From Anaerosomatales bacterium (lineage in GTDB: Bacteria > Actinomycetota > Coriobacteriia > Anaerosomatales > SLCP01), in assembly GCA_029210645.1 (NCBI GenBank), contig JARGFT010000002.1, positions 40,016 to 104,015 of the forward strand: a DNA stretch of 64,000 bases, written 5' to 3'. Under the pieces are notes generated by a model, which was not told the origin of the DNA, made no database searches, and saw only the letters and a list, made by a program, of their open reading frames with translations. The translations under genes were made by a program, and so were the position numbers. Positions 1 to 64,000 of the stretch are shown one piece after another. Numbering within the stretch: position 1 is the first letter of the stretch; each line of letters begins with the position of its first letter.

Positions 1-244
1 TGGCATACAGCGCAGCGAGCTTCTCGTGGAGGTCGCAGGTGATGACCTCGGCCGTCACGCCGTGCTCGGCGACCTCATCGGCCGGGACCTCGATCTCCTC
101 GGTCGTGTCGGAGACGATCTCACCGTTGGTGCACAGAACGATCTCGCCGGTCTCCACGGTGACCATCTGCTTCTTGCAGCCGGGCAAGGCAACGATGCCC
201 GCGCCCAGCATCACCACGACCAGTAGAGTCCACACACGTCTCAT
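1..244 (-). CDS. small secreted or lipoprotein-like protein; 3' end cut by the window edge
   Basis: Not in the ORF track because it runs off the window. The reverse-strand ATG at 244-242 overlaps the TGA of the upstream membrane-protein gene (ATGA), with AGGAGG 9 nt upstream. It translates MRRVWTLLVVVMLGAGIVALPGCKKQMVTVETGEIVLCTNGEIV..., a signal peptide ending in a lipobox-like LPGC. Confidence 0.5.
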   Translation of the reverse strand, partial: MRRVWTLLVVVMLGAGIVALPGCKKQMVTVETGEIVLCTNGEIVSDTTEEIEVPADEVAEHGVTAEVITCDLHEKLAALYA

Positions 245-1791
245 CGATCACGACCTCCTGCGCTGCTGTCTGAAGGAAGAACTACTCCCCTCCTTGATAG
301 CGAACGCCAAACCAGGCGTGCGCCGAGCACAAGACATGCACCTATAATCCCCACAACCTGCAGATTCGTCGAGACGGGCGAGAAGATGATGCTCGCGTAC
401 TCGGTGCCGTAGTCGTGCTGTATCTCGGCCGGTATCCACGTCATCCAGGTTTGCAGAGGCGTGAAGCGAAGCGTGGTATGTGCGGCGGCGACCGCGATGC
501 CTGCCAGCAGAGCGACCGCCGCGGTGAGCCGGCCGGGACGTTCGGTCCAGGCGGCAGCTGCAAGCAGGGCGACAGCGAGCGCAAGCCATCCGCCGACGGT
601 GCGGAGTCCCGCGAGCGTGAAGTCTGCGGCAAAGGCGGAACCGGCGAGAGTGGTTCCGCGAACAGCCACCGCCACGCCCGGCTCGGCGAGCGAGTAGACG
701 GCGACGGCGAGCGAGGCCGCAGCAGCGAGCGCGGCGACGATCAGCACGGGCCTCGCGGGTGTGCGGCCGGGGCGCCTCAGATTCAGCAGAGCCACGGAGA
801 TGCCGGCTGCCGCGACAGCCGAGCCCCACGCAGCCTCGTCGAGGATGATCGGACGCGGACCGAACGTGCCGGTGGCCCGTTCGACAGCGAGCAGCGTGGT
901 AACGAGCGCGGGGACCGCAAGCAGCGCGGCACCGGGCAGGTGAGCGCCGCCACGGCGTGAGAGGTGTACCGACAGGGCGGCAACGAGGCCTGCCAGGACG
1001 ACCGCCGGAATCGCGGTCGCGGGCGGCACGAGTGCGGTCACGTCCCAGCCGGATGCCGGCACGCCCCACGCGACCGAGCCGGCAAGCCCGCCGGCAGCAG
1101 CGAGTGCGTAGACACTGCTGGCCCCTTCCGTGCGGGCCAGGCCACCCGTGATGATCACGAACGCCGCCCATGCGACTCCCGCGATCACGAAGGTGAGCTC
1201 CTCGGCGGGAAAGGTGCCGAGCAGCGAGAACGAACTCGGTCGCTCCCAGCTGCCGAGGATCCCCATGCAGCCAACCAGAGCAACGAGGGCACCGGCGGCG
1301 CGGACGGGGCGGCGGGCGGAGAGTGCGGACGCGGCCACAAGCAGGAGGCCCCAGACGGCGGTTGTCCAGAAGGCGACCACGGTGCCGGCGGGAGCATCCG
1401 AGTAGCGGTTCACCATGACGAGCGCCGGCGCGACCGCAAGGCCGAGCACGCCGGCGCCGAGCGCGAGTGCGGCTCGTTGGCCCCCGAGCGCTCTGAGGTC
1501 GGACATGCGGGGCCGATCGCCGATCAGGAGCAGGAAGAGCGCTGATGCGACCGCTCCGCCGAACACCAGGGCGGGATCGGCCACCGAGGGCACGACAGCG
1601 GTCTCGAAGACGAAGTGTGCCGAGGCGGCGATGGCGAGAAGCACCCAGGCCAGGACGATTCCCGGGAGTGCCAGAGGACTCCGGTGCGCAGAAGAGGGAG
1701 AGCCGGGCACTGCCCGGCTCTCCCCTCGAGTCTGCTGATCGCAGTCCCGATCAGATGCTGTTGCGATTACTTGTTGTGGCATTCCTGGCAT
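241..1791 (-). CDS. polytopic integral membrane protein (about 13-14 predicted helices), function unknown
   Basis: 516-aa Ala/Gly/Leu-rich ORF with many hydrophobic helices (GIVLAWVLLAIAASAHFVF, VVAFWTTAVWGLLLVAASAL, VLIVAALAAAASLAVAVYSLA...). I see no NrfD/PsrC, CcsA (WWD) or cytochrome b signature. It is co-directional with the cytochrome gene upstream and the lipoprotein gene downstream and overlaps both. The start is uncertain: ATG 1791 overlaps the cytochrome gene by 25 nt. Confidence 0.6.
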   Translation of the reverse strand: MPGMPQQVIATASDRDCDQQTRGESRAVPGSPSSAHRSPLALPGIVLAWVLLAIAASAHFVFETAVVPSVADPALVFGGAVASALFLLLIGDRPRMSDLRALGGQRAALALGAGVLGLAVAPALVMVNRYSDAPAGTVVAFWTTAVWGLLLVAASALSARRPVRAAGALVALVGCMGILGSWERPSSFSLLGTFPAEELTFVIAGVAWAAFVIITGGLARTEGASSVYALAAAGGLAGSVAWGVPASGWDVTALVPPATAIPAVVLAGLVAALSVHLSRRGGAHLPGAALLAVPALVTTLLAVERATGTFGPRPIILDEAAWGSAVAAAGISVALLNLRRPGRTPARPVLIVAALAAAASLAVAVYSLAEPGVAVAVRGTTLAGSAFAADFTLAGLRTVGGWLALAVALLAAAAWTERPGRLTAAVALLAGIAVAAAHTTLRFTPLQTWMTWIPAEIQHDYGTEYASIIFSPVSTNLQVVGIIGACLVLGARLVWRSLSRRGVVLPSDSSAGGRDR

Positions 1792-2951
1792 ACGCCGCGG
1801 TCGTCGAGACGGAGCAGCGCACTGCTGTTCGCCGGATCGACACCGCCGACACCTGAGTCTTCCTCGGGGTTGGTGGAGTCCCAGACGTTGGCAAAACCAT
1901 TCATCTCAGCGGTCGAGCCGTGAGACACGTGGCAGGTCAGACAATCGACCCATGCCTCGTCCCAGGTCGTATCCGAAGGCAAGGTGGCCGTCGGCAACTG
2001 CACGGGATCGATAAGGTCGCGCGGGCCGGCAAACTCGGCCAACTCGACGTTGACCGGGTGACGGTAGCGCGTCACGAGGCCGAAGCCGTCGTTGGCGTCG
2101 TATGCGCCTTCGGGATCGACCGTGCCGGTGAAGTAGCCGTCGGCGTCCACACCCACCTGAGTGGTGGTACCAGCGTTCGTCATGTACTGCGTGTGGCAGG
2201 CACGACACCAGCCGCTGATGCCCTTATCGGGGTCCTCAGCGGGGGCCTTCGCGTACGCAGGCGTTGTGTAGTCGGGCTGATAGTCAGCCATCTCGATGGC
2301 GCCCTGCTCGTGCAAAGACCAACCGGCGGACGGATAGCCAGGCTCGTTGGAGATCACGTACGGGGTCGGGGTGTTGTCTGCCTCGTACCCGCCGACCCGG
2401 ATCCCGTTCACAACGTCTCTGAGGATACGGTAGTTGGAGCTACCGTGGACGTCGTGGCAGGAGGAGCAGCTCATCACGATCAATGGGCCTGCTCCGGTGC
2501 TGAAGAGCCCGTCACGGCCGGTTTCCCCGCCGCCCCACGCAGCCCACGAGGCACCGTTGAAGGTGTGGTTCGACGTACGGTTCATGCCGAACCCGCCACC
2601 ATTCAGAGGCTGGCCGATGTCACCCCACTCGTCGCTCTCGTAGACACCGCTGATGACGTTGGTTGCGGCACCGGCGGCGTCATCACCGTGGCACGTGAGA
2701 CAGAACTCGAACGTCTCGTCGGCCGTGCTGATCAGCAGCGCGCTCCCGCTACCGGTCACTAAGGTGTCCGGATCCGTGTAACTCCACTGGAGCGGGCTGG
2801 AAGCCGTGTGCGCACGGTGACATCCTGCGCAGGCGTCCGTGTCCATGGAGTACCCGCCGTGGATCGCAAAGTTCGCAAGAGCGATGCCCGGGGTGAGCAG
2901 CAGCGCTGATGCAGCGACTGCTATGGCAAGTGCGATGGTGATCTTCCGCAT
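1767..2951 (-). CDS. hexahaem c-type cytochrome, secreted
   Basis: Signal peptide MRKITIALAIAVAASALLLTPGIALA followed by six CxxCH motifs (CAGCH, CLTCH, CSSCH, CRACH, CLTCH, CQECH). ATG 2951 has GAGAGGGG upstream. The track start at 2960 is a GTG overlapping the upstream stop codon. Confidence 0.85.
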   Translation of the reverse strand: MRKITIALAIAVAASALLLTPGIALANFAIHGGYSMDTDACAGCHRAHTASSPLQWSYTDPDTLVTGSGSALLISTADETFEFCLTCHGDDAAGAATNVISGVYESDEWGDIGQPLNGGGFGMNRTSNHTFNGASWAAWGGGETGRDGLFSTGAGPLIVMSCSSCHDVHGSSNYRILRDVVNGIRVGGYEADNTPTPYVISNEPGYPSAGWSLHEQGAIEMADYQPDYTTPAYAKAPAEDPDKGISGWCRACHTQYMTNAGTTTQVGVDADGYFTGTVDPEGAYDANDGFGLVTRYRHPVNVELAEFAGPRDLIDPVQLPTATLPSDTTWDEAWVDCLTCHVSHGSTAEMNGFANVWDSTNPEEDSGVGGVDPANSSALLRLDDRGVCQECHNK

Positions 2952-2956
2952 ACCTA

Positions 2957-3799
2957 TCACCCCTCTCTCTTTCCAGCGGACTCTTCCATATTCTGCTGCC
3001 TACGTGCGATAACCGCAAGCAGGCCACCAGCGAAGATCGTCGGCACCAGCGCCGCTTTGGCGAACGGGCTGTTCAGCAGGTTGGACACCATCGGCGTGAT
3101 GTGGTCCTCGATGTACGGGTCTGCCTTGGGCTGGATGATGATCGCCCTCTTGCTCGCCCAGTACATGCTGCCGTCACCTTGTGCGGAGAAGTAACCGTTG
3201 GCCGGGTCGTTGATATAGTCACGGATGTTCTGTCGCGTGTCCCACTTCATGGCCTTGGCCGGGCAGGTGTAGACGCAGCTCGGCTCGTGAGCCATGTCGT
3301 CGAGGTAGTCCGAGCCGGGAAGCCGCTGACCGCTCGCAGGGAGCGGGGTACCGAACTTGGGATCGAGATCCGCGTCGGCACCTGCGCGTCCGTAACAGAG
3401 CGTGCACTTCCACGCCTTCTCGGTGGCGAACAGGTCGCTACCGACACCGACCTTGGGATAGCCGGCACGCTTGCAGTCGAACAGACACTGCTTCTCGCAC
3501 TGGCTCGGATCGCAAAGGTCCGGATCGATGGAGACTGCACCGTTTGCCTGCTTCGTGAGCGCCTTGAAGGGGCAGCGCTTCACGCAGGGCGGGTCGGGGC
3601 AGTGCCAGCAGCTGAACCGCACGAACGGACCGTTGTCGACGCGCCGCTGTGACTTGATGATGACGCGCTGATCCGGTGCGACCTTGTGGACGCCTGGGTT
3701 CAGAGCCTTCATCTTCCACGTGCGCTTGCAGCTGATGACGCAGCCATTACAGCGGACGCACTTGTCGACGTTCTGGAAAACCGCCATGACGTTACTCAT
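2957..3799 (-). CDS. fdnH: FdnH/HybA-type 4x[4Fe-4S] electron-transfer subunit with C-terminal membrane anchor
   Basis: Cys clusters CVRCNGCVISC, CWHCPDPPCVKRCP, CDPSQCEKQCLFDC and CTLC...CVYTCP. A C-terminal hydrophobic helix (ALVPTIFAGGLLAVIA) resembles the FdnH anchor. GGGAGG lies upstream of the ATG. The gene starts 14 nt downstream of the catalytic-subunit gene. Confidence 0.88.
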   Translation of the reverse strand: MSNVMAVFQNVDKCVRCNGCVISCKRTWKMKALNPGVHKVAPDQRVIIKSQRRVDNGPFVRFSCWHCPDPPCVKRCPFKALTKQANGAVSIDPDLCDPSQCEKQCLFDCKRAGYPKVGVGSDLFATEKAWKCTLCYGRAGADADLDPKFGTPLPASGQRLPGSDYLDDMAHEPSCVYTCPAKAMKWDTRQNIRDYINDPANGYFSAQGDGSMYWASKRAIIIQPKADPYIEDHITPMVSNLLNSPFAKAALVPTIFAGGLLAVIARRQQNMEESAGKREG

Positions 3800-3813
3800 T
3801 GTTCACCACCTCC

Positions 3814-6800
3814 CTACATCTCTACTTTTCGGATATCGCACAGACATGCCTTGTACTCCGGGATGGTCGTGTTCGCATCCATCGAGTCGATGCACAGGTC
3901 GTTGGCACGAGAACCGGTCGAAAGCCCCCGGTCACCCCAGTGCCACGGAATGGCGACCACTCCGACGCCGACGCGCTGGTTGTCTTCCGCACCGACACCG
4001 ACGCGAGCGATGAAGCCCTCTGCGAACGGCGCTCCGACGGTCCGACCTTCCTGGTCGCTCGTGCTGTTGCTGCGGGCGGTGATGACGTCGACCATGTCAC
4101 CGGTCGTGATGCCCTTCGCAGCCGCGTCGACCGAGTTGATCTCGATCCACGGCGTGGGCTCCGCCTCAACGTTCCACGGGTTGTTACGGGTGATCGGGCC
4201 GCCCTGGAAGTGCTCGACGCACCTGATCGTGGTGAGAACGAAGGGGAAGCTGTCCGCGCTCACCCGGTTGACCGCGTTGTAAGACGCATCGTTGGTGGCA
4301 ACCTTCGTGGCCTGGCCGTGGATCAGATCCCACTTCGCAGTACCCTTGGTGTTGCGGCCCCACTTCTCTGCGAGGTCCTCACGCGGCGTCTCGTACGGCT
4401 CCACGTGTGCCGGGAACCGGCCCGAGTAGACGCTGTGCTCGGCGCTCGACGCATCCGCGGCGACGATGACGTCAGGCCTGTCGGACAGTCCATGCACGAG
4501 CCTCCAGTTGTTGTTCGCATAGCCGATGGTGTTCGGCTGCTTGCACACGAAGAGGCGCGCGGCCTTGTCGGGACCCTGGTAGCCGTCGCCGTTATCGCCG
4601 GGCACGTCGCCGTTGTTGTAGAGCACACGACGGTTGACCAGCCACGAGAAGCCCCAGCCCGGGTATGCCAGCGTACCGTTCGGGTCGCTGCTGTCGCGGT
4701 TCTTGGAGCGGTTGAAGACCTTCCAATCGTCCTGAGCGGCTCCTCCGGGTGCTGCGCCATGCTTGCGCGACGTGTAGTCCTCCTGGTATCCGTCGAGATA
4801 CAGCCACATCGTGCCGCCGTTGGCGGGACGGATGTTGCACTGCTGGTAGATCTTCTCGGCGACCACCTCGGAGCCCACGACGGGAGCGCTTGCCTGGAAG
4901 CCACGGCTGTCGGCGTACCACATCTCGAGGTTCTCGGTGAGGTCCTCGAAGCCGGTGGCGTCTGCAGGACTCCAGCCGTACTGCTCCTTGTAGAGCTTGT
5001 CGTAGACGGGGTGCATGCCCGAGAGCGTCCAACTCAGCGGAGCGGCCTGCCACTTGGCGGCGATGTGGCTGAAGGCGCCCGCACCCTCGAGGGCGTACGT
5101 GAAGCGCAGCAGCAGCTCGAGATCGGACTTGGTGTTGCCCTTGGGGGCACACGCACGCTCGCGCCACTGAAGCACGCGGCCCGAGTTGGCGACGCTGCCT
5201 GCTTCCTCTGCGTACGACGACGCGGGGATGAGATAGGTCACGCTGCCTTCCTTGCGCTTACATGCAGCCGTCTCGTTCTCGAACATGTCGACGACGACGA
5301 GCGTGTCGAGGTTCTCGAGCCCGTCGCGAACCATGGACTGGTTCGGCTCGGTGACCGCAGGGTTCTGGCCCCACACCATCATGGCCGTGATGTGACCAGC
5401 AACGGCCTTGCGGAACATGAGGATGTGGTCGTCACCGTTGGTCTTGGGCCACAGGTCGTAGATGGCATCGACCGCGGCGCGCTTGGCGTCCTTCTCGGCA
5501 CGGGTGCCATAGGGCATGCCGTGAATCAGGTCGTAATCGCCGAACCACTTGAGCGTCATGTTGTAGAAACCACGCGCCTGCAGGCCGCCGGAGACACCGT
5601 AGGCGTCGTCGTACGGCAGTTCGCCGTACCGGGTCGGCTGTCCCCACAGCTTGTCGGTGTACATGCCGAACGCCTCGGAGTTCTGCACCCTCGTCTCCCG
5701 GGGGTTGCCCGAGTAGCCGGGGATCAGGTGGTAGAGCAGGCCCATGTCCGTCGAGCCCTGCACGTTGTGGATACCGCGCAGCGCGTTGATGCCGCCGCCC
5801 GCACGACCCATGTTGCCCATCAGTATCTGCAGCACGGTGAACGACTTAACGTTCTGCGAACCGCACGTGTGCTGCGTGAGACCCATGGCGTACATCATGG
5901 TCGTCGCGCGGTAGTTCCCCTTGTCGCGCGGGTCCTGCAAGCCGATGACCGAGTCGCCGGTCAGCTTGGAGCTCATGTGACGGCTGTTGTCGATGAAGGC
6001 CCGCGCCACGAAGTCGAGTTCCTCCTCGGTGACGCCACAGATGTCGGCGACCACAGCGGGAGTGTACGGCTCGACATGCTCCTTGAGACGCGAGTACACG
6101 GTGTCGGGCTCGTTGACCGACGCGGCCTTCTCGGGGAAGTACAGCATGTCCGTGTCGCCGGTGCCCGTCTCGCGGACGTAGTCGGTCCCAGCCGCGTTCA
6201 CACGGAAGCGTGCATCCGTGTACCTCGAACCGAGGTCCCGTGATCTGGTAGTGCCGTCGTTGTTGTAGAAGGTCTGCGACTCCGACTGGTTCAGGAACGT
6301 GAAGAAGTTGTCCTTGACCTCCTGGTCGACATCGCCCTCGAGGCCTTCCATCATGCGGATGATCTTGCGGGTGAGGCCCATGTTGAACGCGATATCCGTA
6401 CCGGGGCGCTGACGGATGTAGCGACCGCCGTGCGCCTCGGCCAGGATCGCCGTGCGGGTCTTGCGGGGGTCGATCACGATGATCTTCGCACCGCGCTCGT
6501 CGACCGCCTTGAGAGCGTGCGCCGTCGCCGCGGGGTGGTTCTCGACGAAGTTCGAGCCCATGACCACGAAGAGCGTGCCATTGCCCAGATCGGCCCAGTT
6601 GTTGGTCATCGCGCCTCGTCCGAATGCGGCGGCCAGACCGGCCACCGTGGACGAGTGTCATATGCGGGCCTGATGCTCGACGTTGCTCGTACCGAAGTTC
6701 GCGATGATCTTGCGGTAGAGGTAGTTCTGGTCGTTGTTGATGTGCGACGACCCGAAGAACGCGACGGTGTCGGAGTTGTTCTCTTCGTGAGCGACCGCGA

Positions 6801-7290
6801 GGTCACCGCGCGCCGCGACCATGGCTGCGGCGGACTCGTTCAGCGCGGCATCGAGGGACATCTTCTCCCAGGGGCCGTTGCCCGTGCGCTTGTAGGCGAT
6901 GCCGTCGGCGTAGGTAGGATCGTACGCGAAGGTGTTGTTCACCGGATGCGATCCAGCCCATGCGCCAACACGGCGGGGGTTGTTGACGAGCTGGTAACTG
7001 CCGGCACCCTTGGAGCAGAGACCCCCTCTGTTCCACGGTGAGTTGTGGTCTCCGTAAATGTCCAGTACGTTTCCTTCCGCATCCACATCGACGAGCTGAC
7101 CACAGCTCGCCGAGCAGTACGGACAGGTGGTGTGGTACGTCGCTGCAACTTCCGCGGCGGCGGCACTTGACGGCTTGGCGGCGAAATCGAGACCCGCTGC
7201 TCCAACAGCAGCGGTTGCCGCGCCTGCCTGCAAGAACTGGCGCCGTGTCAGCTTCAGGGACTTACCTCCATCCTTATCCAGTTTGCCCAT
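3814..7290 (-). CDS. fdnG: selenocysteine-containing molybdo/tungstopterin oxidoreductase, FDH-N alpha-like (formate dehydrogenase family), Tat-exported
   Basis: Track ORFs 6658-7326 and 3814-6645 are one gene joined by an in-frame TGA at 6658-6660. The junction ...NVEHQARI-U-HSSTVAGLAAAFGRGAMTNNW matches the Sec-His active-site block of FdnG (ARV-U-HGPTVASLAPTFGRGAMTNHW). It has a twin-arginine signal (LTRRQFLQAGAATAAVGAAG) and an N-terminal FeS motif (CPYCSASCG...C). ATG 7290 is preceded by GAGAGGGAAGAGG; ATG 7326 is an alternative start. Product is about 1158 aa. Confidence 0.9.
6615..6657 (-). promoter_or_regulatory. SECIS hairpin directly 3' of the FDH UGA codon
   Basis: mRNA reads UGA-CA-CUCGUCC-ACG-GGUGGCC-GGUCU-GGCCGCC-GCAUUC-GGACGAG. 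Lower stem CUCGUCC/GGACGAG; upper stem GGUGGCC/GGCCGCC with one G-U pair; apical loop GGUCU, the same loop sequence as the E. coli fdhF SECIS. Confidence 0.7.
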
Positions 7291-7423
7291 GCCTCTTCCC
7301 TCTCTGTCGTTTCGCACTCTCCCCATTGAGACGTGCGAATCGTTCTGCGGGCCTGACCGACCCGCGAGTCACGTTCTACCGACGACCTCCTCTCCCGTGC
7401 TTCCGTGGAAGGGACGAGAATGC

Positions 7424-7478
7424 GAAAGACCGGACATCGCCAACGGGGCGCCTGGGCGCCTGCGATATCCGGTCTCTT
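7424..7478 (-). terminator. long GC-rich hairpin with a flanking U-rich tract in the FDH leader (candidate attenuator)
   Basis: RNA reads AAGAGACCGGAUAUCGC-(AGGCGCCCAGGCGCCCCGUUG)-GCGAUGUCCGGUCUUUC, roughly 15-17 bp of pairing, followed by UCUUUCGCAUUCU. It lies 135-190 nt upstream of the FDH start. A second hairpin, CGGGCCCC-N9-GGGGCCCG, is at 7516-7541. Confidence 0.35.
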
Positions 7479-7552
7479 CTCGTGTCTCGTCTCCCTTACC
7501 CCGTACACCGATGAACCGGGCCCCATTTGCCGGGGGGCCCGTATGCCCATCA

Positions 7553-7660
7553 GTCTCCTTTCCAAGGTCCGAAAGGACGGGAGGCGCCGTCGTTTCCCAC
7601 GACACCCTAACGGCTTGGATCCCTGGCCAGAGCAGCTGTAGGAGTCCGAAGCTCGGAGAC
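7553..7660 (-). promoter_or_regulatory. Moco/Tuco-type riboswitch-like element in the FDH leader
   Basis: The 3' block GGCGCCUCCCGUCCUUUCGGACCUUGGAAAGGAGAC resembles the conserved CGCCUCCCG...GGAAAGG block of the E. coli moaA Moco RNA. The 5' strand GUCUCCGAG can pair with GGAGAC as P1. It aligns along its length with the second copy at 25514-25616, and paired stems covary between the copies. Confidence 0.55.
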
Positions 7661-7719
7661 GATGTTCCTGTTGTCAGGGCCCGCCTGCAGTGCCGGTGAC
7701 TCACGGGCCGGGTCGTGCG

Positions 7720-7737
7720 TTGTAACGATTGTTACAA
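7720..7737. promoter_or_regulatory. perfect palindrome TTGTAAC-GATT-GTTACAA (candidate operator, copy 1 of 3)
   Basis: AT-rich 18-bp inverted repeat in the 510-nt non-coding gap between the NHL gene (ends 7839) and the FDH gene. Related copies are at 15217-15232 and 22760-22775. Confidence 0.5.
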
Positions 7738-7838
7738 AACCCTGCAAATAGGCTACTGCGCGTGCTCAGACGTGTCAACCGATATGCTGCTACACGCCTC
7801 CCTACTCCTATACCCAAATACCGGTCGCATCCGCGGCA

Positions 7839-9371
7839 TCACTCCGTCTTCACCTCGTCGGCCTCGAGGTACTTCTCGACGAAGAGCGCCGCGTCGTACG
7901 CGTCCACGCCCATCGCCCGTGCGGCCACCGCCAGACTGGCGTCCTCGGTACAGAGGGTCTTGGTGCGCTTCGCGATGGTCAGGACGAGTGCCGTCTCGCG
8001 GTCCACGCCGATCCGCTTCATGAGGTCGTTCACGTCGGACTCTGAGTGGCGCTCGGCCTTGAGCATGGTCGTCAACCGGACCCCGCCCAGTTCACGCCCG
8101 CGGTACTTCTCCATGTGCTCGGCGGGCACGATCCAGTGCCAGCGCCTGCGCTCGGCTGCCTCCTCGAGCGTGTCGGCGGACGCCATGGCGATCAGGAAGT
8201 CCTCGGTGACCGTGAAGCGGCGGCGGCGCAGAAGCAACAGGAGCGGCAGTAGGAGCAGCGGCAGTAGGCAGAAGCCCCACTGAGCCGGCGTTTCGGGCGC
8301 CACCGGAATGACGGGCACGACCTGGTCGGGCCAGCCCCAGACCTGCACGCGGTGGTTCAGGCGATCGGTGATGTAGATGCGTTCGCGTTGGTCGAGTGCG
8401 AGGTCGTTCGCGTAGCGGAACTGCCCGGGCCCGATGCCAGGGCCACCGAAGCCGGTTATCCGCTCGCCGTTGGTGTCGTAGACATCGGTCTGATGCGCGA
8501 GCGCGTCGGCGACGTAGAGCTGCTCCTGGTCGTCGAGCGCGAGTCCGCGCGGGATGCCCGACGTGCGTACGATCGAGTCGAACTGGCCGTTCTCATCGAA
8601 GACCTGGACGCGGCGGTTGTTGCTGTCGGCGACGTAGATCTTGCCGGCCATCGCCTCCACGTCGTTGGGGAAGTAGAACGCGCCCGGACTGTCCGAGATC
8701 TCCTCGACCTGGACGAAGCGCCCGAAGCGTCGGAGTTCCGTTCCGTTCTCGTCGAAGACGATCACCTGGTGAAGTGCAACCCGGCCCACGTCGGTGACGA
8801 GCAGATTGTCGTTCTCGTCGAAGCCGAGCCCGAGCGGGCCCCAGAGGCGCGCCTCCTCGGCATCCGCCGGTTCGACCTTGCGCAGGTACTCGCCGTCCAG
8901 CGTGAACACGTAGACCGCACGGTGGCGCCGGTCCGAGACGAAGAGCTCACCCTTGCTGTTGATGGCGAGGTAGACCGGCGTGCCGAGCGTGGTGTTGCCA
9001 CCGTCGGCGATCTCGTTGAACGAGAACAGGTAGTCGCCATCGGCCGTGTAGACGCGCACCAGCTGCGCGGCCGAATCGGTGATGTAGACGCGGTCGTCCT
9101 CGCTGACCGCCACGCCGAGCGGGCGGGTGAGCGCGTTGTCCCCCTCGGGACCTGAGATCGAGTACAGGTAGCGGGGCGGCTCGACGGCCTCCTCCAGCCG
9201 CCCGAGCCCCGGCACCGGCAGCCGGCGGTTCACGCTGAAGAAGTAGATCGAGTAGAGGACGAGCGCGAGCAGCGCGAGCAGCAGCGCGAGAGCGAGCCAC
9301 TTCTTCCAGCCACCTCGGCCGGTATCTGCGCGTCCGAACGGGTTGCTCTCCGTGTGCCTGTCCTGTGCCAT
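7839..9371 (-). CDS. NHL-repeat beta-propeller protein with two TM helices and a C-terminal cytoplasmic domain
   Basis: N-terminal TM helix (WLALALLLALLALVLYSIYFF). Repeated NHL-like blades follow (RPLGVAVSEDDRVYITD, PVYLAINSKGELFVSD, PLGLGFDENDNLLVTD, FYFPNDVEAMAGKIYVAD, PRGLALDDQEQLYVAD, ANDLALDQRERIYITD). Then a second TM helix (WGFCLLPLLLLPLLLLL) and a tail of about 120 aa. GAGGAG lies upstream of the ATG. Confidence 0.85.
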   Translation of the reverse strand: MAQDRHTESNPFGRADTGRGGWKKWLALALLLALLALVLYSIYFFSVNRRLPVPGLGRLEEAVEPPRYLYSISGPEGDNALTRPLGVAVSEDDRVYITDSAAQLVRVYTADGDYLFSFNEIADGGNTTLGTPVYLAINSKGELFVSDRRHRAVYVFTLDGEYLRKVEPADAEEARLWGPLGLGFDENDNLLVTDVGRVALHQVIVFDENGTELRRFGRFVQVEEISDSPGAFYFPNDVEAMAGKIYVADSNNRRVQVFDENGQFDSIVRTSGIPRGLALDDQEQLYVADALAHQTDVYDTNGERITGFGGPGIGPGQFRYANDLALDQRERIYITDRLNHRVQVWGWPDQVVPVIPVAPETPAQWGFCLLPLLLLPLLLLLRRRRFTVTEDFLIAMASADTLEEAAERRRWHWIVPAEHMEKYRGRELGGVRLTTMLKAERHSESDVNDLMKRIGVDRETALVLTIAKRTKTLCTEDASLAVAARAMGVDAYDAALFVEKYLEADEVKTE

Positions 9372-9383
9372 CGAAGCTCCTCG

Positions 9384-10400
9384 TTACTCCTGTGTCTTGA
9401 GCCGGTCGACCGCGTCGGCGGCCTCACGGTCGTTGGGTGCACGATCTACCACGTTGCGCCACGCCTCGAGTGCCGCATCGTCATCTCCGGCATCCTCGTA
9501 GAGCTCGGCCACGAACCGTGCGATCTCGATGTCGTCGGGCTCGAGCGCACGAGCGATGCGCGCCTCGGTCAGTGCCGCGTCGATGTCGGTGCTCGCGAGG
9601 CCCCGGGCGCGCTCGAACCGCTCCTGGCCGTCAGCCTCGCGTTCGATCTCCGCGAGCTCGTCATGCGGCTCGCGCCGGCTGGCCGGCGCATTGTCGGCCG
9701 ACTGGCGGAAGTGCTCGGCAGCGCTCGCGACATCACCCTCGGCGAGCAGCAAGAGACCGAGGTCGTAGTGCGCCTCGGGCATCCTCGGATCGAAGCGCAG
9801 CGCTTCTTCCAGGTGGCGGCGCTGGTTGGTCTCGGACCCGAGCTCCCGGTATGCGTACGAGAGCATGTAGTGCGTGTCGGCCGAGGTCCGCCGCATACGC
9901 AGGGCTTCGGTGAGGTACTGTACCGCTTCCTCGTGGCGCCCCTGCTCAAGAAGCGTGACGCCGAGCTGATACAACGCGCGCTCGAGCCGCTGGTCAAGCA
10001 GCGAGTACTGCCCACCGGACAGCTCGTCGATGGCCGCACGCCAGTACTCCTCGGCCGTGTCCCACTCGCCCTGGAACATGGCGATGAGCCCGAGGCCCGA
10101 AAGCGCGTTGGGGTTGTCCGGCTCTATCTCGAGAGCTGCGTTGAACTGCTCGATCGCGTCACGCAGGCGCCCGTCCGATGCGAAGGCCTCAGCGAGCGTC
10201 AGCCGCAGCTGAAGGTTCTGAGGGTCCTCCTCCACCGCCGCTATCAGGTTCTCGATCGCGCGAGAAGCGGGCTGGGCCCGGCGTTCCCGGGTCTGAAAGG
10301 CGATGACGGTGTAGGCCAGGTACGCAAGCGCGACGATCAGGACGACGAGTACCACCTTGATGGCCGTGTCGAGCCAGCGTATGTCGGATGAAAACCTCAC
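9384..10400 (-). CDS. membrane-anchored TPR-repeat protein
   Basis: N-terminal TM helix (VVLVVLIVALAYLAYTVIAF) followed by tandem 34-aa TPR-like units (AEAFASDGRLRDAIEQFNAALEIEPDNPNALSGLG, ...). GTG start. Confidence 0.85.
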   Translation of the reverse strand: MRFSSDIRWLDTAIKVVLVVLIVALAYLAYTVIAFQTRERRAQPASRAIENLIAAVEEDPQNLQLRLTLAEAFASDGRLRDAIEQFNAALEIEPDNPNALSGLGLIAMFQGEWDTAEEYWRAAIDELSGGQYSLLDQRLERALYQLGVTLLEQGRHEEAVQYLTEALRMRRTSADTHYMLSYAYRELGSETNQRRHLEEALRFDPRMPEAHYDLGLLLLAEGDVASAAEHFRQSADNAPASRREPHDELAEIEREADGQERFERARGLASTDIDAALTEARIARALEPDDIEIARFVAELYEDAGDDDAALEAWRNVVDRAPNDREAADAVDRLKTQE

Positions 10401-10446
10401 GAACGCCTCGATTCTCGGCAGATGCCGCGGTGCTGTCGCACGCGGA

Positions 10447-12039
10447 TCAGATGTTCAGATCGGCGTGGCACCGGCGACAGAGTTGGGAGCCGGGCCACGG
10501 TGCGATCTCGATGTTGCTGGAGTCCAGTGCACCGTGGCAGTCATAACAGATACGCAAGTCGTGTGCCTGAGTCGCGAAGTTGTGCGTTCCGAAGTCGCGG
10601 ACGCGCGCCACTGTGAAGCCGACGTGGCAGTCATCGCACACGTACGGACGCCCGATCGACTCCTCGACCCCGAAGTGCACCGCGTGCTCGGCGAAGCCCA
10701 TCTCCTTGATATCCGTGGCGGGTTCGGTTGCCATCACGGGGTGACAGTCCACGCAGTTCTCTGCGACAAGCTCGAGATCGCGCACGTCACCGTGGTGGCA
10801 CTCCTGGCACGACGCGCGGTCCTGATGGCAGACCTTGCAGTCATCGCGCGGGTAACCGTTTGCCGTATGGTCCGCCAGCCAGGTGGTGGAGTGCGGCATC
10901 GGCGTGAAGTGACACCGCTGGCACGACTCGGACGTGTGGCAGACGGAGCATGCGCCCATGCCGCCGAGGTAGATCCCTCCGTGGTCGACGATCCACTCGG
11001 CCTGCTGGTGGTCATCGGGGATGACCTGCAGGCTCAGCGTACCGTCGGCGAGTTCGCGCTCTCCGCGGTGGCACTCGGAACACAGCGTCGATGCGTGGCA
11101 CATGGTGCACTGCGGCATGTCGTCCCGTGCCGGCCCCGCATGCTCCTCGGCGATGAACGCCGGCGTGTGGTCGGCCGGTATCAGCTCGAAGGCGGGCGGG
11201 TGACAGAGCAGACACTCCTCACCAGCCACCTCACCCTGGGCCGCATGGAGCAGACCGTGACACCGGTAGCAGGAGATCATCGTGGGAATCTCGACTTCCC
11301 CCACGCCGTGAGGGAAGGACTCGTGGCAGGTCTCGCACCGGTAGTCGCGCATCAGATGCGTGTCGTGGGTGAAGATGAGGTCCGGCCACTCGCGATCGAT
11401 CACCGGGTGGCAGAAGAAGCACTGGCCCATCGTCACCGCACCGGTCGGGTCGACGGTCACCGGCGGGCGCCGCTCCGGCGTCGGGATGGAGCTCACGTAG
11501 ATCGGCGGCGCGCGCGGCGTGTCGATGGCGAGTTCGGCGTGGCAGGCGTCGCAGTCCTGGCGCGGATCGTGGCAGAGGATGCACCCATTCGTGCCGCCAC
11601 GGAGTGAAGCGCCGGCGTGAGGCTCCTCGGCCCACGTCTCGACGTGCCATGCCGGCCTGAGCTCGAACTCCGGCGTGTGGCAGTAGTCACACGAACCGGT
11701 GGCGACGAGTCCCTGGACGCCGTGGACCAGGCCGTGGCACGCAAAGCAAGTCGACATCGGCGGCGAGTAGGTGATGCCGGCCTCGTGAGCCGGTCTGATG
11801 TGGCACGCGTTGCACGCGGGAGGCAGGTGAGTCTCGTGGTCGAACGTGAGCCCCGGCGAGCGGGACTCTCCGAGCGACTCGTGACACTGTAGGCATGAGG
11901 AAGCTCTGACGGGTCCCGTGAGGTCGATCTCGGGCGACGCCTCCTGGCCGATGCCGGACAGCGGTCCGGCCATGGCGAACGCGGTCGCAAGGAGCACGAC
12001 CGCGGCGCCGAGCAGGATCGTTTTTCGGGCGGGTCTCAT
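10447..12039 (-). CDS. multihaem c-type cytochrome with 20 CxxCH motifs, secreted
   Basis: Signal peptide MRPARKTILLGAAVVLLATAFAMA. I counted 20 CxxCH motifs in 530 aa, from CLQCH to CRRCH. A roughly 120-aa six-haem module occurs twice. No CxxCK motif and no non-cytochrome domain. Confidence 0.9.
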   Translation of the reverse strand: MRPARKTILLGAAVVLLATAFAMAGPLSGIGQEASPEIDLTGPVRASSCLQCHESLGESRSPGLTFDHETHLPPACNACHIRPAHEAGITYSPPMSTCFACHGLVHGVQGLVATGSCDYCHTPEFELRPAWHVETWAEEPHAGASLRGGTNGCILCHDPRQDCDACHAELAIDTPRAPPIYVSSIPTPERRPPVTVDPTGAVTMGQCFFCHPVIDREWPDLIFTHDTHLMRDYRCETCHESFPHGVGEVEIPTMISCYRCHGLLHAAQGEVAGEECLLCHPPAFELIPADHTPAFIAEEHAGPARDDMPQCTMCHASTLCSECHRGERELADGTLSLQVIPDDHQQAEWIVDHGGIYLGGMGACSVCHTSESCQRCHFTPMPHSTTWLADHTANGYPRDDCKVCHQDRASCQECHHGDVRDLELVAENCVDCHPVMATEPATDIKEMGFAEHAVHFGVEESIGRPYVCDDCHVGFTVARVRDFGTHNFATQAHDLRICYDCHGALDSSNIEIAPWPGSQLCRRCHADLNI

Positions 12040-12048
12040 CCGGCCGGC

Positions 12049-13296
12049 TTACCCCCGACCTCTGAACGCACGCCACCAGCGGATGATCGGATTGCTCGAG
12101 ACCGCCTCGCTCCGACCGTGGATGAGGTAGGACGTCTGCTCGATGAACGACTCGCCGGAGCCGTAGTGGCAGCCGTCCTGACCGCAGGTCTCGACCGCGT
12201 TGGCGGGATACATGAGTGCTGCGGGGTCAGTCACCGCAAGCAACTCGTGCGCACCGTGGCAGTCCCAGCACGACGGGGCATCGACGGCCCCGCGCTTGTA
12301 CGGAGCCCCGTGATAGTAGTCGTCGTAGCTGTCGAACGCCTCGCGATGGCACTCGGCGCACATCTGCTCGCCGCTCAGGTGCAGCGCACGCCGGGCCGCC
12401 TCGGTATCGAGGCGAGCGATGTCGTGACCGCCGTGGCAGGAAGCACAAGTCGCCGAGGAGTACTCGCCATCGGCGATGAGCCTGCCATGGAGCGACTCCT
12501 CGTAGACTTCGGTCACGTCCTGGTGGTCGTGGCACTCCTGGCATGCAAGGCCGGCATTGACGCGCCAGAGCGGTGTCGCGGGCGCATCATCGGTGTAGTC
12601 GAAGTCGGGATGACACTGCGAACAGGTGATGTCACGGTGGGCACTCTGATCGATCCCCGTGACGTAGTAGGACTTCAGCCCGTCCTCGGACACCTTCGTG
12701 AGGTTCTCGTAGCCGTGACAGGCAAGGCACCCGTTCTCGGCGTCGTACGTGAATGGAACAGCAGTGCGCCAGGTCACCCCGACCTCCTGGTGGCAGGAGT
12801 CGCAGTCGGCCTTCGTATGGCACATCATGCACGTGGTCCGCAGCTCGTCGATGCCCGGCTGGACGTGCGGCTCCTCGGCCCAGTCGCGACCGTGGAACTC
12901 GGGACGCATCTGCCCGGCGTAGTTGCCGTGGCACTGCTCACACTCGTAGCCTGCGATGATCCCCATCGGGCCGTGACGCAGCCCGTGACAGTTCCAACAG
13001 CTCTTCATCGTGGGGGTCAGGGTCCCTGCCGGCGTGTGAGGAAACACACCGTGGCAGCTGCTGCACGCATACACCATGTGGGTGGCGTGACTGAACTCGA
13101 CCTGCGGGTTGCGGCCCTCGGCTATCACCCCGTGACACACCTTGCAGGTGCTCGCGTAAACAGGTGCACCCGTGTCGATGATGAGGACGCTATCCTCCTG
13201 AGCAACTGCGAGCGCCACCACTCCGAGCAGCAGCACTGCCGCGCACACGGCCGCCAAGAGGAGATGGACCGCCCGACCTCTGGTGAGATGGATCAT
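12049..13296 (-). CDS. multihaem c-type cytochrome (12 CxxCH plus one CX4CH)
   Basis: N-terminal signal or anchor (AVHLLLAAVCAAVLLLGVVALAVA). 12 CxxCH motifs plus CGQDGCH. The N-terminal half is paralogous to the six-haem module of the 20-haem protein; the C-terminal part is paralogous to the 7-haem protein. Confidence 0.9.
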   Translation of the reverse strand: MIHLTRGRAVHLLLAAVCAAVLLLGVVALAVAQEDSVLIIDTGAPVYASTCKVCHGVIAEGRNPQVEFSHATHMVYACSSCHGVFPHTPAGTLTPTMKSCWNCHGLRHGPMGIIAGYECEQCHGNYAGQMRPEFHGRDWAEEPHVQPGIDELRTTCMMCHTKADCDSCHQEVGVTWRTAVPFTYDAENGCLACHGYENLTKVSEDGLKSYYVTGIDQSAHRDITCSQCHPDFDYTDDAPATPLWRVNAGLACQECHDHQDVTEVYEESLHGRLIADGEYSSATCASCHGGHDIARLDTEAARRALHLSGEQMCAECHREAFDSYDDYYHGAPYKRGAVDAPSCWDCHGAHELLAVTDPAALMYPANAVETCGQDGCHYGSGESFIEQTSYLIHGRSEAVSSNPIIRWWRAFRGRG

Positions 13297-13350
13297 CGCC
13301 GCCTACCCTTCCGAGTCCCGTGTGATGCGCCGCTCCTGAAGAGGTCGCGC

Positions 13351-14238
13351 CTAGCCACCGAACAAGCCGGAGATCGCCGACCGTATCCTGCTCAGGAAGG
13401 CAAAGAGGGGGTTTTGCTCCAGCATTTCACCGTGCCCGTGGATCAACTCCGCGTAGGTCAGGTAGTCGACGTTCACGTCATGGTGACAGGCAGGGTTGCT
13501 GGTGCACGTCTCTGCAAGCCGACTCTCGTGCACGGTCGAACGACGGTCGCTCGAGGGCCTGATGTCGTGGTAGCCGTGGCAGTCCCAGCAGGATGGCGCG
13601 TCGTACGCGCCGCCGCGCTTGAATGGGCGGCCGTGGTAGTAGTCGTTGTAGTTCTCCCAGTAGTCCTCGTGGCAGCGGCCACAGACCTCCCATGCGTTGT
13701 CCCGCATCGCCGCTTGCCCCTCGGGACTGTCCACGAGCGCCACCATGTCGTGCGCGCCGTGGCAATCGCCACAGAGCGGCTTCTCATCGGCATCCGCCGA
13801 CGCACCGTTGCCGACCTCGATACGGTGAGCGCCCTGGCCGTACTCAACGTACTGGTCCTGGTGGCAGTTCTTGCACGCGGACTTGGCGGTGCGCTGCCAG
13901 TCCTCGGTTTCCTGCACGTGAGGCAGGGTGAAGGCGAAGTCGAGGTGGCAGCCGGCGCACTGGACCGTCGCGTGCGGGCCCGCCTCGAGCTCGGCGGGAT
14001 CGACGAAGAAGCTCACGATCTCGTCCTCGCGCAGACGGATGAGGTTCTCGTCGCCGTGACACACTAGACATCCCGCCTTGGCGGCGGTAGGCAGGGTGAA
14101 GTCGACATCGTATCCGGCAACATCAGCGCTCGTGGTGGCCACGGACGCTTCCTGGGCGAGAGCTGCCAGGGGGATCATCGTCACAGAAACCGCCAGCGCC
14201 AGTAGCGCCACCCTGGTCAGAGTGCCCGCTCGCATCAC
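13351..14238 (-). CDS. multihaem c-type cytochrome (6 CxxCH plus one CX5CH)
   Basis: Signal peptide (LTRVALLALAVSVTMIPLAALAQE). Motifs CLVCH, CAGCH, CKNCH, CGDCH, CGRCH and CWDCH, plus CTSNPACH. The start (GTG 14238 or ATG 14235) overlaps the stop of the cytochrome b gene. Confidence 0.9.
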   Translation of the reverse strand: MMRAGTLTRVALLALAVSVTMIPLAALAQEASVATTSADVAGYDVDFTLPTAAKAGCLVCHGDENLIRLREDEIVSFFVDPAELEAGPHATVQCAGCHLDFAFTLPHVQETEDWQRTAKSACKNCHQDQYVEYGQGAHRIEVGNGASADADEKPLCGDCHGAHDMVALVDSPEGQAAMRDNAWEVCGRCHEDYWENYNDYYHGRPFKRGGAYDAPSCWDCHGYHDIRPSSDRRSTVHESRLAETCTSNPACHHDVNVDYLTYAELIHGHGEMLEQNPLFAFLSRIRSAISGLFGG

Positions 14239-15083
14239 TGATCACCCGCCGTCGTCCCCGCGGCCGGGACCGCGTGCGGCTCCGGTGCATGACCGTGGCC
14301 GCCCTTGATCTCCAGGTCCTTGACGAAGAAGAAGTCGAGCGTGACCGGGACGTCCTCGGTCGCGGACAGGTAGACGTGGATGGTGGTCATGATGATGAAG
14401 AGCCAGTTGATCACGTAGTGGGCCGTACGCGCATACCATCCCGCGAGGTCGGTCGAGCCCACGAAGACTCCGAGCCACCAGCCCACGAGGATGTCACGGG
14501 GACTGTAGCCCCAGAATATAGGCGTGAACACTAATGCGAAGCCCGTATACGCCTGCAACAACATCAGCACGAGGAAGAACTGGTAGCTGAACTTCTGCAT
14601 GACGTTGTACTTCGACGACGTGTGCGGCTTGCTGTTGCTGATGTAGGAGTAGTAGAGGATGACGCCGAGTGCGGACTTGGCGTCCTCCTTGGTGATCGCG
14701 AACTCCCTCCAGTCGCGCTGCTTGGAGAAGAAGGCGTACCACAGCCGCCAGATGAGGTTGATCGTGACGACGATCATCGCGAAGTAGTGGATGTAGCGCA
14801 TCGCCATGCGGCCGCCGTCGAAGAACGGGAACCTGATGTAGAGACCCGAGATCGCGAGGACGATCATCATCAGCATATGTGTGTGGTGCAGGAGCTTGGG
14901 CTGGGTCCCCGGAGCGTGATCGTGCTCGGGCCACTTCTTGAGGATGAACTTCTTGCGGAAGCGCCCCTTGGGGATGCTGCCGAGGAAGTGTATGACGAGG
15001 GCGACCAGAACGACCGCGTAGAGGCTGGTGAACACGACGTCCAGCCAGATGTTCAACTGGGTCAGGCTTACTATCGCCGACAC
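14235..15083 (-). CDS. membrane dihaem cytochrome b, FdnI/HyaC (Ni_hydr_CYTB)-like; putative quinol-interacting subunit
   Basis: Five hydrophobic helices with conserved His residues (KLLHHTHMLMMIVLAISGLY, MRYIHYFAMIVVTINLIW, ARTAHYVINWLFIIMTTIHVYL). GTG start with GGGAG upstream. First gene of the cytochrome operon. Confidence 0.8.
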   Translation of the reverse strand: MSAIVSLTQLNIWLDVVFTSLYAVVLVALVIHFLGSIPKGRFRKKFILKKWPEHDHAPGTQPKLLHHTHMLMMIVLAISGLYIRFPFFDGGRMAMRYIHYFAMIVVTINLIWRLWYAFFSKQRDWREFAITKEDAKSALGVILYYSYISNSKPHTSSKYNVMQKFSYQFFLVLMLLQAYTGFALVFTPIFWGYSPRDILVGWWLGVFVGSTDLAGWYARTAHYVINWLFIIMTTIHVYLSATEDVPVTLDFFFVKDLEIKGGHGHAPEPHAVPAAGTTAGDQ

Positions 15084-15216
15084 CCCCCCTGCTCCCTGTC
15101 ACGCGAGGACTCGCAGCCCCCGCGTATGCGATTCGGCCGTCTCTTCCTGCAGCTTGGCTTCAGCCGCACGCGACACGCTCGACGACTGCCGGACGTCGGG
15201 CGTTGCAGGAAGAGCT

Positions 15217-15232
15217 CGTAACACGAGTTACA
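15217..15232. promoter_or_regulatory. palindrome CGTAAC-ACGA-GTTACA (candidate operator, copy 2 of 3)
   Basis: Located in the 233-nt non-coding region upstream of the cytochrome b gene, about 135 nt from its start. It shares the GTAAC-N4-GTTAC core with 7720-7737 and 22760-22775. Confidence 0.45.
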
Positions 15233-15316
15233 TTACACCAGAGGGGCCCACGCGAGGCAAGCAGCGAGGGCCGTTCCTGAGGGCGCGCCCGGTGCTGCTC
15301 TCATTCGCGGTGAGCG

Positions 15317-15565
15317 CTAGACATCCTCTATGTCCCCTCGCGCGGCGACCCGGAGTTCCGCGCGCTCCAGCAGGGTGTCGGCACGTTCAACATCGCCGGG
15401 CTCAAGCCGCAGGGCGATGCCACACAGCCCGTTGCCGATCGAGGCGGGGGCGGGGATCGGTGTCACGGGCACACCGAGGTCTCTGAGCAACTGCTCGGCA
15501 GCGAGCGCGGTATGAGTGGTCGCAAAGCCGAGCACGGCGAAGGTGCGCAACGGGCGACCGCTCAT
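15317..15565 (-). CDS. DUF3343-family small protein (putative S/Se-handling accessory protein)
   Basis: MSGRPLRTFAVLGFATTHTALAAEQLLRDLGVPVTPIPAPASIGNGLCGIALRLEP..., 82 aa. ATG 15565 overlaps the desulfurase stop (ATGA). The longer 103-aa track ORF includes out-of-gene sequence. Confidence 0.65.
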   Translation of the reverse strand: MSGRPLRTFAVLGFATTHTALAAEQLLRDLGVPVTPIPAPASIGNGLCGIALRLEPGDVERADTLLERAELRVAARGDIEDV

Positions 15566-16731
15566 GAAGTAACAATCTCCCTCAGGGCACGCAGTGCAAG
15601 GCCGATGTGCTCGCTGGTGTTGCCCCACCCCACGCCGAGACGCACCGCCCCGCAGTCCACCGTGCCGATGGTGCGATGTGCCCAGGGCGCGCAGTGCAGA
15701 CCGGCTCTGGCGGCAATACCGTACGTGCGGTCGAGCGCGAAGGCGATCCTGTCTGCCTCCAACCGCTCGTGCACCGCACTGACGATCGGCACGCGCGGCG
15801 CGCCGGCCGGAGGGCCGAGCACACGGAAGCCCTCAATCTGTGAGATTCCCTCGATGAGCTGGTACACGAGTTCCGTCTCGCGACGGTGCTGTCGAGCGCC
15901 CTCGGCGATAAGGAACGCAGCTCCCGCTCCGAGGCCGACGATACCCGGCGTGTTGGCGGTTCCCGCCTCGTAGCGATCGGGGCGCTCGATGGGCATGTCG
16001 GGGGACTCTGATCCCCCGCCGCCGGTCCCGCCCTCCACCTGTGTCCGGACGTCAAGGTCGGGAGAGAGGTAGAGCAGGCCCACCCCCTGCGGCCCGAGCA
16101 TGCCCTTGTGACCGGAGGTCGCGTACGCGTCGACCCCGAGAACACCGATGTCCACGTCGACGTGTCCCGCTCCCTGGGCACCGTCCACAAGCATCAGCGC
16201 GCCGTGCTCGTGCGCGATGTCGGCGAGGTCTCCGATGAGCTGAATGGTGCCGGTCAAGTTCGACGCATGCTGACAGACGACCGCGCGCGTCGGCGCCGCG
16301 CGGACCTCGCGCTCCACGTCATCGGGATCCACGAGTCCCGTGCGGTCGCCTTGCACGACAACCACCTCGATACCCGTCCGTGCCAGGTGCTCGAGCGGCC
16401 GCGCGACGGCGTTGTGCTCCATCGACCCGACGACGACCCGGTCACCAGGCTTCAGCGTCCCCTTGAGCATGAGGTTGCAGCCTGCCGTACAGCTGGGCTG
16501 GAAGATCAGGTCGCTGGAGTCGGGGACGCCGAGCAGCTCTGCGCACGTCCGCCGGGACTCGAAGATGGCGCGCGATGCCGCGAGCGCCATCGCGTACGCG
16601 CCACGTCCCGGGTTGCCGCCGAGATCGGTCAGAGCACGGGTGACCGCATGAACGACCTGTTCGGGCTTCGGCCAGGACGTCGCGCCGTGATCGAGGTAGG
16701 CGACCGGCCGTGGGGAGCTGGATGCGGGCAC
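15562..16731 (-). CDS. class-V aminotransferase: cysteine desulfurase / selenocysteine lyase family
   Basis: PLP-lysine block ATSGHKGMLGPQGVGLLY. N-terminal YLDHGATSWPKP. Conserved HASNLTG and a late Cys (GLHCAPWAH). Confidence 0.88.
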   Translation of the reverse strand: MPASSSPRPVAYLDHGATSWPKPEQVVHAVTRALTDLGGNPGRGAYAMALAASRAIFESRRTCAELLGVPDSSDLIFQPSCTAGCNLMLKGTLKPGDRVVVGSMEHNAVARPLEHLARTGIEVVVVQGDRTGLVDPDDVEREVRAAPTRAVVCQHASNLTGTIQLIGDLADIAHEHGALMLVDGAQGAGHVDVDIGVLGVDAYATSGHKGMLGPQGVGLLYLSPDLDVRTQVEGGTGGGGSESPDMPIERPDRYEAGTANTPGIVGLGAGAAFLIAEGARQHRRETELVYQLIEGISQIEGFRVLGPPAGAPRVPIVSAVHERLEADRIAFALDRTYGIAARAGLHCAPWAHRTIGTVDCGAVRLGVGWGNTSEHIGLALRALREIVTS

Positions 16732-17220
16732 CTAGTGCCCCCCTCCGGCCATCATCTCGACGGCATGCTCCAGCTGGTCGGCGATGAAACCGAATGACTC
16801 CCGGGCAGCCTTCTCGCTGCCCGGAAGGTTGACGATGAGCGTCGTGCCTCGCACACCCGCGGTCCCCCGCGAGAGCATCGCTCGCGGCGTGACCGCGAGA
16901 CTCTGTGCGCGGATGTGCTCGGCGATGCCGGGCGCGCGACGACCGGCGACCCTCTCGGTCACCTCGGGAGTGATGTCGCGCGGGCTGAAACCGGTGCCGC
17001 CACAGGTAAGCACGACATCGGCGTTGATGGCATCGGCCATCTCGATGAGCGCCTCGGCGATGCACGACTCCTCGTCGGGGCAGATGGTGTAGGCGACGAC
17101 CTCCCAGCCGCGCGCGGCGATGAGATCCTTGAGCGCCGCACCAGCAGTGTCCTCTGCCTCGGAGCGCGTGTCGGAGCAGGTGAGGATGCCCATTCGCAGC
17201 GGGCGGTCCACGTCACTCAC
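16732..17220 (-). CDS. MogA/MoaB-family molybdopterin adenylyltransferase
   Basis: ILTCSDTRSEAEDTAG..., LTCGGTGFSPRDITPE, LSRGTAGVRGTTLIVNLPGSEKA. ATG 17193 is an alternative start. Confidence 0.85.
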   Translation of the reverse strand: MSDVDRPLRMGILTCSDTRSEAEDTAGAALKDLIAARGWEVVAYTICPDEESCIAEALIEMADAINADVVLTCGGTGFSPRDITPEVTERVAGRRAPGIAEHIRAQSLAVTPRAMLSRGTAGVRGTTLIVNLPGSEKAARESFGFIADQLEHAVEMMAGGGH

Positions 17221-17707
17221 ACCGATCGCAACTGCCGTCGCCGAGCGAGACGACCTCGACGGTGTCGCCCACCGCGACGTCGCCGGGCTGGCGCACCACG
17301 ACGAAGATGCCCTCGCGGGGCATGACGCAGTCGCCGGCCTGGTAGTAGATGGCGCACTTGGTGTGGCACACCTTACCGATCTGGCTCACCTCGAGGACGG
17401 CCTTCTCGCCGACCTTGAGCACGCTGCCCACGGGAAGGGCGGGCAGGTCGATGCCCTCGGTGGTGATGTTCTCGGCGAAGTCCCCCGCCCCGACGTCGAG
17501 GCCCTTGGCGACCATCGAGTCGATGGACTCCTGAGCGAGCAGACTCACCTGGCGGTGCCAGTCGCCCGCGTGAGCATCGCCCTCGAAGCCACGGTCGTAG
17601 ACGAGAGTGCCACTCTGGCCGGGGGTCTTGCGGACCGTCTTCTTCTCGGAGAGGTTCACCGAGACCACCCGGCCGGGCCGGGGAAGCGTGTCGTTCTCGC
17701 CGCTCAT
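17213..17707 (-). CDS. MOSC-domain protein
   Basis: 164 aa; GFEGDAHAG...HRQVSLL...; conserved Cys region [16 protein letters not shown]. Embedded in the Moco operon with overlapping stop and start codons. Confidence 0.75.
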
Positions 17708-18234
17708 TCGTCCTCCTTACGGGTCCAGCGGCCTGACGCGCCGCCATCCTTCTCGAGCAGCATGACGTCACCGAGGACCATGCCCCGATCGACCGCCTTG
17801 CACATATCGTACAGGGTCAAGCCCGCAACCGCCGCCGCCGTGAGCGCCTCCATCTCCACGCCCGTGGGCCCGGTGGTCTCGCACGTAGCGGTGATGCGCA
17901 CAGCGGCACTGCCCACGATGTCGGCGGGCGCGGGCTCGGGTTCGAGCTCCACGCTCGCGTGCGTGAGCGCGAGCGGGTGACACATCGGAACGAGATCGCT
18001 CGTGCGCTTGGCGGCCATGATGCCGGCGATCCGCGCGGTAGCGAAGACGTCGCCCTTCGGCGCGCGGCCCACGACGATCATCGCCAGTGTCTCGGGACGC
18101 ATGGTCACGAGCGCCGAGGCGACGGCCCGACGGCGCGTATCGGGCTTGCTGCCGACGTCGACCATGCGCGCCTCGCCCCGCTCATCGAGGTGCGTGAGGC
18201 GCTCGTGGCGTCCAGCGTCGTTCGCAGCGGTCAT
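17704..18234 (-). CDS. moaC: cyclic pyranopterin monophosphate synthase MoaC
   Basis: [27 protein letters not shown]..., [30 protein letters not shown]. Confidence 0.9.
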
Positions 18235-18240
18235 CGGAGG

Positions 18241-19263
18241 TCAGCCCCCTATCTGGGACATGCCGCGCGTGGTACCCACGCGCATGCTGTGGCTCTCGGG
18301 TTTGGTGGCGAGTGCGGCCCTGATGACGTCGCGCACATCGGAGTCGGTGCCCTCGCGCAGCACCGTGCGGACGTCGATCTCCTCGTCGGAGAAGAGGCAC
18401 GCGCGCAGACGGCCATCGGCAGTCAGGCGCAGGCGGTTGCACTCGCCGCAGAAGTGGTGCGACAGCGGGGTGATGACACCGACGGTACCCTCGGCACCGG
18501 GAAACCGGTAGTAGCGGGCAGGCCCCCAGCCACCGGGTGCGTCGCCTCGCTGAACCGGCTCGGGCGCCCCGATGCCCGCAGCGACGCCTGCGGCAGTCAA
18601 ACGCTCGAGGATCTCATCGGCAGGCACGTGGTCGGCTTGCGTCCAACCCTCGCTCGCGGGCTCACATTCGCCTCCGCCCACACCGCCTACCGGCATGTAC
18701 TCGATGAAACGCACGTGAACGGGCCGGCCGAGCGTCATACGCGCGAAGCCGAGGAGGTCCTGCTCGAGGCTGCGCACGACAACGGCGTTCACCTTGATCG
18801 GCCCCATACCCGCCTCGAACGCGGCATCGAGCCCCGCGAGCGCGTCGGTGAGCTTGCCGCCACGGGTCACGCGCTCGAAAACGGCCGGATCGAGCGAGTC
18901 GATGGAGACGTTGACGCGCGTGAGGCCTGCTTCGACCAGCGGAACGGCGTAACGCTCGAGCAGCGTGCCGTTGGTGGTCAGGGCGATAGCTTCAAGCCCG
19001 GTGAGCGCTTTGAGGCGCCGCACGTGACCGACGACTCCCTTGCGCACGAGTGGCTCGCCGCCGGTGAGTCGGATCTTCGAGATGCCCTCACTCACGGCAG
19101 CTGCCGCAAACCGCTCGATCTCCTCAAGGGTGAGGATCTCGTCGTGCGGCTTCCACGGCACGCCCTTGGCGGGCATGCAGTAGACGCAGCGCAGGTTGCA
19201 CCGGTCGGTAAGGCTGATGCGCAGGTAGTCGATGCGCCGGCCGTAGGAGTCGGTGGCCATCAC
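18241..19263 (-). CDS. moaA: GTP 3',8-cyclase MoaA (radical SAM)
   Basis: YLRISLTDRCNLRCVYCMP (CxxxCxxC), GEPLVR, and the C-terminal second-cluster motif CGECNRLRLTADGRLRAC. Confidence 0.95.
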   Translation of the reverse strand: MMATDSYGRRIDYLRISLTDRCNLRCVYCMPAKGVPWKPHDEILTLEEIERFAAAAVSEGISKIRLTGGEPLVRKGVVGHVRRLKALTGLEAIALTTNGTLLERYAVPLVEAGLTRVNVSIDSLDPAVFERVTRGGKLTDALAGLDAAFEAGMGPIKVNAVVVRSLEQDLLGFARMTLGRPVHVRFIEYMPVGGVGGGECEPASEGWTQADHVPADEILERLTAAGVAAGIGAPEPVQRGDAPGGWGPARYYRFPGAEGTVGVITPLSHHFCGECNRLRLTADGRLRACLFSDEEIDVRTVLREGTDSDVRDVIRAALATKPESHSMRVGTTRGMSQIGG

Positions 19264-19784
19264 GCATCACCGCCCCTCGCGCCGCCGAGGAAGCGTTCCT
19301 CGATGAGGTCGGCGAGTCCCACTGCATCGTCGAGCGCGAACGTGGGCACGGGCAGACCGCGCAGCTCCTCGACGTCGGTCACCAGCGCGAAGAGCTCGTC
19401 CGGGGCACAGATCGGCTCGGTGGAGCGCTCGGCGCGCACGACCTCCACAAGCACCGGTGAGGTGCGGCGGAAGCCCTCGGTCAACATGATGTCGACGTCG
19501 CCCGCCTCTTCGGCGAGCTCGGGAAGCGTGCGCTCCTGCTCGACCCGGCGGAACACGCCGAGCCGGTCGGGAGCGCTCACCATCGTCACGACGGCGCCGG
19601 CGTTCCAGTGGCGCCACGAGTCCTTGCCGGGCGTGTCGATGTCGGTCTCGTGGAAGTGGTGCTTGGCCGTGGCCACACGGTAGCCCCGCCCGGCGAGCGT
19701 CGCGATGACGCGCTCGAGCAGGGTGGTACGGCCCGACTTTCCCTTACCCACCACCGAAACGACCGGGATACGAAAGTCTGTCAT
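19260..19784 (-). CDS. mobB: molybdopterin-guanine dinucleotide biosynthesis adapter MobB
   Basis: MTDFRIPVVSVVGKGKSGRTTLLERV (P-loop), KHHFHETDIDTPGKDSWRH. ATG 19784 has AGGAGG upstream. The upstream part of the 210-aa track ORF was rejected. Confidence 0.85.
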   Translation of the reverse strand: MTDFRIPVVSVVGKGKSGRTTLLERVIATLAGRGYRVATAKHHFHETDIDTPGKDSWRHWNAGAVVTMVSAPDRLGVFRRVEQERTLPELAEEAGDVDIMLTEGFRRTSPVLVEVVRAERSTEPICAPDELFALVTDVEELRGLPVPTFALDDAVGLADLIEERFLGGARGGDA

Positions 19785-19833
19785 GCGTTGTGAGCCTCCT
19801 GGCGCGGTACCGGCCGCGCCCATCCTATCGGCG

Positions 19834-20049
19834 CTAGAAGCAGCCGAGATCGCAGTTGTAGACCTTGATGCCGACCGAGTCGGCCGCCGCACCCGCCACC
19901 TTGTACGGGACGCCGGTATCCTCGGCGAGCTTGCGCAGCACCGGACAGGTCACCTTGCCCTCGTGTGCCTTGGCCCTGACCTGATCCACGAGCTCCGGCG
20001 TGACCTGATCGAGCCAGCGGGGGTCGATCACCTTGGGTGTGTCGCTCAT
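19834..20049 (-). CDS. small conserved-looking hypothetical protein (71 aa) inside the Moco operon
   Basis: MSDTPKVIDPRWLDQVTPELVDQVRAKAHEGKVTCPVLRKLAEDTGVPYKVAGAAADSVGIKVYNCDLGCF. Its ATG overlaps the moeA stop (ATGA). Three Cys residues, two of them in the C-terminal CDLGCF. Confidence 0.5.
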   Translation of the reverse strand: MSDTPKVIDPRWLDQVTPELVDQVRAKAHEGKVTCPVLRKLAEDTGVPYKVAGAAADSVGIKVYNCDLGCF

Positions 20050-21293
20050 ACGATCCCTTCTTCCATATCGAGTCGGATGACCTCCACCGTGCTGCCCTCG
20101 GAGAAGAAGCCTTCCCCTTCCGGCAGGACGAGAAGGCAGTTGCCGCGGTGTGCCGCGGTCAGCAGCGCTGAGGACTGGCTCCCCGAGAGCGCGACGGAAA
20201 GCGAGCCGTCGTCGAGACGCGTGAGCAGCGCTCGCAGGAAGTAGCGGCGGTCCTGCTTCTTCTTGACGTCGTGGGCCAGTGTGGCGCTCTGGCGCGGACG
20301 GTCGAGCCCGGAGTGGCCTTGCATGTAACGCAGCGACGGGCGCACGAAGATCTCGAATCCGACGAAGGTCGAGGTCGGATTGCCGGGCAGCCCGAAGAAG
20401 GGCACCCCGCTGATAGACCCGAGGGTCTGGGGGTTGCCGGGACGCATGGCGACCTTGCAGAACTCCAGCTCGCCGAGCTCCTCGAGCACCGGCTTGACGT
20501 AGTCGAAGTCGCCGACGCTCACGCCACCGCTCGTGACGATGAAGTCGGCTTCGGAGGCTGCCTGTGTGAAGGCCTCGCGGGTCGCCTCAGGGTCGTCGCC
20601 GAGGATCGGGTAGCGCAGCGGGATGCCACCCGCGGCTATCACCTGCGCGGAGATCGAGTAGGAGTTCGAGTTGCGGATCTTGCCGGGGCCGGGCTTCTCG
20701 GCGACCTCGACGAGCTCGTCGCCGGTTGAGATCACCGCCACCCGGGGGCGCCGGTGGACCGTTGCAGTGGCGTGCCCCGTCGATGCGAGCAGCCCGACGG
20801 CTGCGGGCCCGATCACCTCGCCTGCCTCCAGCACGACGTCACCCGCAGAGACCTCCTCGGCTCGCCGGCGTATGTTCTCGCCCTCGCGGACCTCGCGCGT
20901 GACGTGCACGGTGCCACCGGTCGAGCCGTCCGTCTCGCCCGCCTCGGTGTACTCCACCATCACGACCGCATCGGCGCCTGGAGGGACCGGGGCGCCGGTC
21001 ATGATGCGCGCCGCCTGGCCGGGTCCGACCTCGATCTCGGAGTAGTCGCCGGCGGCGATGTGGGAGATGACCGCGAGCGTGACCGGTGCCCTCTCCGAAG
21101 CGCCGACGAGATCGGTCGCACGCACCGCGTAGCCGTCCATCGCCGAGTTGTCGAAGGGCGCGACGTCTATGTCGGACCGGGCGTCGGCCGCGAGCACGCG
21201 CCCGAGCGATTCGAGCAGCGGCACGTCCTCGGTCTCGAGAACGCGGCAGCGCGCCAGGACCAGGTCGCGAGCTTGTTCCACGGATATCGTCAT
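20046..21293 (-). CDS. moeA: molybdopterin molybdenum/tungsten transferase MoeA
   Basis: 415 aa; FDNSAMDGYAV, STGDELV, IVTSGGVSVGDFDYV, GLPGNPTS. Confidence 0.9.
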   Translation of the reverse strand: MTISVEQARDLVLARCRVLETEDVPLLESLGRVLAADARSDIDVAPFDNSAMDGYAVRATDLVGASERAPVTLAVISHIAAGDYSEIEVGPGQAARIMTGAPVPPGADAVVMVEYTEAGETDGSTGGTVHVTREVREGENIRRRAEEVSAGDVVLEAGEVIGPAAVGLLASTGHATATVHRRPRVAVISTGDELVEVAEKPGPGKIRNSNSYSISAQVIAAGGIPLRYPILGDDPEATREAFTQAASEADFIVTSGGVSVGDFDYVKPVLEELGELEFCKVAMRPGNPQTLGSISGVPFFGLPGNPTSTFVGFEIFVRPSLRYMQGHSGLDRPRQSATLAHDVKKKQDRRYFLRALLTRLDDGSLSVALSGSQSSALLTAAHRGNCLLVLPEGEGFFSEGSTVEVIRLDMEEGIV

Positions 21294-22711
21294 TCTGCGT
21301 CCTCATCGGTCGTGTCGGTCGTGATGCGGCCGGGATGGGTGTAGACGGTTATCTTGCCGCCGCGCGCGTAGCCTGCAAGCGTGATGCCGAGCTCGCCGGC
21401 TATCTCTGCGGCGAGATCGGTCACGGCGGTGCGGGAGACGACCACCGGCACGCCGGCCTTGGCGGCCTTGACGGCCATCTCGTAGGAGATGCGGCCGGTG
21501 GAGAGCAGGATGGCGTCGCGTGTGGGCACGCGGTCGAGCCAGGCGCGCCCGAGAAGCTTGTCCAGCGCGTTGTGCCTCCCGACGTCCTCCCGCACGAAGA
21601 GAAGCTCGCCATCGCGGGCCAGGCCGCACGCGTGCATGCCGCCGGTGTCACGGTAGGCCGTGGCCGCCCGGGCCATCTGGCCCATGAGGTCGTAGACGAC
21701 CTGACTGTCGAGGCGCAGGTGCGTCTCGATGTGGTCGAGACCGCGCGCGTGGCCCACCGAGGAGAAGGTGATCCCTTTGCCGCATCCGCTCGTGACGTAG
21801 CGTGTCTTGTAGACCATGTCGTCGGGAACCTCTTCGAGCGTCGAGACGTAGACGAGTCCGCGCTTGTGATCGACGTCGATGGAGACAAGGTCGTCCCGGT
21901 TGACCATAAGGCCCTCGGCGACGAGAAAGCCCGCTGCCATCTCTTCGAGGTCCTCGGGTGTGGCCTGGATGGTGGCTACCTCCACATCGTTCATGTGGAC
22001 CGTCACGGGGTGCTCGGAGGGCATGCCACGCGAACGGCGTGTCCCGACCTCGATGACCGAGACACTCACTCGCTCGGTGGCTTCGCGCTCGACGGGGAGC
22101 GCCACGGTCTCCTCGCGCGCCTCGGCGAGCTCCTCGGGCGTGTTGACGTTGAGGAAGCTTCTGAGTTCGGGGTCGACCGAGCGCAACGACTCGATCGGCA
22201 CCTCGACCGCGTTGATCTCGGAGAATATCGCCACCAAGCGTCGCCGGCCGGTTGCCAACACGCGGCGGGCGGCAGGAAGGCACGCCCGCGAGTAGAGCGC
22301 GAGCAGCGGCTCGGGACCCTCCGGGGTCACGGGCATGACGGCATCCGCGCCGTCGCGCGCGTCCCACAGCGCTTGGACAACCGCCTCGGAGAGGTACGGC
22401 ATGTCGGCGGCCACCGCGAGCACCCACTCGTCCGGTGCCTCCTTGAGCGCAGTAACCAGTCCGCCGAGCGGCCCCTGGTACGGAACCTCATCGGTCAGCA
22501 CAGTGACCTCGTCGGCAAGATCGATACCATCGAGGCTCTCGGGCCGGTTGGTCACGACAAACGTGTGAGCGCACACTCGGGTGACAGACTCGACGACGCG
22601 CGCAACAAGCGGGACGCCATCGACCTCGAGCAGCGTCTTGTCGACACCCATCCGCATCGAGCGTCCGCCGGCAAGTACCGCTGCGGTACAGGGAATCCTG
22701 TCTTCAGCCAC
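21290..22711 (-). CDS. fusion protein: MobA (Moco guanylyltransferase) N-terminal domain plus FdhD (formate dehydrogenase sulfurtransferase) C-terminal domain
   Basis: N-terminal AAVLAGGRSMRMGVDKTLLEVDG (MobA). The C-terminal 270 aa carry YVTSGCGKG and DVGRHNALDKLLG (FdhD). GTG start. Overlaps the moeA start (ATGA). Confidence 0.85.
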   Translation of the reverse strand: MAEDRIPCTAAVLAGGRSMRMGVDKTLLEVDGVPLVARVVESVTRVCAHTFVVTNRPESLDGIDLADEVTVLTDEVPYQGPLGGLVTALKEAPDEWVLAVAADMPYLSEAVVQALWDARDGADAVMPVTPEGPEPLLALYSRACLPAARRVLATGRRRLVAIFSEINAVEVPIESLRSVDPELRSFLNVNTPEELAEAREETVALPVEREATERVSVSVIEVGTRRSRGMPSEHPVTVHMNDVEVATIQATPEDLEEMAAGFLVAEGLMVNRDDLVSIDVDHKRGLVYVSTLEEVPDDMVYKTRYVTSGCGKGITFSSVGHARGLDHIETHLRLDSQVVYDLMGQMARAATAYRDTGGMHACGLARDGELLFVREDVGRHNALDKLLGRAWLDRVPTRDAILLSTGRISYEMAVKAAKAGVPVVVSRTAVTDLAAEIAGELGITLAGYARGGKITVYTHPGRITTDTTDEDAE

Positions 22712-22759
22712 GTTCTGAGAGGCCTTTCTTCACGGAGCCGGGTATCCGGCACAGCACAT

Positions 22760-22775
22760 TGTAACGTCTGTTACA
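22760..22775. promoter_or_regulatory. perfect palindrome TGTAAC-GTCT-GTTACA (candidate operator, copy 3 of 3)
   Basis: Located in the 91-nt gap between tupC and mobA-fdhD, about 49 nt upstream of the mobA-fdhD GTG. Confidence 0.5.
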
Positions 22776-22802
22776 TGCCTGGCGCTAGCAATGCCCGCCG
22801 GG

Positions 22803-23903
22803 CTAGATGCGCTTGTACCGGACGGCCGAGGCCTTGAAGACGACCTGGACCTTCGATCCGGTCTCCAGGCCCATGTCTCGGACTGACGCGCGCGAGACTC
22901 GCGACGCCAGGCGGCTTCCGCAGATGTCGATGACCATGTGGTACATGACGCCCCACAGCTCGACGTCGACCACGGTGCCCAGGAACCGGTTGCGTGCGGT
23001 CGTAAGCGGGATATCGGCATCGGCCTCGAAGAGAAGTACGTCCTCCGGACGCACGCCGACAATCAGGCGAGACTCGATCTCCTCCAAGCCACCTGCGTAG
23101 ACGACACATCCTCCTGTGTCGATACCGATGAGTCCGTCTGCCGACGAGACCACCGAACCCTGCATCGGGGACTCGGCTCCGAGGAAGTTCGCGGTCCAGG
23201 CGTCCGGGGGCAACCCGGTGACCTCGTCTACCGTTCCTGACGCGACAGGAACCCCGTCGCGCAAAATGACCATGCGGTCGGCGATCGCCATCGCCTCGTT
23301 CTGGTCGTGCGTGACATACAGCGTCGTCATCGAGTGCTCTCTGATGATACGGGCGAAGTCCTGGGCGAGCTGGCCCTTGATGAGGGGGTCGAGGGATGAA
23401 AGGGGTTCGTCGAGCAAGAGAACGCGCGGCCTGAGTACGAGGGCGCGAGCGAGAGCGACTCGCTGCGCCTCGCCACCCGAAAGCGTGAGGGCCGAGCGGT
23501 CCTCCCAGCCCCCCAGGCCTACTCTGTCGAGCGAGTCGGCGACGGCGCTTCTCCGGTCGACCGAGAGCATCCTGCGCAGCTTGAGACCGTAGGCTACGTT
23601 GTCGGCGACCGTGCCCTTGAAAAGGTAGGGGCTCTGGAACGCGGCAGCCATGTGCATGCGGGCTGCCTTGTCGTGATGCGTCACCTTCTTGCCGTCGAGA
23701 TACACCTCCCCTGTATCAGGTGGTTCGAGCAGCCCAAGGATCGAAAGTAGCGTGGACTTGCCCGATCCCGATGGACCGAGCACGGCAAGGGTCTCGCCTG
23801 CCGGGATGTCCAACTCGGCGACATCAACAACTGCGCGCTTGTCGTAGGACTTGCGGATCCCGTTGCACCGCAGAGCCATGCCCGCCTGAGCGTCCTTCAT
23901 CAC
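22803..23903 (-). CDS. tupC: tungstate/molybdate ABC transporter ATP-binding protein with C-terminal TOBE-like domain
   Basis: Walker A GPSGSGKST, signature LSGGEAQRVALARAL, Walker B LLLDEP. The C-terminal roughly 120 aa form a beta-rich TOBE-like region. Confidence 0.8.
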   Translation of the reverse strand: MMKDAQAGMALRCNGIRKSYDKRAVVDVAELDIPAGETLAVLGPSGSGKSTLLSILGLLEPPDTGEVYLDGKKVTHHDKAARMHMAAAFQSPYLFKGTVADNVAYGLKLRRMLSVDRRSAVADSLDRVGLGGWEDRSALTLSGGEAQRVALARALVLRPRVLLLDEPLSSLDPLIKGQLAQDFARIIREHSMTTLYVTHDQNEAMAIADRMVILRDGVPVASGTVDEVTGLPPDAWTANFLGAESPMQGSVVSSADGLIGIDTGGCVVYAGGLEEIESRLIVGVRPEDVLLFEADADIPLTTARNRFLGTVVDVELWGVMYHMVIDICGSRLASRVSRASVRDMGLETGSKVQVVFKASAVRYKRI

Positions 23904-23908
23904 TCCGG

Positions 23909-24613
23909 TCAGCTCCTGTCGAAACGTTCGTTCGAGTGCTGATACCAGGTAAGGAAACCGTTCATCGCGAAGGTGATCGTCATGAGGATCAGCCCGAGTG
24001 CGAGGGCGAGACCGAACTCACCCTTTCGGGACTCCTGGACGATCGCGGTGGTGAGGACTCTGGTCTGTCCCTCGATGTTCCCGCCGACCATCATGACTGC
24101 GCCGACACCTCGAACGACTGCGCCGAAACCGGCCGCGACCGCAGCGATCACCCCCAGGCGTGCCTCCTTCAGCGCAAGCAGAGCCTCCTGGAGCTTGGAT
24201 GCGCCGAGAGAACGGGCCTGCAGGCGCAGCTTGTACGGAACGGAAGCCACGGCCGCGGCGATGAGACCGGCGATGATGGGCGTGGAGATCAGTGTCTGGG
24301 CGATCGACATGGCGTCCTTGGAGTACAGAAGGCCCATGAAGCCCAAGGGACCCTGACGTGAGAGCGTCATCATGACGACAAGACCGATCACCACCGGCGG
24401 GATGGCCATGGCGGTGTTGATCAGAGCAACCGCGAGCCTGCGGCCCCGGAACCGGGTCGCCCCCATGAGAAATCCCATGGGGGCGCCGAGCACGACTCCG
24501 GCAACCGTGGAGGTGATGGCAACCTCGAAGGTGGTCGCGATGACGTTCCACAGTTCCGCTGAACCCTGCAGGAGCAAGGTTACCGCTGTGACGACCGCCT
24601 CGATGAATACCAT
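23909..24613 (-). CDS. tupB: tungstate/molybdate ABC transporter permease
   Basis: Starts MVFIEAVVTAVTLLLQGSAELW... Six hydrophobic segments and an EAA-like loop (ARSLGASKLQEALLALKEARLG). The N-terminal 43 codons of the track ORF overlap tupA and were rejected. Confidence 0.75.
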   Translation of the reverse strand: MVFIEAVVTAVTLLLQGSAELWNVIATTFEVAITSTVAGVVLGAPMGFLMGATRFRGRRLAVALINTAMAIPPVVIGLVVMMTLSRQGPLGFMGLLYSKDAMSIAQTLISTPIIAGLIAAAVASVPYKLRLQARSLGASKLQEALLALKEARLGVIAAVAAGFGAVVRGVGAVMMVGGNIEGQTRVLTTAIVQESRKGEFGLALALGLILMTITFAMNGFLTWYQHSNERFDRS

Positions 24614-24626
24614 GGTTCGCGGGTGC

Positions 24627-25508
24627 CTAGTCTGCGTTCGGAATGAACAACGGTTCGCCGTAGGTGTCCACGCCGAACTCACGAATGATGTCCTGCCCCG
24701 CCGGCGAGACGATCCAGTCCGCGAACGCCTGCGCACCGTCATGGTTGTTTGCGTCGGTCACGACGATGACGCCGTACGGGTTGAAGAGCGCTTCATCACC
24801 TTCGACAACGACCACGAGATCGATCCGGTCCTTCATGGCGAGGTAAGTGCCACGGTCGGCGAGAGTGTACGCCTCGCTCTCAGAGGCCATGTTGAGCGTG
24901 TCGCCCATGCCCTGCCCGATCGACAGATACCATTCGCCAGCAGGCTCGATACCCGCAGCGCTCCACAGACTCAACTCCTTCTTGTGAGTCCCCGAATCGT
25001 CGCCCCGAGACACAAAGGTGTGACCCCCCTCGGAGATCGCAGTCAGAGCCGCAGCTGCGTCATTGCCGCCTGCGATGCCGGCAGGATCAGCGTCAGGCCC
25101 GACGATGACGAAGTCATTGTACATGACGTCACGGCGTTCGATACCGTAGCCGTCGGCCACGAGCTGCTCCTCATCGGCCTTCGCATGCACGAGGAGTACG
25201 TCTGCGTCCTTGTTGCGACCGATCTCGAGAGCCTGACCCGTGCCCACCGCGACCACATCGATGCGGTACTGCGGGTAGTCATCCTGGAACGCAGGTACGA
25301 GAACGCCGAAAAGTCCGGAGTCCTCCGTCGAGGTGGTCGAGGCGAGGATGACGTTAGTGACCTCGACGGGCTCCTCGACTACCGGCTCCTCGATCTCCTC
25401 GGGTTCTTCGGCTGCTCCGCACGCGGCAAGCGACACCGCCATCACTACCGCGAGAGCCAGGAGCAGTGTCCGCTTCCACACCGCGGACGACACAAGATGT
25501 TCGAGCAT
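24627..25508 (-). CDS. tupA: tungstate-binding lipoprotein TupA
   Basis: Lipoprotein signal (LLLALAVVMAVSLAAC). TupA-type anion-binding blocks ILASTTSTEDSGLF and FVSRGDDSGTHKKE. ATG 25508 is preceded by AAGGAG. The 120-codon upstream extension in the track is the riboswitch leader. Confidence 0.78.
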   Translation of the reverse strand: MLEHLVSSAVWKRTLLLALAVVMAVSLAACGAAEEPEEIEEPVVEEPVEVTNVILASTTSTEDSGLFGVLVPAFQDDYPQYRIDVVAVGTGQALEIGRNKDADVLLVHAKADEEQLVADGYGIERRDVMYNDFVIVGPDADPAGIAGGNDAAAALTAISEGGHTFVSRGDDSGTHKKELSLWSAAGIEPAGEWYLSIGQGMGDTLNMASESEAYTLADRGTYLAMKDRIDLVVVVEGDEALFNPYGVIVVTDANNHDGAQAFADWIVSPAGQDIIREFGVDTYGEPLFIPNAD

Positions 25509-25513
25509 ATTGG

Positions 25514-25616
25514 GTCTCCTTTCCACCGGGAGGCGAGGAGGTTTCCCGTCCCCACCCTGTCGGTCCGGGATCCGTGGCCCGCTCGGCTGGGCCGTAGGAA
25601 ATCCGGACTCGGAGCT
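25514..25616 (-). promoter_or_regulatory. Moco/Tuco-type riboswitch-like element controlling tupABC
   Basis: RNA reads GCUCCGAGUCCGGAU...CCUCGCCUCCCGGUGGAAAGGAGAC-CCAAU-AUG. The block CGCCUCCCG-N-GGAAAGG matches the conserved 3' core of the E. coli moaA Moco RNA. The P1 3' strand (GGAG) is the tupA Shine-Dalgarno sequence. Confidence 0.6.
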
Positions 25617-25716
25617 ACGTCGCCGCGCAGATGGCGGCCTGCCGAGAACCATAACGAAAGCGCCCGACTGAACAACCGCAGCGCCACCGGCGGTGCAGAA
25701 GTCAGCCGCATGCGGT

Positions 25717-25923
25717 CTAGTCGACCGCGAGCATGACGCTGTCGGCCTTGACGACGGCAACGGCCGGCGAGCCCTCGGAAAGTCCGAGTTCCTTGACTGC
25801 GTCAACCGTGACCACAGATACGATGTGCTGGCCACCGACGTCGAGCACAACCTGCGCCTCGACGGCACCTTCCTTTACGGAGACGACGGTGCCGCGAAGC
25901 TGGTTACGTGCGCTGATCTTCAT
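25717..25923 (-). CDS. mop: Mop/TOBE molybdate- or tungstate-binding protein (68 aa)
   Basis: MKISARNQLRGTVVSVKEGAVEAQVVLDVGGQHIVSVVTVDAVKELGLSEGSPAVAVVKADSVMLAVD. GGAGGAGG lies upstream of ATG 25923. Confidence 0.8.
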   Translation of the reverse strand: MKISARNQLRGTVVSVKEGAVEAQVVLDVGGQHIVSVVTVDAVKELGLSEGSPAVAVVKADSVMLAVD

Positions 25924-26009
25924 GAATGCACCTCCTCCGCGTATAGCGGTTATACTAAAGTGAAGTTTAGCATGCCCCGCCACAAGCCGAGCCGCGAGAA
26001 TGGTGTGCG

Positions 26010-27002
26010 ATGCACAACCTTGACGACATCAGCCGTCTCGACGCGATCCGAGTGCTGGCGGCACCTCACCGCTTCGAGATCCTCCGGATCCTGCTCGCAC
26101 AGCCGCAGACGATCACGATGCTCGGAGCTCGCCTCGGAAAGCACCCGGCGTGGGTGCGCCATCACGTCAAAGCGCTCGAAGCGGCCAAGCTTGTCAGGCT
26201 CACTGAGGTCCGCGCCACGCGGAACTTCACAGAGAAGTACTATGCCGGGACATCAGCGGCGTTCTCCATCTCGCTGGTCGTACGCCCGGAGCCCGGTCCG
26301 GAATCTCCACTCATTGCCATGGTGAGCCACGACATGGCGGTCGAGGCCCTGGCGGATGACCCTGACGATCCCCATCCGCTCGCGACCATGGTCGCCGGGA
26401 GTCTCGACAGCTTGATCGGCGTGCGCCAGGGTCTGGCCGATATCGCGGGGTGCCATCTGCTCGACTCCGACACCGGGGAGTACAACGCGCCCTACGCCCG
26501 TCACATCTTCCCCGACCGGGACGTCATCCTGGTTACCCTCGCCCACCGGGAGCAGGGGCTCATCGTTCCGCCCGCCAATCCTCACGGCGTCTCGTCGATC
26601 GCCGACGTGGCCGAGGGAAGGCTCCGCCTTGCGAATCGCAACCGCGGCTCGGGCACGCGACTGTGGACAGACCACGCCCTGACCGAGATGGGCGCCGATA
26701 CCTCGGCCATACCCGGGTACGAGACCGCGTACGAGACGCACACCGGCGTGGCCGAGGCTATCGCCCGGGGAACGGCCGACGTGGCGGTGGGAGTCGCGGC
26801 TGCCGCCGAACGGCTCGGCCTCGGATTCGTACCCCTGTTCAGAGAACGCTACGACCTCCTGATGCCTGTGGAGGTCTACCAGCGCGAGGAGACTGTCCGC
26901 CTCATCGAACGGCTTCACAGCAAGGCATTCAGGCACACCGTCTCCCGCATCCCGGGCTACGAGTCCGGGGCCACGGGGGATGAGCTCCGGCTTGCGGTCT
27001 AG
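26010..27002 (+). CDS. transcriptional regulator: ArsR-type winged HTH plus periplasmic-binding-protein-like (oxyanion-binding) domain
   Basis: N-terminal LAAPHRFEILRILLAQPQTITMLGARLGKHPAWVRHHVKALEAAKLV (ArsR HTH). The C-terminal roughly 220 aa are PBP-like (IAMVSHDMAVEAL..., NRNRGSGTRLW, TGVAEAIARGTADVAVG). Divergent from mop. Confidence 0.7.
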   Translation: MHNLDDISRLDAIRVLAAPHRFEILRILLAQPQTITMLGARLGKHPAWVRHHVKALEAAKLVRLTEVRATRNFTEKYYAGTSAAFSISLVVRPEPGPESPLIAMVSHDMAVEALADDPDDPHPLATMVAGSLDSLIGVRQGLADIAGCHLLDSDTGEYNAPYARHIFPDRDVILVTLAHREQGLIVPPANPHGVSSIADVAEGRLRLANRNRGSGTRLWTDHALTEMGADTSAIPGYETAYETHTGVAEAIARGTADVAVGVAAAAERLGLGFVPLFRERYDLLMPVEVYQREETVRLIERLHSKAFRHTVSRIPGYESGATGDELRLAV

Positions 27003-27049
27003 AGGGATCGCTGGCTGGCTCCGACGGCTGATCGCGAACGTGCCAGCCT

Positions 27050-27940
27050 TCAGCCGAGCTGCTTCCTCACGTGAGCGAGGAACGCTTCGGCCGCCCGCGT
27101 AAGTGTGGTGCGCGGCGTGACGATGTAGAGAGGCCGGGAGACAGGGAACTCCGCCACGGGCACCGCCGCAACCGTCCCGAGCTCGAGCGCCTTGCAAGCA
27201 ACCCACGTGCTGACCATCGCCAGGCCCATCTCGCCCTCGACGGCACTCACGATCGCTTCGCTCGTGCCCAGTTCGGTCAGCACGTGAAGCTCGGCCGGGT
27301 CCATGCCCGCCTCGCGCAGGGCGTCCTCGGCGACCTGTCGGGTGCCGGAACCCTCCTCGCGCATGATGAACGGCTCGGCGACCGCCACTTCGATGGATAC
27401 CTGCTTCGCGGCAGCAAACCGGTGCGTGGGAGGACAGATCATGACGATGTCGTCCGTGCCCGCGGGCTCGAAATCGACGCGAGTGCCCTTGACGACCGCA
27501 CCAGTCATGCCGAGGTCGGCATGGCCCCCGGCGACCGTTTCGGCGACGCCAGCGGTGTCTGTGACCGCGAGTGAGATGCTCACCTCGGGATTCTCTTGAA
27601 GGAACGATCCGAGGAGCCTCGGCAGAAGGTACTGGCCCGGAGTGGTGCTCGCCACGACGGAGAGCCTACCGGTGACGGCGTCGGCCATGCGGACCAGGTC
27701 CTCGCGCGCGGCTTCGAGTTCCTTTAGCACCGCGCGCGCATGCGGCAGCAGCGACGCCCCTGCCTCGGTGAGCTCGATCTTGCGGTACGCGCGGTCGAGC
27801 AGCGTCACGCCGAGGTCGGCTTCGAGTCCCTGCACCTGCATGGTGACGGCCGGCTGAGAGATGCTCATGGCGCGTGCGGCCGCCGAGAAGGATCCTTGAT
27901 CCACGACCATCACGAACGCTCGAATCTGAGCGAGGTTCAC
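27050..27940 (-). CDS. LysR-family transcriptional regulator
   Basis: VNLAQIRAFVMVVDQGSFSAAARAMSISQPAVTMQVQGLEADLGVTLLDR followed by a LysR substrate-binding domain. GTG 27940 is preceded by GGGAGGAG. Confidence 0.85.
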   Translation of the reverse strand: MNLAQIRAFVMVVDQGSFSAAARAMSISQPAVTMQVQGLEADLGVTLLDRAYRKIELTEAGASLLPHARAVLKELEAAREDLVRMADAVTGRLSVVASTTPGQYLLPRLLGSFLQENPEVSISLAVTDTAGVAETVAGGHADLGMTGAVVKGTRVDFEPAGTDDIVMICPPTHRFAAAKQVSIEVAVAEPFIMREEGSGTRQVAEDALREAGMDPAELHVLTELGTSEAIVSAVEGEMGLAMVSTWVACKALELGTVAAVPVAEFPVSRPLYIVTPRTTLTRAAEAFLAHVRKQLG

Positions 27941-28061
27941 CGGACTCCTCCCGTCACCACGGGCGCTGATACGCCCCACCGAGTGTAATGCTACCCGAAC
28001 GGCGGTGTGGGCGGAGGACAGGTCGTGTTTGCGTGATGTCAGGCGGTGGTACCATCTCCTC

Positions 28062-28490
28062 ATGCCTACTCGTGATAACCATTCTCACTTTGGAAGCGGC
28101 CGAGTGACCGACCGTCGCCGCTCGGTGGCAGCTGCCGCCGACGGGTTCGCACGTGCGTTCACCGTTGACGACCTGATAGCCGCAGCACGTGCGCACTCGC
28201 CGGGAATCGGTATCGCCACCGTGTACCGGGCCGTGGCTGCAATGGAGGGCGCGGGTGCGCTCGAGCGTGTCGGGAGCAGGGATGGCAGCGCGCTCTACGT
28301 GCGCTGCTCGGAAGACGAGCATCACCACCACCTCGTCTGCACCGCCTGTGGCGCGGTGGCTCACACTCCGTGTCCTCTCGGCACGAACATGCCCGATTCC
28401 GCCCACGAGGGATTCGTCGTGACCAGCCACCAGATCACGCTCTACGGGCTCTGCGCTGCGTGCGCCGGCACCGGCGCAGTTAGGGGCTGA
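28062..28490 (+). CDS. Fur-family metalloregulator
   Basis: VTDRRRSV..., IATVYRAVAAMEGAGAL, HHHHLVCTACG...C, YGLCAACA. The start is uncertain (ATG 28062 or GTG 28110). The gene ends 8 nt before cbiM. Confidence 0.8.
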   Translation: MPTRDNHSHFGSGRVTDRRRSVAAAADGFARAFTVDDLIAAARAHSPGIGIATVYRAVAAMEGAGALERVGSRDGSALYVRCSEDEHHHHLVCTACGAVAHTPCPLGTNMPDSAHEGFVVTSHQITLYGLCAACAGTGAVRG

Positions 28491-28497
28491 CGCGCGC

Positions 28498-29319
28498 ATG
28501 TCGCACATCCACATCCCCGACGGTGTACTGCCGCTCTGGCTCTGGGCCGCCGGCTGGTTGGTCGCGCTGGCGATGATCGCTGTGGCGGGCCGGGTCGCAT
28601 CGCGCTCCGAAGCACGCCGGAAGGTGCCTCTCGTCGGGGTGGTCGCGGCGCTCATGATCGTGTCGATGTCCTCCGAGATCGTCCCCATCGCCTACCACGT
28701 CAACCTCTCCGTGATCGGTGGCATCCTGCTCGGGCCGGCGCTCTCGGTGATCACCGCGTTCATCGTCGGCGGCGTACTCGCCATGTTCGGCCACGGCGGG
28801 GTCACGGTGCTCGGACTGAACACGACGGTGCTCGGTGCGGAGATGGTGATCGGTTGGGCGATCTTCCATGGGTTGCTGCGCGTGATCGGCCGACCACGCG
28901 CAGCGCTCGGGGCGGGTCTTGCCACGGTGCTGACCCTCGCGGTGACGACCTCGCTCGTCGTCGGCGTGGTCTGGCTCGGCGGGGCGGGAGCTGCAGCCGA
29001 ACGAGAGACCGGCGCACTCGATCCGGCGACCATGCGGTTCGAGAACCCGTTCGCCGGTGGGATCTTCGAACTGGGCCTTCTCGATGGCGGGCGCGGTGAA
29101 GACGCGGCGGACACACACGATGAGGCCGAGCGGTACCTCTCGGCCGGCCGCTTCGCGGCGGTCGTCTACACCCTCGGTCCGTTCGGTTGGCTGATCGAGG
29201 CGCTCGTCACTGCCGGGATCATCGGATACGTGGCCCGGGTGCGCCCGCTCATGGTCTTCGAAGGCGCGCTCGCCGAGGAGCGCCAGCGCATCCCCGGAGA
29301 CGAGAGCGGGGGCCACTAG
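28498..29319 (+). CDS. cbiM: ECF-type Co/Ni transporter substrate-capture subunit CbiM/NikM, with C-terminal extension
   Basis: N-terminal MSHIHIPDGVLPLWLW followed by multiple TM helices. An extra C-terminal TM helix (FAAVVYTLGPFGWLIEALVTAGIIGYV) could be a fused N-like component. Confidence 0.82.
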   Translation: MSHIHIPDGVLPLWLWAAGWLVALAMIAVAGRVASRSEARRKVPLVGVVAALMIVSMSSEIVPIAYHVNLSVIGGILLGPALSVITAFIVGGVLAMFGHGGVTVLGLNTTVLGAEMVIGWAIFHGLLRVIGRPRAALGAGLATVLTLAVTTSLVVGVVWLGGAGAAAERETGALDPATMRFENPFAGGIFELGLLDGGRGEDAADTHDEAERYLSAGRFAAVVYTLGPFGWLIEALVTAGIIGYVARVRPLMVFEGALAEERQRIPGDESGGH

Positions 29320-30119
29320 TGGACATCGGGCGCATCGACGCCGCGGCAACGCTCGGTGACTCGTGGCTTCACCGGGTGGCGCCTGGGAGCAAGCTCGTGG
29401 CGTTCGCGCTGGTGCTCGCTGCCGTGATCGCGAGCTGGAATGTGCTCGTCGTGGGCTCGCTCACCATCGCGCTCCTCGCCGTGGCGGCCTCCGCGCGGCT
29501 CGATGGACGGCTGCTCCTCGGGCTTGCGGGCTACCCGGCCCTCTTCGCGCTGATCTTCGCGTTCAGCGCCGCGACCAGCGTCCTCGGCGGAGCGACAATC
29601 GTCCTCAAAGCGGTGACGGCAGCGCTTGCCGCGGTCACGGTGATCCTGACCACGCCCTACCCGTACGTGTTCGCCCCCATCCAGCGGGTCGTGCCCGCCA
29701 TCGTCGGCGATGCGCTGCTGATGACGTACCGCTCGCTCTTCCTTCTGCTCGAGAAGTTCGGCAACCTGCTGACCGCCGCCCGTTTGCGGGCGGGGCTGGC
29801 CGCCGGGCACCCGGTACGTGCGGCACGGGCCACCACGCGAGCACTCGGAGGCCTGCTCATCTACTCGTTCGACCTCTCCCAACGCTCCTACGACATCATG
29901 CGCATGCGCGGCTACGAGGGCCGCCTGCGCGTCACGCTGCCCACGAGCACGTCTCCCGGGACCGACGCGCTTCTCATCGGAGGTGCCGCCGCGCTGCTCG
30001 CCACATCGCTCGCCTGGCGATTCGGCTGGCAGACCCTGAACCCGTACAGCTGGGTGGTGCCGCTCGTTCCGCTCGCGGCACTGGCCATCACGCTGCTCGC
30101 GAGAGGACGCACGACATGA
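29319..30119 (+). CDS. cbiQ: ECF transporter transmembrane (T) component CbiQ
   Basis: GTG 29319 overlaps the cbiM TAG. VDIGRIDAAATLGDSWLHRVAPGSKLVAFALVLAAV... and ARLRAG.... Confidence 0.78.
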   Translation: MDIGRIDAAATLGDSWLHRVAPGSKLVAFALVLAAVIASWNVLVVGSLTIALLAVAASARLDGRLLLGLAGYPALFALIFAFSAATSVLGGATIVLKAVTAALAAVTVILTTPYPYVFAPIQRVVPAIVGDALLMTYRSLFLLLEKFGNLLTAARLRAGLAAGHPVRAARATTRALGGLLIYSFDLSQRSYDIMRMRGYEGRLRVTLPTSTSPGTDALLIGGAAALLATSLAWRFGWQTLNPYSWVVPLVPLAALAITLLARGRTT

Positions 30120-31000
30120 CAGGATACGATCCCGACCGGCACGCGGAGGCCAACCGGGACCTCGAGGCGATCGTGCACGTGAGCTGCGTGCGCCACTCGT
30201 ACGAAGACGGTACGACCGTGCACCTGTGCGGCCTCGACTTCCTCGTCCATCGCGGCCAGCGGGTAGCCGTGCTCGGCCCGAACGGATCGGGGAAGACCAC
30301 GCTCCTCTACCACCTCCTCGGCCTGCTCCGGAGCCGTGAGGGCGAGGTGCGCGTGTTCGGCGTGGACCCGGCCGAAGCGTGGCCGAAGATCCGCCAGCGG
30401 GTCGGAGTCGTACTGCAAAACGTCGACGAGCAGCTTCTCGCCCCGACGGTCGCCGATGACATCGCCTTCTCCCCGCGCCAGTACGGGATGGCCGAGCATG
30501 AGGTCTCCTGCCGGGTGGACACCGCGCTCGACCTCCTCGGCATCGGAAACCTGCGCGACCGCGTGCCGCACAACCTGTCCGGCGGCGAGAAGCGCAAGGT
30601 CGCGCTCGCCGGTGCGCTGGTCATGGAGCCCGAGCTGCTCGTGCTCGACGAGCCGTTCGAGGGGCTCGATCCCGCATCGCGCCAGACGCTCATCGACCTG
30701 CTGGAGCGGCTCGCTACCGAGGATGGCGTCACGGTCGTGATGTCGACCCACGACATCGACTCGGTGCCGGAGTTCGCAGACTACGCCTACGTGCTCGCGC
30801 CCGGCGGCACGATCGTGTTCTCGGGCACGCCCGCAGAGGTGTTCTCCGAGCCCGAGCTCCTTGCGCAAGGCAATATCAAGCCGCCGATACTCGCCGAGCT
30901 GTTCGCGGCGCTCGGCCGTGCGGAACCGGACGCCCCGCCGACTGCACTTTCGATCGACCACGCGGTCGAGGCACTCGTGCGCTGGAAGCGCGGGAGCTAG
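30116..31000 (+). CDS. cbiO: ECF transporter ATPase CbiO
   Basis: The ATG overlaps the cbiQ stop (ATGA). Walker A GPNGSGKTT, signature LSGGEKRKVALAGAL, Walker B LVLDEP. The 545-aa track ORF is an out-of-frame N-terminal artefact. Confidence 0.9.
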   Translation: MTGYDPDRHAEANRDLEAIVHVSCVRHSYEDGTTVHLCGLDFLVHRGQRVAVLGPNGSGKTTLLYHLLGLLRSREGEVRVFGVDPAEAWPKIRQRVGVVLQNVDEQLLAPTVADDIAFSPRQYGMAEHEVSCRVDTALDLLGIGNLRDRVPHNLSGGEKRKVALAGALVMEPELLVLDEPFEGLDPASRQTLIDLLERLATEDGVTVVMSTHDIDSVPEFADYAYVLAPGGTIVFSGTPAEVFSEPELLAQGNIKPPILAELFAALGRAEPDAPPTALSIDHAVEALVRWKRGS

Positions 31001-31028
31001 GCGCCGTCGGAGCCGCAGCACCTCGCCG

Positions 31029-31709
31029 TCACGCGCCAGCCTCCCGCTTCCTCAGATACACGAGTGTCGCGATGAGCGAGAGCGACATGACCACCTCGCT
31101 GGAGTTGATCAGCACGAACGCGGCCTCACCGGCGCGCATCGCCTGGGAGGCGAGAACCGGTAGCGCTCCCAGCAGCATCCACGACCAGCGACCGCGGGTT
31201 CGCCACAGCACTATGGCGCCACAGACGATGACCACGAGCAGCATCGTGAGCGAGGGCGGCGGCGGGGTGAAGATGCGACCGACGTTGGTGTAGTAGACGA
31301 CGTCGCCCTCTTCGACGAACTCGGGCACGAACGAGATCACCTCGTTGATGAGCCCGATCACGACCATCGCCGCGTAGAGCGTCCACGAGCCGACAGTGAA
31401 TGCGCGCTCACGCCCAGCGAACGCCCCCGCGCGCAGGGCGAGGCCCACAGCCGCGACGATCCAGATCGGGGTGAAGAGCGCGTGTCCGGCGAAGCGCGGG
31501 ATGGTCAGCCCGAGCAGCAGGTCGCCCGGGCCGATGTACGATCCCAGCGCGATCGCGAGGTTGTCGTAGACGACCGTAAGTGGCGGAAGCATGAGCGCAA
31601 GGGCGGTAGCGGAGCGCTCCTTGCGCCAGAGCGTGAACGCCCAGATGCCCAGCGCTCCCTGCGCCACGGCGTACGCGAAGTAGGCGGCGGTGTACGTCCC
31701 CACGACCAC
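31029..31709 (-). CDS. hypothetical integral membrane protein (about 7 helices)
   Basis: 226-aa hydrophobic ORF with coding-like codon usage and no recognisable motif. Confidence 0.5.
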   Translation of the reverse strand: MVVGTYTAAYFAYAVAQGALGIWAFTLWRKERSATALALMLPPLTVVYDNLAIALGSYIGPGDLLLGLTIPRFAGHALFTPIWIVAAVGLALRAGAFAGRERAFTVGSWTLYAAMVVIGLINEVISFVPEFVEEGDVVYYTNVGRIFTPPPPSLTMLLVVIVCGAIVLWRTRGRWSWMLLGALPVLASQAMRAGEAAFVLINSSEVVMSLSLIATLVYLRKREAGA

Positions 31710-31735
31710 GTCCCTTCAGGTCACGGCCTGCGCGG

Positions 31736-32929
31736 CTAGTCCATCTCCTTGACGGCGCGTGCGTACTGCGCGCCCCACTCGCGCGCCCCGGCGACCTCCT
31801 CGGCGCTCGGCCGGTACTTCTGCGTGTACGGCTCGAACGGGAGCTCGAACCCCAGCGCCTCGAGCTGACCGGAGATCTGCTTCGTCGCTCCACTGGACCA
31901 GCCGTACGAGCCGAAGGCGCCGCCGAGCTTGCCCTGGGGCTTGAGGCCGGAGAGGTACTGCAGGTAGCCCCCGACCCGATAGAGCATCCCGTGGTGGAGC
32001 GTGGGCGAGCCGAGCAGCAGCGCCCGGGAGTCGAGCAGATGCCGGGTGACGTGGGCGATCGGTGTGACCGCCAGGTCGAAGAGGTCGACCTCGACGCCCT
32101 CGGCGGCGATACCGTCGACTACGGCTCTTGCCAGGGTATCGGTCGAACCCCACATCGTCGAGAACGCGACGACGATCTTCTCACGAGTCTCGCCTGCGGT
32201 GAGTCGCGCGTAGGTGTCGAAGAGCGGACCGAGCGTCTCCCCGCGCCAGATCACGCCATGGCTCGGGGCGATCGTCTCGATCTCCCACCCGGTGGCGACC
32301 ACCTTCTCCACCGCTTTGGCGACCTGCTTGCCGAGGGGCATCAGGATGTTGGCGTAGTAGATGGTGAGCTCCTCGACAGCGAGATCGAGTCCGACCTCAT
32401 CGGCGAAGCGCTCCGAGGAGGCCATGTGCTGGCCGAAGGCATCGTTCGGCATCAGCACGCGCTCCTCGGCGCAGTAGGTGAACATGGAGTCGGGCCAGTG
32501 CACCATCGGCATCGGCAGGAAGCGCAGCGACACGCCACCCAGATCGATGACGTCGTCGGTTCCTACCGACTCGACCTCGAGCCCGTCGTGATACTCGGCG
32601 ACACCGGCAACGCCAGAGCGCGACGCCACGACGCGCGCGTTGGGCATCGCACGCATCACTCGACGCAGGCCGCCGTTGTGGTCGGGCTCGACATGGTTGA
32701 CCACGATCAGGTCGACGTCGGCCGGATCCATGACACTGCGCACGCGGGCGAGCAGCTCATCGACGAAGCGTCCCTTCACCGTGTCGACCAGCGCGGTCTT
32801 GTCCGTGCCGCGTACGAGGTAGGCGTTGTAGGTAGTGCCGCGGGGCGTCTCGTAGCCGTGGAAGTCGCGCAGGTTCCAGTCGATGGCACCTACCCAGCGG
32901 ATGGCATCTGAAACCGGTATGGATCGCAT
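31736..32929 (-). CDS. fprA: flavodiiron protein (FprA-type O2/NO reductase)
   Basis: Metallo-beta-lactamase-like diiron motif VNHVEPDHNGG, plus a C-terminal flavodoxin domain (IVVAFSTMWGSTDTLA...GSPTLHHG). Confidence 0.85.
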   Translation of the reverse strand: MRSIPVSDAIRWVGAIDWNLRDFHGYETPRGTTYNAYLVRGTDKTALVDTVKGRFVDELLARVRSVMDPADVDLIVVNHVEPDHNGGLRRVMRAMPNARVVASRSGVAGVAEYHDGLEVESVGTDDVIDLGGVSLRFLPMPMVHWPDSMFTYCAEERVLMPNDAFGQHMASSERFADEVGLDLAVEELTIYYANILMPLGKQVAKAVEKVVATGWEIETIAPSHGVIWRGETLGPLFDTYARLTAGETREKIVVAFSTMWGSTDTLARAVVDGIAAEGVEVDLFDLAVTPIAHVTRHLLDSRALLLGSPTLHHGMLYRVGGYLQYLSGLKPQGKLGGAFGSYGWSSGATKQISGQLEALGFELPFEPYTQKYRPSAEEVAGAREWGAQYARAVKEMD

Positions 32930-33108
32930 GCGTACGCTCCTTCGTTATCGCGGGATGGTGTGCTCTGTAGAAGATACCCGTTGCGGGGTCTCGAGCAGAG
33001 GCCTTCTGCTCAGACAGTCCTCGGCGGGGGCCCGGGCGCCTCCGGTCGCGATGCGACCTCCGCCGCCTCCCCGCCTGCGGAACTCGCATCAGACCCCTGC
33101 TCGAGACC

Positions 33109-34116
33109 TCACGAACTCCGCTTCACGAAGAAGTCCGCCATCGAGAGCAGAAGCTTGCGCGCCTGGCTGTCGGGCAGTGCGTCTTCGAGCGAGCGCTTGG
33201 CGTCGAGGATGAGGTCGCGAGCGTAGCCGTTCGCAAACGCGATCGAGCCGGCCTCGGTCATGATGGCGACCGCCTCGTCGAGCAGCGCAGAGTCGGTCAC
33301 ACGGGCCGAGAGGATCTCCAGCAGCCGCTCCCGGCGCGCCGAGTTCTCGAGCGCGTGGATGGCCACCAGCGTGCGCTTGCCCTCCGTGAGATCGCTGCGG
33401 AAGTCCTTCTTGGTGGATTCTCTGGTGCCGACGAGGTTGAGCACGTCGTCCTGGATCTGGAAGGCCAGGCCCGCCGCCATGCCGAACTCGCGCAACGCCT
33501 CGACCTGCTCGTCGGTGCCGCCGCCGACGATCGCGCCCACGGCGAGCGGGACCCCTCCAGAGTAGAACGCGGTCTTGTGGCGGGCCATCACGAGGTAATC
33601 CTCGACACTCAGGTCGAAGCGATCGTCACGCGCCCACCCGATGTCGAGCGCCTGGCCCTCTATGGTGCGCGTGGTCATGTCGACGAGCTCGGCGAGCACC
33701 CGCAGCTTGGTGGCATCGTCAAGGCCGGGATCGTGGACGACCGTGCCGCAGACGAGCGAGAGCGCGAGGTCGCCCGCGTTGATCGCGATTCCGTCCCCTT
33801 CGCGGACGTGCATGCACGGCTCGTCGCGTCGCGTGAGCGAGGAGTCCTCGATGTCGTCGTGGATGAGCGCGGCGGTGTGGAAGTGCTCGATGGCCGCTGC
33901 CGAGGACTTCGCCCGCTCGGGGTCTCCCCCGACCGCCTCGCACGCGAGCAGGCAGATGAGGGGGCGGTGACGCTTCCCGGCATTGGCGGTGAACTCGGCA
34001 ACAGGAGCGTAGAGGTATCGGCGCATGTCGGGATGGGACCCGTCCGAGAAGAAGCCCGCCAGGTAGGCGTCGAACTTCTTGGAGTTGCGCTTGAGATACA
34101 GCTCGAATCCGGTCAT
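33109..34116 (-). CDS. polyprenyl diphosphate synthase (trans-IPPS)
   Basis: First Asp-rich motif LIHDDIEDSSLTRR and second Asp-rich motif FQIQDDVLN. Confidence 0.9.
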   Translation of the reverse strand: MTGFELYLKRNSKKFDAYLAGFFSDGSHPDMRRYLYAPVAEFTANAGKRHRPLICLLACEAVGGDPERAKSSAAAIEHFHTAALIHDDIEDSSLTRRDEPCMHVREGDGIAINAGDLALSLVCGTVVHDPGLDDATKLRVLAELVDMTTRTIEGQALDIGWARDDRFDLSVEDYLVMARHKTAFYSGGVPLAVGAIVGGGTDEQVEALREFGMAAGLAFQIQDDVLNLVGTRESTKKDFRSDLTEGKRTLVAIHALENSARRERLLEILSARVTDSALLDEAVAIMTEAGSIAFANGYARDLILDAKRSLEDALPDSQARKLLLSMADFFVKRSS

Positions 34117-34277
34117 CGGTCTCCTCGGCGCCCGACAGATGAGTCCGCCCGCCCCGAGGCTTGCCGGGGGTGTGGCTCCAAGGCCGGGCGTTGCAGGTCA
34201 CATCTTACGGGGACGCCGGTACACGGGCAACCTGAGTGCGTGGGTGCGAACGTGCTCCGCATGCTGCGGTAGGGCCC

Positions 34278-35087
34278 TCATCCCGCCCGGCGATACCCCT
34301 TCTCGATGTACACGCCGTCGGCGGTGAAGCGCTTGCGATACGACAACATCACGGCCAGCACCGAGCCAAGCGCGGTCGCGGCGGCCACCATCAGCATCAC
34401 GACGACCTGGTAGTACGAGGCGGCGAGCGGATCCGCGCCGGCGAGCACCTGTCCGGTCATCATGCCCGGGATGAACACGATGCCCGCGGCGGCCATCGCG
34501 TTGATGGTGGGGATGAGCCCCGCCCGGATCGCCACGCGGACCGAGTCGCCGGCGGCCTCCCACGGCGTGGCCCCCAGGGCGGTGAGCGCGAGCACTTCCC
34601 CCGCACGGGCGTCGAGGTCGGCGAAGGTGCGCTCGAGCGCGAGCGCGATGCCGTTCATCGAGTTGCCCAGCACCATCCCCGCGATCGGGATGACGTACTG
34701 GGCCCGGTACCACGGCTCGACCTGGATGACGAGTCCCGTCACGGCGAACGTCACGGTGAAACCGGTGAGCAGCATGGTGATCATCGAGCTGCCGAGGATG
34801 CCCCGGGGAGCATCGGGCGCTCGCTTGACGATCGTCTGTGCCGCGGCCGCCATCATCAGGACGAGGATGGCCAGTACCAGCCAGGGGCTGTCGATGCCGA
34901 ACACCCACCGCAACGCCAGGCCGAGAGCGATGAGCTGCAGGAAGGTGCGCACGGCAGCGACAGCCAGGTCGCTCTCGAGTCCGAGGGACAGCCGTATCGA
35001 CAGGATGCCCACGACCACTACGAACCCGGTGGAGATCGCGAGCTGGACCCAGCCTATCTCGATCACGCCGCCGGCGAGTTCGTTCAC
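34278..35087 (-). CDS. fetB: UPF0014/FetB-type ABC exporter permease
   Basis: 269-aa polytopic protein resembling YbbM/FetB. The GTG start overlaps the fetA stop (GTGA). Confidence 0.72.
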   Translation of the reverse strand: MNELAGGVIEIGWVQLAISTGFVVVVGILSIRLSLGLESDLAVAAVRTFLQLIALGLALRWVFGIDSPWLVLAILVLMMAAAAQTIVKRAPDAPRGILGSSMITMLLTGFTVTFAVTGLVIQVEPWYRAQYVIPIAGMVLGNSMNGIALALERTFADLDARAGEVLALTALGATPWEAAGDSVRVAIRAGLIPTINAMAAAGIVFIPGMMTGQVLAGADPLAASYYQVVVMLMVAAATALGSVLAVMLSYRKRFTADGVYIEKGYRRAG

Positions 35088-35749
35088 GACGCCACCTCCG
35101 TGAGGTGGCCGCCCACGAGCCGGAGCGTGCGCGAGGCCCGGACATCCCCCCGCTGGTGGCGGACGCGCATGACCGCGCCGCCCTGAGAGGCGAACGCCTC
35201 GGTCATGGCGGCAACCTGTGCCGTGCTCTCGTCATCGAGGTTGGCGTCGGGCTCGTCGAGCAACAGTACGTCCGGAGCGGTCAGCACCGCGCGCAGCAGG
35301 GCGACCCGGGCAGCCTGGCCGACAGAGAGCCGCGCAGCGTCGCGGCCGAGCGCGATCTCGCCCAGGCCGACCTCCAGAAGCGCCTGCTCGAGGGCTCCGT
35401 CGGGCGGCGCGTGCGCGGCCGAGCGGACCTTCAGCTGCCACGGCAGGAGCAGGTTGTCGCGCACGGTTCCCGGACGCATCGCCGCGGTCTGGGGCAGCAG
35501 CGTCACGCGGCTGCGCCACTCCGCGGGTGCGTACTCCTCTGCGACGCGACCCCCCAACGTCAGTGTGCCCTCGACATCGGGGAGCAGGCGGGCGAGTGCG
35601 CGCAGCAGCGTGGTCTTGCCCGAGCCCGACGGCCCGCGCACGTCGACGATCTCGCCCGCCTCGATCGCGAGCGACACCCGCTCGAGCACGTAGTGAGGGC
35701 CCGGATCGGCGTGCGACGCGAAGGTCAGCCCCTCGGCGGCGAGCAGCAC
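35084..35749 (-). CDS. fetA: ABC transporter ATP-binding protein, FetA/YbbL-like
   Basis: Walker A GPSGSGKTT, signature LSVGQAARVALLRAV, Walker B LLLDEPD. Confidence 0.8.
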   Translation of the reverse strand: MLLAAEGLTFASHADPGPHYVLERVSLAIEAGEIVDVRGPSGSGKTTLLRALARLLPDVEGTLTLGGRVAEEYAPAEWRSRVTLLPQTAAMRPGTVRDNLLLPWQLKVRSAAHAPPDGALEQALLEVGLGEIALGRDAARLSVGQAARVALLRAVLTAPDVLLLDEPDANLDDESTAQVAAMTEAFASQGGAVMRVRHQRGDVRASRTLRLVGGHLTEVAS

Positions 35750-35755
35750 CTCGTC

Positions 35756-36271
35756 CTACCAGCGCTCGCGGTGGATGAACGAGGGGTCGTAGCGGTCCGA
35801 AGGCGGCTTGATCTCCGCCGGATGACCGATCGCGAGCACCGCGAGCGGCTCGACGCCCTCGGGGATGCCGAGCAGCTCCTTGAGCAGCTCGACGCGATCC
35901 ATCTTGGGGTAGTAGCCGAGCCACACGCCGCCCAGGCCGATGGCGTGGGCGGCCAGCAGCGCGTTCTCGACGGCAGCCGAGCAGTCCTGCTGCCACATGC
36001 CCGGGCTCTTCAGGTCAGCGGTGTCACCGCAGACCACGATGCCGAATGCCGCATCCGCGAGCATCTTCGCGTACGGGCTCGTGGCCGCGACCGCCACGAG
36101 CGTGTCCCGTTCGGTCAGAACGATGAACCTCCACGGCTGCTGGTTGTTCGCCGAGGGAGCGGCTTGCGCCGCACGCAGGACCGTCTCGATCTGCTCCTCG
36201 ACCACCGGTTCGCCCGTGAAGCGACGGATACTCCGCCGCGACATGATCGCCTCAAGTGCGTCCACGCTCAC
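35756..36271 (-). CDS. nitroreductase-family protein
   Basis: RRSIRRFTGEPV..., PSANNQQPWRFIV, 171 aa. Confidence 0.8.
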   Translation of the reverse strand: MSVDALEAIMSRRSIRRFTGEPVVEEQIETVLRAAQAAPSANNQQPWRFIVLTERDTLVAVAATSPYAKMLADAAFGIVVCGDTADLKSPGMWQQDCSAAVENALLAAHAIGLGGVWLGYYPKMDRVELLKELLGIPEGVEPLAVLAIGHPAEIKPPSDRYDPSFIHRERW

Positions 36272-37239
36272 TCCTCCTTCTCGGCCTCACGTGCTCGCAC
36301 GCGTCTCGAGTCGCGGCGCAGCACCGGGCTCGTCCCGAACAGCAGGTCGTTCTCGAAGCTCACCCGCTCCAGCGTCGTGAGTTCCTTGACGATGGCCATC
36401 AGGTTCGCGGTCACCTCGGGCGAGTTGACCGACAGGTCGTGCAGTTCGACCCCGTCAAGCTTACCGTGCTTCTTCGCGTTGATGTACGTCTTCCAGAGTG
36501 CCTGGCGAATGCGCGGGCGGGTCGACGGCGTGCGCAGCGCATCGAGGATGCGGGCGCGGGCATCCTCGAGAGCCTCGGCGGGCGGGTTCTTCGGCAGCGC
36601 GGCAAGCTCGCGTCCCATCGCATCGGCAAACGGGCGGCTCGTCTCCTGGAGGAGGAACTTGACCACGTGCCAGGCATCGTAGAGGTCCTTCGCGCGAGTG
36701 ATCTCGCGGTCCGCGAGCCACAGCCATGCGTGCAGGCGGCGGCGCCAGTCCCACCAGAGCAGCGGGTTGGTGAGCGCACTGTCCGGGATGAGGAACCAAC
36801 CGGTCTCCAGCAGCATCGCGCCGAAGACTCCCGAGCCCTCGATCTGCTCGGCGCGCTTCTTCCCCACCTTTGCCTTGTACACGCCACACGAGGGTGACGA
36901 CTCCTTGACGATCATCGCCCGCACGCCTGCCCGCTGGAGGGCTGCCAGGCTCGCACGACTGCCCTCCACGAGCGCCTCGGTCACGTCACGGCCCCTCCGG
37001 TCGCGAACCTTCGCCTCGCCGGCGAGGACCTCCTGGCCGGGACCGGTCAGGTGGATGGGCATCCTCGGCACGCCGAGCCCGGCCATGCACTCGGGGCACA
37101 CCGGCGTGAAGTTGAAGTCGGCGCGCTCCCGCCCGAGCGTGGCAAGCGCGTCGAACGACTTGCCGTTGTAGCGCACGGGACAGCGATAGACGCACGCGCT
37201 GATGCCGATCGGAACGGTGCGGGTGATGAGTTCGGCCAC
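36268..37239 (-). CDS. DUF523 (TudS-like FeS) plus DUF1722 (YbgA-like) fusion protein
   Basis: GTG 37239 is preceded by GAGGGGGA. GISACVYRCPVRYNG...CPE...PSCG (DUF523 Cys pattern), then WWDWRRRLHAWLWL...HVVKFLL (DUF1722-like). The upstream 88 codons of the track ORF were rejected. Confidence 0.72.
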   Translation of the reverse strand: MAELITRTVPIGISACVYRCPVRYNGKSFDALATLGRERADFNFTPVCPECMAGLGVPRMPIHLTGPGQEVLAGEAKVRDRRGRDVTEALVEGSRASLAALQRAGVRAMIVKESSPSCGVYKAKVGKKRAEQIEGSGVFGAMLLETGWFLIPDSALTNPLLWWDWRRRLHAWLWLADREITRAKDLYDAWHVVKFLLQETSRPFADAMGRELAALPKNPPAEALEDARARILDALRTPSTRPRIRQALWKTYINAKKHGKLDGVELHDLSVNSPEVTANLMAIVKELTTLERVSFENDLLFGTSPVLRRDSRRVRAREAEKEE

Positions 37240-37350
37240 TGGTCCCCCTCGGTCGTTGAGCGGACGTCTCTCTGCCGAGGAGTGTACCCGCCCCTGCGGT
37301 GTGCATCGCGACGTATCGGGAACAAACCGGGTGACGAGAGGGGGGCCCGC

Positions 37351-38670
37351 GTGGCCACGACTGCGATCTGCTGGTTCCGGAGAGACTTGCGCCTGGCCGA
37401 CAATGCGGCGCTCGCTGCCGCGTTGCGGGGCGCCGAGGCGCTGGTGCCGGTCTACGTGATGCCGGCCAGGTGCGGCCGGAGCGAGGCGGGGTGGCTCGCG
37501 CATTCACTGGCGTCGCTGGACGCCGGTCTGCGCGAACACGGCTCGCAGTTGATGGTGCGGCACGGACCTGCCGGGGAAGTGCTGTCCGCACTCGCCGGCG
37601 AGTGCGGCGCGCGTACGGTGCACTGCACACGGGTGTGGACCCCGGCCGGTCTGGCCGAGGAACATGCGGCCGCCGACGCCCTCGCGCCGGGCCGTGCGGG
37701 GCTTGTCGTTGCCGAGGGCTCGCTGCTCGTCGCCCCCGACGCGATCTCGACAGGTGCGGGCAGCCCGTACCGCGTCTTCACCCCCTACTTCCGCGCATGG
37801 GAGGGATTGTGGGACGGAAGCGCGCTGCCCTCCGGTGCACCGGAGGGGATCCCCTCACCAGGGGGCGCGATCGCTTCCGAGCCGCTACCGGAGGTCCCCG
37901 CGGAGGCTCCGGACCCGACCGCCCGGTGGACGCCGGGCGAGCCAGGGGCAGCGCGGCGCCTGGAGGTGTTCATCGACGACGCGCTGGCCCACTACGACGA
38001 GCACCGCGACCTGCCAGCTCTCGACGCGACCTCGCGGCTCTCGCCTCACCTCGCCTTCGGGGAGATCTCACCGCGACAGATCGCCGCGGCCGTCACCGGA
38101 AGCGGCCTCCCCCGCGAGGTCACCCGGCCGTTCCTGCGCCAGCTCGCATGGCGAGAGTTCGCGGCACACGTGCTGCATCACCACCCGCACACGCTGACCG
38201 AGCCACTGCGGCCCGAGTTCGCGCGCATGCCGTGGAGCGACGACCCGGGGGCGTTTGCCGCCTGGCGGGAAGGTCGCACCGGCTATCCGCTCGTCGACGC
38301 CGGGATGAGGCAGCTCGCTGCCACCGGCTGGATGCACAACCGCGTGCGCCTGGTAGCGGCATCGCTGCTCACCAAGCATCTGCTCGTGCCGTGGCAGACC
38401 GGCGAGCGGTACTTCGCCAACGCGCTCGTTGACTTCGACGCAGCATCGAACGTCTTCAACTGGCAGTGGGTCGCGGGGTGCGGCGCGGACGCGGCACCGT
38501 ACTTCCGGATCTTCAACCCGACGCTGCAGGCAGCGAGGTTCGACGCCGAGGGCGAGTACGTGCGTCGATGGGTGCCTGAAGTCGGCACGCCGGCCTACCC
38601 CGCTCCGATCATCGACCACACGGAGGCACGGGCGCGCGCGCTTGCGGCCTACTCGGCAATCAAGGGGTGA
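37351..38670 (+). CDS. phr: deoxyribodipyrimidine photolyase
   Basis: GTG 37351. ICWFRRDLRLADNAAL, SRLSPHLAFGEIS, WREF, TGYPLVDAGMRQL, GWMHNRVRLVAASLL, NWQWVAG. Confidence 0.9.
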   Translation: MATTAICWFRRDLRLADNAALAAALRGAEALVPVYVMPARCGRSEAGWLAHSLASLDAGLREHGSQLMVRHGPAGEVLSALAGECGARTVHCTRVWTPAGLAEEHAAADALAPGRAGLVVAEGSLLVAPDAISTGAGSPYRVFTPYFRAWEGLWDGSALPSGAPEGIPSPGGAIASEPLPEVPAEAPDPTARWTPGEPGAARRLEVFIDDALAHYDEHRDLPALDATSRLSPHLAFGEISPRQIAAAVTGSGLPREVTRPFLRQLAWREFAAHVLHHHPHTLTEPLRPEFARMPWSDDPGAFAAWREGRTGYPLVDAGMRQLAATGWMHNRVRLVAASLLTKHLLVPWQTGERYFANALVDFDAASNVFNWQWVAGCGADAAPYFRIFNPTLQAARFDAEGEYVRRWVPEVGTPAYPAPIIDHTEARARALAAYSAIKG

Positions 38671-38699
38671 GCGGGCCCGGACGCGAAACGGCCCCGCTC
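38669..38699. terminator. GC-rich hairpin between convergent phr and selC (candidate bidirectional terminator)
   Basis: GAGCGGGCC-N12-GGCCCCGCUC: a 7-bp stem, a one-nucleotide bulge, then 2 more bp. No clear U tract. Confidence 0.3.
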
Positions 38700-38724
38700 A
38701 GGGCGGGACCGCTCGGCTGATCTT

Positions 38725-38821
38725 TGGCGGAGGCGCGTGCGAATCGAACACACCCGGGACGCTCTTCACGCCCCACTACGGTTTTGAAGACCGCGGAGCC
38801 CACCAGGACCCATCCGCCTCC
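38725..38821 (-). tRNA. selC: tRNA-Sec (anticodon UCA)
   Basis: 97 nt: GGAGGCG(G)-...-GGGUCC/UGGU/GGGCUC (6-bp D stem with a 4-nt loop, typical of tRNA-Sec), anticodon arm GCGGU-CUUCAAA-ACCGU, long variable arm GGGGCG...CGUCCC, T arm GUGUG-UUCGAUU-CGCAC, discriminator G and encoded CCA. It lies 52 nt downstream of selB. Confidence 0.85.
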
Positions 38822-38873
38822 GCGGAGGATTGTCCTGGCCACGGGGGGTGGTGTCAAACCGGGCCGGGAGAGA

Positions 38874-40790
38874 TCACGCTCTGCGCAAAGTACGGGTGTC
38901 GCCGTCGCGCTTCGTGAGCCCGATCGCATCGAAGTGCTCGAGCAGCGGGATAGCGTACTTGCGCGTGACGCCCAGCACGTCCCTGAGCTCGGCCGCGGTC
39001 GCGCTGGCGTGCTCCCGCAAGAACGCTGAGATCCGCTCCCCCGCCGCGTCGACGGCCGCAGCATCGAAGTGCATGTCGCTCCCGAGCCGCAGCGCCTCTC
39101 CGGCGGAGGCCATGCGCGCAAGTACCTTGCGCGCGACAGCCGCATCGACTCCGGCCTCGGCGGACCACTCGGCCACCGACTTCGGGGCCAACCCGTCGCG
39201 GACGACCAGCGGGCGCAGCACGGCCTCGGCAGCCTGCTGCTCGGCAAGCGCTGAGACCGCAGCCTGCGGGTGGCGGACCTGACCCTTCTCGATCGCGGCG
39301 ACGCCGCGCTGCACGGCAATCTCGAGCACGGCGTCGAATGACTTCTGTGTCAGCCGGCGGTCGACCCGGTCACGCAGCGCGGCCGTCGACATGCCGGTGG
39401 CCTTCGGGTCGGCGTCGTGAAACGCGAGCAACTCCCGCTCGATCATCACGACGTACGCCTCGAGCGCTCCGCTGGTGATGAACGCCGTCTCACCCGCGAT
39501 CTTGAGCCGCGCGAGGTCGGCCTTGTTGAGATCGTCGGCAACGCCTGCGCGCGGTACGCCGATCGCCGCAGCCACCTCGGCCGAGGTCATGGGCATCGCG
39601 CGGGAGGCGAGCAGGCCGGTCGCCGCCGAGGAGAGATCGTGGGCGATGAGTGCCTCGAGGAGCGTTCTTTCGTGCTCGCGCAACGTTGTCCGCCGCGGGG
39701 GCAGCACGTCCAGGACGACGCCGCCGCCGATGGTGTACACCGGCGAGTAGGAGCGCACGATGAACCGGTCGCTATAGCGCGGAACGAGCGGTTCTTCCAG
39801 CCGCACCTGCGCCAGTCCCGACTCGCCGCGCGCCAGTTCGCCCGCGTCCATGAGCAGCACCCGGCCGAGGACCTCACGTGTCCCGTGGTGGACGTGCACG
39901 CGGGTGTCGCTCTCGAACGGCTTGTCCTCACCGGGCACACCGAGATAGGTGAAGCGCGCATCGAACCGGTCGGTGACCGAGAGCGTGCCAGGCGCTGCGA
40001 TGACATCACCTCTCGATATCTCATCTCGGTCCACACCGGCGATGTTCAGCGCCACGCGTTGACCCGCGGTGGCTTTCTCAACCGCTGCCGAGTGGACCTG
40101 GACGCCGCGGACACGGGCCTCGCGGCCCGCGGGCATGATCTCGACTGAATCGTCCCGGGAGACCTGTCCCGACCAGAGCGTCCCCGTGATGACGGTGCCG
40201 GCACCGGCGATGGTGAACACGCGGTCGACGGGGAGCCGGAACGGCAGCCCGGCCTGTCGGGACGGAGCCTCGCCGGCCACCGATTCGAGCGCTGCGAGCA
40301 GCTCCGGCACGCCAGCGCCGGTCTGCGCGGAGACGGGCACGACCGGTGCACCTGCGATCGATGTGGTGTCGACGAGTTCGCGAACCTCCTCGGTCACAAG
40401 ATCGATCCAGTCGGGCTCGGCCAGATCGGCCTTGGTCAGCGCCACGACCCCGCGCTCGATCCCGAGCAGGTCGATGATGGCGAGGTGCTCGCGTGTCTGG
40501 GGCATGATGCCGTCGTCGGCGGCAATCACCAGCATCACAACATCGATGCCGGTCGCCCCGGCAACCATGTGGCGGACAAATCGCTCGTGGCCCGGAACGT
40601 CAACGACGCCCATCGTGCGGCCGCTGGGCAGCGTGAGCTGCGCGAAGCCGAGCTCGATGGTGATCCCGCGTGCCTTCTCCTCGGCCAGGCGGTCCGGATC
40701 GGTGCCGGTGAGCGCCTTGACGAGCGTGGATTTGCCGTGGTCGATGTGACCCGCGGTCCCGAGGACAAGCGAGGAGGCCACCTCGCTCAC
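38874..40790 (-). CDS. selB: selenocysteine-specific elongation factor SelB
   Basis: G1 [10 protein letters not shown]3 DVPGHERF, G4 TKADL. The long C-terminal winged-helix region is the SECIS-binding part. The GTG start overlaps the selA stop (GTGA). Confidence 0.9.
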
Positions 40791-42187
40791 TCCCCTCCAG
40801 CGAGCACCGTAGCCACACGCTCGACGACGACGGGCTCCTCGGACTCGAGCACCGTCCGGAGATCGAGCAGGAGGCGGTCCTCCTTGATGCGCGCGACGAT
40901 GCCGGGCTCGCCGAGCCTCAGGCGACGCTCGAGCTCGAACGCGCTGAACACGGCCGGGGCCACGCGCACGACGGTCGTCGGGATGTCGGCGAGCGGCAGC
41001 GAGCCACCTCCGGCACGCGAGATGTCAGGCGCGGTATCGACGACCGCGTGCTCGCCACACGCCTCGCGCACGGCCGCAGCGAGCGACTCGGCACGCGCCG
41101 TGACCTTCTCGGTCGGCATCGTGATCATGCGCAGCGTCGGGATCTCGGCGAGAGCCGCCTCGGGGTCGAGGTAGGTGCGCAGCGTGACCTCGAGTGCGGC
41201 GAGCGTCATCTTGTCGAGCCGCAGCGCGCGGGCCATCGGATGCTTCTTCAGCCGGCCTATGATCTCCGCGCTGCCCACGAGGATACCCGCCTGCGGTCCG
41301 CCAAGGAGCTTGTCGCCCGAGCAGGAGACGAGATCGGCGCCGGCCGCTATGGACTCGCCGACCGTCGGCTCGTACGGCAATCCCCACGGACGCAGATCCA
41401 CCAGCACGCCGGATCCCTGGTCCTCGAAGACCGGTACGCCATGCTTCCGGCCGAGTGGAACGAGCTCCTCGAGCCCGACCTCGTTGGTGAAACCCACGAC
41501 CCGGAAGTTGCTCGAGTGCACTTTGAGCAGGACGCCGGTGTGCTCGGTGATCGCGTTCTCGTAGTCGGCCAGATGCGTCTTGTTGGTGGTGCCGACCTCG
41601 ACCATCGTCGCGCCGGACTCTCGCATGATGTCGGGGATGCGGAACGAACCGCCGATCTCGACGAGCTGACCGCGGCTCACCACGGCTTCCTTGCCTCGGG
41701 CGAGCGCGGCGATCGCCATCATGACCGCGGCGGCGTTGTTGTTGACGGCCATCGCCGCTTCGGCGCCGGTGAGCTTGCAGAGCAGCTCCTCGCAGTGCAC
41801 GTGGCGGCTTCCCCGCTCGCCGGAGGCGATGTCGTACTCGAGCGTGGAGTAGGCCGAGGCGACCTCGGCAACGGCCGCGGTCGCCCGCTCGGAGAGGATC
41901 GACCTGCCGAGGTTCGTGTGTACGACGATGCCGGTCGCGTTGATGAGCGCGTGCAGCGAGCGCCGCGCCTTGAGCGACAGACGCGTGCGGGCGTCGGTAA
42001 GGAGCTCCGACTCGTCGTAGACGGCCTCGTCAGAGGAGAGCAGCCGCGCACGAGAGATGTCGATCGACTCCCTCAACGTTTCGAGCACCAGGGTGCGCGG
42101 ATGCTCCTCGAGCATGCGCTCCACGTCGGCGTGGCGCAGGAGTTCGTCGACCTTGGGAAGCTGCCTCAAGCGATCCTGGGTATCCAT
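40787..42187 (-). CDS. selA: L-seryl-tRNA(Sec) selenium transferase SelA
   Basis: ATG 42187. MDTQDRLRQLPKVDELLRH..., NATGIVVHTNLGRS, PLP-lysine block SGDKLLGGPQAG. The upstream 79 codons of the track ORF were rejected. Confidence 0.9.
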   Translation of the reverse strand: MDTQDRLRQLPKVDELLRHADVERMLEEHPRTLVLETLRESIDISRARLLSSDEAVYDESELLTDARTRLSLKARRSLHALINATGIVVHTNLGRSILSERATAAVAEVASAYSTLEYDIASGERGSRHVHCEELLCKLTGAEAAMAVNNNAAAVMMAIAALARGKEAVVSRGQLVEIGGSFRIPDIMRESGATMVEVGTTNKTHLADYENAITEHTGVLLKVHSSNFRVVGFTNEVGLEELVPLGRKHGVPVFEDQGSGVLVDLRPWGLPYEPTVGESIAAGADLVSCSGDKLLGGPQAGILVGSAEIIGRLKKHPMARALRLDKMTLAALEVTLRTYLDPEAALAEIPTLRMITMPTEKVTARAESLAAAVREACGEHAVVDTAPDISRAGGGSLPLADIPTTVVRVAPAVFSAFELERRLRLGEPGIVARIKEDRLLLDLRTVLESEEPVVVERVATVLAGGE

Positions 42188-42251
42188 GAGCGTGATTCTA
42201 CCTGTTCGTCGCCGCCGGTGCGCTACGCTGTGGACGGGGCGGAGGCGGGAC

Positions 42252-42443
42252 ATGGCGGTGACGGTCGTGCAGACAGAACGGCTCACACTGCGCACGTGGA
42301 CGCCGGATGATATAGATGCGTTCGCCGTGCTCGCACGAGACCCGCGCGTCACGCGATACATCAACGGCGGCCGGGCGGCGACCGACGAGCAGATCGGCTC
42401 GTTCCTCGAGCGCCAGATCGTCACCGCCGCGCGCGCCGGCTGA
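42252..42443 (+). pseudogene. N-terminal remnant of a GNAT (RimJ/RimL-like) acetyltransferase
   Basis: MAVTVVQTERLTLRTWTPDDIDAFAVLARDPRVTRYINGG... stops after 63 codons. Intact members of this family are roughly three times longer. There is no room for the rest before the convergent YedF-like gene. Confidence 0.45.
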
Positions 42444-42459
42444 TGCCGGTGCAGCGTCC

Positions 42460-42798
42460 TCAGGCGATCGTGACGATGCCGTCCTCACCGAGGAGCGCCT
42501 CGACCGCACCGGGCATCGTGCCGACCTCGCCGACGGCAAGCGAATCGGTCAGCTCGAGATAGTCGAGACAGGTGCCGCACACCCTGATCGCCACGCCGTT
42601 CTCGACGAGCAGCCCGAGGTCGTCGAGCACCTCCGAGCCCGTGCAGGCCAGCCGCACCCCCCCGTTCATCAGCATGACCGCAGCAGGCCGCTCCTCCGCG
42701 CGGGCCAGCGAGTAGCAGAAGTTGCGCATCAGCAGGCGCCCGAGTTCCTCGTCCCCGCGCCCGAGACGGTCGGTCGTGATGAGCACGCGCTTGGCCAC
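42460..42798 (-). CDS. YedF-like (DsrE-fold) selenium-metabolism-associated protein, short form
   Basis: GTG 42798 is preceded by GGGAGGA. VAKRVLITTDRLGRGDEELGRLLMRNFCYSLA...VMLMNGGVRLA...GVAIRVCGTCLDYL. Starts 20 nt downstream of selD. The longer track ORF overlaps selD. Confidence 0.68.
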   Translation of the reverse strand: MAKRVLITTDRLGRGDEELGRLLMRNFCYSLARAEERPAAVMLMNGGVRLACTGSEVLDDLGLLVENGVAIRVCGTCLDYLELTDSLAVGEVGTMPGAVEALLGEDGIVTIA

Positions 42799-42817
42799 CG
42801 TGTCCTCCCTGGTTCCG

Positions 42818-43849
42818 TTAGCGCAGTTCGATGCGCCCCGCCACACCGTCCAGCACGCCGCCCACGATGCTCGCCGCCTCGCCACGGGCGTCCAGCGCCG
42901 CCAGCAACGCGTCCGCACGCTCAGCCGGCACGGCCATGAGCAGCCCGCCGCTGGTCTGCGGGTCGCACAGCACGTCCTTCCACGCACGCTCGACTCCGGA
43001 CCACTCGACGTGCTTGTCCACAGCGTTGATCACGTCGAGCGTCCGTCCGGGCTTCACGCCGTCTCGCGCATACTCCAGAGCACCCTCCCACACAGGGACC
43101 GACATCACATCGAGATAGGCCGAGCACCCACTGCCCGACACCATCTCCTGCAAGTGGCCGAGGATACCGAAGCCGGTGACATCGGTGGCGGCACTCACGC
43201 CGACCTCGACCATCGCCTCGCATGCCGCCTTGTTCAGGTGCGCCATCGACTCGATGACATGGGCGATAGACTCCTCGGTCTCCAACCCCGCTTTGAGAGC
43301 GGTGTTCATGATCCCCACGCCGATACGCTTGGTGAGCACGAGGACATCGCCGGGCCGGGAACCTATGTTGCGCACCACCTTGTCCGGCTCGGCCTCCCCC
43401 ATCACGGACAGCCCGTACTTGGGCTCCTTGTCGTCGATCGTGTGCCCGCCGACGACCAGCACGCCCGCCTCGGCACACTTGGCAGCTCCGCCTTGGAGCA
43501 CGCGGGCGACGATGCCAGGGTCCATCGAACACGGGAAGGCGAGCATGTTGAGCGCGACGAGCGGACGGCCGCCCATCGCGTAAACGTCCGAGAGCGCGTT
43601 GGCCGCGGTGATCCGCCCGAAGTCGTACGGGTCGTCGACCATCGGCGTGAAGAAGTCCACAGTGAGCAGGACCGCACGGTCCCCGAGCAGATAGACCGCA
43701 GCGTCATCGCTCGTCTCGAAACCGACCATGAGCTCGTCGGACTCCTGGGGGGCGAGTGTGGAGAGCACCGCCGCGAGGTCCTCCGGACCCCACTTCGCCG
43801 CTCAACCGGCCTTGCTGGACAGCTGCGTCAGGCGCACCTGTTCGGTCAC
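42818..43849 (-). CDS. selD: selenide, water dikinase SelD; itself a selenoprotein (UGA at 43802-43804)
   Basis: GTG 43849 is preceded by GGGGAG. VTEQVRLTQLSSKAG-U-AAKWGPEDLAAVLSTLAPQ... The UGA falls in the G-(C/U)-x-x-K active-site loop (E. coli GAGCGCK). Downstream sequence is canonical SelD (DDAAVY, VDFFTP, DPYDFGRITAANALSDVYAMGG). The track shows only the 316-aa part downstream of the UGA. Confidence 0.88.
43775..43791 (-). promoter_or_regulatory. candidate SECIS hairpin for the selD UGA
   Basis: Ten nt after the UGA: GGGGUC(C)-GGA/CGGAG-(G)GACCUC, a 6-7 bp stem. It is weaker and shorter than the FDH SECIS. Confidence 0.4.
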
Positions 43850-43891
43850 GTAGACTCCCCTCAGCCGCTGGTAGATGTCATGGCGTGCTGC

Positions 43892-45829
43892 TTATGCATA
43901 GCATAAGCGTAACACCATGACGCCGTGCGGTTCGAGGGGCGCGCCGAACGAGCTGCCACCGACGACTGCAGGGCTTCCGCCCCTGATGTCGGTGACGGTG
44001 GCGACCGGCACCACGAAGCCGACGTTGGCGGTCAGCGACCGGTCGGCGTGATTCAGCAGGAAGAGCACGTCGTCATCTTCACCGGCGAAGAGCGCCACCT
44101 CGACCTCGGGCGCATCGCACGACACCAGCGGTCCGCACCCCGTGACACCGGCCACGGCACCGTACAGGGTCCGGAGGAACGACTGGACCTCGGCCGGAGG
44201 CGTCCGAAGCCCGGACTGACCAAGGACTCGCTCCAACGGTGCCGCCACGCACACCGCGCGTCCCTGTCCGTACCGGTTGAGGGTCAGCAGCGGGCTGCCT
44301 GCCGAGTCGGTAGCGACGACGGTCGATGTCCCCGCTCCGAGCAGCGCGAAGTGAGGTATGTCCGCGGGAACATCGAACGGCTCGAGCTGGCCGAGGAGGC
44401 CCTGCTGCGCGACGCGACACGTGGCCCGCGCTCGCGCACCACCGTGACCGAGGAAGTCCACCCCGAACAGCTCCCGCGCCTCGCTGCCGAACTCCCCGCC
44501 GCCGTAGGAGAAGACGAGCGAGCCACCGCCCTTCACCCAGGAAGCGAGGCGCTCCCACGTCCCCCCGGCCAGGTCGGTCACCGACGGCACGATCAGCACC
44601 GCGAAGGGATCGAACGGCTCCTCCTCGTGCGCGAGCGTGACCGGTACGTGAGCCTCCTTGACCCGCACGTAGGCCTCGAGACACGAGCGCGGGCTGTAGA
44701 GCGATGCGAGCGCGGGCAGGGGCGAGCGTCGCTCCGAGGGGATCAGCACCGCGACGCGCTCGTGCGGGAGCGAGTAGGTGCGCAGATCGAGGTGTCCGAG
44801 CACTCCTGCGAACTCCCTGAGCACGCGCATGGCCGGCTTCGGGTGGCCCTCGGTGTCGCTCAACCCGACGATCGCCTCGTAGGGGTCGATGAAGTAGGGC
44901 TTGCGCCGCTCGGTCGCCATGTCCCGCCAGCGGCGGGCCAGTGCGCCAGAAGCGCCGTTCATCAGGCCGGAGTAGAGCGCGCACCGAAGCGCCGCCGCCT
45001 CTTCTCCGTGCGAGGCCTCCAGGGTGCCCGCACCGATGTCATCGAGCAGGACCGGCCGCCGGGTCCCGACGGCACGCAGGAGGAAGGAGTCGAGGTGCGT
45101 CGAGCCGGGGGACGTCACGGGCCCCTCGGCAGCGTACGTGCGGTAACGCATCGTTGGGTGGCTGACGACTATCTCGCACTCACCGAGCGCGCGTCGTCCG
45201 TCGACACGCGACTCATGGAAGAGCGTTTCCGGGTCGAATGCACACATCACCGGGCGGTCGGGGTCGACCTCGCGCACGGCCTCTCTGAGGGCCGCCGCCC
45301 ACGCTTCGAGTTCATCGCCCGAGGCGAAGCCACACCAGAACGCCTCGTTGCCGAGTTCCCAGGCGAACACGGCGCGATCGGAGCGGTGATCCGAGACGAT
45401 GCGGCGCACGAGCGCGCACTCCCGCTCGATGAGATAGGCGTCGGTACGCGGGTCGCGATCGCGGCCCCACGAGACGTCGAGGAGCTCGGCGTGCCGGTCG
45501 TCGGCGAAGAAGCACACGATCAGGCGCAGCCCGTGCGCGGCCGCCGCATCGACGATATCTCGGAGCCTCTCCGTCGCCTGCTCGGAGTAACGGTCGACCT
45601 GCGGCTCGAAGAGCTTCCACGAGATGAAGATCCGCACGAGCGTCATTCCCGCAGCCTCGAACTCGGCGAAGTCACCCTCGACATCACCCGCGTACCACTG
45701 CTCCCATCCGGATGTCTCCGACTCGAGCGGGTAGTAGTTCACGCCGAGCGGGAACCGCGCGTTGCGGCGCGGTGTGCGCCGAGCGTCTGATCCGGCCGTC
45801 GCGTGCCCGGTGTCGGTCTCGGTGCTCAC
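43892..45829 (-). CDS. glycoside hydrolase, TIM-barrel clan GH-A (GH42/GH5-like) with a C-terminal alpha/beta domain
   Basis: GTG 45829 overlaps the TPR gene stop (GTGA). FPLGVNYYPLE...DFAEFEAAGMTLVRIFISWKLFEP, and WELGNEAF (acid/base Glu in NE). The 777-aa track ORF extension was rejected. Confidence 0.68.
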   Translation of the reverse strand: MSTETDTGHATAGSDARRTPRRNARFPLGVNYYPLESETSGWEQWYAGDVEGDFAEFEAAGMTLVRIFISWKLFEPQVDRYSEQATERLRDIVDAAAAHGLRLIVCFFADDRHAELLDVSWGRDRDPRTDAYLIERECALVRRIVSDHRSDRAVFAWELGNEAFWCGFASGDELEAWAAALREAVREVDPDRPVMCAFDPETLFHESRVDGRRALGECEIVVSHPTMRYRTYAAEGPVTSPGSTHLDSFLLRAVGTRRPVLLDDIGAGTLEASHGEEAAALRCALYSGLMNGASGALARRWRDMATERRKPYFIDPYEAIVGLSDTEGHPKPAMRVLREFAGVLGHLDLRTYSLPHERVAVLIPSERRSPLPALASLYSPRSCLEAYVRVKEAHVPVTLAHEEEPFDPFAVLIVPSVTDLAGGTWERLASWVKGGGSLVFSYGGGEFGSEARELFGVDFLGHGGARARATCRVAQQGLLGQLEPFDVPADIPHFALLGAGTSTVVATDSAGSPLLTLNRYGQGRAVCVAAPLERVLGQSGLRTPPAEVQSFLRTLYGAVAGVTGCGPLVSCDAPEVEVALFAGEDDDVLFLLNHADRSLTANVGFVVPVATVTDIRGGSPAVVGGSSFGAPLEPHGVMVLRLCYA

Positions 45830-46992
45830 TGCTCTCCCCCCTCGGCGGCCGCATCGTAAGGGCCCCAGAAATATCCCCGCCGTCGGGTGTCGTGATAGGC
45901 GGCACGCCTGATCGCCCACGCTGCTGCAGTGTGGTCTCCCGCGGTGAGAGCGACGGCAGCCTGCCCGAACAGGGCCCGCACGCAGCCGGGGTCGAGCGCG
46001 AGAGCCGAGCGGTATGCCGCGCCCGCGGCGGAGTAGCGCTGCAGGCCGAGGAGCGACTCGGCATGCAGCACGTGCGGCATCGCCTGGCCGGGTGCCATCG
46101 TGGTCAGTGCGGAGAAAAGCTTGGAGGCGTGAGCGGCCAGGGCGGGGCGACGTGCGAAGGCAGCGCCGAGCGCGTAGACCGCCGTCGGGGTCTTCGTCGA
46201 TATGGTGAGCGCGCGCAGCGAGCACGCCATGGCCTCGTTGACCGACTCCTGCTTCAGATAGAGGTATGCCATGAGCGAGAGTGCGGCCACGTCGTCCGAG
46301 TGGCCGTCGAGGATGGAGCGGATCAGTTCTGAGGACTTGAAGAGCTCATCGTTCGCCGCGAACGCGTGTGCGGCCCGCAGCTGGCTCTTGATGCCGGGCC
46401 CGATGTCAGACATCGCGGCGGCCGGGAGCCCCTCCGCGTCGTAACCCGCCAGCGCGAAGAAGAAGTCGTCCTGACTCGGATCGAGCTCGCCCGCCTTGCG
46501 AAAGCCCGGCAGCGCTGTGGCCATGCCCTCGCGCTTGAGCGCCGACACCGCGAGGTGGTACATCGCTCGCGGTTCCCGTGGATCGATCTGGAGCGCGCGC
46601 TCCCACGCGTCGATCGCCTCGTCGGCGAAGGACGCCGCCGCGAGCGCCTCCCCGAGCTGGACATGCGCGGTCGCGAGGTCCGGCACTACCTCGGCCAGTT
46701 GCTGCCATACGAGGATCGACCGGTCCCACAACCCTCCCATGCGGTCGTAGGCCAGGCCGAGGACGAAGTACGCAGCAGCGCACCGCTGATCGAGTTCGAT
46801 GGCACGTGCAGCCGATCGCGCAGCCTGCTCGCAGAACCCCTCCGCGAGCATGAGCCCGCCGAGCAGACAGTGTGCGAGCGGGTCGCGTTCGTTGACGCGC
46901 AACGCCTGATAGCAGGCGGCCACCGCAGGGGCGATGCGCCCCTGACGCGCAAGACTTTCGGCAAGACGTACCTGCTCGGAGCGCTCTATCAT
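45826..46992 (-). CDS. TPR-repeat protein (cytoplasmic)
   Basis: 388 aa of tandem TPR-like helices (AVAACYQALRVNERDPLAHCLLG, AYFVLGLAYDRMG, ...). The ATG overlaps the upstream stop (ATGA). Confidence 0.8.
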   Translation of the reverse strand: MIERSEQVRLAESLARQGRIAPAVAACYQALRVNERDPLAHCLLGGLMLAEGFCEQAARSAARAIELDQRCAAAYFVLGLAYDRMGGLWDRSILVWQQLAEVVPDLATAHVQLGEALAAASFADEAIDAWERALQIDPREPRAMYHLAVSALKREGMATALPGFRKAGELDPSQDDFFFALAGYDAEGLPAAAMSDIGPGIKSQLRAAHAFAANDELFKSSELIRSILDGHSDDVAALSLMAYLYLKQESVNEAMACSLRALTISTKTPTAVYALGAAFARRPALAAHASKLFSALTTMAPGQAMPHVLHAESLLGLQRYSAAGAAYRSALALDPGCVRALFGQAAVALTAGDHTAAAWAIRRAAYHDTRRRGYFWGPYDAAAEGGEQ

Positions 46993-47660
46993 GAGGCGCT
47001 CCCCCCGCCACGGCGTTGTCGGGCGAGGTGGGACACCATACGGATCGCGCTCTCGGCTCCGCCGACGATGCCGTCCGCTCCCACGGCCCGGGCGAGCCGC
47101 TCATCGGCCGCAAACGGGGCACCCGAGACGAGGAGCACCAGGTCGGTTCGACCGTCCGAAACGAACATCTCGCGGACCCTGACGACCGCGCGTGCGGTGG
47201 CGACCATCTGCGCACAGACGATCGCTATCCGCGCGCCCGTCTCCTCGACACGCTGTAGGAAGGTGGCCGGCCGGACATCGGCGCCCAGGTCGACGACCCG
47301 GTGACCGGCCTCCCTCAGTGCAGCGGCGATGATGTTCTTGTCGATGTCATGGGAGTCGCCGTGCATGGAACCGACGAGCACGGTGATTCCCGTATCGCCG
47401 GCCATGCGCGGTGGGGTGACGAAGGAGAGGACCTGGTCGGAGACCGCCGAGGCCTGGGTGAAGACGTACTCGTTGATGGAACCGTCGGCCCACGAACCCC
47501 CGAGGATCGCGAGCGCGGGAGCGAACAGCGAGTCCAGGAGCGCGTCTGGTTCGGCGCCCTCGGCTCGGACCTGCTCGACCACCGAGATGGCTGCAGCAGG
47601 GTCGTTCTTCACGAGCGCGCGGTACAGCCGCAACGGTGCATCATCGGCCACTCGCCGCAC
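46989..47660 (-). CDS. stand-alone cobalamin-binding protein (B12-binding_2 helical cap plus B12-binding Rossmann domain)
   Basis: GGSWADGSINEYVFTQAS (cap). GSMHGDSHDIDKNIIAAALREAGHRVVDLG carries the DxHxxG-type loop with the final G replaced by D. There is no DNA-binding or catalytic domain. GTG start. Confidence 0.72.
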   Translation of the reverse strand: MRRVADDAPLRLYRALVKNDPAAAISVVEQVRAEGAEPDALLDSLFAPALAILGGSWADGSINEYVFTQASAVSDQVLSFVTPPRMAGDTGITVLVGSMHGDSHDIDKNIIAAALREAGHRVVDLGADVRPATFLQRVEETGARIAIVCAQMVATARAVVRVREMFVSDGRTDLVLLVSGAPFAADERLARAVGADGIVGGAESAIRMVSHLARQRRGGGSAS

Positions 47661-47732
47661 CCCCTCCCTCGGTCATCGCGCAAAGCCGGGCGCAAAACGT
47701 CACGACACGCTCAGCAGCCCAGCGGTAGTGCG

Positions 47733-47819
47733 TGGTAGCGGTGGTGGGATTCGAACCCACACGGCCTTGCGGCCAGAGGCTTTTAAGGCCCCCTCCTGTA
47801 CCAATTCGGATACACCGCC
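47733..47819 (-). tRNA. tRNA-Leu (anticodon UAA)
   Basis: 87 nt: GGCGGUG...anticodon arm GGGGC-CUUAAAA-GCCUC, long variable arm GGCC-GCAA-GGCC, T arm GUGGG-UUCGAAU-CCCAC, encoded CCA. Confidence 0.9.
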
Positions 47820-47855
47820 ATACTACTCAAGCCCGAGCTGCACCGCACTGCGCGA

Positions 47856-48800
47856 TCACAGGGCGGCGTAGACATCGAGCACGATCCCGTACAGTATGTC
47901 GTGCTCGCTCACGAGCGTCGAATCGAGACCGGCCAGGTCGAGCACGGTCAACAGTATGAGTGTCCCGGCGACGATAACCGGCGCACGCCCGGGATCCAAC
48001 CCCACGACCTCTGCTGCACGGCGCTCGAGCGGGACCGATGCGAGATGGTCGAGTAGACCGCGGATGACATTGACCGCAAGCGTCGAGCCGTGAACCCGGC
48101 CGGAATCGTAGACCTCGAGCTCCTGATGGATGGCCGAGAGCGTGGTCGCCGTACCCGCGAGCGCGATGGAGAGCCGGGCTGGTTCGGGCAGCGCCTCGAA
48201 GTAGGGTGCGAGCTCACCGCGGATCCACGCCTCCGCCGCATCGATCTCGCGTGCTACGGGCGGGTCGGTGTCGAGGAACATGTCGGTGACACGGCGTGAC
48301 CCGACGTCGAGCGAGCGGGCCAGGTGGACCCGGGGCGCCGAGCCCTCGTCCGCTGAGTGGCGACCGAGCACGAGCTCGGTCGAGCCCCCTCCGATGTCGT
48401 TGACGAGCAGCCCCTCGCCTGTAAGCGCGTGGGTCGCCCCGACGAATGCGAGACGGGCCTCGGTGTCACCCGCGACGATGTCGGGCTCGACGCCGTGACG
48501 CGCCAGCAGCCGGACGAACTCGTCACCGTTCGTCGCGTCGCGCGAAGCCGACGTGGCAACCGCGCGGAACGACTCCACCCCGAGCTCGCGCATGCGGGCA
48601 GCGTAGCCTGCTATCACCGCATCGACGCGGCCCATCGCGTCATCGGCGAGCCGGCCGCTGAGGGCAAGCCCCTCCCCCAGATGCGTGATGTCGGTGCTGC
48701 GAAGGACCTCGGCGATGCTCCGGGGGCCGACATCGGCGACGAGCAGTCGCGTGGTGACGGTCCCGATATCGATCGCCGCCACTCTGCGCACGCTTCTCAC
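47856..48800 (-). CDS. ppx: exopolyphosphatase / GppA-family phosphatase
   Basis: GTG 48800 is preceded by GAGGAGG and overlaps the DUF501 gene stop (GTGA). AAIDIGTVTTRLLVADV, ATSASRDA, DIGGGSTE. Confidence 0.85.
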   Translation of the reverse strand: MRSVRRVAAIDIGTVTTRLLVADVGPRSIAEVLRSTDITHLGEGLALSGRLADDAMGRVDAVIAGYAARMRELGVESFRAVATSASRDATNGDEFVRLLARHGVEPDIVAGDTEARLAFVGATHALTGEGLLVNDIGGGSTELVLGRHSADEGSAPRVHLARSLDVGSRRVTDMFLDTDPPVAREIDAAEAWIRGELAPYFEALPEPARLSIALAGTATTLSAIHQELEVYDSGRVHGSTLAVNVIRGLLDHLASVPLERRAAEVVGLDPGRAPVIVAGTLILLTVLDLAGLDSTLVSEHDILYGIVLDVYAAL

Positions 48801-49330
48801 GGTGCCTCCTCTCGCAGACACGTCAGTGCCCCGCATCGCCCGTCGGGACACTCCCGGCCGAGCGTGTCCACGATCTCGGCGCCGACAGGATCGTCGATGC
48901 CCGCGAGCGCGGTGGCGACGTGCGCGTGCAGACACTTGGTGGCAAGCGGGTCGCGCTGACCCGCGATCCCGACATCGAAGCAAGGGTCGGTCCCGCCCGG
49001 CGACACCGCTGTGCGGCGCTGCCGGTATTGCGCGTCCGCCGCGAGCATCCGGCCGGAGAGCTCCGGATCAGCCGCAAGCCGCGCAGCCCACCGCGCGATC
49101 TCGCCCGCGGATTCGGCGCTCGCGGTGCGCTCTGCCAGCCACGGGCACGTGAGCCAGTGAAGCGTCGGGAAGGGCGTCTCGGCGGCGACGAGCGGCGCGG
49201 TCGTGATCACCTGCGGATACCCGAAGGAACAGCGTACCTCGACCCACCAGTGACCGCGCGGCTCGCGTCGGAGTTGTGCGGTGACGACCGCGCGCTCGGT
49301 GGGGCTCGGTTCCATTCGCCCGGCGCTCAC
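48797..49330 (-). CDS. DUF501-domain protein
   Basis: FPTLHWLTCPWL... and KCLHAHVA, in the conserved actinobacterial position between ftsB and ppx. Confidence 0.72.
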   Translation of the reverse strand: MSAGRMEPSPTERAVVTAQLRREPRGHWWVEVRCSFGYPQVITTAPLVAAETPFPTLHWLTCPWLAERTASAESAGEIARWAARLAADPELSGRMLAADAQYRQRRTAVSPGGTDPCFDVGIAGQRDPLATKCLHAHVATALAGIDDPVGAEIVDTLGRECPDGRCGALTCLREEAP

Positions 49331-49339
49331 GTCGCGCCG

Positions 49340-49885
49340 CTACCTGACGCCGAAGACGAGATCCAGCAGGTCGTTCCAGAGGGAGCCGGGTATCTCGGGG
49401 GTATCAGCGACGCCCGCGGCGGTGCTGGTGGCGTCGATGTCGGGGTCGACGATGACGTAGAGGTTCTCACCCTCTTTGACCATGCCGAGGCTCTCGCGCG
49501 CAAGCTCCTCGACCCCCTCGGGCGTCTTGAGCCGTTCGACCTGGGCGTTCAGGGTCTCGTTGCGCTCCTGCAAGCTCGCAAGCTCGGCCTCGAGGCGCGC
49601 CTGCTCGCGGGACTCCTGGTAGTGGACCTTGAGCGGTGAGTAGAAGGCCCATCCGGCGAGGAGAACGACGCCCAGTGCGAGCAGTGGGATCATCCACCGG
49701 GGGCGACGAGAGCGCGAAGGACCGCGCGGGGTGGTCCGTGTGGATCGCGACGAGGAGCGGGCGGGGGCCTTCCGTCCGGTCGCGGACCGCGCGCGCGAAG
49801 AGGAGCCACGGCCAGAGGCCGCCTGCGTGGCGGTCCGCCGTGAACTCGCTGAAGCCCCGTGCCGCGTCGATTTCCTCGAAGCCAT
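49340..49885 (-). CDS. ftsB: septum formation initiator FtsB/DivIC-like
   Basis: Basic N-terminal tail, one TM helix (IPLLALGVVLLAGWAFY), then a coiled coil (EAELASLQERNETLNAQVERLK). The start is uncertain (ATG 49885; track TTG 49891). Confidence 0.72.
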   Translation of the reverse strand: MASRKSTRHGASASSRRTATQAASGRGSSSRARSATGRKAPARSSSRSTRTTPRGPSRSRRPRWMIPLLALGVVLLAGWAFYSPLKVHYQESREQARLEAELASLQERNETLNAQVERLKTPEGVEELARESLGMVKEGENLYVIVDPDIDATSTAAGVADTPEIPGSLWNDLLDLVFGVR

Positions 49886-50019
49886 CGCCAATGAGGGTCC
49901 TGTGAGAAGGCCAGCGATTCAGTGTGCAGCCGTACCGGTGCACCTGGGCGGATGATAGCACAGGCACCGCCAGCGCATCACCTCGAGCCAAGGTCGAGGT
50001 CGAGGCTGTGGGCGGCTCG

Positions 50020-51423
50020 TTAGCTCACCGAACGCACGAGGATGAAGTCGGTCGCGCCGGGCACACGTGAGGATATGCCGGCGGTGATGGCAACGCGGTC
50101 GCCCGACGATGCGAGGCCCGCATCCCGGACCGCCACGAGAACGCTGTCGAGCATCAGGTCGGTGTCGTCGGCGAGCGGCACCACGAGCGGCCGGACGCCC
50201 CAGACCACGGCCAGTCTGCGGGCCACCGCCGGGTCGGGGGTCGCCGCGACCACTGGTGCCGACGGTCGGTGCCTGGCGACCGCGCGCGCCGTCGCCCCGG
50301 ACTGCGTGGCCGTCACGATCGCATCGAGCTCCAGATCGCTCGCGAGCCTGCACACCGCCGAACTCACCGCGGCGGTCACGTCGCCGCCATCCCCGGGCGG
50401 CACGGCAACCGCTGGCGCTGTCTGCCCGGAGTCCTCGGCCCTCTTCGCGATACGCGCCATCGTCTCGACGGATTCGACAGGATAGGAGCCGACCGCTGTT
50501 TCCGCGGAGAGCATGACCGCATCGACTCGGTCGAAGATGGCGTTGGCGACGTCGCTTGCCTCGGCACGCGTTGGCCGGGGTGCCGACGTCATCGACTCAA
50601 GCATCTGGGTGGCAACGATGACGGGTACGCCGGCGATGCGACACAGTTCGATGATCCTCCGCTGCAGGACCGGGACCTCCTCGGGGGAGGTCTCGACTCC
50701 GAGGTCGCCGCGCGCGACCATCACGACGTCCGACACTGCAACGATCGCGTCGATGTCACGCGCCGCTGCCGACGTTTCGACCTTGGTCACGACGGGCGGG
50801 GCGCCCTCGCCGATGAGTGCACGCAGGTGCTCCACGTCGGCAGCCCTCCGGACGAAGGACTGCGCGATCAGGTCGACCCCCGCATCGAGCGCCCAGGCAA
50901 GGACCTCCCGGTCGTACCCGGTGATGGAGCTGACACCGAGCTCGACGCCCGGAGCGTTGACGCCCTTGCGGCTCAGGAGAGCACCGCCGGTCACGACGCG
51001 AGTGCGCACGACCCCGTGCCCGGTCCCGGTCACCACCAGCTCGAGCGCGCCGTCGTCGAGAAGCAGGCGGTCGCCAGGAGCGATGTCGTCCGCCAGACCG
51101 GCGTAGTTCAGGCACGCGCGAGTGGAGTCGCCGGAGCACTCTCCTGGTACGAGCGAGAACTCGGCGTCCGGCTGAAGGAATGTGCCCGGAGCGACTTCGC
51201 CAAGCCTGAGCTTGGGACCGGCCAGGTCGAGCATCACCGCCACGGGGCGACCGGCGCGCTGCGCCGCCGATCTTACCGCGTCGAGCCGCTTGGTAAGTTC
51301 ATCCGGGCCCGAGTGAGAGGAGTTGAGCCGAGCGACATCCATGCCTGCGGCGATGAGGGCATCCAGCACCGGAGGTAACTCGCTTGCCGGGCCGATGGTT
51401 GCGACAATCTTGGTGCGGCGCAT
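50020..51423 (-). CDS. pyk: pyruvate kinase
   Basis: MRRTKIVATIGPAS, MVARGDLGVE, ATQMLESM. Confidence 0.95.
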   Translation of the reverse strand: MRRTKIVATIGPASELPPVLDALIAAGMDVARLNSSHSGPDELTKRLDAVRSAAQRAGRPVAVMLDLAGPKLRLGEVAPGTFLQPDAEFSLVPGECSGDSTRACLNYAGLADDIAPGDRLLLDDGALELVVTGTGHGVVRTRVVTGGALLSRKGVNAPGVELGVSSITGYDREVLAWALDAGVDLIAQSFVRRAADVEHLRALIGEGAPPVVTKVETSAAARDIDAIVAVSDVVMVARGDLGVETSPEEVPVLQRRIIELCRIAGVPVIVATQMLESMTSAPRPTRAEASDVANAIFDRVDAVMLSAETAVGSYPVESVETMARIAKRAEDSGQTAPAVAVPPGDGGDVTAAVSSAVCRLASDLELDAIVTATQSGATARAVARHRPSAPVVAATPDPAVARRLAVVWGVRPLVVPLADDTDLMLDSVLVAVRDAGLASSGDRVAITAGISSRVPGATDFILVRSVS

Positions 51424-52343
51424 CAGGCGTCCTCGCCGCTTCGGGGCAGCCGCACGATCTGTATGGCTTCCCCGTCGCGTCTGACCGTCAGCCGGTCGCG
51501 CGCGATGCGATGGACCGCGGTCCTCAGGTTGCCGTAGAGGCGCTCCACGCCGCGGGGATCGATCCCCACACGCACCGCGCGGTCACCACCGGCCAGAACG
51601 TAACGCACGATCCTGGTCGCGGCGCCTCTCGGCGGCGGGAACGGAACGTCGATCTGCCGAGCGTTGTCGGCCCACTCTAACTGCTCGACCTCGGGCACCG
51701 GACCGCTCACGGGACACACCGGTGACACCTTGACCACCAGGACGACGGCCCGACGAATGGTCTGATCCACGCCCGGGTCCGAGCCACAGACCAACCTCAG
51801 CCTTACGTCCAGACCCCGCAGGGAGGCTCCCCTGGCGAGGTAGGCCCAGTCGAGCGAGCCGTCCTCATCGAGCAGCATGACGACCCGGTCGCGCACCCGG
51901 TGCTCGAGTTCGGTCAGCAGGCGCGAGAGGCCGAGTCCCCGCCGGGGAGTGAAGGTCACGACCGCGACGTCGTACGCCTCTTCGAGGGGAAGGTCCTCCA
52001 CCATGCCCTGATGTGTGGCTAGTTTGGGCGAGTCCGCGACGTCTGAAGCCAGGAGGAGCCGGAGCATGCCCGGGGAGGGCTCGAGCGCGGTGAGGCGCTC
52101 TACGCGCTGCAGCAGAGGTCGAGTCAGGAAGCCGGTCGCTGCTCCTACCTCGAGTATCTCGGACCCCTCGGGAACCTCCTCGAGAAGGGTCTCGAGGAGT
52201 TCGGGGAAGACCCTCTCCTGACCGAAGTCGATGTCGTAGTTGTCCGCGAATCGCTCGCGACGGGCGAGCGCCGTGTCGAGCGGCACCCCGTAGTCGTACG
52301 GGATGCGCAGTACCGGGCCTCTGTGTCGTGCGGGCTGCTGCAT
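51423..52343 (-). CDS. SAM-dependent methyltransferase-like protein with an uncharacterised C-terminal domain
   Basis: ILEVGAATGFLTRPLL (SAM motif I). The C-terminal roughly 130 aa have no motif I recognise. The start is uncertain (ATG 52343, or ATG 52397 overlapping eno). The stop overlaps the pyk ATG. Confidence 0.55.
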   Translation of the reverse strand: MQQPARHRGPVLRIPYDYGVPLDTALARRERFADNYDIDFGQERVFPELLETLLEEVPEGSEILEVGAATGFLTRPLLQRVERLTALEPSPGMLRLLLASDVADSPKLATHQGMVEDLPLEEAYDVAVVTFTPRRGLGLSRLLTELEHRVRDRVVMLLDEDGSLDWAYLARGASLRGLDVRLRLVCGSDPGVDQTIRRAVVLVVKVSPVCPVSGPVPEVEQLEWADNARQIDVPFPPPRGAATRIVRYVLAGGDRAVRVGIDPRGVERLYGNLRTAVHRIARDRLTVRRDGEAIQIVRLPRSGEDA

Positions 52344-52368
52344 ACGGGCTGCGTACTCCTCGGCGCCG

Positions 52369-54437
<2,069 letters not shown>

Positions 54438-54468
54438 GACATCCCCCCGCTCGGGCCCGGCTCTCGCG

Positions 54469-55470
54469 CTACTCCGCGGGAGCCTCTTCGGTCGCAGGGG
54501 TGTCCTCGGCCTCGGCTTCGGGAAGCTTCAGCTCGTCGATGAGTATCTCGATGTCGGCTGCCTCGCGGACCTCGGCAAGGAACTCCTGGTAGGCAGTGAT
54601 GTTGCGCTGCTGCAGGATCTGCTGCTCGATCTGTTCGCTGACTTCGTCGAGAGGCTTGGTACGCTGCTCGCGCGACTCGTCGACTTTGATGATGTGCCAG
54701 CCGTACTCGGTCTCTACCAGCTCGGAGATCTCCCCGACCTCCAGGGCTTCGAGGGCATCCTGGAACTCGGTCACGAACGGGCGGGCGGGATCGGACCAAC
54801 CGAGGTCCCCACCCTGTGCAGCCGAGCCGGGGTCCTTGGAGTGTTCCTTGGCGAGCTCGGCGAAGTCCCCGCCGTTGTTGACCTGAGCGAGAACGTCCTC
54901 GGCGGTAGCCTTGTCCTCGGGGTCGAACAGTATGTGCGAGGCCTTGACCGCTGCCTGCTCCTCGTACTGGGCCTTGTTCGCCTCGTAGTACTCCTCGATC
55001 TCCGCGTCGGTGACCTCATCGTCGCCGACGAGGTCCTCCATCAGCCGCTGAGTCGCGAGCTGATCGCGCAGCTGCTGCTTGAGGTCGTCCAGAGTCAGGT
55101 TGGCGTTGGCGAGCGCGGTGTCGAACTCTTCCTCGCTCGGGAAGCCAGCTTTCAGATCGGCGATCTGTGCGTCGATCTCCTCGTCCGTGACGCTGATACC
55201 GCGCTCGGCCGCCGCCTGGCGGATGAGCACGTTGTTGATCATGTTGTCGAGCAGCTGCCGCTTGAAGTCGACGAGGCGCGCCTCGCCCTCATCGCCCTCG
55301 AACATCTGGGGCGACTGCTCCATCAGGCGGTCGACCTGTGCTTCGAGCTCGGCCTTGCTGATCTCCTCGCCGTTGACGATAGCGGCGACATCGTTCGAAC
55401 CGCATCCGGCCACACCGACGGCGAGAGCGGCGGCGAGAGCGAGAGCGATCAAGGGACGAAACGTCCTCAT
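54469..55470 (-). CDS. PpiC/parvulin-type peptidyl-prolyl isomerase lipoprotein (PrsA/SurA-like)
   Basis: Lipoprotein signal MRTFRPLIALALAAALAVGVAGC. Parvulin core ASHILF...LAKEHSKDPGSAAQGGDLGW...YGWHIIKV. GGAGGA lies upstream of ATG 55470. Confidence 0.8.
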   Translation of the reverse strand: MRTFRPLIALALAAALAVGVAGCGSNDVAAIVNGEEISKAELEAQVDRLMEQSPQMFEGDEGEARLVDFKRQLLDNMINNVLIRQAAAERGISVTDEEIDAQIADLKAGFPSEEEFDTALANANLTLDDLKQQLRDQLATQRLMEDLVGDDEVTDAEIEEYYEANKAQYEEQAAVKASHILFDPEDKATAEDVLAQVNNGGDFAELAKEHSKDPGSAAQGGDLGWSDPARPFVTEFQDALEALEVGEISELVETEYGWHIIKVDESREQRTKPLDEVSEQIEQQILQQRNITAYQEFLAEVREAADIEILIDELKLPEAEAEDTPATEEAPAE

Positions 55471-55492
55471 CAGGTCCTCCAGGAGAAGTGGG

Positions 55493-58400
55493 TCAGGCGT
55501 CATCGGACCCGGCAAGTATAGCACCGAGCAGTGCGGCGGCAGAGTCTGTCACAGAAGCTCCATAGCCGAGCGGAAGGGCCACTGCGCGGTCCCGTTCGAG
55601 CGTGATCGCGCCGAGCGCCGCCAGTGCACCGCGTGCCCGTTCCGAGGGAGAGATCGGAGAGATCGTCAGGCGGCGGCGCACCACGGAGACCGAGCGGACG
55701 CCCGCCTCGGCAGCGAGCGCCCGGATGCGCGCGATGTCGACGAGATTGCGTGCCGGCTCGGGCAGCGCTCCGTGTGCGTCCGCGAGCTCGCGTGCGACCT
55801 GCTCGACGCGCTCTACCGTGGGCGCGCCGGCAAGGCGGCGGTAGGTGCGCACCCGCTCGTCGGTCGCCCCGACGTACTCCTCGGGCAGGAAGGCGGGCAC
55901 CGGCAGGTCGACCTTGATCTCGGGGTGTGCGACAACCGGCTCTCCCCGCACCTCGGCGACGGCCTGGCGGATCATCTCGGCGTACAGGTCGAACCCGACC
56001 GCGCTCATCGAGCCGTGTTGCTCGGCACCGAGAAGCGACCCCGCACCCCGGATCTCCAGGTCGCGCATGGCGACCTTGATGCCGCTGCCCAGATCGGAGT
56101 GGTCGCGGATCGCGACGAGCCGCTCGGTGGCCTGCTCGGTGAGCGAGGCGCCCCGCGGGAAGAGGAAGTACGCGTAGGCCTTGACGTGACTCCGGCCGAC
56201 GCGTCCCTTGAGCTGGTAGAGCTGCGCGAGGCCGAGGCGCTGCGAGTCCTCGATGATCAGCGTGTTGGAGTGAGGGTTGTCGATGCCGCTCTCCACGATC
56301 GTCGTCGCCACCAGGACGTCGATCTCGTTGGCCGCGAAGCGCTCCATCACGCGCTCGAGCTCGCGCTCGGACATCTGTCCGTGCGCCACCCCCACGCGCG
56401 CCTCGGGCGCCGCCTCGGTCACCCGGGCGACGGCTTCATCGATCGACTTCACGCGGTTGGAGACGAAGTAGACCTGCCCTCCCCGCTGCACTTCGCGCCG
56501 GATGGCCCCGGACACGACGTCGGGGTCGTACTCGCCGACGTGCACGTGGACCGGAAAGCGGTTGGGGGGCGGCGTGTCGATGACGCTCATGTCACGCACG
56601 CCCGACAGCGACATCTGCAGCGTCCGCGGGATGGGCGTGGCGGTCATCGTGAGCACGTCGATCTGCTCGCGCAAGTTCTTGAGGTGCTCCTTGTGCTCAA
56701 CCCCGAAGCGCTGCTCCTCGTCGATGACCACGAGCCCGAGGTCCTTCGGAGCCACGTCCGCCGAGAGCAGACGGTGCGTGCCGATGAGGACATCGACCTC
56801 GCCGGACGCGAATCCCTCGAGAGCCGCCTTCTGCTGGGAGGGCGAGCGGAAGCGCGAGAGCACCTCGACCCGGACGGGAAACGCGGCGAAGCGCTCGGAG
56901 AACGTCGTGAAGTGCTGCTGGGCGAGGATGGTCGTCGGACAGAGGACGAGCACCTGCTTGCCGTCGTGCGTGGCTTTGAACGCGGCGCGGATAGCGACCT
57001 CGGTCTTACCGTAGCCGACGTCTCCGCAGATGAGGCGGTCCATCGGCTTCTCGGACTCCATGTCGGCCTTCACGTCGGCGATGGCGGCGAGCTGGTCCGG
57101 CGTCTCCAGATACGGGAACGCCGCCTCCATCTCCAGCTGCCAGGGCGTGTCGGACCCGAAAGCGTGGCCCGCGACCGACGCACGACGCGCGTACAGGTCC
57201 ACAAGATCGAAGGCGAGCTTGCGGGCAGCGGCGCGCGCCTTGCCGGTGGCACGCGACCAGTCGGCGGTGTTCAGACGCGTGACGCGGGGCGCCGAGCCGT
57301 CCGACCCGACGTACTTGGTGACCCGGTCGATCTGCTCGACCGGGACGTAGAGCTTGTCGCCCTTCGCGTACTCGAGCACGAGGTACTCTCGCTCCGCACC
57401 GAGCACCACCCTGCGCTCCAGTGCCTTGAATAGTGCGATTCCGTGCGTGGCGTGCACGACGTAGTCGCCCGGCGCGAAGCCGAAGGTGATCCGGGTGGAG
57501 TCGACCTCCCGCGCCGCGCGCCGGGCGGCAGCCGAGCGCGGGTACACGTCGTCGATGCTCACGATCGCGAAGCGGGCAGCGGGGACGACGTATCCGGCGG
57601 GCACCTCGACGTCGGTGAGGTTCACCACACCGGAACGCAGGCGCGCCGATCCCGCGGCCCCGGGATCGTCGGCCGTCCGCTCGCGGGCCTCGGCGACCAG
57701 ATCGACCACGGGGATGCCTTCGTCGACGAGACGCTCGGCGACGCGGTTCCTCACGCGGCGCTCGGGCACGGCGAGCGCGACCCCGTAGTCGACCGAGAGC
57801 AGAGCGCGCACGCCTGCGATGAAGCGCTCCTCGCCGCCCGCGACCTCGGGACTGCGCGCGACGAGCTCGTCGTCGACCACGCCTCCGGCACGCAGGAGCG
57901 CCAGCAGGGTCAGCCGCTGGCGGCCACCGAGCTCGATGCGTGCGGCCGGCAGGATGAGCCCGTCTGCGGAGACACCGGCGTGTTCTGCCTGGGCGAGGAG
58001 CTCCTCCGACCGACGCGTGGCGTCGTCGAAGAGCGAGCGCGGCTCGGCCACGACCACGAGGGTCTCGGCGGCCAGATAGTCGGTGAGCACACCCGCCTGC
58101 TTGTAGAAGAACGGCAGGTAACGCTCGATGCCGTTGAAGTAGATGCCCTGATCCATCAGCTCGAAATGGTGCGCGATCTCGGGCTCCCGGAGCGCCCGGT
58201 CGCGCAGTGCTGTCCGCGCGGCCGCGACCGAGCGGGAACCGAGCACCACCTCGCGGCACCCGAAGACCTCGGTGGGCCCGGCGTCGCCGATGCTCTGTCC
58301 CGTACTGGGAACGTAGCGGCGCAGGGTCTCGATCTCATCGCCGAAGAGTTCGGCCCTGACCGGGTGCGTACCGTCCGAGGGGAAGACGTCGAGCACCCCA

Positions 58401-58936
58401 CCGCGAACGGCGAACGACCCGCGTGCCTCGGCGGTCTCGACGCGCTCGTACCCCATGCGTGCGAGCCGGGCGATCGTCTCCTCCAGGTCGAGCGTGGCGC
58501 CGACCGTAAGCGTGAGCGGTTCGAAAACGTGCGAGCCCTGGGGCGGAAGGGCGCGCAGCAGGGCCCGTGTCGAGGAGATGACGATCGCGGGGCGGCCGGA
58601 GGAGAGCGCGTGGAGCGCGCGGGCGCGGGCACCGACCTCCTCGAGGTCGGGAGCTTCATCAGACCACGGGGAGTCGGTGCGCTCCGGGAAGTGAAGGACC
58701 TCGCCGGGCCGCAGGTAGGCGGCGGCCTGTCGGGCGAAGCGCTCGGCGGTCGCCTCTCCGGCCACCACCACCAACATCGGCCGGGGCCTCCCGGCGAAGA
58801 GCGCGGAGGTCAGCACCGGCCGTACCAGGCCCGGAGCGGCCAACGTGAAGTCCGCTCCCGCCGCCAGTGCGTCACGGGTCGCGATGAAGGGCTCGGCAGT
58901 GCCCAGAGCGGCACTCACGGCGTCGAGCAGGCGCAT
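55493..58936 (-). CDS. mfd: transcription-repair coupling factor Mfd
   Basis: CGDVGYGKTEVA (helicase motif I), DEEQRFGV, and CarD/TRCF-like domains. ATG 58936 is preceded by GAGGAG; the track start is a TTG 15 nt upstream. Confidence 0.95.
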   Translation of the reverse strand: MRLLDAVSAALGTAEPFIATRDALAAGADFTLAAPGLVRPVLTSALFAGRPRPMLVVVAGEATAERFARQAAAYLRPGEVLHFPERTDSPWSDEAPDLEEVGARARALHALSSGRPAIVISSTRALLRALPPQGSHVFEPLTLTVGATLDLEETIARLARMGYERVETAEARGSFAVRGGVLDVFPSDGTHPVRAELFGDEIETLRRYVPSTGQSIGDAGPTEVFGCREVVLGSRSVAAARTALRDRALREPEIAHHFELMDQGIYFNGIERYLPFFYKQAGVLTDYLAAETLVVVAEPRSLFDDATRRSEELLAQAEHAGVSADGLILPAARIELGGRQRLTLLALLRAGGVVDDELVARSPEVAGGEERFIAGVRALLSVDYGVALAVPERRVRNRVAERLVDEGIPVVDLVAEARERTADDPGAAGSARLRSGVVNLTDVEVPAGYVVPAARFAIVSIDDVYPRSAAARRAAREVDSTRITFGFAPGDYVVHATHGIALFKALERRVVLGAEREYLVLEYAKGDKLYVPVEQIDRVTKYVGSDGSAPRVTRLNTADWSRATGKARAAARKLAFDLVDLYARRASVAGHAFGSDTPWQLEMEAAFPYLETPDQLAAIADVKADMESEKPMDRLICGDVGYGKTEVAIRAAFKATHDGKQVLVLCPTTILAQQHFTTFSERFAAFPVRVEVLSRFRSPSQQKAALEGFASGEVDVLIGTHRLLSADVAPKDLGLVVIDEEQRFGVEHKEHLKNLREQIDVLTMTATPIPRTLQMSLSGVRDMSVIDTPPPNRFPVHVHVGEYDPDVVSGAIRREVQRGGQVYFVSNRVKSIDEAVARVTEAAPEARVGVAHGQMSERELERVMERFAANEIDVLVATTIVESGIDNPHSNTLIIEDSQRLGLAQLYQLKGRVGRSHVKAYAYFLFPRGASLTEQATERLVAIRDHSDLGSGIKVAMRDLEIRGAGSLLGAEQHGSMSAVGFDLYAEMIRQAVAEVRGEPVVAHPEIKVDLPVPAFLPEEYVGATDERVRTYRRLAGAPTVERVEQVARELADAHGALPEPARNLVDIARIRALAAEAGVRSVSVVRRRLTISPISPSERARGALAALGAITLERDRAVALPLGYGASVTDSAAALLGAILAGSDDA

Positions 58937-59099
58937 GGGACTCCTCGGCAAACAGATTAGGACACGGCAGAAGCCCGCAACCGGAGTCCGGCGCGGGGCT
59001 CACCGAGGGTATCGCCGCAGCAACACGGGGTCAAGCGCGCGGGCGTCGGGTACTATCTCGGTGCAGGAGTGGCCCATCGACAGACACGCGGGAGGCGGG

Positions 59100-59756
59100 A
59101 TGGAGCGGGCGCAACGCGCACGGGTGATCATGGACCGGCTGGCCGAGCTCTACCCGGACGCCCACATCATGCTGGACTACGACACGCCGTATCACCTGCT
59201 GATCGCCGTCATCCTCTCGGCTCAGACGACGGATATCGGCGTCAACAAGGTCACCCCGCTGCTCTTCGAGCGCTTCCCGGAACCCGGGGACCTTGCCGGG
59301 GCCGACCCCGCCGAGGTCGAGGAGATCATCCGGCCCACCGGCTTCTTCCGGAACAAGACCAAGCTGATCATGGGTGCGGCGCGCATGATCCTCACCGAGT
59401 ACGACGGCGAGGTGCCCGACACGATGGAGGGGCTCATCAGCCTGCCGGGCGTGGCACGAAAGACGGCGAACATCGTCATCAGCAACGCATTCGGCAAGGT
59501 CGAGGGCATCGCGGTCGACACGCACGTCTTCCGTCTCGCCCACCGGTTCGGGCTATCGGAGCACAAGGACCCCGACAAGGTCGAGCGCGACCTGATGGGG
59601 GTCTTCCCCCATGACGAGTGGTTCCACGTGAACTACCGCTTCATCGATCACGGGCGTGCGATCTGCACCGCGAAGCGGCCTGCGTGTGGAGTGTGCACGC
59701 TCAACGACGTCTGTCCGGGAGCGTTCACCGTGCAGGGTTGGCGCGAGAGTCTCTAG
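59100..59756 (+). CDS. nth: endonuclease III
   Basis: LIAVILSAQTTD, HhH motif LPGVARKTANIV, FeS loop CTAKRPACGVCTLNDVC. GGGAGG lies upstream of ATG 59100. Confidence 0.95.
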   Translation: MERAQRARVIMDRLAELYPDAHIMLDYDTPYHLLIAVILSAQTTDIGVNKVTPLLFERFPEPGDLAGADPAEVEEIIRPTGFFRNKTKLIMGAARMILTEYDGEVPDTMEGLISLPGVARKTANIVISNAFGKVEGIAVDTHVFRLAHRFGLSEHKDPDKVERDLMGVFPHDEWFHVNYRFIDHGRAICTAKRPACGVCTLNDVCPGAFTVQGWRESL

Positions 59757-60175
59757 CTCCCGTAGCCGAGGATGAAGAGCGTGATCCACACGCCCATGCC
59801 GACGATTGTGACACCGCCGGCGATCCCCCAGAGGCGCTGGCGGCGTGCGAACCGCTCGGGGCTCACCCGGCCCGCCATGCGGTACCACGCGATGCGATTC
59901 GCGTTTGCCGCGTAGAGCGCCTGGGCACCGATCGTGACGCCTGCCAGGACTGCGCCGGCCACCGTGCTCCAGATGCCGAACGGCTGCGGACCGCGCAGCA
60001 CGTTGTCGATGAACACCCACAGCGCCAGGAAGAAGACACCGGGCCACTGGCCGTTGGCCACACCCCAGATCGGCGGGATAAGGAACGCGCCCCAGTTGAA
60101 GCGCCCGATGGGCGGCGGCGGATCGGCGAAGACAGCGTCGAGGCCGGCGTCCGGTGTCCGGGGGGCGTCGCTCAC
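59753..60175 (-). CDS. small integral membrane protein, unknown function
   Basis: 140 aa with three hydrophobic helices (FLIPPIWGV..., WSTVAGAVLAGVTIGAQALY, IAGGVTIVGMGVWITLFILGY). The GTG start overlaps the upstream stop. Confidence 0.5.
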   Translation of the reverse strand: MSDAPRTPDAGLDAVFADPPPPIGRFNWGAFLIPPIWGVANGQWPGVFFLALWVFIDNVLRGPQPFGIWSTVAGAVLAGVTIGAQALYAANANRIAWYRMAGRVSPERFARRQRLWGIAGGVTIVGMGVWITLFILGYGS

Positions 60176-60927
60176 GTCAGGACGCCCACCAGCACCGCGC
60201 CCACGAGGATGGCGGGCAGCATGTTGCCCACCGGCAGCCGCTTGATACCCGCGAGGTCGAGGCCGATCGCGAAGATCAGCGCTCCTCCGACGGCCTGGAT
60301 CGAGTTGATGACCTCAGGAGTCATGAACGCCTCGACCGAGTGTGCCCCGGCGGCGATACCGCCCTGGATGATGATGATCGGGATAACCGAGAGACCGACG
60401 CCCGCCCCGAGCGTGGTGGCGAGCGCTATCGACGCGATGCCGTCCAACAACGCCTTGAGGTAGAGCAACGACGGATCGCCGAGCCCGTCCTGGATAGACC
60501 CGAGAATCGTCATCGCACCCACACAGAAGAGCAGCGACGCGGTCACGAACCCCTCAACGAGCGTGTGGCCCTTCTCACCCGGCTGATCTGCCCGGCCCGG
60601 AGCAAGCACCGGCGCGCGGTAGGCGAGCTTCTGTAGTGTCTGTCCGAAGCGCTCCAGCCAGTACTCGATGCGCAGGCCCTCGCCCGCGAGCGACCCGAGC
60701 ACGAGGGAGCCCACCAGCACGAGGGAGGCGTACGCTCCGAGTTCGCTCGCGGAAAGATCGGCCAACCCCCCGAGGCTCATGCTCGCACCGATGACCATGG
60801 TCGCCAGGCCGATGCCGGCGAAGGCGATGAGCCTGAACCGCTCGGCGATCAGCCGGCCGAAGAGCAGGCCCACGGCCGTGCCCGCAAGCACCGCAACGAC
60901 GTTCACGATCACACCAAGACCCGGCAT
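60172..60927 (-). CDS. DUF554-family membrane protein
   Basis: MPGLGVIVNVVAVLAGTAVGLLFG..., polytopic, 251 aa. The upstream 71 codons of the track ORF were rejected. Confidence 0.7.
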   Translation of the reverse strand: MPGLGVIVNVVAVLAGTAVGLLFGRLIAERFRLIAFAGIGLATMVIGASMSLGGLADLSASELGAYASLVLVGSLVLGSLAGEGLRIEYWLERFGQTLQKLAYRAPVLAPGRADQPGEKGHTLVEGFVTASLLFCVGAMTILGSIQDGLGDPSLLYLKALLDGIASIALATTLGAGVGLSVIPIIIIQGGIAAGAHSVEAFMTPEVINSIQAVGGALIFAIGLDLAGIKRLPVGNMLPAILVGAVLVGVLT

Positions 60928-60928
60928 C

Positions 60929-61429
60929 CTACCCCTCGTCCTCCTCGTCGAGCCACAACTTCTCGAGCTCCCTGGTGATGCCTCTGCCCCCGGGCGGCAC
61001 TCCGAGCGAGCCTGCGTCGAGTGCGCGACGACGGCGACGCTTCCGGTCTCCCCTGCCGGCCGCCTCGAACACGACCTCACGCCCGCGCACCTCGACACCA
61101 CGGGACGCCGCCGCGCGCACGCGGGCGGCAAGTGCCGCATCGGAGCTTACCAGGCAGACCTTCTCCTGCGCTCCGGTCGCGAGGCGAACCACGAGATCGT
61201 CGGCCTGCTCGCCCCGCGAGAATCGCACGTCGACCGGAGCGAGGGTAGCCGCTGTGATGCCCGTGCCTTGGGCGCCGTCGAACACCACGACGATGCGCCC
61301 GGCCCCGAGCAGCTGCCCGCCCCGTGCACGGAGCCGGGCGACGAGCCGATCTCGCTGCTCGTCGATCTCCAGCAATCTCGTCGCCGGATCGGCCAGCGTC
61401 ACGTTGTATCCGTCAACCAGAAAGAGCAT
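60929..61429 (-). CDS. NYN/PIN-like (YacP-type) domain protein
   Basis: MLFLVDGYNV...VVFDG...ADDLV...VSSDAAL, the acidic-residue pattern of NYN nucleases. Confidence 0.68.
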   Translation of the reverse strand: MLFLVDGYNVTLADPATRLLEIDEQRDRLVARLRARGGQLLGAGRIVVVFDGAQGTGITAATLAPVDVRFSRGEQADDLVVRLATGAQEKVCLVSSDAALAARVRAAASRGVEVRGREVVFEAAGRGDRKRRRRRALDAGSLGVPPGGRGITRELEKLWLDEEDEG

Positions 61430-61478
61430 ACGGGCATGGTACGCCAGACTCACCGGATGCGTCCGCGCCCGGCTTCGT

Positions 61479-61706
61479 TCACGCGTCCCGCCGCTGCTCC
61501 ACACCCTCGATGCGCTCCTTCACACTCAGGAGCCACGATGCCACCGGAGCACCGTCCTCGCCGAGCAGCTCGAAGTACTGGACCGCGCATCCGTTGACCG
61601 GCGCCGCAAGGTCCAGGTGGTCGACGACGCGCCAGTACACGCAGCGCTCCTCGTCACAGTGGGCGAACACGCCGTTGGCGGCCTTCAGCTTGCAACTCTT
61701 GCTCAC
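61479..61706 (-). CDS. small Cys-containing hypothetical protein (75 aa)
   Basis: GTG 61706 is preceded by GAGAGAGG. VSKSCKLKAANGVFAHCDEERCVYWRVVDHL...NGCAVQYFE. The 160-aa track ORF extension is Arg/Pro-rich and was rejected. Confidence 0.38.
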   Translation of the reverse strand: MSKSCKLKAANGVFAHCDEERCVYWRVVDHLDLAAPVNGCAVQYFELLGEDGAPVASWLLSVKERIEGVEQRRDA

Positions 61707-61798
61707 GAGGGGACCTCTCTCGCTCCCGGGTGGCGCCGATTGTACATGCCTCAGGCCTACTTCGGGAAGGAACCGGATAGAGACTACCACCCGAAAGG

Positions 61799-63058
61799 AT
61801 GAGAAGCATGGCGGGCGTGGGCAGTATGCTGCGAGCGGTGCTGGTTGTCGTCGTGGTGTCCGCGCTCGCAGCTGGCTGCGCGCGAGGTGCAGATCCCGTC
61901 GTGGTCGACCAGCAGCCGCAGCCGCTCCCCGCCGAGCCCACCACCACGCCGGAGCCCGCACCCGACCTGGCCGGGCTCGAGATCGCGTTCGAGCCGGTAG
62001 CAGAGGGTTTCTCGCAGCCGCTGCTCGTGCTTGGCGCCGGCGACAGTTCGGGACGGCTCTTCGTCGCCGAGAAGGGGGGCTTGCTCCAGATCATCCGCGA
62101 TGGTGAGGTCGCCCCGGAGCCCTACCTCGATCTGACCGACTCGGTGAGCACCGAATCCGAGCGGGGGCTCCTCGGCGTGGCGTTCCCCCCGGACTTCGCG
62201 GGGCACGGGCGCTTCTACGTGAGCTACACGGACTCCGGCGGGTCGAGCGTTATCTCGCGCTTCCTCGCGAGCGGCAACGTCGCCGACCGGAGCAGCGAGC
62301 AGAAGCTGCTGCGCGTAACCCAGCCGTACGCCAACCACAACGGCGGTCACATCGTATTCGGCCCCGACGGCTATCTCTACACGAGCCTGGGTGACGGCGG
62401 CTCCGGTGGCGACCCGATGGGCAACGGGCAGGACCTCCCCACGCCTCTCGGGGCGATGCTCCGTCTCGACGTCGGCGAAGCCCCCGGGCGCAGCACCGAG
62501 ACCGACGGGAACGGCTACACGGTCCCGGCCGACAACCCGTTTGCCGACGGGGAGGAAGGCCTACCGGAGATCTGGTCGTACGGTCTGCGTAACCCGTGGC
62601 GCTTCTCCTTCGACAGAGAGAGCGGCGACCTGTGGATCGGAGACGTGGGCCAGAACGCGGTGGAGGAGATCAACTTCCAGCCGGCGAGCAGCCGCGGCGG
62701 CGAGAACTGGGGATGGAACCTCTTCGAGGGAACCTCCGCGTACCCGGAGGGCCGGACGGTGACCGAGGACCAGAACGACTTCGCGTGGCCCATCGTCGAG
62801 TACCGCCACCCCATCGGCCGTTCGGTGACCGGCGGGTACGTCTACCGGGGTGCGGAGTTCCCGCAGATGGTGGGCGTCTACCTCTACGGCGACTACGTGA
62901 CCGGGCGTGTCTGGGGTCTCGTGCGCTCGGCGAACGGGGCCGAGAACCGCGAACTCGCGGAGACCGACATGCAGGTGGTCTCGTTCGGCGAGGACGACGA
63001 GGGCGAGCTGTACGTGGTCGACTTCGGTGGCACTGTCTACCGGATCGTGGCGCGGTAG
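61799..63058 (+). CDS. PQQ-dependent soluble sugar dehydrogenase (sorbosone/aldose dehydrogenase family) lipoprotein
   Basis: Lipobox SALAAGC. Beta-propeller blocks NHNGGHIVFGPDGYLYTSLGDGG, GLRNPWRFSFD, LWIGDVGQNAVEEIN, NWGWN. Confidence 0.8.
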   Translation: MRSMAGVGSMLRAVLVVVVVSALAAGCARGADPVVVDQQPQPLPAEPTTTPEPAPDLAGLEIAFEPVAEGFSQPLLVLGAGDSSGRLFVAEKGGLLQIIRDGEVAPEPYLDLTDSVSTESERGLLGVAFPPDFAGHGRFYVSYTDSGGSSVISRFLASGNVADRSSEQKLLRVTQPYANHNGGHIVFGPDGYLYTSLGDGGSGGDPMGNGQDLPTPLGAMLRLDVGEAPGRSTETDGNGYTVPADNPFADGEEGLPEIWSYGLRNPWRFSFDRESGDLWIGDVGQNAVEEINFQPASSRGGENWGWNLFEGTSAYPEGRTVTEDQNDFAWPIVEYRHPIGRSVTGGYVYRGAEFPQMVGVYLYGDYVTGRVWGLVRSANGAENRELAETDMQVVSFGEDDEGELYVVDFGGTVYRIVAR

Positions 63059-63079
63059 CGCAGCTACCGGAGGGACGCC

Positions 63080-64000
63080 TTACGAGATGGCCTCGCGCAC
63101 CGAGGTGATGAGGTCGTCGACGTCCTCAGGCTGGGTGTCCCACGAGGTCACCAGCCGCACCTCGCCGCGGGCCGTGTCCCACGTGTAGAAGCCGAACCGC
63201 TCCGCCAGCGTCTGCGTGCAATCGGCGGGCAGGAGCGCGAAGACCTCGTTGGCCTGAACGGGCTGCGTGACCTCCACCCCCAACGTCCCCAACCCCTCGG
63301 CGATCCGCGCGGCCATCGCATTCGCATGGGCGGCGGTCTCGAGCCAGAGCCCGTCGGCGAGCATCGCGCTGAACTGCGCGGCGACGAAGCGCATCTTGCT
63401 GGCGAGCTGTCCGCACTGCTTGCGCACGAATGCCAGCGTGTCCGCGGGCGCGCCGTGGACGAGCACGACCGCTTCCCCGAGCAGCATCCCGTTCTTGGTG
63501 CCGCCGAACGAGAGCGCATCGACTCCGCCGTCTTCGAGCATCCCGGCAGGGGTGCAGCCGAGGTGGACGACGGCGTTCGCGAACCGTGCCCCGTCGACGT
63601 GCAGGAGCATTCCGTGAGCGTGTGCCAGGTCGGCCAGATCACGCAGTTCGGCGACCGAGTAGACCGTGCCGTACTCGCTGGCCTGCGACACCGAGATCAC
63701 GCGCGGCTGGGCGTGGTGCTGGAACCCGAATCCGGTGAGGTGAGGGCGCACGAGCTCGGGCGTCAGCTTCCCGTCGGGCGTGGCGATCGGCACGAGCTTC
63801 ACTCCTGCGATCCGTTCGGGCGCCGCGCACTCGTCGACGTTGATGTGCGCCGTCTCGGCGCAGATGACCGACTCCCACGGGCGGCAGATCGTGGCAAGCG
63901 TGACGACGTTGGCGCCGGTCCCGTTGAAAGTGAACGCCACGTCGATGTCGTCGCCGAGGACCGCGCGGAGATGACCGATCGCCTCCGCCGTCCAGGGGTC
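63080..64000 (-). CDS. ltaE: low-specificity L-threonine aldolase; 5' end beyond the window
   Basis: The reading frame stays open to the window edge (DPWTAEAIGHLRAVLGDDIDVAFTFNGTGANV...). GGTKNGM carries the PLP lysine. Confidence 0.85.
   Translation of the reverse strand, partial: DPWTAEAIGHLRAVLGDDIDVAFTFNGTGANVVTLATICRPWESVICAETAHINVDECAAPERIAGVKLVPIATPDGKLTPELVRPHLTGFGFQHHAQPRVISVSQASEYGTVYSVAELRDLADLAHAHGMLLHVDGARFANAVVHLGCTPAGMLEDGGVDALSFGGTKNGMLLGEAVVLVHGAPADTLAFVRKQCGQLASKMRFVAAQFSAMLADGLWLETAAHANAMAARIAEGLGTLGVEVTQPVQANEVFALLPADCTQTLAERFGFYTWDTARGEVRLVTSWDTQPEDVDDLITSVREAIS

Follow-up and report, generated by a model that had tools for sequence, protein, structure and literature searches.

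A two-operon module of multihaem cytochromes and formate dehydrogenase in an uncultivated Anaerosomatales bacterium, a candidate link to extracellular electrons

From where do the multihaem cytochromes of an uncultivated actinobacterium receive electrons, and where would they pass them? The question is raised by the 64,000-nucleotide stretch of contig JARGFT010000002.1 analysed here (the window), in which an earlier note had described a six-gene cytochrome operon. The actinobacterial origin claimed there proved correct: the locus is 98% identical to the metagenome-assembled genome (MAG) KA18, and the nearest relatives in a homologue search are MAGs that bear a Coriobacteriia or Anaerosomatales label. 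The six genes make up the upstream half of a larger two-operon respiratory module of uncultivated Anaerosomatales (OPB41, Coriobacteriia), with 46 c-type haems over both units (7 + 13 + 20 + 6). The riboswitch and formate dehydrogenase (FDH) operon downstream, as well as the Moco and selenocysteine (Sec) genes upstream, had been left out of the note and change the reading; judged by gene content, the module is a candidate combination of a modular donor enzyme and a multihaem conduit.

The six-gene operon

All six genes are present as described, co-directional on the minus strand from 15083 to 7839:

14235–15083, minus strand: dihaem cytochrome b of the FdnI/HyaC family (282 aa, ~5 transmembrane (TM) helices; PF01292)
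13351–14238, minus strand: 7-haem c-type cytochrome (6 CxxCH + Cx5CH)
12049–13296, minus strand: 13-haem c-type cytochrome (12 CxxCH + Cx4CH)
10447–12039, minus strand: 20-haem c-type cytochrome (20 CxxCH)
9384–10400, minus strand: TPR protein with a single TM helix (residues 16–34)
7839–9371, minus strand: NHL beta-propeller protein with two TM helices (26–44 and 363–381)

Successive gaps measure −4 (overlap), 54, 9, 46, and 12 nt; the overlap and close spacing reported previously stand, the range of 1–50 nt being slightly exceeded once, by the 54-nt gap. The 4-nt overlap joins the stop of the cytochrome b gene to the start of the 7-haem gene.

The count of 38 CxxCH motifs (6 + 12 + 20) and two variants in the 1240 aa of the three c-type cytochromes was borne out, the variants being one Cx5CH (CTSNPACH) in the 7-haem protein and one Cx4CH (CGQDGCH) in the 13-haem protein; a motif scan of the three proteins likewise recovered no CxxCK (NrfA-type) motif, as had been claimed. 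The haem motifs are not there by chance, because they are conserved across homologues of all three cytochromes: those of the 7- and 13-haem proteins, both variants included, are at least 95% conserved (73 and 79 homologues, respectively), and the 20-haem protein retains 20/20 CxxCH and 20 further invariant His among 46 homologues, down to 48% identity. Every haem of the latter protein appears to have bis-His ligation. The three secreted cytochromes are built from three recurring haem modules, with module A (six haems) preceding module B (seven haems) in the 13-haem protein, and two copies of module A preceding an eight-haem module in the 20-haem protein. The 7-haem protein, whose N-terminus resembles a signal peptide and whose amphipathic C-terminal tail is conserved, shares 34% identity with the C-terminal module of its 13-haem neighbour (E 7e-44). 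Matches of the 20-haem family profile in the PDB were limited to weak ones of c7, c3, HmcA, and HAO-like types. AF2 models, of low confidence (pLDDT 65 and 54), gave no Foldseek matches.

For the remaining three proteins, profile matches and TM helices agree with the original assignments. The cytochrome b scores 63.8 bits against PF01292 (cut-off 30.1) and 71 bits, under the cut-off of 121.5, against TIGR02125; eight of its His (H32, H54, H66, H69, H99, H154, H222, H236) reach at least 95% conservation across 61 homologues, and the last helix holds H222 and H236 at a spacing of 14 residues. The TPR protein matches many TPR families far above cut-off and a CcmH/CycH-type TPR below it (36.6 bits, cut-off 42), and its orientation is ambiguous by charge bias. 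The NHL protein scores 100.8 bits against PF01436, well over the cut-off, and charge bias across 60–70 homologues predicts an inside N-terminus, an outside propeller, and an inside C-terminus; the cytoplasmic C-terminal domain (~125 aa), missed before, has no Pfam match. The earlier description of a monoderm actinobacterium whose dense multihaem module serves electron transfer and includes TPR and NHL partners without a redox function is supported.

The riboswitch, the formate dehydrogenase operon, and supporting genes

The second unit starts with fdnG, 512 nt downstream of the NHL gene, and the gap holds a Moco riboswitch:

7539–7670, minus strand: Moco/tungsten-cofactor riboswitch (RF01055, 59.5 bits; gathering score 36)
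3814–7326, minus strand: TAT-exported Sec FDH catalytic subunit, FdnG/FdhA-like (1170 aa)
2957–3799, minus strand: FdnH-like subunit with four [4Fe-4S] clusters, anchored by a C-terminal TM helix (residues 246–264)
1767–2951, minus strand: OmcS-family hexahaem c-type cytochrome (394 aa)
241–1791, minus strand: orphan polytopic membrane protein (~12 TM helices)

Among related loci, the riboswitch occupies the same position in 5/5 of the FDH type and is absent from one of the hydrogenase type. The FDH carries a twin-arginine motif (RRQFLQ) and an in-frame TGA (UGA codon at 6658–6660) inside HQARI-U-HSSTV; the in-frame stop is kept in 32/32 readable homologues, conservation extends to the Sec, its neighbouring His, and the catalytic Arg motif, and a hairpin whose fold is weakly supported (z −1.66) lies 3' of the codon. 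The best PDB matches (E about 1e-75) are D. vulgaris FdhAB, D. gigas W-FDH, and E. coli FdnG, the nearest structures being periplasmic Sec FDHs; enzymes of the D. vulgaris FdhAB type are efficient CO2 reductases. In the FdnH-like subunit, ~16 Cys are conserved; it matches Fer4_11 and, weakly, FDH-beta, HybA, and DmsB.

The slot usually taken by FdnI or HyaC, the b-type anchor of such enzymes, is filled by the hexahaem gene, whose product is related, by full-length profile match, to OmcS, the "nanowire" cytochrome of Geobacter. A profile of 46 homologues matches OmcS (6ef8_A) with E 1.2e-11, positions 42–392 against residues 8–405 of 407, and the alignment pairs all six CxxCH motifs, three CxxCHxxH motifs, and the counterpart of OmcS His16. 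The relation is remote, in that a profile is needed and the single sequence yields a weak OmcE-like match only; to our knowledge, polymerisation is not established for all OmcS paralogues. The orphan protein probably starts later than annotated, because its homologues measure 470–490 aa; these number 30, all from the same lineage, and share an invariant WE(R)PSSFS motif, and searches of Pfam, NCBIfam, and the PDB gave zero matches.

Genes elsewhere in the window could equip such an enzyme:

15317–22711, minus strand: accessory genes directly upstream of the six-gene operon (Se/S-carrier-like, cysteine desulfurase/Sec-lyase-like, MoaB, MOSC, MoaC, MoaA, MobB, MoeA, MobA-FdhD fusion), which keep their place beside the cluster in many related loci
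22803–25626, minus strand: TupABC-like (tungstate) ABC transporter, preceded by a second Moco riboswitch (25500–25626); best matches TupA, TupB, and WtpC, all under curated cut-offs
38725–43768, minus strand: selenocysteine machinery (tRNA-Sec 38725–38821, SelB 38874–40790, SelA 40787–42424, SelD-like 42818–43768)

Conservation of the gene order and exchange of the donor enzyme

A homologue search for the six-gene order, suggested in the earlier note as a check, recovered it in 80 Anaerosomatales (OPB41)-like genomes (species-level). The FDH pair is present in 36 loci, and in 17 the small and large subunits of a TAT [NiFe]-hydrogenase stand exactly in the FdnGH slot, the remaining module being unchanged in these sister loci. 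Among loci that reach at least 6 kb past the NHL gene, 49 in all, the full order cytochrome b, 7-, 13-, 20-haem, TPR, NHL, FdnG, FdnH, hexahaem occurs in 29; the 13-haem gene is missing from some related loci. The six genes cannot be read as a self-contained operon, as had been done, since the OmcS-family hexahaem gene follows in 49/49, mostly with FDH or hydrogenase. The fixed donor slot and the OmcS-family gene after the first operon make formate or H2, oxidised outside the membrane, a likely direct source of electrons or sink for them. Loci that have no donor enzyme retain cytochrome b, and four FDH-type loci lack it; it is therefore not simply an FDH anchor. Its persistence in the donor-less loci fits a membrane entry or exit point.

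Published relatives and routes of electron flow

The statement that no characterised system has this composition holds, except that the cluster has already been named as a candidate in two relatives. In the Fe(III) reducer Parvivirga hydrogeniphila, a cluster of multihaem and FDH genes (MCL4079376-90) was proposed as the Fe(III)-reduction determinant, and its FDH was assigned to CO2 reduction in autotrophy (PMC9686372). In strain EMTCatB1 (locus L019), which dominates an electromethanogenic biocathode, the cluster was flagged as a candidate and is expressed on the cathode: its FDH, FeS, and hexahaem genes belong to the top 10% of transcripts and are lower at open circuit, cluster genes are 3- to 15-fold up on the current-consuming cathode versus open circuit or methanogenesis inhibitor, and the FDH unit exceeds the upstream unit ~5- to 20-fold, in correlative data from two replicates with large scatter and with genes matched by order only (PMC7943316). 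Both the riboswitch and this difference in expression point to separate control of two units and not to one machine. Cultured Anaerosomatales use formate and H2 as donors.

A role in extracellular electron transfer fits this physiology and these transcriptomics and is plausible. The conduit proposed in the earlier note stands to that extent; its relay across the wall is not supported, the cytochromes having signal-peptide-like N-termini and no sortase, lipobox, or other wall-anchoring signal.

Considering the gene content, motifs, family memberships, synteny, cassette swap, and riboswitch computed here, we favour, with some confidence, a two-operon formate/H2 donor module wired to a multihaem conduit as the best overall explanation. 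Formate (H2 in the sister loci) would be oxidised at the outer face of the membrane, with the OmcS-like cytochrome relaying electrons from the FeS subunit to the network of 46 c-type haems. On its membrane side, the cytochrome b and 7-haem pair would exchange electrons with quinones or transfer them across the membrane, a step required for energy conservation; on its outer side, the network may serve extracellular acceptors such as Fe(III) minerals or electrodes. The chain would probably be reversible, electron uptake then yielding formate or H2, and the TPR and NHL proteins may be non-redox assembly, maturation, or anchoring factors. The electron partners and protein contacts, the direction of flow, localisation past the membrane face and with respect to the wall, and filaments, should any form, are all inferences. 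If formate were oxidised and Fe(III) reduced on the outer side of the membrane alike, proton-motive force would not build up, which makes it necessary to assume a membrane loop.

In neither of the cultured Anaerosomatales could respiratory quinones be detected, which sits uneasily with that loop and counts against the favoured explanation. The same observation renders doubtful the 'menaquinol oxidase' step first proposed for this locus, in which cytochrome b and the 7-haem protein, like CbcL, would feed the 13- and 20-haem proteins across the wall and the FDH would be merely co-located and separately regulated. The overlap of the cytochrome b and 7-haem genes, the donor-less loci that retain cytochrome b, multihaems, TPR, NHL, and hexahaem, the riboswitch and 512-nt gap setting the FDH unit apart, and the ~5- to 20-fold difference in expression in EMTCatB1 all speak for such an oxidase. 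We nevertheless regard it as unlikely, given also that FDH or hydrogenase occupies one fixed slot of a conserved frame in at least 53 loci, that the OmcS-like gene is transcriptionally tied to the donor enzyme and not to the first operon, and that four loci lack cytochrome b while retaining the remainder.

Decidedly improbable is a cell-bound, energy-conserving enzyme, akin to the periplasmic FDH and hydrogenase of Desulfovibrio with c3 and Hmc, in which the multihaems would wire FdnGH or hydrogenase to cytochrome b and then to a membrane or cytoplasmic acceptor, with no extracellular acceptor and the numerous haems acting as an electron buffer. It would solve the energy-conservation problem, PF01292 is the anchor family for FdnGH and HyaAB alike, the 16-haem HmcA is a weak match to the 20-haem profile, and Anaerosoma tenue, which respires sulfur compounds and not iron, has contiguous FdnGH and PF01292 cytochrome b genes; however, 46 c-type haems and an OmcS-family protein far exceed the needs of a link, the cluster contains no gene for a cytoplasmic terminal reductase, and publications tie it to an Fe(III)-reducing isolate and cathode-grown cells.

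The least probable reading has electrons flowing inward from cathodes, Fe(0), reduced minerals, or partner cells through the cytochromes to the W/Mo-Sec enzyme and the hydrogenase, so that formate or H2 made at the surface would feed the cell's own reductive glycine pathway or syntrophic methanogens; the CO2-reducing nearest solved relatives, the EMTCatB1 biocathode transcripts, and the role given to the Parvivirga FDH agree with it, but a TAT-exported enzyme would make formate outside and require its re-import, cultured relatives oxidise formate and H2, and the transcript data are correlative, from two replicates. Read as a formate/H2 donor module wired to a multihaem conduit, the locus probably provides these bacteria with a route between formate or hydrogen and extracellular electrons.

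Genes and haem motifs of the first operon

ORF listing and motif counting recovered the six co-directional minus-strand genes, from 15083 to 7839, that the earlier note had singled out (operon 1), with successive gaps of −4, 54, 9, 46, and 12 nt. That finding is real and interesting, but both the boundaries given to the system and its proposed electron source, menaquinol, require correction.

Genes of operon 1 (window positions)
14235–15083, minus strand: cytochrome b, 282 aa; PF01292 at residues 63–243, 63.8 bits against a cut-off of 30.1
13351–14238, minus strand: 7-haem cytochrome, 295 aa; 6 CxxCH plus CTSNPACH
12049–13296, minus strand: 13-haem cytochrome, 415 aa; 12 CxxCH plus CGQDGCH
10447–12039, minus strand: 20-haem cytochrome, 530 aa; 20 CxxCH
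9384–10400, minus strand: TPR protein, 338 aa; TPR families (Pfam)
7839–9371, minus strand: NHL protein, 510 aa; NHL family (Pfam)

The haem motifs of the operon 1 cytochromes are not due to chance. Across 46 homologues of the 20-haem protein (48–79% identity), all 20 CxxCH motifs and exactly 20 other histidines are invariant, which implies 20 bis-His haems, and every haem motif of the 7- and 13-haem proteins, both variant ones included, is at least 95% conserved. The motif count also upheld the reported absence of CxxCK from these proteins; given that absence, and a conserved histidine available as candidate distal ligand for every c-type haem, a catalytic cytochrome of the NrfA or HAO type was rejected. 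Pfam relates the 7-, 13-, and 20-haem cytochromes to the c7, c3, and MtrC-domain families, and pairwise comparison revealed three recurring haem modules: the 13-haem protein ends in a module equivalent to the 7-haem protein (34% identity, E 7e-44) and begins with a six-haem module that is found twice, as modules 1 and 2, in the 20-haem protein (E 3e-31 and 3e-22). Each cytochrome begins with a signal-peptide-like sequence that has an AxA site; none contains a lipobox or sortase motif. The two proteins bearing haem module B, the 7- and 13-haem ones, close with conserved amphipathic C-terminal helices (13351–13420 and 12049–12110, minus strand; NPLFAFLSRIRSAISGLFGG and NPIIRWWRAFRGRG), which may serve as peripheral membrane anchors or as docking elements for cytochrome b.

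The 20-haem protein was not assigned to a specific known family, since the matches of its family profile in the PDB, to c7, c3, the 16-haem HmcA of Desulfovibrio, HAO-like proteins, and ACIII ActA, were all weak. In single-sequence PDB searches, the 20-haem protein and cytochrome b had no match and the 7- and 13-haem proteins gave chance-level matches only. The AlphaFold2 model of the 20-haem protein, built from a 46-sequence alignment, was of low confidence (pLDDT 65.4) and had no Foldseek match in the PDB.

In cytochrome b, conservation among 61 homologues is 95% or higher at H66/H69, H99, H222, and H236, the predicted ligands of two b haems. The protein has the FdnI/HyaC pattern of four conserved transmembrane histidines, two of them 13–14 residues apart in the last helix, and an extra N-terminal helix besides the PF01292 domain. 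It scored 71 bits against TIGR02125, the hydrogenase cytochrome b model, below the cut-off of 121.5, as a family member and not an equivalog.

The NHL protein has an N-in, propeller-out, C-in topology. Its cytoplasmic C-terminal domain (7839–8270, minus strand; 125–140 aa), which follows the second transmembrane helix and an RRRR stretch, returned no family match; its length is kept at 123–218 aa in 60 homologues, and it may connect the external propeller with a cytoplasmic partner. The orientation of the TPR protein, judged by charge bias, is ambiguous, and the protein carries a weak CcmH/CycH-type TPR signal (36.6 bits). At 45826–47660 (minus strand), another TPR protein showing a weak signal of this type adjoins a B12-binding-domain protein, and the pair lies beside a 777-aa glycoside-hydrolase-like protein (43892–46225). 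No cytochrome c maturation genes were found within the 64-kb window.

A formate dehydrogenase operon with an OmcS-like cytochrome

The NHL gene is followed by a 512-nt gap containing a Moco/W-cofactor riboswitch, 213 nt upstream of the fdnG start, and then by a second operon on the same strand (operon 2). Promoter and terminator scans returned nothing in either intergenic region and are uninformative in an actinobacterium of 65–70% GC.

Operon 2 and associated cofactor and selenocysteine genes (window positions)
7539–7670, minus strand: Moco/W-cofactor riboswitch RF01055, 59.5 bits against a gathering score of 36
3814–7326, minus strand: selenocysteine (Sec) molybdopterin enzyme, FdnG-like, 1170 aa; TAT motif RRQFLQ, in-frame TGA
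2957–3799, minus strand: FdnH-like protein, within 14 nt of fdnG; approximately 16 conserved Cys, C-terminal transmembrane helix
1767–2951, minus strand: hexahaem cytochrome, 394 aa; starts five nt after the FdnH gene
241–1791, minus strand: orphan membrane protein, approximately 12 transmembrane helices; last gene of operon 2
22803–25626, minus strand: TupABC-like ABC transporter, with a second Moco/W-cofactor riboswitch (25500–25626) in front
38725–43768, minus strand: selenocysteine toolkit in one block (tRNA-Sec, SelB, SelA, and a SelD-like protein of the AIR-synthase family)

As the criterion for FdnG/FdhA we used a catalytic Sec followed by His, plus a conserved Arg (ALRG.xNVQG). The in-frame TGA of fdnG lies within HQARI-U-HSSTV, and both this segment and INALRGIHNVQGSTD align with 8cm4/6sdv, with the Sec–His pair and the catalytic Arg motif conserved. 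Among solved structures, the enzyme is closest to periplasmic Sec formate dehydrogenases from Desulfovibrio (FdhAB and FdhABC3) and to FdnG of Escherichia coli (E ~1e-75). The catalytic stop codon is conserved in all 32 readable homologues, and the homologue at L001, one of the related loci, bears TAT_signal and Molybdop_Fe4S4 domains; the portion following the Sec codon, the only part scanned, scored 370.7 bits against TIGR01553 (cut-off 814). A hairpin follows the UGA, folding weakly better than shuffled sequence (z −1.66), and the window encodes the Sec insertion machinery (tRNA-Sec, SelB, SelA, and SelD), as a complete block approximately 30 kb from the sole Sec gene seen in the window.

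The same strand upstream carries a Se/S-carrier-like gene and a cysteine-desulfurase/Sec-lyase-like gene, together with genes for MoaB, MOSC, MoaC, MoaA, MobB, MoeA, and a MobA-FdhD fusion. In NCBIfam, the ABC transporter scored best against the tungstate families TupA, TupB, and WtpC, in each case short of the cut-off; this Tup-like transporter and its riboswitch suggest tungsten, in place of molybdenum, as the possible metal of the formate dehydrogenase. Two divergent regulators (26010–28063) adjoin the transporter: a ModE/molybdate-binding-like protein with HTH and PBP_like domains on the plus strand and a LysR-type protein on the minus strand. Other minus-strand genes in the window include a FetB-like permease (UPF0014) adjoining an ABC ATPase (34278–35749), which resembles the FetAB iron-efflux system in a lineage that includes iron reducers; a flavodiiron-type protein with metallo-beta-lactamase/ODP and flavodoxin domains (31736–32929), probably the O2 or NO scavenger of an anaerobe; and two neighbouring ORFs of 369 and 226 aa (29912–31709) with good coding signal (GC3 0.77–0.88) and no Pfam or NCBIfam match.

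What follows FdnH is a hexahaem c-type cytochrome, not a b-type membrane subunit, so that the operon departs from the FdnGHI architecture. Searched against the PDB as a single sequence, the hexahaem protein gave only a marginal match (E 0.023), to 9yuq, a nanowire subunit from Desulfuromonas soudanensis that resembles OmcE. The profile built from 46 homologues matched OmcS of Geobacter sulfurreducens (6ef8; E 1.2e-11, 47.5 bits), profile positions 42–392 aligning with residues 8–405 of the 407-residue chain, and the second-best PDB chain reached E 0.007. Identity to OmcS is approximately 30% over aligned columns; all six CxxCH motifs align, at offsets of 0/43/121/208/296/347 versus 0/38/131/230/319/391 in OmcS, as do three CxxCHxxH histidines. 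One of these three, H48, invariant in the 46 homologues, aligns with OmcS His16, the inter-subunit ligand of the neighbour's haem, and the six proximal and six other invariant histidines of the family imply six bis-His haems. Judged by this alignment, the hexahaem protein is a relative of OmcS. Its AlphaFold2 model, from the 46-sequence alignment, was of low confidence (pLDDT 54.5) and without a Foldseek match in the PDB. For the orphan membrane protein, neither Pfam and NCBIfam nor the PDB, the latter also searched with a profile, yielded a match (single-sequence PDB hits were at chance level), and its 30 homologues all belong to the same lineage.

Interchangeable donor enzymes and expression in relatives

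Homologues of the 20-haem protein number more than 250; nearly all of the named ones belong to MAGs carrying the label Coriobacteriia, Anaerosomatales, Actinomycetota, or "Thermoleophilia," and the top one, from MAG KA18, is 98% identical. Scanning a single genome for each GTDB species yielded 80 loci, which we compared with all window proteins by tblastn; the denominator of 49 refers to loci in which the sequence continues for 6 kb or more past the NHL gene. The frame of 7-haem, 20-haem, TPR, and NHL genes, followed by the hexahaem gene, is universal in the compared loci, the hexahaem gene being present in 49/49. The complete window order is found in 29 of these 49, four lack cytochrome b and the 13-haem gene yet keep FdnGH, and FdnGH is absent from 16. 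Formate dehydrogenase was seen in 36 loci overall (FDH-type), and in 17 loci without it the slot between the NHL and hexahaem genes is filled by the small and large subunits of a TAT-signal [NiFe]-hydrogenase (hydrogenase-type); a third group, smaller than the others, keeps cytochrome b and carries no donor enzyme. Both types coexist in the complete genome OW818687, approximately 30 kb apart. From this comparison of the slot, the natural unit is therefore a conserved cytochrome/TPR/NHL frame with interchangeable extracytoplasmic donor enzymes. The riboswitch lies between the NHL gene and fdnG in all five FDH-type loci checked and is absent from the one hydrogenase-type locus checked.

The loci vary further in their composition. 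The paralogous hydrogenase-type cluster, found at 14871–18255 of locus L059 and in 16 other loci (e.g., L031, L045, L074, and L082), has a soluble protein of approximately 450 aa after the OmcS-like gene in place of the 12-transmembrane-helix protein; no family match was found for it. Locus L044 (1–19459), from one MAG, carries an FDH-type tail (NHL, FdnG, FdnH, hexahaem, and membrane protein) in tandem with a hydrogenase-type cluster lacking the cytochrome b, 7-haem, and 13-haem genes. A third variant, without the 13-haem gene and without a donor enzyme, occurs in loci L009, L010, L012, L018, and L040 of "Thermoleophilia"-labelled MAGs; there, the hexahaem-matching region spans approximately 2.5 kb, and in L010 it is split into short ORFs, which may reflect long-read assembly frameshifts or a larger or duplicated OmcS-like gene.

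Since cytochrome b is kept in the donor-less loci and missing from four FDH-type loci, it tracks the 7- and 13-haem genes, not the enzyme, and the possibility that it is simply the FdnI of the formate dehydrogenase is ruled out.

The cluster has already been flagged as a candidate in published work on two organisms sharing a lineage with the window. Parvivirga hydrogeniphila, an Fe(III) reducer among the first Anaerosomatales isolates (Khomyakova et al. 2022, PMC9686372), has a "peculiar cluster" of multihaem and molybdopterin oxidoreductase genes (MCL4079376-90, with the formate dehydrogenase at MCL4079382-3), which its authors put forward as the determinant of Fe(III) reduction (PMC9686372) and which, going by accession numbering alone, appears to fit the window gene order. 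Both cultured Anaerosomatales use formate or H2 as their only respiratory donors; respiratory quinones were not detectable in either, and complexes II and III are missing (PMC9686372). For Coriobacteriaceae sp. EMTCatB1, Kobayashi et al. 2021 (PMC7943316) proposed a role of cluster 1c0405-1c0413 in cathodic electron uptake; this is our locus L019, which has the full window order from cytochrome b to the membrane protein at approximately 50% identity. On a methane-producing cathode, its formate dehydrogenase genes 1c0408 and 1c0407 and cytochrome gene 1c0406 were in the top 10% of transcripts (PMC7943316). The values come from two replicates with large scatter and fit two transcription units responding jointly to current.

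Transcript values of EMTCatB1 genes on the closed-circuit cathode and in Controls 1 and 2 (controls: open circuit, methanogenesis inhibitor; PMC7943316 and its supplement)
1c0406, cytochrome: cathode 2716; Control 1 900; Control 2 437
1c0407, formate dehydrogenase: cathode 1242; Control 1 167; Control 2 81
1c0408, formate dehydrogenase: cathode 1253; Control 1 194; Control 2 194
1c0411, TPR: cathode 57; Control 1 24; Control 2 30
1c0412, multihaem: cathode 142; Control 1 11; Control 2 51
1c0413, multihaem: cathode 273; Control 1 29; Control 2 38

Both papers list the genes coarsely, and we found in them no mention of the OmcS relationship, the riboswitch, the cassette swap, or the haem modules; nor did a literature search return a paper characterising the system or reporting the OmcS link or the exchange of formate dehydrogenase and hydrogenase.

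Proposed electron path and relation to known systems

The reading that we favour, and consider somewhat probable, runs from donor enzyme to OmcS-like hexahaem to a haem network engaged in extracellular exchange and linked to the membrane, every electron-transfer step being inferred. The TAT-exported enzyme would oxidise formate, or H2 in the sister loci, at the outer face of the membrane, and electrons would pass from FdnH to the hexahaem protein and on to the 40-haem set of operon 1. The hexahaem protein is the likely immediate partner of the donor enzyme, since it occupies the slot in which FdnI/HyaC follows FdnH/HyaB. The haem network would exchange electrons with extracellular acceptors or donors and meet the membrane through the pair of cytochrome b and 7-haem protein. 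Donor oxidation and Fe(III) reduction would both take place outside and so generate no proton-motive force, which makes a membrane loop necessary. The TPR protein may be an apocytochrome chaperone for large cytochromes with the unusual Cx4CH and Cx5CH sites, and the NHL propeller may act as a scaffold.

The system combines known kinds, namely periplasmic formate dehydrogenases or hydrogenases with cytochrome partners, and OmcS-type conduits. Desulfovibrio likewise places c3-type subunits as electron partners of donor enzymes, and the principle shared with its formate dehydrogenases and [NiFe]-hydrogenases is a TAT-exported enzyme delivering to a c-type multihaem protein and not to a b-type anchor. 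The partner there is c3, whereas in the window it is OmcS-like and FdnH has a transmembrane anchor; genes of the Hmc, Tmc, and Qrc membrane complexes are absent from the window cluster, and the host is a monoderm actinobacterium, not a sulfate reducer. With FdnGHI of E. coli the cluster shares homologous FdnG and FdnH, with Sec, a TAT signal, and four FeS clusters, and with both FdnGHI and Hyd-1 (HyaABC) a PF01292 cytochrome b, which in the window, however, is not beside FdnH but heads a separate operon with multihaem cytochromes and has the additional N-terminal helix.

Geobacter CbcL, a low-potential quinol oxidase in which a dihaem b domain is fused to a 9-haem c domain, likewise joins an FdnI/HyaC-type b cytochrome to a multihaem c-type part. 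It is a single polypeptide, whereas the window has two translationally coupled genes with a 4-nt overlap, likened to it by architecture. The earlier note drew on this analogy to propose a menaquinol oxidase feeding a 13- and 20-haem relay across the wall. Cytochrome b as the point of entry to or exit from the membrane fits the distribution of loci, but menaquinol as the donor sits poorly with cultured relatives in which quinones are not detectable, and we regard a quinol-oxidase role as possible but rather doubtful.

In the Geobacter sulfurreducens osc (omcS companion) operon, an OmcS-like cytochrome is accompanied by very large multihaem cytochromes and non-redox assembly proteins, according to a passage in PMC13194489 that cites Shen et al. 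2025. The window hexahaem gene likewise stands beside very large multihaem genes and genes for non-redox accessory proteins, a likeness of the TPR, NHL, and large multihaem proteins to osc that is by composition and a lead only; the Uet electron-uptake cluster also includes NHL-repeat proteins. The window differs in that its host is a monoderm, without outer-membrane porin or secretion components, and in that the hexahaem gene shares an operon with a formate dehydrogenase (a hydrogenase in sister loci). Thermincola potens and Carboxydothermus ferrireducens are also monoderms, in which multihaem cytochromes, such as OcwA, are presumed to link the membrane with the cell exterior; no fusion of their extracellular electron transfer systems to formate dehydrogenase or hydrogenase operons is known. 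Assuming that OcwA is present in the PDB copy used, no recognised OcwA chain was among the single-sequence or profile matches of the four cytochromes.

A bolder version holds that the hexahaem protein forms an extracellular or wall-spanning filament charged directly by a surface Sec formate dehydrogenase, or by the [NiFe]-hydrogenase in sister loci, with the TPR, NHL, and 7-, 13-, and 20-haem proteins as monoderm assembly and base machinery. The pili-like appendages of Parvivirga hydrogeniphila, which appear only with ferrihydrite (PMC9686372), lend it circumstantial support, and we think it unlikely. If true, it would be an "enzyme-on-a-wire" that reversibly trades electrons between formate or H2 and minerals, electrodes, or partner cells, and a quinone pool might not be needed.

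Very little is known of the energy metabolism of OPB41/Anaerosomatales, a cosmopolitan group of the subsurface, of mud volcanoes, and of bioelectrochemical systems. The conserved modular cluster, in which a formate dehydrogenase or hydrogenase stands beside an OmcS-type cytochrome and 40 more haems, widens the range of the OmcS family to Actinomycetota and to a new genetic context, and a W/Mo-Sec formate dehydrogenase naturally wired to a multihaem conduit would be relevant to CO2-to-formate electrocatalysis. It offers a testable idea of how a monoderm may couple H2 and formate to iron minerals and electrodes, bearing on how methanogens are fed by cathodes via formate or H2 and on growth with extracellular acceptors where quinone has not been found.
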